DNA from: Geobacter sulfurreducens PCA
GTDB taxonomy: Bacteria > Desulfobacterota > Desulfuromonadia > Geobacterales > Geobacteraceae
Length of the DNA stretch: 32,000 bases
Direction: 5' to 3'
Assembly: GCF_000007985.2 (NCBI RefSeq)
Contig: NC_002939.5
Span: 1,440,001-1,472,000 of the forward strand
Shown here: piece after piece, positions 1-32,000 of the stretch
Position numbering within the stretch: the stretch's first letter is position 1
Layout of the letters: each line of letters begins with the position of its first letter
Program-made: the position numbers and the translations under genes
Notes under the pieces: generated by a model
Databases searched by the model: none
Told to the model about the DNA's origin: nothing
What the model saw: the letters and a program-made list of their open reading frames with translations, nothing else

Positions 1-528
1 ACCGCCCGGGATGATCCCCACGAAGGTCCCGAGCACGAAAGTGCGCAGGGGAAGCCGCGTCAGACCCGCCCCCAGGTTGATCAGGAAGAAGGGAAACAGG
101 GGGACGAGCCGCAGAAAGAGCAGATAGTTGAGTCCGGCCTTTTCCAGTTCCCGGTTGATCCCCTCCAGCCTGGGGCCGAAGCGACGCTGGACCGCATCGT
201 GAAAGAGGTAACGGGTAAGCAGGAAGGCCAGCGTCGCCCCGATGGTGGCGCCGGTCACCGCCCAGGCAGTCCCTGCCACGGCCCCGAACAGGGCGCCGGC
301 GGCAAGGGAAAGGATCGTGGCCCCCGGCAGCGACAGGGCGGTCTGGATGATGTAGATCGCCAGGAAAACGGCAACCGTCAGGGTGCGGTGTTCCCCGTAA
401 AAGGCCAGCAGTGCCCCATGATTGGCTTTGAGCGAGGCAAAGGTCAGCAGCCGTCCCAGGTCCAGGATGAAGAACAGGGCGACCAGTGCGACACAGAAGG
501 AGATGACGATAATTCGTTGTGCGTTCAT
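1..528 (-). CDS. TVP38/TMEM64 (SNARE-associated, DedA-related) family membrane protein; C-terminal end lies outside the window
   Basis: Absent from the ORF track because it runs off the edge. Reverse translation from ATG at 528-526 gives MNAQRIIVISFCVALVALFFILDLGRLLTFASLKAN ... FGPRLEGINRELEKAGLNYLLFLRLVPLFPFFLINLGAGL, the typical hydrophobic pattern of this family. Same strand as, and 88 nt downstream of, the flavoprotein gene. Confidence 0.8.
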   Translation of the reverse strand, partial: MNAQRIIVISFCVALVALFFILDLGRLLTFASLKANHGALLAFYGEHRTLTVAVFLAIYIIQTALSLPGATILSLAAGALFGAVAGTAWAVTGATIGATLAFLLTRYLFHDAVQRRFGPRLEGINRELEKAGLNYLLFLRLVPLFPFFLINLGAGLTRLPLRTFVLGTFVGIIPGG

Positions 529-616
529 GAACGATGGTTATATACCAGGCCGGGAGCGGAGGCAATCGGCTATAGGAATATATTCATATTTTCCATGATT
601 CGCACGTAGTTCATGG

Positions 617-2134
617 CTAGCGCCACAGCCGGCGCAGGGTCAGCATGATCCCCATCAGCCGCTTCACCCCGGGGGTGAGGCGGGTCCGGTTCCAGGCATC
701 GGCCAGCTTCTTGATCGCTTCGGCCTGAGTGGGGTAGGGGTGGATGCTGCGGCCGATGGCGGAAAGGCCCAATCCGGCGGACATGGCCAGGGTCAGCTCG
801 TTCAGCATCTCGCCGGCGTGGCGGGCCACGATGGTGGCGCCGACGATCCGGTCGGTGCCCCGCTTCAGGTGCACCCGGGCGAAACCCTCGTCTTCCCCGT
901 CAAGCAGAGCCCGGTCGACCTCGGTCAGGGGGACGGTCAGGGTGTCCACGGCAAGACCGCGCTCCCCGGCCTCCCGTTCGTAGAGGCCCACGTGGGCAAC
1001 CTCCGGGTCGGTGTAGGTGCACCAGGGAATGATCTGGGTAGAGAACCGCTGCCGGGCGCCGAAGAGGGCGTTGGCGACGACGATGCGCGCCATGGCGTCT
1101 GCGGCGTGGGTGAATCGGTAGGGGGAGCAGATGTCGCCGGCGGCGTAGACTCGCGGATTGTCGGTCCGGAGCCGGTCGTTGACCCTGACCCCTCGGAGCG
1201 GATCGGCGACAATGCCCGCCCGCTCCAGTCCCAGCCCTTCGATGTTCGGCGTTCGCCCGGCCCCCACCAGGATCTCGTCAGCCGTCACCTCATGGGATTG
1301 ATCCCCCTGCCGGACGATGAGCGTCCGGGCTCCGCTCCGCCGTTCCACCCCGACGACAGCTGCCGCCGTCAGGAACGATACCCTGTCCCGCTCCAGGGCG
1401 TGCCGCACCAGGGCCGCGGCGTCGGTGTCCTCCCGCGGCAGGATCTCCGGGGCGGCCTCGATCACCGTCACGCTGCTGCCGAGCCGTGCCGCGGCCTGGG
1501 CCAGCTCGCAGCCGATGGGGCCGCCGCCGATGACGGCCAGTCGCGCCGGAAGCGTTGCGAGGGAAAAAATCGTCTCGTTGGTGAGGTACCCCGCTTCCGC
1601 CAGCCCCGGGACCGGAGGGGCTGCGGCCCGGGCACCGGTGCAGACGGCGGCATGAACGAAATTCAGGCGCCGTCCGTCCACCTCCAGGGCGTTCCGGCTG
1701 ATGAAGCTACCCTGGCCGAAGAAGACGTGGACCCCCAGGTCACGAAAGCGCACTGCCGCGTCGTGACGGCCGATTTCCGCCCGCAGGCGGCGCATCCGCT
1801 CCATGACGGCCGCACCGTCGACGCCGGTCCCGTGGCACCCCGTCACGCCGAAGGGGGCGCCGTTCCCGGCATCGTGAGCGGCCCGCGCGGCGCGGATGAG
1901 GGCCTTGGATGGGACGCAGCCGTAGTTGAGACAGTCGCCCCCCAGCCGGTGGCGCTCCACCAGCGCGACACGCGCACCGAGCCCTGCTGCGCCTGCCGCG
2001 CAGACGAGTCCGGCCGTGCCGGCACCAACGACCACCAGGTCATAGCGCGGAGCCGGAGACGGGTTGATCCAGCCGGGCGGGCGCACCCGCTCGTCAAGGT
2101 CCCGGTCGTGCGGGGAAGCGAAATTGTCTGACAC
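617..2134 (-). CDS. Class I pyridine nucleotide-disulfide oxidoreductase (MerA-like / dihydrolipoamide dehydrogenase family)
   Basis: 505-aa ORF. FAD fold VVVGAGTAGLVCA, redox-active disulfide GGDCLNYGCVPSK, second Rossmann fold AVIGGGPIGCELA, C-terminal dimerisation region. GTG start preceded by GGAGGAA. Confidence 0.9.
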   Translation of the reverse strand: MSDNFASPHDRDLDERVRPPGWINPSPAPRYDLVVVGAGTAGLVCAAGAAGLGARVALVERHRLGGDCLNYGCVPSKALIRAARAAHDAGNGAPFGVTGCHGTGVDGAAVMERMRRLRAEIGRHDAAVRFRDLGVHVFFGQGSFISRNALEVDGRRLNFVHAAVCTGARAAAPPVPGLAEAGYLTNETIFSLATLPARLAVIGGGPIGCELAQAAARLGSSVTVIEAAPEILPREDTDAAALVRHALERDRVSFLTAAAVVGVERRSGARTLIVRQGDQSHEVTADEILVGAGRTPNIEGLGLERAGIVADPLRGVRVNDRLRTDNPRVYAAGDICSPYRFTHAADAMARIVVANALFGARQRFSTQIIPWCTYTDPEVAHVGLYEREAGERGLAVDTLTVPLTEVDRALLDGEDEGFARVHLKRGTDRIVGATIVARHAGEMLNELTLAMSAGLGLSAIGRSIHPYPTQAEAIKKLADAWNRTRLTPGVKRLMGIMLTLRRLWR

Positions 2135-2197
2135 GGCGTTCCTCCGCGGATACGGCGGGGGAGAGGGAATATCACAGGGGCGTCGGGGTTATAAAGG

Positions 2198-2225
2198 ATT
2201 GTACTGGATGGCAGCGGTGATGCAA
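2198..2225 (-). promoter_or_regulatory. Candidate sigma-70 promoter for the oxidoreductase gene (TTGCAT-16 nt-TACAAT on minus strand)
   Basis: Read by eye: -35 TTGCAT (2225-2220), 16-nt spacer, -10 TACAAT (2203-2198), about 60 nt upstream of the GTG start. Confidence 0.4.
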
Positions 2226-2247
2226 CGGGCGGGGAGGCGGCAAAGGG

Positions 2248-3222
2248 TCAGGAGGTGCCCTTCCTGAGCTTGTAGAAGGCACCTGCCGTGTCAAGGGCGA
2301 TGGCCGAGTGGTTCGCCAGGGTGGTGAGGAATTCGATTTCCGCATCAGTGAAAGCCCTGCCGTCGGCCCTGCCCGAAAGGGTTACCACGCCCGCCACCCG
2401 CCCCTTGAACTGGAGCGGCACCGTTACGATGCCGGGAGTTGTGAAGAGTTCGCCGTTGGGGTCTTCCTCCAGCATCCGGTGGGTGAGGGGGGGCGGCACT
2501 TCCTCGTCGATGCGCAGGGGCTTGTTGTTGGTGGCAACGAGCCCGGCTATCCCTTGGTCGTGGCGGAGCCTGAATCCCTTGGCGAGGGTGCGGCTCACAC
2601 CCACGCTGACTTTCATGGAGAAGGAACTACCATCACGGTCCAGGAGCAGAAGGTATCCCTTTTTCGCCTTTACTTCCTCCACGGCCCCTTCCACCAGCCG
2701 CTTCAGGATCTCGCCCGCGTCCAGAGAGGCCGAGATGGCCGTGCAGAGGCGGTTGGCAGATTTCATCAGGTGGAGTGCATCATGGAGTTCCCGGTTCTTC
2801 AGTTTCATGTCGTCCATGAGCCGCCGGTTCTCACGGGTGAGGGACTGTTTCTCGACGGCGCGGCCCACGATGTTGGTCAGGATGGCGGGGTCGTCCACGG
2901 GTTTGATGATGAAATCGTAGGCCCCCAGGCGAAGGGCCTTGATGGCGGTGAAGCTGGAGGCGTTGCTCGTGACGATCACCACTTCCAGGTCGGGGAATGA
3001 GTCTTTCAGGAGTTTGAGGAGATTGAGACCGCTCATCCCGGGAAGATTGATGTCGGTCACCAGGATGTCGAAGGGGGCGGCGTTGACCTCGTGGACGGCC
3101 TCCTCGCCGGAGGCGACCGATGTGACGATATATCCGCCATTTTCAAGGGTCGATGCGATGAACGCACGGGAAGGGGCCGATTCGTCCACAACGAGGACTT
3201 GAATTTCGGTGGCGTGTCCCAT
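2248..3222 (-). CDS. Response regulator with receiver (REC) domain, coiled-coil linker and C-terminal GAF domain
   Basis: The track ORF (2248-3414) has an AT-rich, non-coding-looking 5' extension. ATG at 3222 is preceded by GGAGG. REC motifs VLVVDES and ILVTDINLPGMSG...IVTS. C-terminal half has a GAF-like pattern (KGYLLLLD...GIAG...). Confidence 0.85.
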   Translation of the reverse strand: MGHATEIQVLVVDESAPSRAFIASTLENGGYIVTSVASGEEAVHEVNAAPFDILVTDINLPGMSGLNLLKLLKDSFPDLEVVIVTSNASSFTAIKALRLGAYDFIIKPVDDPAILTNIVGRAVEKQSLTRENRRLMDDMKLKNRELHDALHLMKSANRLCTAISASLDAGEILKRLVEGAVEEVKAKKGYLLLLDRDGSSFSMKVSVGVSRTLAKGFRLRHDQGIAGLVATNNKPLRIDEEVPPPLTHRMLEEDPNGELFTTPGIVTVPLQFKGRVAGVVTLSGRADGRAFTDAEIEFLTTLANHSAIALDTAGAFYKLRKGTS

Positions 3223-3352
3223 TGTACACCTCCTCATCCCGTACTGTACCTTGAATTTCAAATGGTAGTTCAGGATGATACAAAAATCAATCAGAAAGGG
3301 GTCACGATTCGACTGGTTTACGCTATCCGCAAGAAGAACGGAGAGAAATGCT

Positions 3353-3381
3353 TTGACAAAAAAGGCGTAATTACCTAGTAT
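3353..3381 (+). promoter_or_regulatory. Candidate sigma-70 promoter (TTGACA-17 nt-TAGTAT) for the polyprenyl synthase gene
   Basis: Perfect -35 TTGACA at 3353-3358, 17-nt spacer, -10 TAGTAT at 3376-3381, 27 nt upstream of ATG 3409. Confidence 0.55.
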
Positions 3382-3408
3382 TGGCGAAAATTTACCCGAG
3401 GTTGCCTG

Positions 3409-4377
3409 ATGCACGCTGCTCTTTCCCTGGTCGGGGATGACCTGAAAAACGTCGAATTACAGTTCAGAAAGGACCTGGAATCAGATGTCTATCTGATCCG
3501 CAAGGTGGGAGAGTATGTCCTTGCCAGCGGCGGCAAGAGAATTCGTCCCATGCTGTTGCTCCTTTCGGCTAAGCTGTGCGGCTACCAGGGCGATCGCCAC
3601 GTTCCCCTCGCCAGCGTCATCGAATTCATCCACACCGCAACCCTGCTCCACGACGACGTGGTCGACAACGCCACGTTGCGCCGCGGCAACGCCTCCGCCA
3701 ACGAGGTCTGGGGCAATGAGGCCTCGGTACTGGTGGGCGACTTTCTCTTTTCCAAGTCCTTTTCTCTCATGGTAGAGGCCGGGGATCTGCGGATTCTCAA
3801 GGTCATATCCGGTGCCACGACGATCATCGCCGAGGGAGAGGTCCTGCAGCTCCTCTGCACCAGTGATCTGGAGATGACCCAGGAGCGCTACATCGAGGTG
3901 GTCAAGAGCAAGACCGCCGTGCTCCTTTCAGCCGCCTGCGAGGCCGGTGCCATCCTGGGCACGTCGTCGGCCGAGCAGCAGGAGGCACTGCGCGACTTCG
4001 GCATGGACCTGGGCATAGCCTTCCAGCTCATGGACGACACCCTCGACTACACGGCCAGCGAAGAGCAATTCGGCAAGGAAATCGGCCACGATCTCGAGGA
4101 GGGGAAAATCACGCTCCCTCTTATCCATACCCTCATGAAGTGCTCCGACGAAGAGCGCGAAACCATCGCCGCCGTAGTGGAAAAGGAAATCCTGGAGCCG
4201 GGTGACTTCGAATCGGTGTTCACCCTCGTCCACAAGTATGGCGGCATCGAGTACACCGTCTCCGTTGCCAACGAGTATATCGCCCGCTGCAAGGCCCACC
4301 TTGGCGCATTTGTTGATTCACAGGAAAAAGCCGCACTGATTGAACTTGCCGATTATGTGGTGAATCGCAAGCGCTAA
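3409..4377 (+). CDS. ispB: Long-chain trans-polyprenyl diphosphate synthase (octaprenyl/IspB-like)
   Basis: 322 aa. First aspartate-rich motif LLHDDVVDNATLRRG and second FQLMDDTLDY, typical of the polyprenyl_synt family. Product chain length cannot be read from the sequence. Confidence 0.85.
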   Translation: MHAALSLVGDDLKNVELQFRKDLESDVYLIRKVGEYVLASGGKRIRPMLLLLSAKLCGYQGDRHVPLASVIEFIHTATLLHDDVVDNATLRRGNASANEVWGNEASVLVGDFLFSKSFSLMVEAGDLRILKVISGATTIIAEGEVLQLLCTSDLEMTQERYIEVVKSKTAVLLSAACEAGAILGTSSAEQQEALRDFGMDLGIAFQLMDDTLDYTASEEQFGKEIGHDLEEGKITLPLIHTLMKCSDEERETIAAVVEKEILEPGDFESVFTLVHKYGGIEYTVSVANEYIARCKAHLGAFVDSQEKAALIELADYVVNRKR

Positions 4378-4457
4378 ATAACCGTACACTTTGGTCAAAT
4401 AACGCATCATTCCGATTTGCCGTTGTTTTTTGCCAGTCATTTCCGTTGCTCACGGAT

Positions 4458-4473
4458 TGGCCCGCATATTGCT
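4458..4473 (+). promoter_or_regulatory. Candidate sigma-54 (-24/-12) promoter TGGCCCG-CATA-TTGCT
   Basis: Matches TGGCACG-N4-TTGCW at all but one position, with exactly 10 nt between GG (4459-4460) and GC (4471-4472). Lies 58 nt upstream of ATG 4531. Confidence 0.5.
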
Positions 4474-4530
4474 CACTCTCCGGTGTGGTAGTCAGTGCAC
4501 GGCGCCCTTGTCGGCGCAGGGAGATGTGAG

Positions 4531-4791
4531 ATGGAAGACGTCACTCTTGTTATGCAATCGGAAGTGAAGATCAACGGCACCACCTACGCGATTCACGTCT
4601 ATCGGCGCGAAGATGGTCACTGCTTCGCCGTAACCCACCTGAAGAACGGCGACATCATCATCAACGACGGCGAAACCCATGAGGAGGCCCTTACCCGGCA
4701 GGAAGGAGTTCTCCCTCTCGCCGTCGGTTCGCGGGCCATCCTGGACGAATTCCGCCGCTCAAGCGGGCTGCTGCTCAAGTTCTCCCATTAA
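4531..4791 (+). CDS. Small hypothetical protein (86 aa)
   Basis: ORF track 4495-4791. ATG at 4531 follows GGGAGA. GC-rich third codon positions. No motif I recognise. Sits between the sigma-54 promoter candidate and the kinase gene. Confidence 0.5.
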   Translation: MEDVTLVMQSEVKINGTTYAIHVYRREDGHCFAVTHLKNGDIIINDGETHEEALTRQEGVLPLAVGSRAILDEFRRSSGLLLKFSH

Positions 4792-4931
4792 CGGCCCTCC
4801 CTTTCCACTGATCGTGCGCCCCGCCGGGTCGCGCGGTTCCGGGGAGCAGTCCGTCCATTCATGTAGTTTTACCCTTTTGTCCTTGCATTATCTCCGGTCA
4901 TGAACTACATAGTTTCCATTCCGCATGCAGG

Positions 4932-6065
4932 ATGGGAAATTTTCGCTTTCACGGGAATGCCATGAGACTGCCCGGTTCGGCGCGGATTTCATTGCTGGCA
5001 GTGTTCATTATCGGGATCAGCCTGTTCCACTATCTGACCCCCCTTCACCTGCCCGCTCTCCATGATCTGTTCCAGAGACTCTACTATCTTCCGATCATCC
5101 TGGCCGCCTTCTGGTTTGGGCTCAGGGGAGGACTCGGCACGGCAGTCGTCGTCAGTATCCTCTACGTGCCCCACGTCCTGTTCCAGTGGGGGGCGCGGCC
5201 GTCGCTGGAGCTGGAGAAGTTTCTTGAAATTCTCCTCTACAACGTGGTGGGAGGCATCACCGGCTACCTGAGCCAGAAGGAAGAGGAGCGGAGGAACGAG
5301 TTGGAGCGCGCCGCCCGGCGTTTAGAGGATTCCTACCGCACCCTCAGGGGGCAGGCCGACCTCATCATCGGCATCGAGGAGCAGTTGCGCCGGGCCGAAC
5401 GCCTGTCGGCACTGGGGGAGATGTCGGCCATGCTGGCCCACGAGATCCGAAACCCGCTGGGCTCCATCCGGGGCACGGCGGAGATCCTGCGCGACGACTT
5501 CAGCCCCGGCGACCGCAAGTTCGAGTTCCTGGAGATCCTCATCAAGGAAACCGACCGGCTCAACCGGGTGGTCGAGGATTTCCTGCGCCTGGCGCGGCCG
5601 CTGGATGGGGAGAAAAAACGATGTGACCTGGCGGCCGAGCTGCGTGAACTCGTGACGCTCCAGGAGAGCGAGGCTACCGCCCGGGGGATCGGACTCAGTC
5701 TTGAGGCGGGAGAAGCGCCGACGGTGGCCGGGGACCGGGAGCGGCTGCGCCAAGCCTTTCTCAACTTGATCCTCAATGCGCTCCAGGCGACCGGCGAGGG
5801 CGGTCGCGTGGCCGTGCGTCTGGCAATGCGCGGAGCCAGCGGCGATATGCCCGCCGGCGTCGAGATCACGGTGTCGGACACGGGGCGTGGGATCGATCCG
5901 GCTCAGCGGGAAAAGATCTTTACTCCGTTTTTCACCACCAAGGAGGGAGGAACCGGCCTGGGACTCGTCATTACCCAGCGGATCGTGGAGGCCCACGGCG
6001 GCACCATCGGCCTGGAGAGTGAGCCCGGCAGGGGAACCACTTTCAGGGTGTGGCTGCCGGTGTGA
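4932..6065 (+). CDS. Membrane sensor histidine kinase (HisKA + HATPase_c)
   Basis: 377 aa. 3-4 N-terminal TM helices with no obvious periplasmic or PAS domain. H-box LAHEIRNPL, N-box LILNALQA, G1 SDTGRGI, G2 GGTGLGL. Start uncertain (alternative ATG at 4962). Confidence 0.9.
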   Translation: MGNFRFHGNAMRLPGSARISLLAVFIIGISLFHYLTPLHLPALHDLFQRLYYLPIILAAFWFGLRGGLGTAVVVSILYVPHVLFQWGARPSLELEKFLEILLYNVVGGITGYLSQKEEERRNELERAARRLEDSYRTLRGQADLIIGIEEQLRRAERLSALGEMSAMLAHEIRNPLGSIRGTAEILRDDFSPGDRKFEFLEILIKETDRLNRVVEDFLRLARPLDGEKKRCDLAAELRELVTLQESEATARGIGLSLEAGEAPTVAGDRERLRQAFLNLILNALQATGEGGRVAVRLAMRGASGDMPAGVEITVSDTGRGIDPAQREKIFTPFFTTKEGGTGLGLVITQRIVEAHGGTIGLESEPGRGTTFRVWLPV

Positions 6066-6084
6066 TCGGGGAGATGGGGGAGTG

Positions 6085-7467
6085 ATGGCTGAAGAGCGGC
6101 AACCTGCCCGGGTGCTGATCGTCGACGATGACGTATCGCTGCGCCGGGTACTCGAATACAACCTCCAGGAGGAGGGGTACGACGTGATCACGGCGGGCAG
6201 CGGCGAGGAGGGGCTGCGCCTGTTCGATGAGCGTTCGCCGGCCCTGGTGGTCACCGACCTGAAAATGCCCGGCATGGGGGGATTCCGGCTCCTGCAGGAA
6301 ATCAAGGGACGTTCGCCCGACACGGCGGTCATCGTGATCACCGCCTTTGGTGCCGTGGAGACGGCGGTCGACGCCATGAAAGCCGGGGCCTACGACTACA
6401 TCACCAAGCCCTTCAACCGTGATGCCTTGAAGCTGACGGTGAAAAAGGCCCTGGAGATGCTCGGGCTTTCCCGGGAAAACCGCCGCCTGCGGGAGGCTCT
6501 CACGGAGCGGGAGGATTACCGGAGTATCGTGGGCATCTCCCGCCGGATGGAGGAGGTCTTCCGGGTCGTGGACCGGGTGGCCGACACGGACGCTACGGTC
6601 CTCATCACCGGCGAATCCGGCACCGGCAAGGAACTGGTGGCCCGTGCCGTGCACACCCGCAGCTCACGGAGAGCAGCCCCCTTCGTGGCGGTCAACTGCG
6701 CGGCCATCCCCCGCGATTTGCTTGAGAGCGAGCTGTTCGGCCACGTCAAGGGTTCCTTCACCGGCGCTGTGCGCGACAAGGCGGGAAAATTCCAGCAGGC
6801 CGAGGGAGGGACCCTCTTCCTCGACGAAGTGGGCGAGTTGCCCGTTGAACTCCAGTCGAAGCTCCTGCGGGCGCTCCAGGAAAAGGAGGTTCAGCAGGTG
6901 GGGGGCACCGAGGTCCGGAAGCTGGACGTCCGGGTGGTGGCCGCCACCAACGCCGATCTGGAGCAGGCCATCGAGGAGGGCCGCTTCCGCGAGGACCTCT
7001 ACTACCGCCTCTCGGTCATACCGATTCACCTGCCGCCGCTGCGGGAGCGGAAAGAAGACATCCCCCTGCTGGTGCGCCACTTTGCTGCGCGGCACGGCGG
7101 CGATCGGGTAGCCTTTGCCCCGGAGACCCTGGAGGTCATGGCTGACTATGGCTGGCCGGGCAACGTCCGGGAGTTGGAAAATACCGTGGAGCGGCTCCTC
7201 ATCATGCGCTGCAGCGACACTATCACCCCGGCGGACCTTCCCGACAAGGTACGCAGCCGCCGCGCACCGTCGACGGAATGTCCCGTTATCAGCCTACCCG
7301 ACGAGGGATACTCCCTTGAGCAACTGGAGCGGGAAATCGTGGTGGAAGCCCTGGAACGGAACAACTGGAATCAGAGTTCGGCGGCGCGCTTTCTTCGCAT
7401 TCCGCGCCATACACTCATCTACAGGATGGAGAAGTATCAGATCACTGCACCGGAGAGAAAAAAATGA
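6085..7467 (+). CDS. Sigma-54-dependent response regulator (NtrC family enhancer-binding protein)
   Basis: The track ORF 5776-7467 is N-terminally over-extended. ATG 6085 follows GGGGGAG. REC (VLIVDDD...VVTDLKMPGM), AAA+ domain (GESGTGKE, GSFTGA loop, LFLDEV), Fis-type HTH (AARFLRIPRHTLIYRM). Confidence 0.93.
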   Translation: MAEERQPARVLIVDDDVSLRRVLEYNLQEEGYDVITAGSGEEGLRLFDERSPALVVTDLKMPGMGGFRLLQEIKGRSPDTAVIVITAFGAVETAVDAMKAGAYDYITKPFNRDALKLTVKKALEMLGLSRENRRLREALTEREDYRSIVGISRRMEEVFRVVDRVADTDATVLITGESGTGKELVARAVHTRSSRRAAPFVAVNCAAIPRDLLESELFGHVKGSFTGAVRDKAGKFQQAEGGTLFLDEVGELPVELQSKLLRALQEKEVQQVGGTEVRKLDVRVVAATNADLEQAIEEGRFREDLYYRLSVIPIHLPPLRERKEDIPLLVRHFAARHGGDRVAFAPETLEVMADYGWPGNVRELENTVERLLIMRCSDTITPADLPDKVRSRRAPSTECPVISLPDEGYSLEQLEREIVVEALERNNWNQSSAARFLRIPRHTLIYRMEKYQITAPERKK

Positions 7468-7970
7468 GAAAATTTGTCCGCCTTCTGCCTCTGTTGATCC
7501 TGCTGGCGCTCCTGGGCTGCTCCAAGGAGCAGAAGCCCGCCGTGCAGGGAAACCCCGCCCCCGACTTCACCCTCAACACCCTCAAGGGTGAGGTTGTGAA
7601 GCTGTCCGACCTGAAGGGGCAGGTGGTTCTCGTCAACTTCTGGGCCACCTGGTGCCCCCCCTGCCGGGAGGAGATCCCCTCCATGATGCGGCTTGAGGCA
7701 GCCATGGCCGGCAAGCCGTTCAAGATGCTCTGCATCTCCATCGACGACGGCGGGCCGGTGGCGGTGGAGGATTTCTTCCGCAAGACGGGCTTTAATCTGC
7801 CCACGCTGATGGACACCGACAAGCAAGCCAGTAAACTCTACGGCGTCACCGGCGTGCCGGAGACGTTTGTGGTGGATAAAAATGGGGTTATACTCAAGAA
7901 GGTCGTGGGGGGCGTGCAGTGGGACCACCCCGACGTGATCGCCTATCTCAACGGCGCCCTGGCCAAGTAG
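7464..7970 (+). CDS. TlpA/ResA-like thiol:disulfide oxidoreductase lipoprotein (thioredoxin fold)
   Basis: 168 aa. Signal peptide with lipobox LLGC. Active site WATWCPPCREE. ATG overlaps the activator stop codon (ATGA at 7464-7467). Confidence 0.9.
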   Translation: MRKFVRLLPLLILLALLGCSKEQKPAVQGNPAPDFTLNTLKGEVVKLSDLKGQVVLVNFWATWCPPCREEIPSMMRLEAAMAGKPFKMLCISIDDGGPVAVEDFFRKTGFNLPTLMDTDKQASKLYGVTGVPETFVVDKNGVILKKVVGGVQWDHPDVIAYLNGALAK

Positions 7971-7995
7971 GGCACCCCGCCAAGTCGAGGTATTC

Positions 7996-8724
7996 ATGGA
8001 ATCAACCAACATAACCTTTGTGGGCGCATTCGTGGCGGGACTCCTGTCCTTCCTGTCCCCCTGCGTGCTGCCGCTTATTCCGTCCTTCATAACCTACATC
8101 ACCGGCCTCTCCTTCGCCGACATCCAGTCCGAGCACCCGACCCACAAGGTGCGGCAGCAGACCATTGTCCACTCGCTTCTCTTCATCGCCGGCTTCACCT
8201 TTGTCTTCGTGCTCCTCGGCGCCTCGGCGACCTTCATCGGCGGATTCCTCCATGAGCACATGAACGTCATCCGCAAGGTTGGCGGCGCGCTGATCGTGAT
8301 CTTCGGCATTCACGTATCGGGCCTCGTGCCCATCCATCTCCTGCTGGGGGAAAAGCGGCTCCAGGTCCACCGCAAACCGGCCGGGTACCTGGGCAGCTTC
8401 CTGGTGGGGCTCGCCTTTGCCGCCGGCTGGACCCCCTGCATCGGACCGATCCTGGCTTCCATCCTCATGGTGGCCGCCACCGAAGAGACCGTGACCAAGG
8501 GGATCCTTCTCCTGTTCACCTATTCCATGGGGCTGGCCATTCCGTTCTTCCTGTCGTCCCTGGCCATGCACCAGTTCCTGACCTTCTTCAACCGCTTCAA
8601 GAAGCATATCCGCATCCTGGAGATCGTCACCGGGCTTTTCCTTGTTGTCGTCGGCGTGATGATTTTCACCAATTACCTGAGCGTCCTTTCCCGCTACACC
8701 ATGAAGTGGTTCGGGGGAATGTAG
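7996..8724 (+). CDS. ccdA: Cytochrome c biogenesis thiol-reductant transporter CcdA (DsbD transmembrane-domain family)
   Basis: 242 aa, about 6 TM helices. Conserved Cys motifs SFLSPCVLPLIP and GWTPCIGPIL. Confidence 0.9.
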   Translation: MESTNITFVGAFVAGLLSFLSPCVLPLIPSFITYITGLSFADIQSEHPTHKVRQQTIVHSLLFIAGFTFVFVLLGASATFIGGFLHEHMNVIRKVGGALIVIFGIHVSGLVPIHLLLGEKRLQVHRKPAGYLGSFLVGLAFAAGWTPCIGPILASILMVAATEETVTKGILLLFTYSMGLAIPFFLSSLAMHQFLTFFNRFKKHIRILEIVTGLFLVVVGVMIFTNYLSVLSRYTMKWFGGM

Positions 8725-8725
8725 G

Positions 8726-9169
8726 GTGGCCGGAGCCTCCGTCTCAATCCAACTGGCGGTGGCCGACCTGGACGCCACCGAAGCCTTTTACGTGGGAATC
8801 CTCGAACTGGACGTGAACCGCGCGCTCACCGCGCGGGGCGCGCCCGAGCACCTGGAGTTGCGCAGCGGCGACTGGGAGATCATCTTCGTGGATGAGTCTG
8901 CCGTGGTCCAGGCCCACCCTTTCCTGGGCGAGCGCCTGGAGGAGTACCCCAAGGGCGTGGGGATGACGATCCATGTGCAGGTGCAGGGGATAGAGGATAT
9001 CTTCGACGCGGTGGTGGAGGAGGGGCTCGACGTGGTCTATCCCCTGGAGGAAAAGCCTTACGGCGTCAAACAGTTCTGGTGCTTCGACCCGGACGGTTAC
9101 CTGCTGGTGGTGGAGGAGCCGCACCGGTCGCGCAGGGCCAACAGCGTGCGGAAAAATAAAGGGGCGTGA
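8726..9169 (+). CDS. VOC (glyoxalase/bleomycin resistance/dioxygenase) family protein
   Basis: 147 aa. GTG start 2 nt after the ccdA stop. Pattern IQLAVADLDATEAFY...LEL...DPDGYLLVV is typical of VOC folds. Family call is moderate. Confidence 0.7.
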   Translation: MAGASVSIQLAVADLDATEAFYVGILELDVNRALTARGAPEHLELRSGDWEIIFVDESAVVQAHPFLGERLEEYPKGVGMTIHVQVQGIEDIFDAVVEEGLDVVYPLEEKPYGVKQFWCFDPDGYLLVVEEPHRSRRANSVRKNKGA

Positions 9170-9185
9170 TCACTCACGCCCCTTT
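9158..9185. terminator. Hairpin between convergent genes (likely bidirectional terminator)
   Basis: AAAGGGGCGTGA-tcac-TCACGCCCCTTT, a perfect 12-bp stem, flanked by A-rich sequence upstream and T-rich (TTGTTGT) sequence downstream. Confidence 0.6.
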
Positions 9186-9233
9186 GTTGTCCTTCTTCTC
9201 GTTCTTCCCGCCGGGAGAACAGGTGTCCGCCAT

Positions 9234-9323
9234 TCAGGTCGGTACCCCGAGCCGGGGCAGGATGAATTTGTTGAGTACGATCCAGAACGCCAAAAAACCA
9301 AGCATATACAGTAGTTCTTGCAT
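9234..9323 (-). CDS. 29-codon small hydrophobic ORF (MQELLYMLGFLAFWIVLNKFILPRLGVPT), ends at TGA
   Basis: Too short for the ORF track. Strong RBS AAAGGAGGTGCAACG-ATG. One predicted TM helix. See the finding on possible TGA recoding. Confidence 0.45.
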   Translation of the reverse strand: MQELLYMLGFLAFWIVLNKFILPRLGVPT

Positions 9324-9601
9324 CGTTGCACCTCCTTTAACAATCCTATCAGATAGTCGGATTATTGAATAGAGGTTTTTGTTTTCACGTTGTCACATCT
9401 GGTTTCTGCTGGTGTAAAGGGGGCCGGGTACTCTCCCTCCGGAAAAAATCCAAGCGTCGCCTTCGTTCCCCGATTCGACTGAACAGCCCATTGCGCCGAC
9501 TTCCTGCCGCACTGGCACCCTGTTTTTTGCGGGACTGTTTTCTCCGCGAGAGTACCCAGTCCCAGTAGGTGACCGGCGGTGGAAATGTTGATAATGCAGG
9601 A

Positions 9602-9925
9602 TTACGACGGCCGTTTTTTCCCCGGTCTGCCGCCCGGTCCGGGCTTCCCGCGGCGAGGAGCGGGACGGGTGGCCTGCTTCTGGGGGCGCGCCACGCTCAC
9701 GGTGATCACCCGGTTCCTGAGCAGTGCCCCGTCAAGGGTCTCGATCGCCTCTTTCGCCTCCTCCTCGGTGAGCATCCTCACGTAACCGCACCCCTTGGAC
9801 CTGCCCGTTTCGGGATCGGTGATGATGTGGACCGATGTCACCGTGCCGGCCACCGAAAACAGCCGCCGCAGATCGTCCTCCGTTGCCTCGTACGACATAT
9901 GCCCCACATAGAGCTCTTTGGCCAT
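9602..9925 (-). CDS. RRM-type RNA-binding protein with basic Arg/Pro/Gly/Lys-rich tail
   Basis: RNP2 LYVGHM and RNP1 KGCGYVRM. ATG at 9925 (the track begins at an upstream TTG). C-terminal tail ARPQKQATRPAPRRGKPGPGGRPGKKRPS. Confidence 0.9.
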   Translation of the reverse strand: MAKELYVGHMSYEATEDDLRRLFSVAGTVTSVHIITDPETGRSKGCGYVRMLTEEEAKEAIETLDGALLRNRVITVSVARPQKQATRPAPRRGKPGPGGRPGKKRPS

Positions 9926-10280
9926 GGTCAACCCTTTCGTGTGTCATTGGAGTGCCTGATCCTGCATGGCCGCTCCGCAGGCTGAAGCTGCCGCCCCACA
10001 ATAGCTTTTCAACAGCCTGCAGGTGGAAGTCAGGGGGTGGAAGGTTATTAACACATACTCTCCCCGGGCACAAGGTTTCCTTCTCCAGTCGCGAATGGAA
10101 GAGTGACAGGGTGGTGTCGGCGAATCAAGGGGGGCGTGATTGCCGGCCGCAAGTATCCCCTTGCGGGCGGCGCATGGTGATGGCAGTATGTCAGTGAAAT
10201 CGATGCCCACACGGCCTCATGATGAATTCCGGAGCGGGAACGTCACTCCGCTCCCCGCAGCCATTGTGAAGGACTCCCCC

Positions 10281-12584
10281 ATGCCCGTGATGAAGAGGTC
10301 TGAAGACGGTTCGCTCCTGATCCCCGCCGATCTGCTGGGACCCCTCGGACTTGCGCCCGGCGACCGGGTGGCGGTGGAGGCGGACGCAGAGGGGCGCCTG
10401 GTGCTGACCCGGTCCGCGGCCCGGGAGCCATCGGTTGAGGTGAGCCTCCGGCAGGCCATTGCGCGCAAGAACCTTGAGACCCCCATGCAGTTCATCAAGG
10501 GGGTGGGGCCGAAGATGGCCGAGATCCTGGCGCGGAAGGGGATCGTCACCGTGGAGGATGCGCTCTACCTGCTCCCGAACCGCTACGAGGACCGCCGCCA
10601 AGTGGTGCCCATGAACCGGCTCCGCCCCGGTGAGACCTGCGTGTTTGCAGGGGAGGTGGTGTCGGCCGACGTGGTGACCACCAAGGGGGGGCGCCGCTTC
10701 TTCGAGGTGATGGCGCGGGATGCGAGCGGTGTCATGTCCTTCAAGTGGTTCAACTACCATGCGGCCTTCATGCGCAAGGCCTGGCAGCCGGGCCGGCGGG
10801 GAATCTTCACCGGCCAGGTGACCCAGTACGGTCTCCAGCGTGAGGTACATCATCCGGACGTTGACTGGCTGGCCGAGGGGGAGACGGTGGAGGCGGCCAT
10901 GGCGCGGGACCCGGTGGGATTCGGCCGGCTGGTGCCGGTCTATCCGCTCACCGAGGGGCTGAACCAGAAGGCGCTGCGCAAGGTCATGAAGGAGGTGGTG
11001 GACCGCTTCGCCCCCTGCGTGGAGAGCGCCCTGCCGGCCCGGGTGATCCGTGAGCGGGCGCTGCTGCCCCTGGCCGAGGCCCTGGGAGCGGTCCATTTCC
11101 CGGCTGCCGACGCCGATCCGCGTGCCCTGGAGGAGGGGCGGGACCCGGCCCACCGGACCCTGGTTTTCGACGAATTCTTCTTCCTGGAGCTGGGGCTGGC
11201 GCTCAAGCGGCGGGGAGTGACCCTGGAACCGGGAATCGCGTTTTCCGTGAACCACACATACACCAAGCCGCTCCTGAAGCTGCTTCCCTTTGCCCTGACA
11301 GAGGCCCAGCGCCGGGTCCTGGCCGAGATCAAGGCCGACATGATGGCGCCCCACCCCATGCACCGGCTGGTGCAGGGGGACGTGGGCTGCGGCAAGACCC
11401 TGGTGGCGCTCCTGGCGGCGCTGGTGGCGGTGGAGAACGGCTACCAGGTGGCCATCATGGCTCCCACCGAGATCCTGGCCGAGCAGCACTACCTGAACAT
11501 CCACCGCTGGTGCGAGCAGTTGGGGGTGACCGTGGCGCTCCTCACGTCGTCCCTGAAGGGAAAGGCCAAGGCCGGAGCCCTGGAGCGGGTGGCGCGGGGC
11601 GAGGTGCAGATCGTGATCGGCACCCACGCAGTGATCCAGGACAAGGTGGAGTTCCACCGGCTGGGGCTCGGCATCGTGGACGAGCAGCACCGTTTCGGCG
11701 TGCTCCAGCGGGGGCTCCTGCGCAAGAAGGGGGAAAACCCGGACATCCTCGTGATGACCGCCACCCCGATCCCGCGCACCCTGGCCATGACCGTGTTCGG
11801 CGACCTGTCCCTGTCGGTCATCGACGAGCTCCCGCCGGGCCGCACCCCGGTGGAGACGAAGATCTGCACCGATTCCCGCCGCCGGCAGGTCTACGGCATC
11901 ATCCGCGACGAAGTGGCCGCGGGGCACCAGGCCTACGTCATCTACCCCCTGGTGGAGGAGTCGGAGAAGAGCGAGCTCAAGGCGGCCACCCAGATGGCCG
12001 AACACCTGGCCAATGACGTGTTCCCGGATCTGCGCCTCGGTGTTCTCCACGGCCGGATGAAGCCCGAGGAGAAGGAGGCGGTGATGCGCTCCTTCAAGGG
12101 ACGGGAGATCGACATCCTGGTTTCCACCACGGTCATCGAGGTGGGGATTGACGTGCCCAACGCCACGGTGATGGTGATCGAGCACGCGGAGCGGTTCGGC
12201 CTTTCCCAGCTCCACCAGCTGCGGGGGAGGGTGGGGCGCGGCAGTGCCACGTCCCGCTGCATCCTCATGGCGTCGGACCGGTTGTCCGATGACGGGGTCA
12301 AGCGGCTGCGGGTGATGGAATCGACCACCGACGGCTTCAGGATCGCCGAGGCTGATCTGGAGATCAGGGGGCCGGGCGATTTCCTCGGCACCCGCCAGGC
12401 GGGCATCCCCGATTTTCGCGTGGCCAACATCCTGCGGGACGGCCGCATCCTGGAAGAGGCCCGGGCCGAGGCTTTCGATCTGGCGGAGCGGGACCCTGAG
12501 TTGCGGGCCCCCGGCCACGAACCGCTCCGGGAGGAGCTGGCGCGGCGCTGGGGCGGCCGGCTGGAACTGGCCGGGGTGGCCTGA
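10281..12584 (+). CDS. recG: ATP-dependent DNA helicase RecG (start uncertain: open frame from 10140; ATGs at 10188, 10281, 10290)
   Basis: Motif I GDVGCGKT, motif II VDEQHRFG, TATPIPRT, VIEVGIDVPNA, QLRGRVGRG, plus the N-terminal wedge region (FIKGVGPKMAEIL...PNRYEDRR). GAAGGA lies 7 nt before ATG 10281. Confidence 0.9.
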   Translation: MPVMKRSEDGSLLIPADLLGPLGLAPGDRVAVEADAEGRLVLTRSAAREPSVEVSLRQAIARKNLETPMQFIKGVGPKMAEILARKGIVTVEDALYLLPNRYEDRRQVVPMNRLRPGETCVFAGEVVSADVVTTKGGRRFFEVMARDASGVMSFKWFNYHAAFMRKAWQPGRRGIFTGQVTQYGLQREVHHPDVDWLAEGETVEAAMARDPVGFGRLVPVYPLTEGLNQKALRKVMKEVVDRFAPCVESALPARVIRERALLPLAEALGAVHFPAADADPRALEEGRDPAHRTLVFDEFFFLELGLALKRRGVTLEPGIAFSVNHTYTKPLLKLLPFALTEAQRRVLAEIKADMMAPHPMHRLVQGDVGCGKTLVALLAALVAVENGYQVAIMAPTEILAEQHYLNIHRWCEQLGVTVALLTSSLKGKAKAGALERVARGEVQIVIGTHAVIQDKVEFHRLGLGIVDEQHRFGVLQRGLLRKKGENPDILVMTATPIPRTLAMTVFGDLSLSVIDELPPGRTPVETKICTDSRRRQVYGIIRDEVAAGHQAYVIYPLVEESEKSELKAATQMAEHLANDVFPDLRLGVLHGRMKPEEKEAVMRSFKGREIDILVSTTVIEVGIDVPNATVMVIEHAERFGLSQLHQLRGRVGRGSATSRCILMASDRLSDDGVKRLRVMESTTDGFRIAEADLEIRGPGDFLGTRQAGIPDFRVANILRDGRILEEARAEAFDLAERDPELRAPGHEPLREELARRWGGRLELAGVA

Positions 12585-12595
12585 GGAGCGAGACC

Positions 12596-13552
12596 ATGAC
12601 TGACTATGTATCGTTTTCCGCGTTTCTGGCGGAGTCCCCCGTGATCCTCGGCGAAGGGGCGGTTATCGAGCGCCTGCGCCGGGCCGGAGTGGACCTGGAC
12701 CCCTGGCTGGTGAATTCGGCCCTCGTGTACGCCCCCGCCGGCCGCGCCGCCTTGGCAACCATCTGTCGCGAGTACCTGGACATCGGGGCGCGTCACGATC
12801 TGCCGCTGCTCCTGTCCACCCCCACCTGGCGGGCCAGCCGGGAGCGGATCGAGGCGGCCGGACTGGCCGGCAGTGACGTGAACGGCGACAATTTCCGGTT
12901 TCTGGACGAGCTTCGGCGGAGCTACGGCGCCTACGGCCGGAAGGTTCTCATCTGCGGCCTCATGAGCTGCCGGGGAGATGCCTACCGGCCAGCCGAGGCC
13001 CTGTCGGAGGATGAAGCCCGCGAGTTTCACTCCTGGCAGGCCGATGCCCTGGCCGCCGCCGGAGTGGATTTCCTCCTGGCCGCCACGCTACCCGCCCTGG
13101 GCGAGGCCGTGGGGCTGGCCCGGGCCATGGCGGCCACCGGCATGCCCCACGTGGTGAGCTTTGTGGTGCGGCCCGGGGGGACGCTCCTGGACGGCACGCC
13201 GCTGCGGGAGGCGGTGGCGGCCCTGGATGCCGCCGTGAGCCCCCGGCCCGTGGCCTATCTGGTGAACTGCACCCATGCCTCGTTTTTCCGGAGCGCGCTC
13301 CTGCACGAGGCCAACTCGTCGCCCCTGGTGCGCCAACGGGTGGTGGGGCTGCTGGCCAATACCGCGGCCCTCTCACCCGAGGAACTGGACAATGCGGCCG
13401 AACTGGTGGAGGAGTCCCCCGGGACCTTCGGCCGCACCGTGGCCGCCCTTCACCGGGACCTGGGGATGAAGGTGCTGGGCGGCTGCTGCGGCACCGACGG
13501 CCGGCACATCGAATGTCTGGCGGCTGAGCTCTCCGGCTCTCCCGTCCGCTGA
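12596..13552 (+). CDS. Homocysteine S-methyltransferase family protein
   Basis: 318 aa. Candidate Zn-ligand cysteines in LVNCTH and GGCCGTD near the C-terminus, typical of the S-methyl_trans domain. RBS GAGGAG. Confidence 0.8.
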   Translation: MTDYVSFSAFLAESPVILGEGAVIERLRRAGVDLDPWLVNSALVYAPAGRAALATICREYLDIGARHDLPLLLSTPTWRASRERIEAAGLAGSDVNGDNFRFLDELRRSYGAYGRKVLICGLMSCRGDAYRPAEALSEDEAREFHSWQADALAAAGVDFLLAATLPALGEAVGLARAMAATGMPHVVSFVVRPGGTLLDGTPLREAVAALDAAVSPRPVAYLVNCTHASFFRSALLHEANSSPLVRQRVVGLLANTAALSPEELDNAAELVEESPGTFGRTVAALHRDLGMKVLGGCCGTDGRHIECLAAELSGSPVR

Positions 13553-13588
13553 TCAGTACGACCACTTATCACACAGAGGAGGAACACC

Positions 13589-13903
13589 ATGTCCGAATTC
13601 ACCAACGTAACCATCATCCGCGAGGCCAACGTCTACTTCGACGGCGGCGTCGTGAGCCGCACCGTCGTGTTCCCCGACGGCACGAAGAAGACCCTCGGCA
13701 TCATGCAGCCGGGCGAGTACACCTTCACCACCGGCGCGCCCGAGATCATGGAGATCCTTTCCGGCGAGCTGGATCTCAAGCTGCCGGGCAGCGATGCGTG
13801 GAACCGCGTCGGCGGGGGTGAGTCCTTCGATGTGCCGGCCAATTCATCCTTTACCATGAAGGTGCTGTCCCTTACCGATTACTGCTGCTCGTTCCTCGGC
13901 TAG
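13589..13903 (+). CDS. ppnP: Pyrimidine/purine nucleoside phosphorylase PpnP (DUF1255/YaiE family)
   Basis: 104 aa. Recognisably colinear with E. coli YaiE (GEYTFTT..PEIMEILSGEL..LPG...W......SF.VPANS.F...V...TDYCC). RBS AGAGGAGGA. Confidence 0.85.
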   Translation: MSEFTNVTIIREANVYFDGGVVSRTVVFPDGTKKTLGIMQPGEYTFTTGAPEIMEILSGELDLKLPGSDAWNRVGGGESFDVPANSSFTMKVLSLTDYCCSFLG

Positions 13904-13939
13904 GCCGGCATCGTCTCGAACCGCTCCGGCAGACCGCCC

Positions 13940-14884
13940 ATGTGCGTCCCTTCCACCCCCCAGCCGCCGGTTATCGGCCGCTTCGCCCCGTCCCCCACGG
14001 GGCCGCTCCACGTGGGCTCCCTCGTGGCGGCGGTGGCGAGCTACGCCATGGCCCGGCGCCAGGGGGGGCTCTGGCTCGTCCGCATGGAGGACCTGGATAC
14101 CCCCCGGGTGGTGCCGGGGATGGCGGATGACATCCTGCGGACCCTGGAGTGCCTGGGGTTTGACTGGGATGGCGACATCATGCGGCAGAGCCGCCGCGCC
14201 GACGCCTACGGGGCCGCCCTCCAACGGCTCCTGGCGGCAGGGCACGCCTACCCCTGCGGCTGCTCCCGGGCCGAGATCGCCCGGGCAGCCACCGCCCCCC
14301 ACGACGGGGATGGCGAGATCCCCTATCCAAATCTTTGCCGCCGGGGACTCCCGCCGGGCAAGGAACCCCGCTCCTTTCGCGTGCGGGTGCCGGCGGAGCC
14401 GGTGGAGTTCACGGATCTGGTCATGGGACCGCAGCACCACGACCTCCCTGCGATGTGCGGCGACTTCGTGATCAAGCGGGCAGACGGTCTCTTCGCCTAC
14501 CAGCTGGCCGTGGTGGTGGATGACGAGGCCCAGGGGGTGACCCAGGTGGTGCGCGGCGCCGACCTCCTTTCCTCTACCCCCCGGCAGATCGTGCTCCAGC
14601 GGCTACTCGGCTTCGACACCCCCGTCTATGCCCACGTGCCGCTGGTGACAGGCCCCGGCGGCGGCAAGCTCTCCAAGCGGGACAACGCCCTGTCCCTGGC
14701 CGCCGGCCGTGATCTGACGCGGGAAGGGGGCATGCTTCTGCTGGCCGCCCTTCGCTTCCTGGGGCAGTCCCCGCCCGCGGAACTGGCCGGGGCATCCGGT
14801 GCCCGCGTACTCCGCTGGGCCGCCGGCAATTTCGAGCCGTCGGCAATTCCGACCGCGGCCGCCCCCTTTCACGCTTCCCCCTGA
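13940..14884 (+). CDS. gluQ: Glutamyl-Q tRNA(Asp) synthetase (GluQRS/YadB)
   Basis: 314 aa, truncated GluRS-like catalytic domain. GRFAPSPTGPLHVGSL (HIGH-type) and KLSKR (KMSKS-type). No anticodon-binding domain. Confidence 0.9.
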   Translation: MCVPSTPQPPVIGRFAPSPTGPLHVGSLVAAVASYAMARRQGGLWLVRMEDLDTPRVVPGMADDILRTLECLGFDWDGDIMRQSRRADAYGAALQRLLAAGHAYPCGCSRAEIARAATAPHDGDGEIPYPNLCRRGLPPGKEPRSFRVRVPAEPVEFTDLVMGPQHHDLPAMCGDFVIKRADGLFAYQLAVVVDDEAQGVTQVVRGADLLSSTPRQIVLQRLLGFDTPVYAHVPLVTGPGGGKLSKRDNALSLAAGRDLTREGGMLLLAALRFLGQSPPAELAGASGARVLRWAAGNFEPSAIPTAAAPFHASP

Positions 14885-14935
14885 AACCCGCCGTTTCCAT
14901 CCCTTGATGTCATGCCGGAATCCATTGGCCCGTCA

Positions 14936-14963
14936 TTGCGCAAGCTCGTTACGGGTCTATACT
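14936..14963 (+). promoter_or_regulatory. Candidate sigma-70 promoter of the RND efflux operon (TTGCGC-16 nt-TATACT)
   Basis: Read by eye: -35 at 14936-14941, -10 at 14958-14963. About 150 nt upstream of the preferred start of the outer membrane factor gene. Confidence 0.4.
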
Positions 14964-14969
14964 TTTCGC

Positions 14970-14999
14970 AGAATATTCTCCGCTGCTGTGGAATATTCT
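14970..14999 (+). promoter_or_regulatory. Twin palindromic boxes AGAATATTCT / GAATATTCT spaced exactly 20 bp apart (candidate operator)
   Basis: GAATATTCT occurs at 14971-14979 and 14991-14999. The first is embedded in the perfect 10-nt palindrome AGAATATTCT (14970-14979). They lie immediately downstream of the candidate -10. Confidence 0.35.
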
Positions 15000-15112
15000 T
15001 CACCGCCCGGCGGTCAGCTACGATGCGCCGCACGGACTTTCAACCGGTTACGGCATGGCACGGCCTGTGTAATGCCGATCTGAGACCCTATCCAGAGGTA
15101 CCGGAGACTGAA

Positions 15113-16393
15113 ATGATCACTTGCATCCTGAGGACCCTTCTCGCATCGGCGGTTTGCGTCCTGCTCCTTGCCGGCCCGGCCCGGTCCGGAGATGCTCCGG
15201 CCGGGGAGGATCTGAACTCCCTGGTGAGCCGCGCCCTTGCCGTCAACCCGGAGCTCAAGGCTTCCGAGGCCCGGTGGGAGATGTTCCGCAACCGCGTGGC
15301 CCAGGCCGGCGCCCTGGCCGACCCCATGCTCATGTTCAAGCTCCAGAACTTTCTCCTGCGCGATCCCCTGGACAGCCGGCGGGACCCCATGAGCCAGCGG
15401 GTGATCGGCATCTCCCAGGAGCTTCCCTTCTGGGGCAAGCGCGCCCTGAAGACCGAGATCGCCGACCGGGAGGCCGAGGCCCTCAGGTGGCAGGTGGAGG
15501 AGCGCAAGCTGGAGCTGGCCCGCATGGTCAAGGAGACCTGGTACCAGCTCTACCTGGTTGATCGGGAGCTGGATATCGTGGAACGCAACATCCGGGTGAT
15601 GGACGACTTCGTCACCCTGGCCGAAACCCGTTACTCGGTGGGGCAGGGGGCCCAGCAGGACGTGTTCAAGGGACAGGTGGAGCGTTCCCGGATGCTCGAC
15701 ATGCAGATCGCCCTCGCGCAGCAGCGCACGAGCCTCCAGGCCACCCTCAACACCCTCCTCTTCAGGCCGGCCGAGACCCCGGTGGGGCGCGTGCCGGACC
15801 TGGAGATCCGCCCCATTTCCCTCTCAGCCGCCGAGTTGCGTGCCCTGGCCGAGGAGAACCGTCCCCAGTTCAGGAGCGTGCGGGCCCAGTTGGAAAAGGG
15901 GGCGGCAGGGCACCGGCTGGCCGGCCTGGAATCATTCCCGGACGTGACCCTCTCCCTTGAGTACATGCAGCGGGACCCCTCCATGGATGAGCGGGGGTAC
16001 GACATGTACTCGGTGGGGCTCACCTTCAATCTGCCGGTGCAGCGGGAGCGCCGCCGCGCCATGGCCCGGGAGTCCGTGGCCGAGACGGACATGGCCCGGG
16101 CCGAGCTGAACACCCTGAACAATGCCATTGCCTTGGGCATCGCCGACAGCCTGGCCCGGCTGGAACGCAGCGAAAAACTGGCGCAGCTCTACCGCACGGG
16201 GATTATCCCCCAGGCCGAGCAGTCGCTGGAATCGGCCACCATCGGCTACCGGGTGGGGAAGGTCGATTTCCTCTCCCTGCTGGACGCCCGGGTTACGGTC
16301 TTCAATTACGAACGCCAGTACTACGAGGCCCTGGCCGAGCACGGCATGCGCCGGGCCCAGCTGGAGGCGCTGGTGGGGAGGGAACTGGAGTGA
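15113..16393 (+). CDS. cusC: Outer membrane efflux protein (TolC/OMF family) of heavy-metal RND system
   Basis: Track ORF 14912-16393. ATG 15113 begins a signal peptide [26 protein letters not shown] (no lipobox). Two-repeat OEP pattern. Stop overlaps the next gene's frame (GTG 16390). Confidence 0.85.
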
Positions 16394-16416
16394 GCCGCCA
16401 TCGCGAGGGATATGCC

Positions 16417-17772
16417 ATGTTGTTCACGAGAAGGATCATGCTGCCGCTGGTGGCGCTTCTGCTGGCCCTGGTCGCTGCTGGCTGCCAGAAGCAGGGGGCC
16501 GAAGCCCCCAAAGGGGACGGCCACGACCACGCCGCCGAGGCCAAGGTCGAGTACACCTGCCCCATGCACCCCTTCATCATCAAGGACAAGCCCGGATCAT
16601 GTCCTATCTGCGGCATGGACCTGGTGAAGAAGGTCGCCGGAGCCGGCGCCGACGCCAAGGAACTGGAGAAGCTCGCCCAGGTAGCCATCCCCACCACCCA
16701 GATGGTGATGGCCAACGTGGCGACCCAGCCCGTGACGGCCAAAAGCCTCCAGAAGGAGATCACCGCCACGGGGATCGTGGCCTACGACCAGCGGCGCCAG
16801 GCCAAGGTAACCGCCTGGGTGGCGGGGCGGATCGATCGGCTCAACGTCAACGCGGTCGGCGACTTCGTCTCCAGGGGACGGCCGGTGGCGGAACTCTATT
16901 CGCCCGACCTGGTCTCGGCCCAGCAAGAGTATCTCCTGGCCCTCAAGAGCCGCGACCGGCTCAAGGACTCTCCCATCGCCTCCATCTCCCAGGGGGGAGA
17001 GGGGCTCGTGGCTTCCGCTCGGCAGCGGCTCCTGCTCATGGGAGTGAAGGAACAGCAGATCGCCGGTCTGGAAAAGGCGGGACAGCCCAACATCAAGCTC
17101 CCCGTCTATACCCCCCTCTCCGGCGTGGTGATCGAAAAGATCGCCATCGAAGGGCAGTACGTGAACATGGGCGATCCCCTCTTCACCATCGCCGACCTCT
17201 CCACGGTCTGGGTCGAGGCCGAGATCTACGAGAGCGACGTCTCCTTCGTCAAGGTGGGGCAGCGGGTCGAGGTGACTTCTGCCTCGTGGCCGGGCAAGAC
17301 CTTTGCGGGGCGCATCTCCCTGGTCTATCCGTTCCTCGATCCCAAGACTCGGACCATCAAGGCCCGGATCGAGCTCTCCAACCCTGGGCTGAAGCTGAAG
17401 CCCGACATGTTCGTCAACGCCGCCATCAAGATGCCCCTGGGCTCGGCCGTTGTCGTCCCCGCTGCGGCGGTGATGGATACCGGAACCCGGCAGGTGGTCT
17501 GGGTGCAGGTGAAGGAGGGGACCTTCCAGCCCCGCGACGTGAAGGTGGGGGCGAGGGTCGGCGACGAGGTGCAGGTACTCTCGGGGCTGACGGCGGGCGA
17601 AGTGATCGCCTCCTCCGGCGCGTACCTCATCGACTCGGAATCGCAGTTGCGGGGCGGCTCCGGCACGGGCCACGAAGGGATGCCCGGCATGGAAAAGGAA
17701 GGGGTGAAACCGGCCCCGGCCGCGCCTCCCGCCAAGAAGAACGACATGGGCATGGATGACATGAAGATGTGA
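16417..17772 (+). CDS. cusB: RND periplasmic adaptor (membrane fusion protein), CusB-like, with N-terminal Cys4 metal-binding ribbon and Met/His-rich C-tail
   Basis: ATG 16417 gives a lipoprotein signal [31 protein letters not shown] heavy-metal-binding domain. HlyD-like barrel-sandwich/beta-barrel core. Tail [11 protein letters not shown]...[10 protein letters not shown]. Confidence 0.9.
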
Positions 17773-17782
17773 TGGAGCCGTC

Positions 17783-20700
17783 ATGATCGAGAAAATCATC
17801 GAATATTCGGCCCGCAACCGGGTCATCATCCTCATGCTTTTTGCCCTGGTCATCGGCTGGGGGATCTGGGCCGTCTACAAGACGCCGGTGGATGCGATCC
17901 CCGACCTCTCCGACAACCAGGTGATCGTTTTCACCGACTTTCCCGGCCGCTCCCCCCAGGTGGTGGAGGACCAGGTGACCTATCCCCTGGCGGTGAACCT
18001 CCAGGGCCTTCCCCGGGTAAAGGCGGTGCGGGCGTCGTCGGCCTTCGGCTTTTCGATGATCTACGTGATCTTCGACGACAAGGCAGACATCTACTGGGCC
18101 CGGACCCGGGTGCTGGAGCGGCTGAACTACGCGGCCTCGCTCCTGCCCGCCGGCGTGGTGCCGACGCTGGGCCCCGACGGCACCGGCGTGGGGCACGTCT
18201 TCTGGTACACCTTGGAAGGGAAGGGGTACGACCTGGAACAGCTCCGGACCCTGCAGGACTGGTTCGTCCGCTACCAGCTCAACACCGTGCCCGGCGTGGC
18301 CGAGGTGGCCTCCATCGGCGGCTTTGTCCGCGAATACCAAGTCGACCTGGACCCCCACAAGCTCTTTGCCTATAACATCAAGGTCTCCGACGTGATGGAG
18401 GCGATCAAGGCGGCCAACAACGACGTGGGAGGCCGCCTGCTGGAACAGGCCGATGCCGAGTACCTGATCCGGGGCCGGGGCTACGTCAAGTCGCCCGCGG
18501 ACATCGAAAACATCGTGGTCACCGCCGACATGCGCGGCACCCCGGTCTACGTTAAGAACCTCGGCACCGTCCAGATGGGGGGCGCCATCCGCCGTGGACT
18601 CCTGGACCTGAACGGCGAGGGCGAGGTCGTCGGCGGGATCGTGGTCATGCGCTACGGCGAGAACGCCAAGGACGTCATCGATCGGGTGAAGGAGAAGATC
18701 ACCGCCCTGGAGAAGGGGCTGCCGCCGGGGGTGAAGATCAAGACCGCCTACGACCGCTCCGACCTGATCGAGCGGGCGATCCATACCCTCAAGCGGGCCC
18801 TGACCGAAGAATCCATTGTCGTCTCCCTGGTGGTGCTCGTGTTCCTGCTCCATTTCCAGAGCGCCCTGGTGATCGTCCTGACCCTGCCCATCGCGGTGCT
18901 CATCGCCTTCATCACCATGAAGCTCATGGGAGTCAGCTCCAACATCATGTCCCTGGGAGGGATCGCCATCGCCATCGGCGTGCTGGTGGACGCCGGGGTC
19001 ATCATGGTGGAGAACTGCTACCGCCACCTGTCCGAACTGCCCGAGGAGGAGCGGAAGGCGCGGCGGCTTGAGGTGATCATCGCCAGCGCCAAACAGGTGG
19101 GACGGGCCATCTTCTTCTCCCTGGCCATCATCGTCCTCTCCTTCGTGCCGGTCTTTCTCCTGGAGGGACAGGAGGGGAAACTCTTCCATCCCCTGGCCTT
19201 CACCAAGACCTTCTCCATGGTGGGCTCGGCCCTGATCGCCATCACCCTGGTGCCGGTTCTCATGTATTTCTTCATGCGGGGCAAGATGCCGCTGGAGAGC
19301 GCCAACCCGGTTTCCCGCTTCTTCATCCGGCTCTACGGGCCGGTGATCAGGTGGTGCCTGAAGTGGAAAAAGACGGTCATCGCCCTGAACATGGTGGCTC
19401 TGCTCGTTGCCGTGCCCCTCTACATGAAGCTGGGCTCCGAGTTCATGCCGCCCCTGGATGAGGGGTCGCTCCTCTACATGCCGGTGACCCTCCCCAACGT
19501 CTCCATCACGGAGGCCAAGCGGATCATCCAGGTCCAGGATGCCGTCATCAAGAGCCACCCCGAGGTGGAGCTGGTGCTCGGCAAGGTGGGGCGGGCCGAA
19601 ACCTCCACCGACCCGGCGCCGGTCTCCATGTTCGAGTCGATCATCATCCTTAAGCCCAAGGATACATGGCGGCCCGGCATCACCAAGAACGACATCGTCA
19701 GCGAGCTGGACGCCAGGCTGCAGCAGATCGGGGTGCGCAACGGCTGGACCCAGCCGATCATCAACCGGATCAACATGCTCTCCACCGGGGTGCGGACCGA
19801 CCTGGGGCTCAAGATCTTCGGCAACGACCTGAACGTCCTGCGCGATCTGGCGGTGCAGGCGGAAGGAATTCTCAAGGGGGTCAACGGCGCGGCGGACGTG
19901 GTGGCCGAGCGGGTCACCGGCGGCAACTACCTGGACATTGATATCGACCGCGAGGCGGCGGCCCGCTATGGAGTCAAGGTAGCCGACGTGCAGGAGGTGA
20001 TCGCCACGGCCCTGGGAGGCGAGACGCTCACCACCGCCGTTGACGGCCGCAACCGCTTCCCGATTCGGCTCCGCTACCTGCGCGACTACCGGGACAGCAT
20101 CCCGGCCATTCAGCGCATCCTCGTTTCCGGCATGGGCGGTGCCCAAGTGCCCCTGTCCCAGGTAACCAAGCTCAAGGTCTCCACCGGCGCGCCGGAGATC
20201 GCCAGCGAGGGGGGACTGCTCCGCTCCATCGTCTTCCTCAACGTCCGGGGCCGCGACATGGGGAGCTTCATGAAGGATGCCCAGGCCGTGGTCGAGAAGC
20301 AGCTGAAGCTGCCGCCGGGCTACTATGTGTCCTGGTCGGGGCAGTGGGAGAACCAGGTGCGGGCCAAGGCGCGGCTCCAGGTCCTGATCCCGGCCGGAAT
20401 CGTGATCATCTTCATCCTGCTCTACTTCACCTTCCACTCGGCCCTGGAGGCGAGCATGGTGATGCTCTCGGTTCCCTTCGCCCTGGTGGGCGGGGTCTAC
20501 CTGGTGGCCGCGCTCGGGTATAACATGTCGGTGGCGGTCTGGGTCGGCTTCATCGCCCTCTACGGCGTGGCCGTGGAAACCGGAGTGGTGATGGTCATTT
20601 ATCTGCACGAGGCCCTGGACAAAAAACTCATGGCCGGTCCGGTGACAGAGCAGGACATCTACGACGCCACCTACGAGGGGGCGGTGCTCCGCCTGCGGCC

Positions 20701-20920
20701 CAAGCTCATGACCGTGGCGGTGGCTCTCATGGGGCTTGTGCCGATCATGTGGTCCAGCGGCACCGGCGCCGACGTCATGAAACCCATCGCGGCACCCATG
20801 ATCGGCGGCATGATTTCCTCCGCCATCCACGTGCTGATCATGACGCCGGTCATCTTCGTGCTGATGAAAAAGCACGATCTGAAGAAGGGAAAGCTGAAGT
20901 ATTCGGGAATGAAGCACTAA
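17783..20920 (+). CDS. cusA: Heavy-metal efflux RND pump, CusA-type (Cu(I)/Ag(I))
   Basis: 1045 aa, 12-TM RND layout. The TM4 segment GIAIAIGVLVDAGVIMVEN resembles the CusA signature more than the CzcA-type DFGxxxDGAxxxxEN (from memory of these families). Confidence 0.93.
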   Translation: MIEKIIEYSARNRVIILMLFALVIGWGIWAVYKTPVDAIPDLSDNQVIVFTDFPGRSPQVVEDQVTYPLAVNLQGLPRVKAVRASSAFGFSMIYVIFDDKADIYWARTRVLERLNYAASLLPAGVVPTLGPDGTGVGHVFWYTLEGKGYDLEQLRTLQDWFVRYQLNTVPGVAEVASIGGFVREYQVDLDPHKLFAYNIKVSDVMEAIKAANNDVGGRLLEQADAEYLIRGRGYVKSPADIENIVVTADMRGTPVYVKNLGTVQMGGAIRRGLLDLNGEGEVVGGIVVMRYGENAKDVIDRVKEKITALEKGLPPGVKIKTAYDRSDLIERAIHTLKRALTEESIVVSLVVLVFLLHFQSALVIVLTLPIAVLIAFITMKLMGVSSNIMSLGGIAIAIGVLVDAGVIMVENCYRHLSELPEEERKARRLEVIIASAKQVGRAIFFSLAIIVLSFVPVFLLEGQEGKLFHPLAFTKTFSMVGSALIAITLVPVLMYFFMRGKMPLESANPVSRFFIRLYGPVIRWCLKWKKTVIALNMVALLVAVPLYMKLGSEFMPPLDEGSLLYMPVTLPNVSITEAKRIIQVQDAVIKSHPEVELVLGKVGRAETSTDPAPVSMFESIIILKPKDTWRPGITKNDIVSELDARLQQIGVRNGWTQPIINRINMLSTGVRTDLGLKIFGNDLNVLRDLAVQAEGILKGVNGAADVVAERVTGGNYLDIDIDREAAARYGVKVADVQEVIATALGGETLTTAVDGRNRFPIRLRYLRDYRDSIPAIQRILVSGMGGAQVPLSQVTKLKVSTGAPEIASEGGLLRSIVFLNVRGRDMGSFMKDAQAVVEKQLKLPPGYYVSWSGQWENQVRAKARLQVLIPAGIVIIFILLYFTFHSALEASMVMLSVPFALVGGVYLVAALGYNMSVAVWVGFIALYGVAVETGVVMVIYLHEALDKKLMAGPVTEQDIYDATYEGAVLRLRPKLMTVAVALMGLVPIMWSSGTGADVMKPIAAPMIGGMISSAIHVLIMTPVIFVLMKKHDLKKGKLKYSGMKH

Positions 20921-20955
20921 GCGAAATCAACACCACGAAAAAAGGAGAACGCATC

Positions 20956-21429
20956 ATGAAGAAACTTGCAGTTATCATCGCGGTTGCAGCGCTCGCCCTG
21001 GCGGCGCCCCTCACGGTTATGGCCGCTGACCACGGCAAGGGGGGTATGAAGCATGGCGACCATGCCGATCACGGCACCGCGGCTCACGAAGAAGTGGTCG
21101 ACGGCGTCAAGGCTACCTTCAAGATCATGAGCATGGCCGAGCACATGAAAGCCATGAACATGGAATTGCCCAAGGGAATGAAGGAGACCCATCACATTGC
21201 CGTGGAGTTCAAGGATGCCAAAACCGGCAAGGCCATTACCCAGGGCGAGGTGAACCTGAAGGTCCAGGGGCCGGATAACAAGGCCCAGACCAAGGCGCTG
21301 ATGGCAATGCAGGGACACTTCGGCGCCGACTTCGACCTCTCCAAAAAGGGGAAATACGGCATCATGAGCAAGTTCAAGGTGAAGGACGGCACGGTGCGCA
21401 GCGCCAGGTTCTGGTACGAAGTGAAGTAG
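20956..21429 (+). CDS. Secreted His/Met-rich putative metal-binding protein (157 aa), last gene of the efflux operon
   Basis: Track ORF 20749-21429 is over-extended. ATG 20956 follows AAAGGAG. Signal peptide MKKLAVIIAVAALALAAPLTVMA. HGKGGMKHGDHADHGTAAHEE, MSMAEHMKAMNM, MAMQGHFGADF. Only 35 nt after cusA. Confidence 0.7.
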   Translation: MKKLAVIIAVAALALAAPLTVMAADHGKGGMKHGDHADHGTAAHEEVVDGVKATFKIMSMAEHMKAMNMELPKGMKETHHIAVEFKDAKTGKAITQGEVNLKVQGPDNKAQTKALMAMQGHFGADFDLSKKGKYGIMSKFKVKDGTVRSARFWYEVK

Positions 21430-21450
21430 GGAAGGGCGCCGGAAGGTAAC

Positions 21451-21491
21451 AATGACGAAAGCCCCCGCGTGAAGCAGGGGCTTTCGTCATT
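21451..21491. terminator. 15-bp perfect hairpin between convergent genes (probable bidirectional terminator, no strong U-tract)
   Basis: AATGACGAAAGCCCC-cgcgtgaagca-GGGGCTTTCGTCATT. Confidence 0.55.
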
Positions 21492-21501
21492 GCGGAACGG
21501 T

Positions 21502-22941
21502 TCAGCGCAGGTGCTTCGAGGTGGTCAGCACCGATCCCGACACGGTGCCGTTGATGGTCTTGACGGTAACGGCGGTTCCCCTGGCAAAGGCGGGGCTCGT
21601 GGCGACGATGCGCGTGGGAGACCAGGAGATGACCGTTGCTTCGGTTGTGCCGGCAAAGATGCCGAGTCCCGCTTTGTAGCCGGTGGGTGGCGCAGGGCCG
21701 AAGCCGCTGCCCGTGATGGTGAGGGTCCCGGCGGCGCCGAGCGTGATCCGGCTGATCCGCAGCGGCGGCACCACCGTCAGGGTGGCCCGGTTGCTCTGCT
21801 TGTCGCTCTTGACCACCCGCAGCGTATAGTTGCCCGCGGTCAGGGCCGGCAGCAGAATACGGATTTCACGGTCGGTAATGGCGGCCGGTTGGATGGTCAC
21901 CGGCGACCGGCCGTTGTCGAGGACAACCACTGACGAGTAGGTCTGGCCGTCCCCGCCGACATTGACGAAGCCCGAACCCGTGAGGGTCAGGTTCCGGGCG
22001 CTGCCGGCCGGAAGGGTGTACGCGCTCTGCTCCTTCAGGTAGGGGACCGTTGCGGACCAGGGGCCGGCGGAGGCCGCCAGCCACGAAACCTCAAGCCATG
22101 AATAGTGGCAGCCAATGCAGTCCCAGTTGCTCCCCACGTGCCCCCACCCCGCTTGCTCCTTGAACGGGACGATGATGCCGATATTCTCGGCCGTGGGGGA
22201 GTCCATCTGGATGTTGTGGAGCGTGTCCGGCCCGTGGCAGGCCTCGCAGCTCCGGATAGTGGTGCTTGCCGGGTCGGATCCGGGGTGGCAGACCGCGCAG
22301 TCCAGCTGGGTCGCGTGGTGGGTGTCGGCGTTGTCGAACACCGGCCTGACCACGCCGGTCCGGGGATCGACGGCCGTCGGGTCCGCCTGGTGGCAGGCGG
22401 CGCATCCGTTGACGGTGATCGTTTTACCGGTCACCGGGTCCTTGACGTCATAACCGTGGTGATGGGGCGCCATGGAGCCGCCGAGGTCATAGGAAGGTAT
22501 ATAGTGGCCGTCGCCGGGATTGTCGACGAAGCTGCCGTGGCAGGACTTGCAGTCGAGCTGGAGGGCCGCCCGGGTCGAATGGTGGGGGGACGACACGTGG
22601 CAGGCGCCGCAGGTGCGGAAGTCCTGGAGGGTATACCCCCCCGAGCCGTCGGGGATGAGCACGTGGCATCCGTTGGCCAGGCTGGCCGGGTTTCCGGTGT
22701 AGTTGACGCAACTGACCGGCGGGGTGGTCGTGTTGATGAGGGCGTGGTGCCGGAAGGCGATGGTGTCGCTGCCCGTGTGGCAGACGGTGCAGTCCTCCGT
22801 GGACTGAAAGCTGGGAACGGTGTCGAACATCCCCAGGTACTGATTGGCGGGCGGAGGCAGCACCTGTGACCAGGAGATGGAAGCGAGGGCCGCCACCCCT
22901 GCCGCTGCCGACAATATGCCCCACAGACTCGGTAACGCCAT
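21502..22941 (-). CDS. Secreted multihaem c-type cytochrome (7 CXXCH + 1 CX13CH) with two C-terminal IPT/TIG-like Ig-fold domains
   Basis: 479 aa. Signal peptide MALPSLWGILSAAAGVAALASISWSQ. CTVCH, CGACH, CKSCH, CAACH, CAVCH, CEACH, CIGCH, plus C78-X13-C92H93. C-terminal repeats NLTLTGSGF... and TLTITGSGFG... RBS GGAGGAA. Confidence 0.9.
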   Translation of the reverse strand: MALPSLWGILSAAAGVAALASISWSQVLPPPANQYLGMFDTVPSFQSTEDCTVCHTGSDTIAFRHHALINTTTPPVSCVNYTGNPASLANGCHVLIPDGSGGYTLQDFRTCGACHVSSPHHSTRAALQLDCKSCHGSFVDNPGDGHYIPSYDLGGSMAPHHHGYDVKDPVTGKTITVNGCAACHQADPTAVDPRTGVVRPVFDNADTHHATQLDCAVCHPGSDPASTTIRSCEACHGPDTLHNIQMDSPTAENIGIIVPFKEQAGWGHVGSNWDCIGCHYSWLEVSWLAASAGPWSATVPYLKEQSAYTLPAGSARNLTLTGSGFVNVGGDGQTYSSVVVLDNGRSPVTIQPAAITDREIRILLPALTAGNYTLRVVKSDKQSNRATLTVVPPLRISRITLGAAGTLTITGSGFGPAPPTGYKAGLGIFAGTTEATVISWSPTRIVATSPAFARGTAVTVKTINGTVSGSVLTTSKHLR

Positions 22942-22986
22942 GACCGTTCCTCCTGAACGAGAGTCGGCGCCGGTGCCGTCGGATCG

Positions 22987-23016
22987 GACCGCCCCTCCGT
23001 CGGAGAAGGGGCGGTC
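22987..23016 (-). other. Very stable GC-rich stem-loop in the 5' leader of the cytochrome gene
   Basis: GACCGCCCCTTC-tccgac-GGAGGGGCGGTC (about 12 bp including one G-U), 45 nt upstream of ATG 22941. No U-tract on either strand. Confidence 0.5.
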
Positions 23017-23110
23017 TCTGTAACATCATGGAATCACGAGCGTATCAGCAGGTGGTCGGGGAGGGTGAGAGGGTGAGGTAACATGCCGATTTAACGCCCG
23101 AATCGCTAAC

Positions 23111-23138
23111 AGTGTACCGGCGGCACCTTTGCTGTCAA
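23111..23138 (-). promoter_or_regulatory. Candidate sigma-70 promoter for the cytochrome gene (TTGACA-16 nt-TACACT)
   Basis: Perfect -35 TTGACA (23138-23133) with a weaker -10 TACACT (23116-23111). Lies between the TerC stop and the cytochrome start. Confidence 0.4.
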
Positions 23139-23174
23139 GCGAAAAGTATCTGCCGGAGCGACGGGACGTCGGCA

Positions 23175-23912
23175 TCACTCCGTGTAGGGCTGGTGCAGCT
23201 TGACCGGTTTTCCTTTCGCACGCATCTTCATGTTGAGCATCTCGACCCCCACGGAGAAGGCCATGGCAAAGTAGATGTACCCCTTGGGAATGTGCATGTC
23301 GAGGCCGTCCCCGATGAGCGCCACCCCGATCAGGATGAGGAAGGAGAGGGCAAGCATCTTGATGGTCGGGTGCGAATCCACGAAGGCGCTGATCTTGCCG
23401 GCGAAGAGCATCATGAACCCAACGGCGATGACTACGGCCGCCACCATGACCGCCAGCTGGTTGGCCATGCCGATGGCGGTGATGATCGAGTCGAGAGAGA
23501 ACACGATGTCCAGCAGAAGGATCTGGAAGATGATGGCCCCGAAGGACGCCGCTGCCTTGACCGTACCGTGGCTTTCGGCCCCTTCCAGCTTGTCGTGGAT
23601 CTCCATGGTGCTCTTGGCCAGGAGGAAGAGGCCGCCGGCGATCAGGATCAGATCGCGGCCGGAAATATCCGTTTCCAGCACCGACAGCAGCGGCTCCGTG
23701 AGTCCCATGAGCCAGGCGAGGGAGAACAGCAGCGCCACCCGCGTGAACATGGCCAGGCCCAGGCCGGTGAGGCGGGCCTTTTCCTGCTGTTCCGCCGGCA
23801 GTTTGGATGAAAGGATTGAGATGAAGATGATGTTGTCGATGCCCAGGACGATCTCCAGGGCGGTGAGGGTGGCCAGGGCAAGCCAGGCCTGGGGGTCGGT
23901 CAATAATTCCAT
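23175..23912 (-). CDS. TerC family integral membrane protein (YkoY/Alx-type, putative Mn/metal exporter)
   Basis: 245 aa. N-terminal signature ALEIVLGIDNIIFISIL and second repeat LLLDIVFSLDSIITAIG, about 7 TM helices. Preceded by a yybP-ykoY riboswitch. Confidence 0.92.
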   Translation of the reverse strand: MELLTDPQAWLALATLTALEIVLGIDNIIFISILSSKLPAEQQEKARLTGLGLAMFTRVALLFSLAWLMGLTEPLLSVLETDISGRDLILIAGGLFLLAKSTMEIHDKLEGAESHGTVKAAASFGAIIFQILLLDIVFSLDSIITAIGMANQLAVMVAAVVIAVGFMMLFAGKISAFVDSHPTIKMLALSFLILIGVALIGDGLDMHIPKGYIYFAMAFSVGVEMLNMKMRAKGKPVKLHQPYTE

Positions 23913-23948
23913 TGATCCATGTCTCCTTTGTCAATAACGCCGGGGCAC

Positions 23949-24090
23949 AAAAAAACCTCTACCTCCGGCTCTGTGAGCTCGTCAGGTAAAGGTCTTGCCT
24001 GCCGGAAACAAAGGCCCCACGCCCGGGCAGCGATGCCGTCTTGGCGGACGATGGGTCGGCCCCTGTGGGACCGATGGCTACTCCCCTTTA
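23949..24090 (-). promoter_or_regulatory. yybP-ykoY (Mn2+) riboswitch: aptamer about 24090-23986 plus intrinsic terminator 23992-23949
   Basis: Minus strand reads AAAGGGGAGTAGCC ... GGCAGGCAAGACCTTTAC. This matches the conserved 5' AAAGGGGAGUAGC and 3' GCAAGACCUUU of the class (compared from memory with the L. lactis/E. coli examples). It is followed by CCTTTACCT-N19-AGGTAGAGG-TTTTTTT. Confidence 0.85.
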
Positions 24091-24102
24091 CGGAACGGGG
24101 AA

Positions 24103-24132
24103 ACTATACGCAACCGGTTCGAGGGATGTCAA
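24103..24132 (-). promoter_or_regulatory. Sigma-70 promoter driving the riboswitch/TerC transcript (TTGACA-18 nt-TATAGT)
   Basis: Perfect -35 TTGACA (24132-24127), -10 TATAGT (24108-24103), about 12 nt upstream of the aptamer 5' end. Confidence 0.6.
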
Positions 24133-24239
24133 TCATGAAATTGCCGGGTTCCAGCCCTCCGGCCGCAGGATCTTTTCTTGAATTCGGTCAATGCTTTGCT
24201 CTATTCTGTAAATTCGTACACATCTCAGGGAGGGTAGCG

Positions 24240-25106
24240 ATGAACATCAGAACGATGACGGCAGTGGCGGCAGTCCTCTCGGTAGCGGCGGTTGCAGGTT
24301 GCGGCGGCGGTGGCGGCCAGTCGGCGGCGCCCCAGACGACCATCAGCGGCACGGTGGCGGACGGCTACCTCTTCAAGGCCGAGGTGTTCCTGGACCGGAA
24401 CGGCAACTATCAGCAGGATTCGGGCGAACCGGCCACGACCACCGATGTGAACGGCAGATTCTCCCTGGCGATCACCCCGGGCGAGGAAGCGCTCTACCCG
24501 GTGGTGGCCCGCGCGGTTGGTTCCAACACCTATGACATGGACGCCCCGGCCCAGCCCCTGACCCAGGGCTACATCCTCACGGCCCCCCGGGGAATGCACG
24601 GCTTCATCAGTCCCATCTCCACCCTGCTGCGCGAGAAGTACGAAACCGGCAACTATGCATCCGTCAGCGATGCCATGCACGAGATCCGGCAGCAACTGGG
24701 CCTCACGGTCCTGAACCCAGCCAGCGCTGTCCTGTCCACGGACGATTTCGTGGCACTGTCCGGCTCCACGAACACGACGACCCACACCGAATATCAGAGG
24801 GTCCGGACCGTGGCCGGGGTGATCGCGGACCTCATGGCCGGGCAGATCTCCTCCGATGCGGCCGTCAACGTCAACCGGTACCGCTACATCATGGGGCGGA
24901 TCAACCTGAGTCTGCCCCAACTCTGCTTCGAGGCCACCCAGAGCGCCAACCCCGACGTGGCGAACATGCGGACGCGCTACATCGGCACCATCCCGGGCAC
25001 CTTCGTCAACATGACGGGCATGTTCCGCAACATGACCACGACCACCTTCTGGAACCTGTCGGGCTCCACCATGGTCCCCCGCAACCGGGGCGGCATGATG
25101 CGCTGA
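24240..25106 (+). CDS. Hypothetical lipoprotein (288 aa) with Met-rich C-terminal tail
   Basis: Track ORF 23919-25106 overlaps the riboswitch and is over-extended. ATG 24240 follows AGGGAGGG. Lipobox AVAGCGGGGG. N-terminal segment ISGTVADGYL..AEVFLDRNGN...TDVNGRFSL resembles a carboxypeptidase-regulatory-like beta domain. Tail NMTGMFRNMTTTT...GGMMR. Confidence 0.7.
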   Translation: MNIRTMTAVAAVLSVAAVAGCGGGGGQSAAPQTTISGTVADGYLFKAEVFLDRNGNYQQDSGEPATTTDVNGRFSLAITPGEEALYPVVARAVGSNTYDMDAPAQPLTQGYILTAPRGMHGFISPISTLLREKYETGNYASVSDAMHEIRQQLGLTVLNPASAVLSTDDFVALSGSTNTTTHTEYQRVRTVAGVIADLMAGQISSDAAVNVNRYRYIMGRINLSLPQLCFEATQSANPDVANMRTRYIGTIPGTFVNMTGMFRNMTTTTFWNLSGSTMVPRNRGGMMR

Positions 25107-25133
25107 CCCGCGCCTGTCGCCGGCGTTTCGACG

Positions 25134-25168
25134 GGGCCGTTTCCTTTGGGGAGCGGCCCTGTTTTGTT
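25134..25168 (+). terminator. Probable intrinsic terminator after the lipoprotein gene
   Basis: GGGCCG-N14-CGGCCC followed by TGTTTTGTT. Confidence 0.45.
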
Positions 25169-25207
25169 GCAGAATAGTCCACAGGCTTTCTGGAGATTAT
25201 TCTGCAA
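25167..25207. promoter_or_regulatory. 41-bp inverted repeat TTGCAGAATA-N21-TATTCTGCAA (candidate enhancer/UAS for a sigma-54 activator)
   Basis: Perfect 10-nt arms (the stem extends to about 13 bp). Centre is about 92 bp upstream of the -24 element at 25279. Confidence 0.45.
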
Positions 25208-25249
25208 TCTCCTCCCCGTGATATGTTTCCCCACTTTTAGTTGTTGATA

Positions 25250-25262
25250 AATCAATGGATTA
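25250..25262 (+). promoter_or_regulatory. IHF-consensus site AATCAATGGATTA (WATCAANNNNTTR)
   Basis: Exact match to the IHF core consensus, located between the inverted repeat and the -24/-12 element. Confidence 0.35.
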
Positions 25263-25277
25263 CGCAAGCGGGCACAC

Positions 25278-25293
25278 TGGCACGCCAATTGGA
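25278..25293 (+). promoter_or_regulatory. Candidate sigma-54 promoter TGGCACG-CCAA-TTGGA
   Basis: Perfect -24 TGGCACG with correct 10-nt spacing. The -12 element is TTGG instead of TTGC. Lies 54 nt upstream of ATG 25347. Confidence 0.5.
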
Positions 25294-25346
25294 TTAGACT
25301 CCGTCGTAACCCGGCGGAACCGAAGCCGCCTTCAAAGGAGCCTGTC

Positions 25347-25751
25347 ATGGGTGCAATGAAAAAAGGAACCATCGGTATCGTGGTCGCGGCAGTGATCGTG
25401 GTGGTGCTCTGTGCATTTGCGGTGCGGCTGGAGGCGTCGGCTGACAGCGTGGCCGTCCTGCGGGCCCAGGGCATGACCTGCGGCAGCTGCGCCGGCAAGA
25501 TCGAGAAGACGCTCGGCAAACAGGCGGGCGTCGCCAGAGTCCAGGTGGACGTGGATGCCGGCAAGGTCGTGGTCGGCTTCGACTCCCGCACCGTGCGGCC
25601 CGAGATTCTGGCCGAACGCGTTACCGGCGCCGGCTACGGATGCAGCATCCTCCAGGTCCTCACCCCCGAGGAGTACCGGGCGCAGACCGGCAGTACCACC
25701 GCCTTTGTCCGGCAGGGTGGCGGGTGCGGCGGAGGCTGCTGCGGTAAGTAG
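25347..25751 (+). CDS. Membrane-anchored heavy-metal-associated (HMA) domain protein with poly-Cys C-terminus
   Basis: 134 aa. N-terminal TM/signal anchor GTIGIVVAAVIVVVLCAFAV. HMA motif GMTCGSCAGKIE. Tail GGGCGGGCCGK. RBS AAAGGAG. Confidence 0.85.
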   Translation: MGAMKKGTIGIVVAAVIVVVLCAFAVRLEASADSVAVLRAQGMTCGSCAGKIEKTLGKQAGVARVQVDVDAGKVVVGFDSRTVRPEILAERVTGAGYGCSILQVLTPEEYRAQTGSTTAFVRQGGGCGGGCCGK

Positions 25752-25867
25752 GGCCCGGCTGGTCGGGGGCTCGTTGAGTTTCATCGGCCCCTCCGCCGCA
25801 CGAACACAACCAACACTCGCTCAGAAACACTCCCGGCAGGGAGAAACGCGCAAGGGGGATATTCGCA

Positions 25868-26344
25868 ATGCAGACCGGAACAGTAAAGCAGATGATGAAG
25901 CTCGGGGTGATCGCTCTGGCGGCCGTGCTGGTCGTGGCTGGAGCGGTGACTGCCTTCAGCCTGCCGGGGTTCGGCAAGTTCGAAAAGGCCAAGGTCGTGA
26001 AGGGTGCCGTGAGCATTCCCCTGGCCGACCTGCAGGACGGCAAGGCCCGTTTCTACCGCCACAGCGAAGGGGGGCGCGATATTGCCTTCTTCGCGGTCAA
26101 GGCCCCTAACGGCAGCTACCGGGCCGCCTTTGACGCCTGCGAGGTCTGCTTCCAGGAGAAGAAGGGCTACGTGCAGGATGGCGGCTTCATGACCTGCCGC
26201 CAGTGCAACAAGAAGTTCGCCACCGACCGCATCGGCGAGGGGCCGGGCGGCGGATGCAACCCGGCGGCCATCCCCGCCCGGCAGGCCGGCGGCAATCTGG
26301 TTATCAACGTAGCCGACATCCGCACCGGCGCCCGGTTCTTCTGA
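25868..26344 (+). CDS. Single-TM Cys-rich protein, DUF2318-like (CxxC-x15-CxxC-x16-C)
   Basis: 158 aa. TM helix LGVIALAAVLVVAGAV. CEVCFQEKKGYVQDGGFMTCRQCNKKFATDRIGEGPGGGCNP. The family assignment is from memory of DUF2318 proteins that accompany FtsX/ABC pairs. Confidence 0.7.
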   Translation: MQTGTVKQMMKLGVIALAAVLVVAGAVTAFSLPGFGKFEKAKVVKGAVSIPLADLQDGKARFYRHSEGGRDIAFFAVKAPNGSYRAAFDACEVCFQEKKGYVQDGGFMTCRQCNKKFATDRIGEGPGGGCNPAAIPARQAGGNLVINVADIRTGARFF

Positions 26345-26385
26345 GCCCGGCAGCCTGACAACAGTACACAGGAACGGGGAGCTCC

Positions 26386-27546
26386 ATGAAGCTGCATAAC
26401 ATCTCGATCAACAACCTGCGCCGCCGCCGGGCCAAGATGCTCTTTCTCACCGTGGGGCTCGCCGTGGGGATTGCCACCATCGTCACCCTCATGACCCTCA
26501 CCGCCTCCATGTCCAACGACATCGGGCGCAAGATGGACGAATTCGGCGCCAATATCCTGATCACCCCCCAGAGCAACGACCTCTCCATGAGCTACGGGGG
26601 CATCAGCCTGGGCCGGGTCACCTTCGACCAGCGGGAGATCCGTCAGGAGGACCTGGCGCGGATCACCGCCATCAAGAACAACAAAAACATCCTGGCTGTA
26701 TCCCCCAAGGTTCTTGGCGGGGTACGATTCGGCGACAAGGACGCCCTCCTGGTGGGGGTCGACTTCGAGAGCGAACTCAAGATGAAACAGTGGTGGCGGG
26801 TTTTCGGCGAGGTGCCCAAGGACGGCGCGGGCGTGCTCCTGGGCAGTTCCGCTGCGGACACGGCCCATCTTACCCCGGGCGACGCCGTCACCATTGCCGG
26901 ACGTTCCTTCACCGTCACCGGCGTACTCGATCAGACCGGCTCCCAGGACGACTCCCTCATCTTCATGCCCCTGGCCGACGCCCAGAAACTGCTGGGCAAG
27001 GAAGGGCGGATCACCCTGGTGGAAGTGGCGGCCCTCTGCTCCGGCTGCCCCATCGGCGACATGGTGGTGCAGATCGCCGAAAAGCTCCCCGAAGCAAAGG
27101 TCACCGCCATCCAGCAGGTGGTCGAGTCGCGGCTCAAGGCCCTGGACCATTTCCGCCGCTTCGCCTACGCCGTGGCCGGCGTGGTCATCTTCATCGGCTC
27201 ACTCATCGTCTTCGTCACCATGATGGGGAGCGTCAACGAGCGCACCACCGAGATCGGCGTGTTCCGCGCCATCGGCTTCCGCAGGAGCCACATCATCCGG
27301 ATCATCCTGCTGGAGGCGGCCCTGGTGAGCGTCCTGGCCGGGCTCGTCGGCTACGCCGCCGGCATGGGCGGGGCCACCGTGGCGCTCCCGTTCATGGCCG
27401 AAAGCAAGGACGCCGTCCTGGTCTGGGATTCTACGGTCCTGGCCGGGTCGGTCCTCCTCTCCCTGGTGGTGGGGATGCTGGCGAGCCTCTACCCGGCGCT
27501 CCACGCCAGCAGGATGGACCCCACCGAGGCGCTCAGGGCGCTGTAA
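26386..27546 (+). CDS. ABC transporter permease, FtsX/MacB-LolCE type
   Basis: 386 aa. TM1, then an extracytoplasmic domain of about 220 aa, then 3 C-terminal TM helices (FtsX domain, ...EIGVFRAIGFRRSHI...). Ends ...MDPTEALRAL, typical of this family. Confidence 0.9.
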   Translation: MKLHNISINNLRRRRAKMLFLTVGLAVGIATIVTLMTLTASMSNDIGRKMDEFGANILITPQSNDLSMSYGGISLGRVTFDQREIRQEDLARITAIKNNKNILAVSPKVLGGVRFGDKDALLVGVDFESELKMKQWWRVFGEVPKDGAGVLLGSSAADTAHLTPGDAVTIAGRSFTVTGVLDQTGSQDDSLIFMPLADAQKLLGKEGRITLVEVAALCSGCPIGDMVVQIAEKLPEAKVTAIQQVVESRLKALDHFRRFAYAVAGVVIFIGSLIVFVTMMGSVNERTTEIGVFRAIGFRRSHIIRIILLEAALVSVLAGLVGYAAGMGGATVALPFMAESKDAVLVWDSTVLAGSVLLSLVVGMLASLYPALHASRMDPTEALRAL

Positions 27547-27578
27547 CGTACACCGCAACCATAGTTCGGGGGAACGCA

Positions 27579-28283
27579 ATGGCACTCATACAAATCAATG
27601 ATCTCACCAGGCACTACGCCGGCGGCGACGAGACCGTCCAGGCGCTCCGGGGCGTAAGCCTGACCATCGAAGACGGCGAGTTCGTCACCATCATGGGCCA
27701 GTCCGGATCGGGCAAGAGCACGCTCCTGTCGGTCCTGGGGGGAATGAACCACCCCACCGCCGGCGAGGTGGAAATGGCCGGAGTCCGGCTCTACGAGCTC
27801 TCCGGCGAGCAACTGGCCGACTTTCGCGCCGAGAAGCTCGGCTTCGTGTTCCAGTCGTTCCACCTGGTGCCGTACCTGACGGCCCTGGAGAACGTCATGC
27901 TTCCCCTGTCCATTACCAGGATGAAGAACCGCGACAAGATCGCTGCGGCACGTGAAGCCCTGGAGCGGGTCGGGCTGGGCGGCAAGGCCGACCGGCTCCC
28001 CAACCAGCTCTCCGGCGGCGAGCAGGAGCGGGTCGCCATCGCCCGGGCCATCGTCAAGAAGCCCCCCATCATCCTGGCCGACGAGCCCACCGGCAACCTG
28101 GACACGAAAACCAGCGAAGAGGTCATGGACCTGTTCCGCCGCCTCAACGCCGCGGGCCACACCGTTGTCATGGTCACCCATAACCCCGACAACTGCGCCT
28201 ACGCCGACCGGACCATCCGCCTGCGCGACGGCCTGGTTGTCGAAGACGGCGTGGCCGACGCAACTACGCGAACCGCCGCCTGA
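27579..28283 (+). CDS. ABC transporter ATP-binding protein (MacB/LolD-like)
   Basis: Track ORF 26790-28283 is over-extended. ATG 27579 follows GGGGGAA. Walker A GQSGSGKST, Q-loop, signature LSGGEQER, Walker B ILADEPTGNLD, H-loop VTHN. Confidence 0.95.
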   Translation: MALIQINDLTRHYAGGDETVQALRGVSLTIEDGEFVTIMGQSGSGKSTLLSVLGGMNHPTAGEVEMAGVRLYELSGEQLADFRAEKLGFVFQSFHLVPYLTALENVMLPLSITRMKNRDKIAAAREALERVGLGGKADRLPNQLSGGEQERVAIARAIVKKPPIILADEPTGNLDTKTSEEVMDLFRRLNAAGHTVVMVTHNPDNCAYADRTIRLRDGLVVEDGVADATTRTAA

Positions 28284-28329
28284 AGCGGCCACCGGATATC
28301 GTAGGGATTCACGCCGAAGAAAAAAAGTG

Positions 28330-28359
28330 TTGACTCCCCCCGCGTCCCTTTGCTATATA
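28330..28359 (+). promoter_or_regulatory. Sigma-70 promoter of tRNA-Gly (TTGACT-18 nt-TATATA) with A-rich UP-like tract
   Basis: TTGACT 28330-28335, TATATA 28354-28359. GAAGAAAAAAAG lies just upstream. The tRNA 5' end is 16 nt downstream of the -10. Confidence 0.6.
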
Positions 28360-28374
28360 ACGGGAACCTGTTTC

Positions 28375-28449
<75 letters not shown>

Positions 28450-28456
28450 AAAAGCC

Positions 28457-28494
28457 AAGGGGCCAGATCAAGAATCTGGCCCCTTTTTGTTTTG
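28457..28494 (+). terminator. Rho-independent terminator after tRNA-Gly
   Basis: AAGGGGCCAGAT-caaga-ATCTGGCCCCTT followed by TTTGTTTTG. Confidence 0.8.
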
Positions 28495-28630
28495 TATGTA
28501 CTACTCACAGCGTTTCAGCTCACCTCTTTTATTCACACCTTACGGCATCTCCGGAATAACTTTTCCATCGAATTAGTAACGTCTGTGCCCACCTTCAAGA
28601 TGCGGCTCTCGTTTCCCGCAACGGTTCCGT

Positions 28631-29539
28631 TCAGCGTGAAGTCCGACCGGTGTCCGAGGAGCAGTCGGCTGCGAGGATAGCGATCAGCTGGTGCAGGGCG
28701 GGGTTGGTGTTGCCGGGAAGCCATGCCGCTGCCAGGCGGACCGGGTCCAGGGGGTCGCGGAGCGGGATGAAAGCTACATTGGGATGGGGCAGGCCGGCCA
28801 CGTCGCTCGGCATGAGGCATACCCCCTTGCCCGTCCCGATCATCCCCAGGACCTCGATCAGCGACCCGGCCTTCAACTCGAACTTGGGCCTGAAGCCCGC
28901 CCTGGCGCAGGCAGTGCTGATGACCCGGTTCCGGCCGGGGAACTTGTCCTCCAGGTAGCCGATGAAGGTGTCGCCTTCAAGCTCCCCGATGCATATCTCC
29001 GAACGTCCCGCCAGCCGGTGGCGCACCGGCAGCACCGCCACCAGGGGAACTTCCCTCAAGACATACAGTTCGAATTCGTCCCCGGCCCCGTCGTGGGGGT
29101 TGCCGATGAACCCCAGATCGATTTGCCGGTAGCGCAGGGCGGCAATCTGGTCGCCGGGCGACATCTCGTTGACCGTGACGTCGATGTCGGGCCGCTCCTG
29201 GGACAGCCTCACGAGGGCGTCGCTGAGAAACGACTCCATGGCGGTCGAGATGAAGCCGATGGTGAGCTTCTGGTGATTCAGCCCATTTTCCCTGACCGCA
29301 CGTATTCCCTCCTCGCAATCCTGCAGAACGCGGCGCGCGTAAAAAAGAAACTTCTCTCCTGCCGCAGTCAGACGCAAACCAAACCGTTCCCGGGTAAAGA
29401 GCTGGGCTCCCAGCTCGCATTCCAGCTCTTTGATCAGGCGGCTGACCGCGGGCTGCGATATGTGGAGCCTGTTGGCGGCCCGGGTGAAATTGAGCTCTTC
29501 CGCCGTAGCGGCAAAGTATCGCAAGTGTCTGAGTTCCAT
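28631..29539 (-). CDS. LysR-family transcriptional regulator
   Basis: 302 aa. N-terminal wHTH MELRHLRYFAATAEELNFTRAANRLHISQPAVSRLIKELE. C-terminal LysR substrate-binding domain. Confidence 0.93.
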   Translation of the reverse strand: MELRHLRYFAATAEELNFTRAANRLHISQPAVSRLIKELECELGAQLFTRERFGLRLTAAGEKFLFYARRVLQDCEEGIRAVRENGLNHQKLTIGFISTAMESFLSDALVRLSQERPDIDVTVNEMSPGDQIAALRYRQIDLGFIGNPHDGAGDEFELYVLREVPLVAVLPVRHRLAGRSEICIGELEGDTFIGYLEDKFPGRNRVISTACARAGFRPKFELKAGSLIEVLGMIGTGKGVCLMPSDVAGLPHPNVAFIPLRDPLDPVRLAAAWLPGNTNPALHQLIAILAADCSSDTGRTSR

Positions 29540-29552
29540 AATGAATTTAACT

Positions 29553-29567
29553 ATAACCTCAAGTTAT
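29553..29567. promoter_or_regulatory. LysR-type dyad ATAAC-N5-GTTAT (contains T-N11-A) in the divergent intergenic region
   Basis: Perfect 5-bp arms, 14 nt upstream of the LysR start codon (minus strand) and about 110 nt upstream of the hydrolase gene. Confidence 0.5.
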
Positions 29568-29677
29568 GGCACGTCAAATAAATACTTTATTGTCTTCATT
29601 AGATTGAGGAATATCCTGATATCAGAGGTGTTGTTCGGCCCGGTGCCCGAATGCGGGCCGACGAAAGGAGTCATGTC

Positions 29678-30331
29678 ATGAACTACACCGAACTTCTCAA
29701 TCCCCAGAACTCCGCGGTCATCTTTATCGATTTCCAGCCCCAGATGACCTTCGGCGTTGCCAATATCGACCGGCAAACCCTGTTCAACAACGTTATCCTG
29801 CTGGCCAAGGCGGCCAGGATCTTCAAGGTGCCGACCATCCTCACCACGGTGGAGACCAAGAGCTTCTCGGGCAATATGTGGCCCCAGCTCCTGGATATCT
29901 TCCCCGGCCAGGAACCGATCGAGCGCAGCTCCATGAACTCCTGGGAAGATGCCGCGTTCGTGGCGGCGGTGAAGGCCACCGGCAGGAAGAAACTGGTCAT
30001 GGCCGCTCTCTGGACCGAGGTCTGCCTGGCATTCCCGGCCCTGGGGGCCCTCAAGGCGGGCTATGACGTCTACGCCGTGGAAGATGCCTCCGGCGGCACC
30101 ACCCTGACCGCCCATAACGCTGCCATGCGCCGCGTCGAGCAGGCCGGCGCAGTCCCCGTGACCTCACTGCAGGTGCTCCTCGAATATCAACGCGACTGGG
30201 CGCACAAGGAGACCTACAACGACGTCATCGCGGTGGTGAAGGAGCATTGCGGGGCATACGGCCAAGGCGTGGAATATGCCTACACGATGGTTCATGGGGC
30301 GCCTCCCAGCAGGGGAGGCGCAGGACACTGA
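29678..30331 (+). CDS. Isochorismatase-family cysteine hydrolase (YcaC-like)
   Basis: ATG 29678 lies 7 nt after AAAGGAG (the track starts at 29651). Motifs VIFIDFQ (Asp), Lys region and LWTEVCL (catalytic Cys). Confidence 0.88.
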   Translation: MNYTELLNPQNSAVIFIDFQPQMTFGVANIDRQTLFNNVILLAKAARIFKVPTILTTVETKSFSGNMWPQLLDIFPGQEPIERSSMNSWEDAAFVAAVKATGRKKLVMAALWTEVCLAFPALGALKAGYDVYAVEDASGGTTLTAHNAAMRRVEQAGAVPVTSLQVLLEYQRDWAHKETYNDVIAVVKEHCGAYGQGVEYAYTMVHGAPPSRGGAGH

Positions 30332-30441
30332 CATCATGGGAAACACAGCAACCGATAACGACCCCGTAACCGCCGCGGTCATGCCGGTTTTCACCCACAT
30401 TCTCCGGCCGTGGCTGGGAAAGGACACCTAAGGGGGATATC

Positions 30442-32000
30442 ATGCGAGCACCTGACCTGATTCTGCATAACGGATCCATCACGACCCTCGATCCGTCCCT
30501 GCCGCAGGTGTCCGCAGTAGCCATTACTGACGGACGGATTACCGCGGCAGGCGGCGAGGAACTCCTGGCCTCCGCGGGCCGGGACACGGTACGGATCGAC
30601 CTGAAGGGGCGCCGGGCCATTCCCGGCCTCAACGACTCCCACATCCACGTGATCCGCGGAGGCCTCAACTTCACCATGGAACTGCGCTGGGACGGCGTTC
30701 CGTCCCTGGCCCTGGCCCTGGAGATGCTCAGGGAGCAGGCCCGGAGAACCCCGCCGCCCCAGTGGGTGCGCGTGATCGGCGGCTGGACCGAGTTCCAGTT
30801 CGTGGAGCGCCGGATGCCGACGCTCGACGAGATCAACAGGGTATCGCCCGATACGCCGGTGTTCGTGCTGCATCTCTATGATCGCGCCCTGGTCAACGGG
30901 GCCGGCCTGAGAGCGCTCGGCTACACGAAAGACACCCCTGACCCGCCGGGAGGAGAGATCCAGCGGGACAGGGCGGGCAACCCGACCGGGCTCCTGATCG
31001 CGAAGCCAAATGCCCTGATCCTCTACGCCAGCCTGGCCAAGGGGCCGAAGCTCGGTTTCGACGATCAGGTCACATCGACCCGCCACTTCATGCGCGAGCT
31101 GAACCGCCTCGGCATCACCAGCTGCATCGACGCCGGCGGGGGCTTCCAGAACTACCCGGACGATTACCGGGTCATCGAGCATCTGGCCGAACGGGACGAG
31201 CTGACCCTGCGGATTGCCTACAACCTCTTCACCCAGCGGCCCAAAGAGGAATACGACGACTTTGCCCGCTGGATAACCATGACCGGGCCGGGAAAGGGCA
31301 GCGACGTCTACAAAATGAACGGCGCCGGCGAGATGCTGGTCTTTTCGGCCGCCGATTTCGAGGATTTCCTGGAACCGCGCCCCGATCTCATGCCGGCGAT
31401 GGAGGAGGAACTCAAGAAGGTGGTCGCCCTGCTGGTGGAGCACCGGTGGCCGTTCCGGCTCCACGCCACCTATGACGAGTCGATCTCCCGCTTCCTGGCC
31501 GTCTTCGAGGCGGTGGACCGGGAGATCCCGTTTCGGGGGCTGCGCTGGTTCTTCGACCATGCCGAGACCATCTCGAACCGGAATCTGGAGCGGGTCCGGC
31601 GCCTGGGCGGCGGCATTGCCATCCAGGACCGGATGGCGTTCCAGGGCGAGTACTTCGTGGCTCGCTACGGTGCCGAGGCAGCCAAGCGGACCCCGCCCAT
31701 CGCCCGGATGCTCGCCATGGGCATCCCGGTGGGAGCGGGCACCGACGCCACGCGGGTTTCCAGCTACAACCCCTGGCTTTCCCTCTACTGGCTGGTGAGC
31801 GGGAAGACCGTGGGCGGGCTGCCGCTGTATGACGACGCCAATCGGCTCGACCGGACCGCCGCCCTCAGGCTCTACACCGAGGGGAGCTCCTGGTTCTCCG
31901 GCGACAACGGCAGCAAAGGGGCGCTCATCGCGGGCCGGCACGCCGACCTGGCGGTGCTGTCGGCGGACTACTTCGCCGTTCCCGAGGCGCGGATCAAAGA
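30442..32000 (+). CDS. Metal-dependent amidohydrolase (Amidohydro_3/YtcJ-like), 3' end outside window
   Basis: Not in the track (open at the window edge). ATG 30442 follows AGGGGGA. MRAPDLILHNGSITTLD...GRRAIPGLNDSHIHVIRGG (HxH metal site) ... FRLHATYDE ... GAGTDATRV. The antisense 516-aa track ORF is rejected. Confidence 0.88.
   Translation, partial: MRAPDLILHNGSITTLDPSLPQVSAVAITDGRITAAGGEELLASAGRDTVRIDLKGRRAIPGLNDSHIHVIRGGLNFTMELRWDGVPSLALALEMLREQARRTPPPQWVRVIGGWTEFQFVERRMPTLDEINRVSPDTPVFVLHLYDRALVNGAGLRALGYTKDTPDPPGGEIQRDRAGNPTGLLIAKPNALILYASLAKGPKLGFDDQVTSTRHFMRELNRLGITSCIDAGGGFQNYPDDYRVIEHLAERDELTLRIAYNLFTQRPKEEYDDFARWITMTGPGKGSDVYKMNGAGEMLVFSAADFEDFLEPRPDLMPAMEEELKKVVALLVEHRWPFRLHATYDESISRFLAVFEAVDREIPFRGLRWFFDHAETISNRNLERVRRLGGGIAIQDRMAFQGEYFVARYGAEAAKRTPPIARMLAMGIPVGAGTDATRVSSYNPWLSLYWLVSGKTVGGLPLYDDANRLDRTAALRLYTEGSSWFSGDNGSKGALIAGRHADLAVLSADYFAVPEARIK

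Follow-up and report, generated by a model that had tools for sequence, protein, structure and literature searches.

The closest described relative of the gene considered here is omcZ of Geobacter sulfurreducens. OmcZ (GSU2076; PDB 7LQ5/8D9M) is made as a 50 kDa precursor, which the subtilisin-like protease OzpA (GSU2075) cuts to a 30 kDa form by removing the tandem Ig domains, and OzpA-driven cleavage is sufficient for self-assembly of OmcZ in vitro; the first-pass annotation of the present DNA had described this processing and the octahaem make-up of OmcZ, with seven CXXCH and one long motif, and the literature agrees with both. The haems of OmcZ are bis-His coordinated by ligands within the same subunit, and its C77-C92 loop sits in the filament subunit interface (PMC9473688). 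OmcS and OmcE are likewise extracellular multihaem c-type cytochromes of the organism that carries GSU1334, but they differ from GSU1334 in their unrelated fold and haem arrangement, their inter-subunit His coordination and the absence of a TIG pro-domain (PMC9473688). Neither matched GSU1334 in sequence, and neither was present among the top 50 Foldseek matches.

GSU1334 itself is not new to the literature. Two members of the OmcZ family were counted in the G. sulfurreducens genome (Butler et al., 2010), and GSU1334 was singled out as the one G. sulfurreducens protein besides OmcZ whose predicted structure resembles that of OmcZ (eLife 2022, PMC9473688). The protein has been detected in PCA proteomes; on electrodes, its transcripts are about 75-fold below those of omcZ, and no 30 kDa cytochrome other than OmcZ was detected when filaments were prepared from cells grown on electrodes. 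High polymorphism has been noted for the gene, both between PCA and KN400 and in evolved lines. In the published knockout, disruption of GSU1334 halved U(VI) reduction and impaired Fe(III) hydroxide reduction, with Fe(III) citrate reduction unaffected; the knockout appears not to have been complemented, and polar or indirect effects are possible. The gene, its paralogy to OmcZ, the knockout phenotype and the weak electrode expression are therefore already published, and their recovery here is a rediscovery. The present analysis adds the distribution of the processing cassette across loci, the linker comparison, the dN/dS analysis and the relationship of the second TIG domain; its value lies in confirmation and some comparative details rather than in a discovery.

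GSU1334 as an OmcZ-type precursor

The open reading frame at positions 21502..22941 (minus strand; 479 aa plus stop) of the window, i.e. the whole 32 kb stretch of DNA that was analysed, is confirmed as a real gene, whose strand the first-pass annotation had left unstated. Its product is identical in sequence to AAR34710.1 of G. sulfurreducens PCA; the four primers published for the GSU1334 knockout all match the window with 0 mismatches; its GC3 of 0.86 is in line with a genuine gene of the G. sulfurreducens genome; and direct reading reveals a Shine-Dalgarno sequence, AGGAGG (22949..22954, minus strand), 7 nt upstream of the ATG. No evidence contradicting the identification as GSU1334 was found. 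OmcZ (PDB 8d9m_A) matches residues 11-477 with E=2e-152 and 52.5% identity, and 7lq5_A matches with E=3e-92. Because the homology to the OmcZ precursor spans the full length at such an E-value, chance resemblance is excluded. NCBIfam has no model for the OmcZ family, and its top match for GSU1334 is a CoaZ repeat, below threshold.

The two precursors are of similar length (473 aa for OmcZ, 479 for GSU1334) and share the order signal peptide, octahaem domain, linker and two IPT/TIG domains. This is the OmcZ-like precursor architecture that the first-pass annotation had read from the letters alone; it is upheld by the end-to-end alignment, in which similarity extends well beyond the CXXCH motifs, while the suggested paralogy to OmcZ is a matter of published record (PMC9473688).

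The signal peptide, also predicted in that annotation, comprises residues 1-26 (MALPSLWGILSAAAGVAALASISWS, followed by Q; 22864..22941, minus strand). It is borne out by the AlphaFold model, in which residues 3-24 form a hydrophobic helix and residues 23-29 are of low confidence, and by alignment with residues 1-26 of OmcZ, from which its putative cleavage site is placed. Unusually for a Sec substrate, the PCA allele lacks Lys and Arg in its n-region; other GSU1334 alleles carry R4/R7.

The octahaem domain follows at residues 27-283 (257 residues; 22093..22863, minus strand), as delimited by motifs, alignment and Foldseek. It contains seven CXXCH motifs, starting at residues 51, 111, 131, 180, 215, 232 and 275, and the atypical loop C78-X13-C92-H93 (CVNYTGNPASLANGCH; 22663..22710, minus strand), homologous to the C77-C92 loop of OmcZ. 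All eight sites named at first reading were thus located, and their dense packing holds, although over a span of 229 residues (51-279) and not the roughly 240 first given; the protein has exactly 16 cysteines, each within a haem motif in that span. The eight motifs align one-to-one with those of OmcZ, the atypical loop for the interface haem included, and every one of the 16 Cys and 17 His in the haem domain of OmcZ has its collinear counterpart in GSU1334. The distal ligands, His 65, 66, 121, 146, 208, 209, 242 and 268, are conserved with OmcZ, and the 16 Cys, eight proximal His and eight distal His are invariant across 71 aligned homologues. On these motifs, GSU1334 would carry eight bis-His c-type haems; the holo-precursor then has a calculated mass of 52.3 kDa, and the haem domain one of 32-33 kDa.

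Within the haem domain, similarity to OmcZ is greatest at residues 67-106 (70% identity), around the long loop, which is CX13CH in GSU1334 and CX14CH in OmcZ. Among the 71 aligned homologues, the interface haem has a long loop in 24 and a plain CXXCH in the other 47. Unlike OmcZ, GSU1334 has an extra HHH at 160-162, in a hypervariable loop.

The AlphaFold model of GSU1334 (pLDDT 81.3, pTM 0.75), predicted without haems, was superposed by Foldseek on the OmcZ filament subunits with TM 0.81 for 7lq5_A and 0.78 for 8d9m (rmsd 3.5-4.1 A, about 260 columns), in favour of an OmcZ-like fold as far as a haem-free model goes. The two C-terminal IPT/TIG-like repeats noticed in the first reading are genuine: Pfam PF01833 matches twice (43.2 bits against a gathering cut-off of 20.9), and the model has two beta-sandwiches at about 301-391 and 395-470, both with pLDDT of about 90. 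The first domain covers residues about 301-392 (21766..22041, minus strand) and the second residues about 393-479 (21505..21765, minus strand; best Pfam stretch 404-469), ending in a basic tail (SKHLR); Foldseek also matches the IPT domains of plexin and MET.

An unexpected relationship emerged for the second TIG domain. The closest relative of OmcZ TIG2 is that of GSU1334 (residues 407-470), the two being reciprocal best matches among 70 homologues, with 72% identity as against 56% between OmcZ TIG2 and that of its nearest orthologue. Recent gene conversion between omcZ and GSU1334 was considered for residues 67-106 and 407-470 and rejected, the identical-codon fractions among identical residues being 0.54 and 0.48 there versus 0.60 elsewhere; an old conversion may still have occurred, since OmcZ shows saturation at synonymous sites even when compared with the orthologue nearest to it.

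Gene neighbourhood and relatives of GSU1334

Upstream of GSU1334 and on the same strand, GSU1336 encodes a TerC-family membrane protein (23175..23912, minus strand; Pfam TerC E=2e-45). Convergent with GSU1334 lies GSU1333 (20956..21429, plus strand), encoding a 157-aa His/Met-rich periplasmic protein with a weak YtkA-like match, below threshold. Both neighbours are syntenic in all GSU1334 loci and in one distant locus, L033. Between the terC-family gene and GSU1334, a consensus scan found a sigma-70-like promoter match (TTGACA-16-TACACT; 23111..23138, minus strand), which agrees with 10/12 consensus positions and is a match to consensus, not evidence of function; a co-transcript gsu1336-gsu1334 was predicted earlier (Shelobolina et al., 2007). 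The stop codons of the convergent genes GSU1333 and GSU1334 are separated by a 20-bp hairpin (21449..21493), with a folding energy of -38 kcal/mol (z = -9.7) in minus-strand RNA and of -33.4 kcal/mol (z = -7.4) in plus-strand RNA. It is likely a bidirectional terminator; because it has no T-run, a simple terminator scan found nothing. A search of the window against Rfam returned only tRNA-Gly (28375-28446), with no riboswitch before the TerC-family gene or GSU1334.

The main difference from omcZ lies in what does not adjoin the gene. The first-pass annotation had seen no protease gene nearby, and this stood up to closer search: Pfam on every plausible ORF detected neither a subtilisin/S8 protease nor a PPIase in the 32 kb window, tblastn with an OzpA-like query against the entire window returned nothing, and no S8 protease occurs in seven other GSU1334-type loci. 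In contrast, OzpA-like and PPIase genes lie 3' of the omcZ homologue in 15/15 distant loci with enough downstream sequence, and in a 16th the protease is about 9 kb away; these counts come from a search of genome contigs that returned distant homologues only (30-37% identity), the canonical G. sulfurreducens omcZ not being among them. Such operons, found in Nitrospirota, Desulfobulbaceae, Sedimenticola and others (L001-L018), encode proteins of the same domain architecture as GSU1334 and, unlike the GSU1334 locus, have the protease and prolyl isomerase genes directly behind the cytochrome gene; the two genes also follow the omcZ homologue in L022, L023, L029 and L030. The omcZ-ozpA-PPIase cassette is present in 3/6 closer Geobacter-type contexts examined and in none of the GSU1334 loci.

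Relatives without an adjoining protease do exist. P0015, on the metagenomic Geobacter-like contig of L033, is a positional orthologue: its TerC-family neighbour is 87.5% identical to GSU1336, a convergent GSU1333-like His/Met-rich protein (48% identical) is present, and no protease lies downstream. However, P0015 is only about 50% identical to GSU1334, has a plain CXXCH (CLDCH) at the interface haem and a shorter linker (HDSWLGFAG), and a gene for an additional 147-aa membrane protein separates its cytochrome gene from the TerC gene. P0024 and P0026, of the Geotalea uraniireducens type, also combine the OmcZ architecture with the lack of an adjoining subtilisin, and their linker shares W-AASA..P..ATVP with GSU1334 (69% linker identity); they differ in a plain CXXCH at the interface haem, in 45% overall identity and in a small Paired_CXXCH cytochrome gene downstream of them, which is absent at GSU1334. 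The GSU1334 clade is monophyletic in 300/300 bootstraps. A single resolved sister was rejected, the support being split between P0015 (154/300) and the P0017/P0024/P0026 group (110/300).

Possible processing and role of the GSU1334 product

Among the four GSU1334 alleles, dN/dS is 0.10-0.34 (0.09-0.31 for the C-terminal part), and the gene is under purifying selection. The evidence as a whole is, with high confidence, best explained by a stand-alone OmcZ paralogue, i.e. an exported octahaem precursor with a pair of TIG domains, maintained by selection and proposed to act in surface electron transfer. A surface location is suggested by a PSORT prediction and by analogy with OmcZ. The precursor would first be exported by Sec, would then receive its haems in the periplasm and would be delivered to the outer surface by OmcZ's own route, where the close-packed haem chain could hand electrons to insoluble or surface-bound acceptors.

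The linker, residues 284-300 (EVSWLAASAGPWSATVP; 22042..22092, minus strand), corresponds in position to the OzpA cut in OmcZ; a cut within it would be expected close to L283/E284 or L288/A289. Where OmcZ has WF-GNSS, GSU1334 has WLEVSWLAASAG, six residues longer; the OmcZ-type cleavage-site sequence (family motif SW[FY]GN), mostly kept in close OmcZ homologues, is replaced by YSWLEVSWLAASAG. The linker is predicted to be flexible (pLDDT < 50 at residues 289-291 of the AlphaFold model) and is 100% conserved among the four alleles, and may, despite its divergence, still be cut by OzpA. Because of the divergent linker and the lack of a dedicated ozpA and PPIase, GSU1334, if it matures at all to a haem-only protein (about 32-33 kDa), would have to do so in trans. 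We rate the chances of proteolytic processing in vivo as even, and consider it rather doubtful that a processed form polymerises into OmcZ-like filaments. Otherwise, GSU1334 would be a holo-protein of about 52 kDa, kept monomeric or surface-associated by its TIG domains.

This last possibility, a terminal reductase of about 52 kDa that retains the TIG domains as a surface or matrix tether, or to stay monomeric, and is not a polymer, falls only a little short of an even chance. It is favoured by the loss of a cassette that otherwise accompanies the OmcZ family across phyla, by the replaced linker and by the existence of protease-less members such as P0024, P0026 and the syntenic P0015. It also fits the mutant defect, which lies in the reduction of U(VI) and Fe(III) oxide and not in current production on electrodes. 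The low dN/dS of the TIG part is what would be expected of a portion belonging to the working protein, but a pro-domain needed just for folding or export would likewise be under purifying selection, and a flexible, allele-invariant linker resembles a conserved site more than a neutral spacer.

The same linker is compatible with a second nanowire, in which OzpA or another subtilisin cuts GSU1334 in trans and the octahaem domain self-assembles into a conductive filament of the OmcZ kind or forms a co-polymer with OmcZ. The fully conserved haem ligands, the OmcZ-like predicted fold and the retained interface-forming loop speak for this, as does the sufficiency of OzpA cleavage for OmcZ assembly in vitro; the reciprocal TIG2 match is what two pro-domains with a common species-specific partner would be expected to show. 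Against it stand the lack of WFGNSS and SW[FY]GN, the absence of a cognate protease or PPIase gene from the window and the finding that the filament preparations yielded OmcZ alone at 30 kDa. On balance we consider a second nanowire unlikely, and a more detailed version of it somewhat more so: GSU1334 might represent an 'orphan' OmcZ branch that has lost the protease and isomerase of its own and uses OzpA and PPIase of the omcZ operon in trans, its TIG2 similarity being held by a common species-specific maturation or export partner, and that is cut at its own conserved linker to give a second filament type, possibly an OmcZ co-polymer, for U(VI) or metal-oxide reduction, tied to the neighbouring metal-homeostasis genes.

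Those neighbours could also mean that GSU1334 is functionally part of a metal-homeostasis island, reducing or detoxifying toxic metals at the cell surface without a respiratory role. The TerC/GSU1334/GSU1333 block, adjoined by cusCBA, is found in every locus of the G. sulfurreducens type; of the three flanking genes, two are present again in the distant locus whose cytochrome is only about 50% identical to GSU1334; genes for a CopZ-like HMA protein, an FtrD-like protein and a MacB-type ABC system are in the vicinity; and the mutant is impaired in U(VI) reduction. Gene adjacency, however, does not equal co-regulation: GSU1334 is convergent with GSU1333, with the strong hairpin between them, and in anode biofilms GSU1333, GSU1330 and GSU1340 changed together, whereas GSU1334 was not reported among them. 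A literature search for expression responses to metals also yielded nothing on GSU1334 or the genes around it, and such a role appears quite improbable. The idea of a redundant, poorly expressed duplicate drifting to loss of function, which could appeal to the low transcript level on electrodes, the polymorphism and the loss of basic residues from the PCA signal peptide, is largely refuted by the selection analysis, the haem ligands being intact in all alleles, and has very little left in its favour given the detected protein, the knockout phenotype and an intact positional orthologue at about 50% identity.

Among the cytochrome wires of Geobacter, OmcZ is the most conductive, and it is a target for bio-electronic engineering. 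The stand-alone paralogue GSU1334 keeps the whole haem chain, yet differs in its linker and mutant phenotype and lacks a dedicated protease, and thus offers a ready-made comparison that bears on what decides cleavage and polymerisation of OmcZ-type pro-cytochromes.

Identity of the gene and its neighbourhood

The ORF at 21502-22941 (minus strand, 479 residues) is GSU1334, and the window belongs to the PCA chromosome. The encoded protein is identical in sequence to AAR34710.1 ('Cytochrome c, Geobacter sulfurreducens PCA'), and the four knockout primers published for GSU1334 (Shelobolina et al., 2007; PMC1829397) all match in or around the ORF with 0 mismatches. The GC3 of 0.86 is as expected for real genes of this GC-rich sequence, and the ATG is preceded, at a distance of 7 nt, by an AGGAGG ribosome-binding site. 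The first-pass annotation had described, at these coordinates, eight candidate haem sites followed by two IPT/TIG-like domains, and all these features were recovered, the latter as two Pfam IPT/TIG matches in the C-terminal part (43.2 bits; cut-off 20.9). Its proposal of an OmcZ paralogue is likewise correct, and amounts to the rediscovery of a known, named one: the OmcZ family of G. sulfurreducens has two members (Butler et al., 2010), besides OmcZ itself no protein of the species but GSU1334 has an OmcZ-like AlphaFold structure (Wang et al., 2022; PMC9473688), and a 'GSU1334/OmcZ' group is listed in a survey of Desulfuromonadia.

GSU1334 is expressed as protein, being among those detected in PCA proteomes, while on electrodes its expression was about 50 RPKM versus 4200 RPKM for omcZ (Wang et al., 2022; PMC9473688). 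Its loss lowers the reduction of U(VI) and of Fe(III) oxide: in a gsu1334::kan mutant, U(VI) reduction ran at about half the speed of the wild type, and the mutant was deficient on Fe(III) hydroxide but not on Fe(III) citrate (Shelobolina et al., 2007; PMC1829397). The gene was also flagged as unusually polymorphic, both between PCA and KN400 and in long-term evolved lines.

GSU1334 is placed in a metal-homeostasis neighbourhood (14912-20920 and 23175-28283). The best protein-database match, with 97% identity, comes from another G. sulfurreducens genome with identical gene order. The cluster comprises cusC, cusB and cusA (14912-20920), which lie near GSU1334 in G. sulfurreducens, GSU1333, the TerC-family gene, and genes for a lipoprotein (24240-25106), a CopZ-like HMA protein extended at its N-terminus (25347-25751), an FtrD-like protein (25868-26344) and an ABC system (MacB/FtsX and ABC ATPase). 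GSU1333 (20956-21429, plus strand; 157 aa, 9 His and 12 Met, periplasmic) gave only a weak, sub-threshold YtkA-like match and has the look of a metal-binding protein of the periplasm that has yet to be characterised. It adjoins cusA, and its convergent arrangement with the cytochrome gene persists even in a locus whose cytochrome shares only about 50% identity. In anode biofilms GSU1333, GSU1330 and GSU1340 fell together, GSU1334 not being mentioned among them.

The stop codons of the convergent genes GSU1333 and GSU1334 are separated by a perfect 20-bp hairpin (21449-21493), with -38 kcal/mol (z = -9.7) on one strand and -33 kcal/mol (z = -7.4) on the other. It probably acts as a terminator in both directions, and was missed by the terminator scan because it has no T-run. 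Upstream, a gsu1336-gsu1334 transcript has been predicted (Shelobolina et al., 2007; PMC1829397). GSU1336, the TerC-family gene, is separated from GSU1334 by 233 bp. This gap holds a sigma-70-like match (23111-23138) and, between the match and the ribosome-binding site, a GC-rich 12-bp hairpin (22987-23016, minus strand; -26 kcal/mol, z = -2.9), which could either terminate the TerC-family gene or be a structure in a 5' leader. At 7464-8724 (plus strand), 3' of a histidine kinase and a sigma-54 response regulator, lie together the genes for a redoxin/AhpC-TSA thiol-disulfide oxidoreductase and a DsbD/CcdA-type membrane protein. Such proteins are typical cytochrome c maturation helpers; this pair, 13 kb away, is probably unrelated to the cytochrome gene.

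Haem domain and predicted fold

GSU1334 contains exactly 16 cysteines, every one in a haem motif: seven CXXCH motifs, starting at residues 51, 111, 131, 180, 215, 232 and 275, and a single long motif, C78-X13-C92-H93. A phmmer search of PDB sequences matched the OmcZ precursor 8d9m_A (473 aa) across residues 11-477 (E=2e-152) and the mature filament subunit 7lq5_A across residues 27-283 (E=3e-92). Identity to OmcZ is 52.5% globally; by region it is 55% in the haem domain (70% in the long haem-loop region, residues 67-106), 47% over linker and TIG1 together, and 58% for TIG2. GSU1334 keeps every one of the 16 Cys and 17 His of the OmcZ haem domain. Across 71 aligned homologues there is no variation at the 16 Cys, the eight proximal His or His 65, 66, 121, 146, 208, 209, 242 and 268, a pattern consistent with eight bis-His haems that, as in OmcZ, take their ligands from a single subunit.

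The AlphaFold model built on this alignment (pLDDT 81.3, pTM 0.75) is of low confidence only at residues 23-29, where the signal peptide ends, and in the linker at 289-291. Foldseek placed 8d9m and 7lq5 first among PDB entries (target-normalised TM 0.78-0.81, rmsd 3.5-4.1 A), followed by the tandem IPT domains of plexins and MET. We calculate masses of 52.3 kDa (holo-precursor) and 32-33 kDa (haem-only form), close to the 51.5 and 32.6 kDa of OmcZ.

A haem-domain loop at residues ~150-170 (22432-22494) is hypervariable among GSU1334 alleles, PCA having HHH160-162 where others have LPHG or LPYG; adjoining the haem chain, these three extra histidines might have a role in metal binding or haem ligation. 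The PCA signal peptide (MALPSLWGIL..., residues 1-26; 22864-22941) has an n-region without Lys or Arg, while other alleles carry R4/R7 or R4/R5.

The missing protease and the history of the locus

In canonical omcZ loci, the next genes are those for OzpA, a Peptidase_S8 protein that carries an I9 inhibitor domain, and for a PPIase. By tblastn, both lie directly 3' of the omcZ homologue in 15 of 18 distant loci from several phyla; in the Nitrospirota locus L001 (10001-11614 and 20627-21613) the OzpA-like protease alone was found, about 9 kb 3' of the homologue, and the other two contigs are too short to show downstream genes. The pair also adjoins closer Geobacter-type omcZ homologues. Neither gene is present in the whole 32-kb window, as judged by Pfam on ORFs and tblastn with an OzpA-like protein, which extends the initial impression that no protease gene is nearby; both are also absent from the other GSU1334-type loci examined. 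GSU1334 is an orphan of a three-gene cassette that elsewhere is tightly conserved. Homologues of the Geotalea uraniireducens type also lack the protease. In two loci (L028, 6418-7125; L031, 3299-4033) a Paired_CXXCH multihaem cytochrome of 235-244 aa replaces ozpA directly 3' of the OmcZ homologue; this small cytochrome, next to Geotalea uraniireducens-type homologues, may represent a different partner arrangement in the family.

Among the matches listed from 5.8 billion proteins, five clusters have at least 85% identity to GSU1334, and the next match has 53%. All 300 bootstraps recover the GSU1334 clade as monophyletic, and its branch is long; as its sister, 154 of them place P0015, a metagenomic Geobacter-like protein, and 110 the P0017/P0024/P0026 group of homologues. 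The P0015 contig has a TerC-family gene upstream (87.5% identity), a GSU1333-like His/Met-rich gene convergent downstream (48%) and no protease gene at the locus. P0015 is a positional orthologue of GSU1334, so the protease-less arrangement is older than the G. sulfurreducens group. With about 50% identity between the two loci, the cytochrome has diverged far more rapidly than the TerC-family protein encoded next to it.

Linker, TIG domains and processing

The end of mature OmcZ falls near F280-S284 (HWSWF-GNSS), and SW[FY]GN is retained by most close homologues. The linker of GSU1334, HYSWLEVSWLAASAGPWSATVP, is six residues longer, and resembles the Geotalea uraniireducens-type linker (W-AASA..P..ATVP). 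Its SWLEV/SWLAA resembles an old 5-codon duplication, although the DNA evidence is weak. We consider the chances about even that the TIG pair is nevertheless removed, by processing in trans: the linker is flexible and identical in four alleles that diverge by up to 15% elsewhere, the interface haem loop is retained and TIG2 is OmcZ-like, but the cleavage-site sequence is changed with respect to OmcZ, there is no cognate protease or PPIase gene, and GSU1334, at 75-fold lower expression than omcZ, is absent from published filament preparations. That GSU1334 forms homopolymer filaments appears rather doubtful.

The TIG2 core (residues 407-470; 21505-21693) of GSU1334 and that of OmcZ are reciprocal best matches among 70 homologues (72%), while P0007, the nearest orthologue of OmcZ overall, has 75% identity in the haem domain and only 56% in TIG2. 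This likeness possibly reflects a shared lineage-specific constraint, e.g. docking to a common maturation or export partner, or possibly an old gene conversion. Codon-level tests gave no sign of recent conversion between omcZ and GSU1334; synonymous sites are saturated at this depth. Gene decay can be dismissed, because the pairwise dN/dS of four alleles (0.10-0.34, alike in the haem and C-terminal parts) shows purifying selection, by which GSU1334 is kept; in the signal-peptide segment dN/dS nears or exceeds 1 in comparisons with P0005, the most divergent allele.

GSU1334 has an exported octahaem domain of predicted OmcZ fold with all its ligands, joined by a flexible linker to two TIG domains, and is held under purifying selection. 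It would reach the outer surface, where electrons would run from haem to haem towards acceptors that are insoluble or bound to the surface. The comparative additions (the orphan status, a linker that is replaced yet conserved, the evidence of purifying selection, P0015 as a distant positional orthologue, and the anomalous TIG2) leave its classification as a known paralogue unchanged, and sharpen the question of whether GSU1334 is processed.

Follow-up and report, generated by a model that had tools for sequence, protein, structure and literature searches.

The closest described counterpart of the locus studied here is the FetMP-FetABCDEF system of Campylobacter jejuni (cj1658-1665, CJJ81176_1649-1656), whose features we compared from the literature (PMC6083913, PMC10783030). 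Loss of the homologous module there leads to an iron-dependent growth defect, and the FetABCDEF part has been modeled as a redox relay running via FetA, FetBCD, and FetEF (PMC10783030). CrdA of Helicobacter pylori binds copper as a component of an RND system that exports this metal (PMC9182242, PMC12319023). GSU1338-1341 of Geobacter sulfurreducens PCA share with the Fet system a periplasm-facing DUF2318/PF10080 domain with a CxxC...CxxC...C pattern, FtsX-type permease and ABC ATPase genes encoded together, and a P19-fold periplasmic metal-binding protein, which here is related at the level of the fold only. They differ in that the DUF2318 protein is a 158-aa single-TM protein instead of the 8-TM, YHS-containing FetA, in having one permease gene instead of two, and in lacking an Ftr1/FetM permease and adjacent FetE/F thioredoxins. 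Moreover, where the Fet locus has a Fur-binding sequence, we found a sigma-54-type promoter and an NtrC-type activator, and the partners here are a heavy-metal-associated (HMA) protein and a Cus-type pump.

GSU1338-1341 have been annotated as a 'general metal efflux pump' (PMC3495685), and RpoN promoters were predicted in 2009 for GSU1338, with a 17-mer identical to ours (Leang et al. 2009, PMC2725144, supplementary file 4), and for GSU1330, with a sequence identical to ATGGCACGGCCTGTGTA (PMC2725144 supplement), yet the genes are uncharacterised. An initial annotation of the window, i.e., the 32,000-nucleotide stretch of PCA DNA analysed here, had called them an uncharacterised system; this stands for function and mechanism, but the genes themselves had already been annotated. 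New here are the conservation of the gene layout and of the promoter, the linkage to regulators and CusCBA, the shared upstream sites, the CrdA/P19-fold partner, and the lack of Ftr1.

Results

The four genes and their products

The four genes are GSU1338-1341, the window being colinear with PCA (Table 1). As initially described, they lie on one strand with intergenic gaps of 116, 41, and 32 nt, and their arrangement predicts an operon driven from a sigma-54 promoter. In 42 of 64 loci, there is no gap between the DUF2318 stop codon and the FtsX start, the two either overlapping or lying end to end. The gene-by-gene assignments likewise held up, from an HMA protein with a GGGCGGGCCGK tail, through a single-TM DUF2318-type protein and a four-TM FtsX permease, to a canonical ABC ATPase.

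Table 1. Features of the window discussed in the text.
Feature	Position	Strand	Description
Sensor histidine kinase	4932-6065	+	HisKA + HATPase_c (Pfam)
NtrC-family sigma-54 enhancer-binding response regulator	6085-7467	+	REC + AAA+ + HTH_8 (Pfam, NCBIfam)
Candidate activator-binding site (UAS) upstream of cusC	14969-15000	.	paired GAATATTC palindromes, ~21 bp apart
Sigma-54-type promoter of cusCBA	15055-15071	+	ATGGCACGGCCTGTGTA
GSU1330, CusC-type outer-membrane factor	15113-16393	+	Pfam OEP
GSU1331, CusB-type membrane-fusion protein	16390-17772	+	Pfam HlyD_D23 + HMBD
GSU1332, CusA-type HME-RND pump	17783-20920	+	TIGR00914, 1172 bits
GSU1333, secreted His/Met-rich protein	20956-21429	+	157 aa; 3' of cusA
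Candidate UAS of four-gene operon	25167-25207	.	inverted repeat TTGCAGAATA-N21-TATTCTGCAA
Sigma-54-type -24/-12 promoter of GSU1338	25277-25293	+	CTGGCACGCCAATTGGA
GSU1338 (gene 1)	25347-25751	+	134 aa; PF00403 HMA, E 2.2e-14
GSU1339 (gene 2)	25868-26344	+	158 aa; PF10080, E 7.7e-30
GSU1340 (gene 3)	26386-27546	+	386 aa; MacB_PCD + FtsX
GSU1341 (gene 4)	27579-28283	+	234 aa; ABC_tran, E 1.2e-34
tRNA-Gly(GCC)	28375-28449		3' of GSU1341

We predict GSU1338 to be a secreted or anchored periplasmic HMA protein: it starts with a signal/anchor segment that ends in A-S-A, it contains GMTCGSCAGKIE and an HMA domain with GMTCGSC, and its C-terminus is the Cys-rich tail. Of the 63 orthologues compared, 60 retain G[MI]xCxxC, and three or more Cys stand among the last 30 residues in 60; the same architecture is found in the HMA partners at two non-Geobacter loci (L005 and L096). 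GSU1339 matched PF10080 (formerly DUF2318, now 'FtrD-like', with the Pfam name 'membrane iron-sulfur containing protein') at 103.5 bits against a cut-off of 26.3. It has a single N-terminal hydrophobic helix, with the PF10080 domain on the periplasmic side, and its five cysteines (C91xxC94-x15-C110xxC113-x16-C130) are, together with P132, invariant in the DUF2318 alignment A1; the motif occurs in 89/89 locus copies. Its AF2 model (pLDDT 90) gave Rieske ferredoxins as best Foldseek matches, at a weak E of ~1e-3 and a TM-score of 0.44 normalised to query length, and for no sequence relative did we find a solved structure.

GSU1340 is a MacB-type (type VII) permease with four TM helices and a large periplasmic domain (MacB_PCD, residues 22-210; FtsX, residues 262-379), whose nearest solved structures are Spr0695 (5xu1) and MacB (5gko, 5lil, 5nik). 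GSU1341 is an ABC ATPase of the MacB/LolD/FtsE type in which all catalytic motifs are intact (Walker A GQSGSGKST, signature LSGGEQ, Walker B ILADEPT). Domain searches revealed no cytoplasmic metal-binding domain on either protein.

Conservation of the gene neighbourhood

The four-gene layout is the norm among the 80 Geobacterales loci of our comparison set, with HMA upstream of DUF2318 in 59 of 71 testable loci and FtsX and ABC downstream of it in 61/68 and 62/68, respectively. HMA genes with the same Cys-rich tail also precede DUF2318 in unrelated, distant metagenomic lineages, where the four-gene layout recurs. The DUF2318-FtsX-ABC trio is itself widespread without a membrane-fusion or outer-membrane gene, including one protein named as archaeal, and the gene contexts examined outside Geobacterales contained no membrane-fusion gene with the trio, which favours a periplasmic role in the style of LolCDE/FtsEX over a tripartite pump.

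The initial annotation had regarded the trio as detached from any Ftr1/P19 pair. The Ftr1 half of this claim stood, as an REXXE search and precomputed Pfam lists gave no Ftr1 permease across 90 loci (0/5786 ORFs with two REXXE motifs; neither PF03239 nor PF10634 in any precomputed gene context), but the P19 half is true only in part, given the CrdA/P19-like GSU1333 described below. TerC and a multihaem cytochrome, previously taken as relevant context, are lineage-specific neighbours and not partners.

A linked Cus-type pump and a dedicated two-component system

Orthologues of cusCBA adjoin the operon in relatives as well, sometimes apparently as a single operon, and those of CusC do so in 29 loci. 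We corrected the cusC start from 14912, as given by the longest ORF, to the position in Table 1; that of GSU1331 is probably 16438. GSU1331 carries an N-terminal heavy-metal-binding domain and scores 160 bits against the NCBIfam CusB model, below its cut-off, and 80 bits against MacA. GSU1332 is 47% identical to E. coli CusA, has an HME4-type TM4 (AIGxxxDAGxxxVEN), and places M566/M616/M665 at the Cu(I)/Ag(I) methionine triad M573/M623/M672; orthologues at 83-94% identity occur in 23 related loci of 25 matching. By these sequence features the linked pump classifies as Cu/Ag type, not Czc type. At an independent non-Geobacter locus (L093) the trio comes directly after a pump of the CusA/CzcA family, and Spy/ZraP-like and YHS genes are close by.

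CusF is absent from the window and from related loci. GSU1333 had no Pfam match, and its AF2 model (pLDDT 80-95 over residues 40-157) gave H. pylori CrdA, FetP/P19/FtrA, DUF4426, and PmoD as top Foldseek matches (E 5e-5 to 1e-3), so that it is modeled as a CrdA/P19-like beta-sandwich and is a probable periplasmic Cu/Ag-binding protein. A homologue is present in 20 loci and, in seven operons that lack HMA, stands as first gene immediately 5' of DUF2318.

About four TM helices stand at the N-terminus of the kinase, which lacks a periplasmic domain and scores highest in NCBIfam against ZraS (228 bits, under the cut-off of that model). As the kinase/activator pair lies 18 kb from GSU1338-1341 in the window, its assignment comes via orthologues, which counts against our main reading. 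Kinase orthologues (E ~1e-135) adjoin the operon in 37/80 loci and activator orthologues (E ~1e-200 to 1e-224) in 30/80; near-orthologues of the kinase and activator lie next to it in 41/80, and among the 47 loci spanning 12 kb or more, 42 have kinase/activator or Cus genes beside the operon. At a distant locus (L001), a homologous sigma-54 two-component pair precedes the trio. We consider the kinase the probable cognate sensor, and the activator probably acts at both the GSU1338 and the cusC promoters. In the window, the activator gene is followed, with stop/start codon overlap, by genes for a TlpA/ResA-like thioredoxin and CcdA.

Promoters and upstream sites

The sigma-54-type promoter proposed for GSU1338 was corroborated: TGGCAC-N5-TTG stands at the equivalent place in 61/69 related HMA-led loci compared to 8/106 background windows, and on this ground the predicted element is more than a chance occurrence. 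Its -12 part reads TTGG instead of TTGC; such non-consensus -12 elements (TTGG/TTGA) count against our main reading. No sigma-70-like promoter was found in 24900-28700. Both window promoters have paired GAATATTC-like sites upstream. At GSU1338, the inverted repeat holds two GAATAnTC-like half-sites, and in 40/72 loci the 9-mer AGAATATTC lies no more than 250 nt 5' of the -24 element. Upstream of cusC, a GAATATTC-type pair followed by a -24/-12 element is present in 11/29 loci, while such pairs occur in 7/305 random windows; in ~11 further loci cusC directly follows the ABC gene, without a promoter of its own.

Published transcript data

Transcripts of GSU1333, GSU1340, and GSU1330 decrease together in PCA (PMC2680965 Table 3), and in a gsu1771 mutant GSU1338 and GSU1339 decrease alongside GSU1330-1332 (PMC10599522, supplement 3). 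Co(II) induced neither operon in PCA, and basal expression of the module is low (PMC7726332 supplement). The accessible literature yielded no Cu/Ag induction and no metal phenotype, which likewise counts against our main reading.

Discussion

We propose, with a probability of about one half for the whole including its relay mechanism, that GSU1338-1341 and cusCBA-GSU1333 make up a regulon for envelope defence against Cu(I)/Ag(I), under a dedicated kinase and NtrC-type activator. GSU1338-1341 would be its accessory module, probably an ATP-driven periplasmic metal relay. The initial idea that trio, HMA protein, and enhancer-dependent promoter serve a thiophilic metal gains support from the comparative evidence, and the choice of metal may be restricted to Cu(I)/Ag(I), as the conserved partner is Cus-type with the methionine triad and Co(II) gave no induction. 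A poorly understood "iron-uptake accessory" module would thereby be tied to copper handling.

Judging from the conserved motifs, the activator would switch on both operons by binding the paired GAATATTC-like sites that precede each of their -24/-12 promoters. The exported HMA protein may then trap periplasmic Cu(I)/Ag(I) with its CxxC site and Cys-rich tail, and the His/Met-rich CrdA/P19-fold protein may likewise capture these ions, with softer ligands. From there, metal would pass to the Cys5 DUF2318 domain, whose placement at the inner membrane beside the FtsX permease is suggested by translational coupling. By analogy with MacB, LolCDE, FtsEX, and NosDFY-NosL, the MacB-type motor would carry no transmembrane cargo; instead, ATP would deform its own periplasmic domain and the DUF2318 partner, freeing very tightly held thiolate-coordinated metal to the Met-based CusB/CusA-CusC, a purely inferential hand-over, or out of the outer leaflet. 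Several points count against this picture. The motor is not obligatory, as seven loci have HMA-DUF2318 without FtsX-ABC; periplasmic Cys-rich proteins may be oxidised; the C. jejuni module has its iron phenotype (PMC10783030); and an Fe-S cluster or Zn could occupy the DUF2318 site in place of Cu, the cluster being suggested by the Pfam name and the Rieske fold matches (E ~1e-3).

These last observations also lead to the strongest of the alternatives, which we nevertheless consider unlikely, namely that the DUF2318 protein is a periplasmic Rieske-like [2Fe-2S] protein or dithiol/disulfide relay that maintains the HMA thiols in reduced form, or converts Cu(II) to Cu(I), to enable the Cus pump, with the ABC transporter supplying or gating reducing power. 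The CxxC-x15-CxxC spacing resembles Rieske loops, the model is that proposed for FetABCDEF (PMC10783030), and the window has its thioredoxin and CcdA genes behind the activator; however, these two are linked to the operon in 0 of the other 80 loci, there is no evident electron donor, the fold match is weak, and no sequence relative has a solved structure. We know of no MacB-type transporter that moves reductant across the membrane. Rather less likely still is the annotated function, a stand-alone exporter of metal or metal-thiolate in which FtsX/ABC expels metal from the cytoplasm or inner membrane and HMA and DUF2318 act as periplasmic acceptors, or a MacB-type tripartite pump that borrows CusB/CusC. 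To our knowledge, solved MacB structures contain no transmembrane substrate channel; moreover, permease and ATPase lack cytoplasmic metal-binding domains, all three accessory domains face the periplasm, and the trio is widespread without export partners. Apart from the annotation itself (PMC3495685), exporter function would fit the MacB-like sequence and nearest structures, the MacA score of the window's CusB, and the many loci in which cusC and cusB directly follow the ABC gene.

Supply of Cu(I) to a copper enzyme of the periplasm or outer surface, or to the P19-fold protein, in place of disposal, appears improbable. NosL/NosDFY provide the precedent of ABC-powered periplasmic copper delivery to N2O reductase, for which a 2022 NosDFY structure paper reportedly forms part of the basis, and a P19-fold partner accompanies DUF2318-FtsX-ABC both here and in Fet systems, with PDB titles stating a copper requirement of P19; but a conserved cuproenzyme gene is missing from the 80 neighbourhoods, basal expression is low, and sequence and published transcripts point to shared regulation, and often joint transcription, of the module with an efflux pump. 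The least probable option in our view is an iron-uptake accessory as in C. jejuni, or a module that handles a different thiophilic metal (Hg, Cd, Zn, Pd). Besides the C. jejuni growth defect, one could cite the GSU1338 HMA scores against MerP and MerTP models and the closeness of the kinase to the Zn/Pb sensor ZraS, but every Mer and Zra score falls far short of its cut-off, and the absence of Ftr1 from the 90 loci, the sigma-54-type promoter with no sigma-70-type one found, the Cu/Ag-type pump, and the lack of Co(II) induction all argue against it.

Seen against other known systems, our proposed copper/silver regulon combines familiar parts in a different way. GSU1338 shares the ferredoxin-like HMA fold with GMxCxxC with MerP and CopZ, and its N-terminal export segment is MerP-like, but it scores far below their cut-offs (CopZ 51.7 versus 91 bits; MerP 39.2 versus 92.55 bits) and has a conserved LTPEQF linker and GGCGGxCC tail found in neither. 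With MacAB-TolC, LolCDE, FtsEX, and BceAB, GSU1340/1341 share four TM helices, with TM1 and TM2 separated by a large periplasmic domain, and a MacB/LolD/FtsE-type NBD, separate or fused, and by analogy mechanotransmission to a periplasmic partner would be the expected mode. They fall below every equivalog cut-off (LolCE 61 versus 362 bits; MacB 54 versus 966 bits), have no dedicated membrane-fusion gene, and have as presumptive partner a Cys5 DUF2318 protein, a kind of partner not known from any characterised member; the linked kinase is intramembrane-sensing like BceS, but paired with a sigma-54 activator. NosDFY-NosL may be a functional analogue, as an ABC ATPase/permease that powers periplasmic Cu(I) hand-over from a chaperone to a membrane-associated acceptor without transport, although its families are unrelated (ABC-2 NosY, beta-helix NosD, the NosL lipoprotein) and the likeness is one of function only. 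Finally, like E. coli CusCFBA, the neighbouring pump comprises CusC, CusB, and a CusA with the Met triad, but CusF is missing, and the small periplasmic protein encoded 3' of cusA has the predicted CrdA fold of H. pylori CrdAB-CzcBA. Regulation is by sigma-54 and an NtrC-type activator instead of CusRS or CrdRS, and an additional HMA/DUF2318/ABC operon, predicted to be co-regulated with the pump, sets this locus apart from both CusCFBA and CrdAB-CzcBA.

Anatomy and family assignment of the four genes

The four genes have the layout that the initial annotation described, with gaps of 116, 41 and 32 nt confirmed and tRNA-Gly as the next gene (see table). GSU1330, GSU1332, GSU1338 and two predicted RpoN promoters from the coordinates of PMC2725144 all fit the window at a constant offset of 1,440,003, which, together with the identical promoter 17-mers, identifies the four genes as GSU1338-1341. 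Their order is the same in G. sulfurreducens YM18. The genes were annotated before and have been named a "general metal efflux pump" (PMC3495685); a literature search found no functional study of them.

Features of the window considered in this analysis
Feature	Position	Strand	Description
Sigma-54-type element	4457-4472	+	TGGCCCGCATATTGCT, near consensus, before the 86-aa ORF
86-aa ORF	4532-4792		upstream of histidine kinase
Histidine kinase	4932-6065		18 kb upstream of operon; orthologues at E ~1e-135
NtrC-type activator	6085-7467		18 kb upstream of operon; orthologues at E ~1e-210
TlpA/ResA-like thioredoxin and CcdA/DsbD_TM genes	7464-8724	+	after activator gene; thioredoxin start overlaps activator stop
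Candidate UAS of cusC	14969-15000		
cusC promoter	15055-15071		ATGGCACGGCCTGTGTA
GSU1333	20956-21429	+	directly after cusA; secreted, His/Met-rich, 157 aa
Multihaem c-type cytochrome	21502-22941	-	479 aa, C-terminal IPT/TIG domains; between Cus genes and TerC
Candidate UAS of operon	25167-25207		inverted repeat
Operon promoter	25277-25293		CTGGCACGCCAATTGGA, sigma-54-type
Gene 1 (GSU1338)	25347-25751	+	134 aa, HMA, PF00403 E 2.2e-14
Gene 2 (GSU1339)	25868-26344	+	158 aa, PF10080
Gene 3 (GSU1340)	26386-27546	+	MacB_PCD and FtsX domains
Gene 4 (GSU1341)	27579-28283	+	complete ABC ATPase, closest to MacB, LolD, FtsE
tRNA-Gly	from 28375		
Terminator hairpin	28457-28485		strong, bidirectional, 12-13 bp stem

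The product of gene 1 combines a basic N-terminus, a hydrophobic segment of 18-20 residues with an A-S-A end, the HMA loop GMTCGSC at residues 42-48, and the C-terminal tail GGGCGGGCCGK. Its PF00403 score of 54 bits (cut-off, 24.8) and the GMxCxxC loop place it in the HMA family, and it falls under the NCBIfam equivalog cut-offs for CopZ_Bs (51.7 versus 91 bits), MerP (39.2 versus 92.55 bits) and MerTP (38.3 versus 180 bits). Gene 2 belongs, as had been proposed, to DUF2318 (PF10080; 103.5 bits, cut-off 26.3), the present name of which is "FtrD-like"; membership was taken to require a score above the gathering cut-off together with a CxxC-x13-17-CxxC-x14-18-C motif. The protein has one N-terminal TM helix and the pattern C91xxC94-x15-C110xxC113-x16-C130, of which all five cysteines are invariant in an alignment of 55 sequences, and the motif recurs in 89 of 89 locus copies. 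Sequence and profile searches of the PDB with gene 2 returned only chance zinc-ribbon matches and no solved DUF2318 relative. Four proteins of 400-575 aa (P0013, P0014, P0020 and P0034) contain two to four DUF2318 domains in tandem, indicating that the five-cysteine module can be multiplied within one chain.

Genes 3 and 4 encode a transporter of the MacB (type VII) superfamily, which we defined by a MacB_PCD domain between TM1 and TM2, a C-terminal three-TM FtsX domain, and a cognate ABC ATPase with intact motifs (PF12704, 74.2 bits; PF02687, 74.1 bits; PF00005, 120 bits). The closest PDB relatives of gene 3 are Spr0695 and MacB, while the equivalog level was missed for both MacB (54 versus 966 bits) and LolCE (61 versus 362 bits). 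As judged from these profiles, the operon belongs to the MacB-type superfamily but lies outside all of its characterised equivalogs. The positive-inside rule predicts a periplasmic location for the HMA domain, the DUF2318 domain and the large FtsX loop.

Conservation in Geobacterales and beyond

An exhaustive profile search with gene 2 yielded 1521 clusters at 50% identity, the best 150 of which are mostly 150-250 aa long, and a second search yielded at least 3591 clusters at 90% identity. In a scan of one genome per species, we obtained more than 595 matches and used the regions around the best 80, all from Geobacterales, as loci. Within these best 80, an HMA gene stands before DUF2318 in 59 of 71 testable loci, and FtsX and ABC genes follow in 61 and 62 of 68 loci, respectively. 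The HMA orthologues retain G[MI]xCxxC in 60 of 63 cases and, again in 60 of 63, at least three cysteines among the last 30 residues; most of the 63 also share an AxA-D junction and an LTPEQF linker. The stop codon of DUF2318 abuts or overlaps the start of FtsX in 42 of 64 loci, an arrangement suggestive of a stoichiometric DUF2318-FtsX pair. The motor is not always encoded alongside, since seven loci hold an HMA-DUF2318 (or CrdA-like-DUF2318) pair without FtsX-ABC (L020, L025, L042, L047, L056, L088 and L011); these pairs still adjoin kinase/activator genes, and several are second copies beside a full operon elsewhere in the genome.

In 11 loci, the gene just after ABC codes for a secreted Peptidase_M23 protein of the LytM type (L015, L034, L036, L043, L054, L057, L062, L069, L074, L083 and L089), often with OsmC-like and YtkA-like genes; the window lacks an M23 gene at this position. 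This pairing may not be accidental, because FtsEX controls LytM-domain proteins.

Outside Geobacterales, we read nine distinct metagenomic or genomic contexts. The order HMA-DUF2318-FtsX-ABC is found in three of the nine, and both HMA partners with readable sequence (L005 and L096) end in a GGCGGxCC tail. Single contexts offered a 134-aa Cys/His-rich protein in place of HMA, a homologous sigma-54 two-component pair before the trio, or a BlaI/CopY-family repressor, and two others have two permeases and no clear metal partner. The P-type ATPase beside one such two-permease variant (L092) was considered as a copper link and could not be assigned to copper. One metagenomic contig (L093, 459-12410) carries a CusA/CzcA-family pump that is separated from DUF2318-FtsX-ABC downstream by a single gene of 728 aa; genes for Spy/ZraP-like and YHS proteins come after the trio. 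In this contig, the trio is thus linked to a heavy-metal RND pump in an independent case.

Promoters, regulator and Cus pump

The 17-mers of the operon and cusC promoters are identical to predicted RpoN promoters in PMC2725144, where Leang et al. (2009) had predicted the one for GSU1338 by PromScan. Upstream of GSU1338 the element reads TGGCAC-N5-TTGG, with a perfect -24 and a -12 of GG, not GC. Of 69 HMA-led loci, 61 have TGGCAC-N5-TTG at a fixed distance 5' of their first gene, versus 8 of 106 background windows, and the element is preceded by two GAATATTC-like palindromes, which we regard as candidate paired activator-binding sites (UAS); the 9-mer AGAATATTC is present upstream of the -24/-12 element in 40 of 72 loci. 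A GAATATTC pair and a -24/-12 element also precede cusC in 11 of 29 loci (versus 7 of 305 background windows), and cusC of the window is of this type. Its longest ORF begins at 14912 and engulfs both UAS and promoter; the gene really starts with the ATG at 15113, in agreement with the GSU1330 coordinates. In about 11 genomes, cusC lacks its own promoter and comes straight after the ABC gene, so that (HMA)-DUF2318-FtsX-ABC-CusC-CusB-CusA looks like a single unit. A scan of 24900-28700 for sigma-70 promoters found none, and an Rfam search returned only the tRNA. The window has a terminator hairpin right after tRNA-Gly and none between the ABC gene and the tRNA, which makes read-through from the operon into the tRNA possible.

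We then asked which window proteins recur among the 80 neighbourhoods. Near-orthologues of the kinase/activator pair adjoin the operon directly in 41 of the 80 loci, CusC and CusB orthologues (E 1e-141 to 1e-183) are adjacent in 33, and CusA orthologues reach 83-94% identity in 23 of the loci matching CusA; kinase/activator and/or Cus genes lie within 7 kb in 42 of the 47 loci of at least 12 kb. CusA of the window is 47% identical to E. coli CusA (TIGR00914, 1172 bits). The alignment of the two shows that the Cu(I)/Ag(I) methionine triad (M566/M616/M665; E. coli M573/M623/M672) and the proton-relay residues (D403, E932 and K974; E. coli D405, E939 and K984) are retained, and TM4 is of the HME4 type. 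A tblastn search with E. coli CusF gave no match in the window or the related loci. Because the kinase has no periplasmic domain alongside its four TM helices, it may, speculatively, sense the membrane or a transporter instead of free metal. An identity as ZraSR was rejected on scores (ZraS, 228 versus 479 bits; ZraR, 395 versus 760 bits) and on the missing periplasmic sensor domain.

Other neighbours fared less well. TerC and the multihaem cytochrome, which had been taken as informative context, adjoin the operon only in the closest relatives; the cytochrome recurs in G. sulfurreducens YM18 (L097) and a close metagenomic relative (L098), and in 0 of the 80 genome-scan loci. We likewise rejected as partners a 292-aa lipoprotein, a neighbour in the closest relatives only, and the 86-aa ORF preceded by its own sigma-54 element, which is without homologue in the related loci.

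GSU1333 emerged from a clustering of unlabelled ORFs, with homologues of about 157 aa in 20 loci. A homologue stands directly before DUF2318 in seven operons that have no HMA gene and precedes HMA in three to four further loci. While a Pfam search gave no match, the AF2 model is confident over residues 40-157, and Foldseek placed H. pylori CrdA (apo and Ag-bound) and the FetP/P19/FtrA family best, followed by DUF4426, PmoD and HftA (E 5e-5 to 1e-3 overall). A PDB profile search with the family did not connect it to P19 or CrdA by sequence, so that the likeness is one of fold. On this structural model, a CrdA/P19-class protein is probably part of the regulon and interchangeable with HMA at the operon head. 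The earlier view that the trio is detached from Ftr1/P19 holds in that none of the 5786 ORFs of all loci has the two REXXE motifs of an Ftr1-type permease and that PF03239 and PF10634 are absent from the precomputed Pfam lists of the loci; it does not hold for the fold, as a P19/CrdA-class protein sits in the regulon.

Published transcript data for PCA are available for both operons. GSU1333, GSU1340 and GSU1330 decrease together in current-producing biofilms (PMC2680965), and a gsu1771 mutant shows log2 changes of -2.6 for GSU1338 and -3.1 for GSU1339, with GSU1330-1332 at -2.0 to -2.3 (PMC10599522, supplement 3). Under Co(II) stress, neither operon changed (log2 0.03-0.5, FDR ~1; PMC7726332 supplement). 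The joint decreases and the lack of a Co(II) response are consistent with one regulator for both operons and with a metal that is not cobalt.

Discussion

We propose, with a probability of about 0.7, that GSU1338-1341 belongs to the Cus regulon as an envelope module linked to Cu/Ag. In silico, the four genes form a predicted single transcription unit, with a conserved sigma-54-type promoter and candidate UAS of the kind also present at cusCBA, and a conserved kinase/activator pair. The same analysis predicts three periplasm-facing binding modules of soft-metal type and a MacB-type motor translationally coupled to DUF2318.

How such a module would work is a more doubtful matter, and the specific relay described here is tentative. 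Cu(I)/Ag(I) would be both signal and substrate, the metal would be captured by the HMA protein and the CrdA-like protein, and DUF2318 would take it over at the membrane. ATP hydrolysis would then drive mechanotransmission, not transport, so that metal held by thiolates is released in the direction of the Met-based Cus pump. Behind this postulated ATP-driven step stands an energetic argument, namely that Cu(I) is bound far more tightly at thiolate than at Met/His sites. NosDFY-NosL offers a precedent for such a relay.

Several other explanations compete with this relay. DUF2318 could act as a redox relay or in an Fe-S role, after the Fet model of PMC10783030; the Pfam name implies an iron-sulfur cluster and the domain of gene 2 does match a Rieske-like fold, but that match is weak. 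The motor could also be an exporter proper, or it could recruit CusB/CusC and work as a MacB-type pump; a dedicated membrane-fusion gene (MacA-type adaptor) is found in none of the nine non-Geobacter contexts. The module might instead deliver copper to a cuproprotein, or have a role related to iron or to another thiophilic metal; Ftr1 and P19 are likewise found in none of these nine contexts.

Beyond Geobacter, it is conceivable, albeit unlikely, that DUF2318 and FtsX/ABC form a general ATP-driven machine that shifts Cu(I) among periplasmic binding proteins, unloading towards Cus in one case and loading P19/FetP in another. If true, it would naturally serve small copper-binding proteins that are secreted, namely Cys-tailed HMA proteins and CrdA/P19-fold proteins. 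In Geobacterales, the machine would transfer copper from a thiolate buffer to the Cus pump, while in pathogens including Campylobacter, Yersinia and Brucella, the same module, there FetABCD, would fill or reset the copper site in P19/FetP, which would account for an "iron" system that needs an ABC transporter without an obvious substrate. Apart from this wider reading, our results on the operon give the long-open question of FetABCDEF a concrete and testable direction, copper hand-over and not transport of iron or reductant, and they do so in G. sulfurreducens PCA (GSU1338-1341), a model amenable to genetics. Cu(I) dominates in strict anaerobes, and our findings suggest how these organisms may protect their periplasm from it, which matters for metal bioremediation and for copper sulfide biomineralisation by Geobacter.

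The annotation of GSU1338-1341 and the 2009 promoter prediction were already known, and the system is best called a variant of the mechanistically unexplained FetABCD kind, with which it has its core families in common. FetMP-FetABCDEF is encoded with the Ftr1-family permease FetM and P19 (PF10634), whereas the operon here has neither; FetA comprises eight TM helices, DUF2318 and YHS, whereas gene 2 is a 158-aa protein with one TM helix and no YHS; and the Fet system has two FtsX permeases in contrast to a single permease gene here. The TlpA/ResA-like and CcdA genes behind the activator resemble the FetE/F thioredoxins; as conserved partners they were rejected, with 0 matches in the other 80 loci. 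The DUF2318/FtsX/ABC module is required for FetMP-dependent growth of C. jejuni (PMC10783030), homologous clusters are conserved across many pathogens, and DUF2318 genes have been described as "almost always" within Fet clusters (PMC6083913). Our analysis changes this Fet-centred picture: a very large short-form DUF2318 subfamily exists (at least 3591 clusters and more than 595 genome matches) that lives without Ftr1 and that, in Geobacterales, is wired to a Cu/Ag pump, to thiolate-rich HMA and CrdA/P19-fold proteins and to a sigma-54 two-component system of its own.
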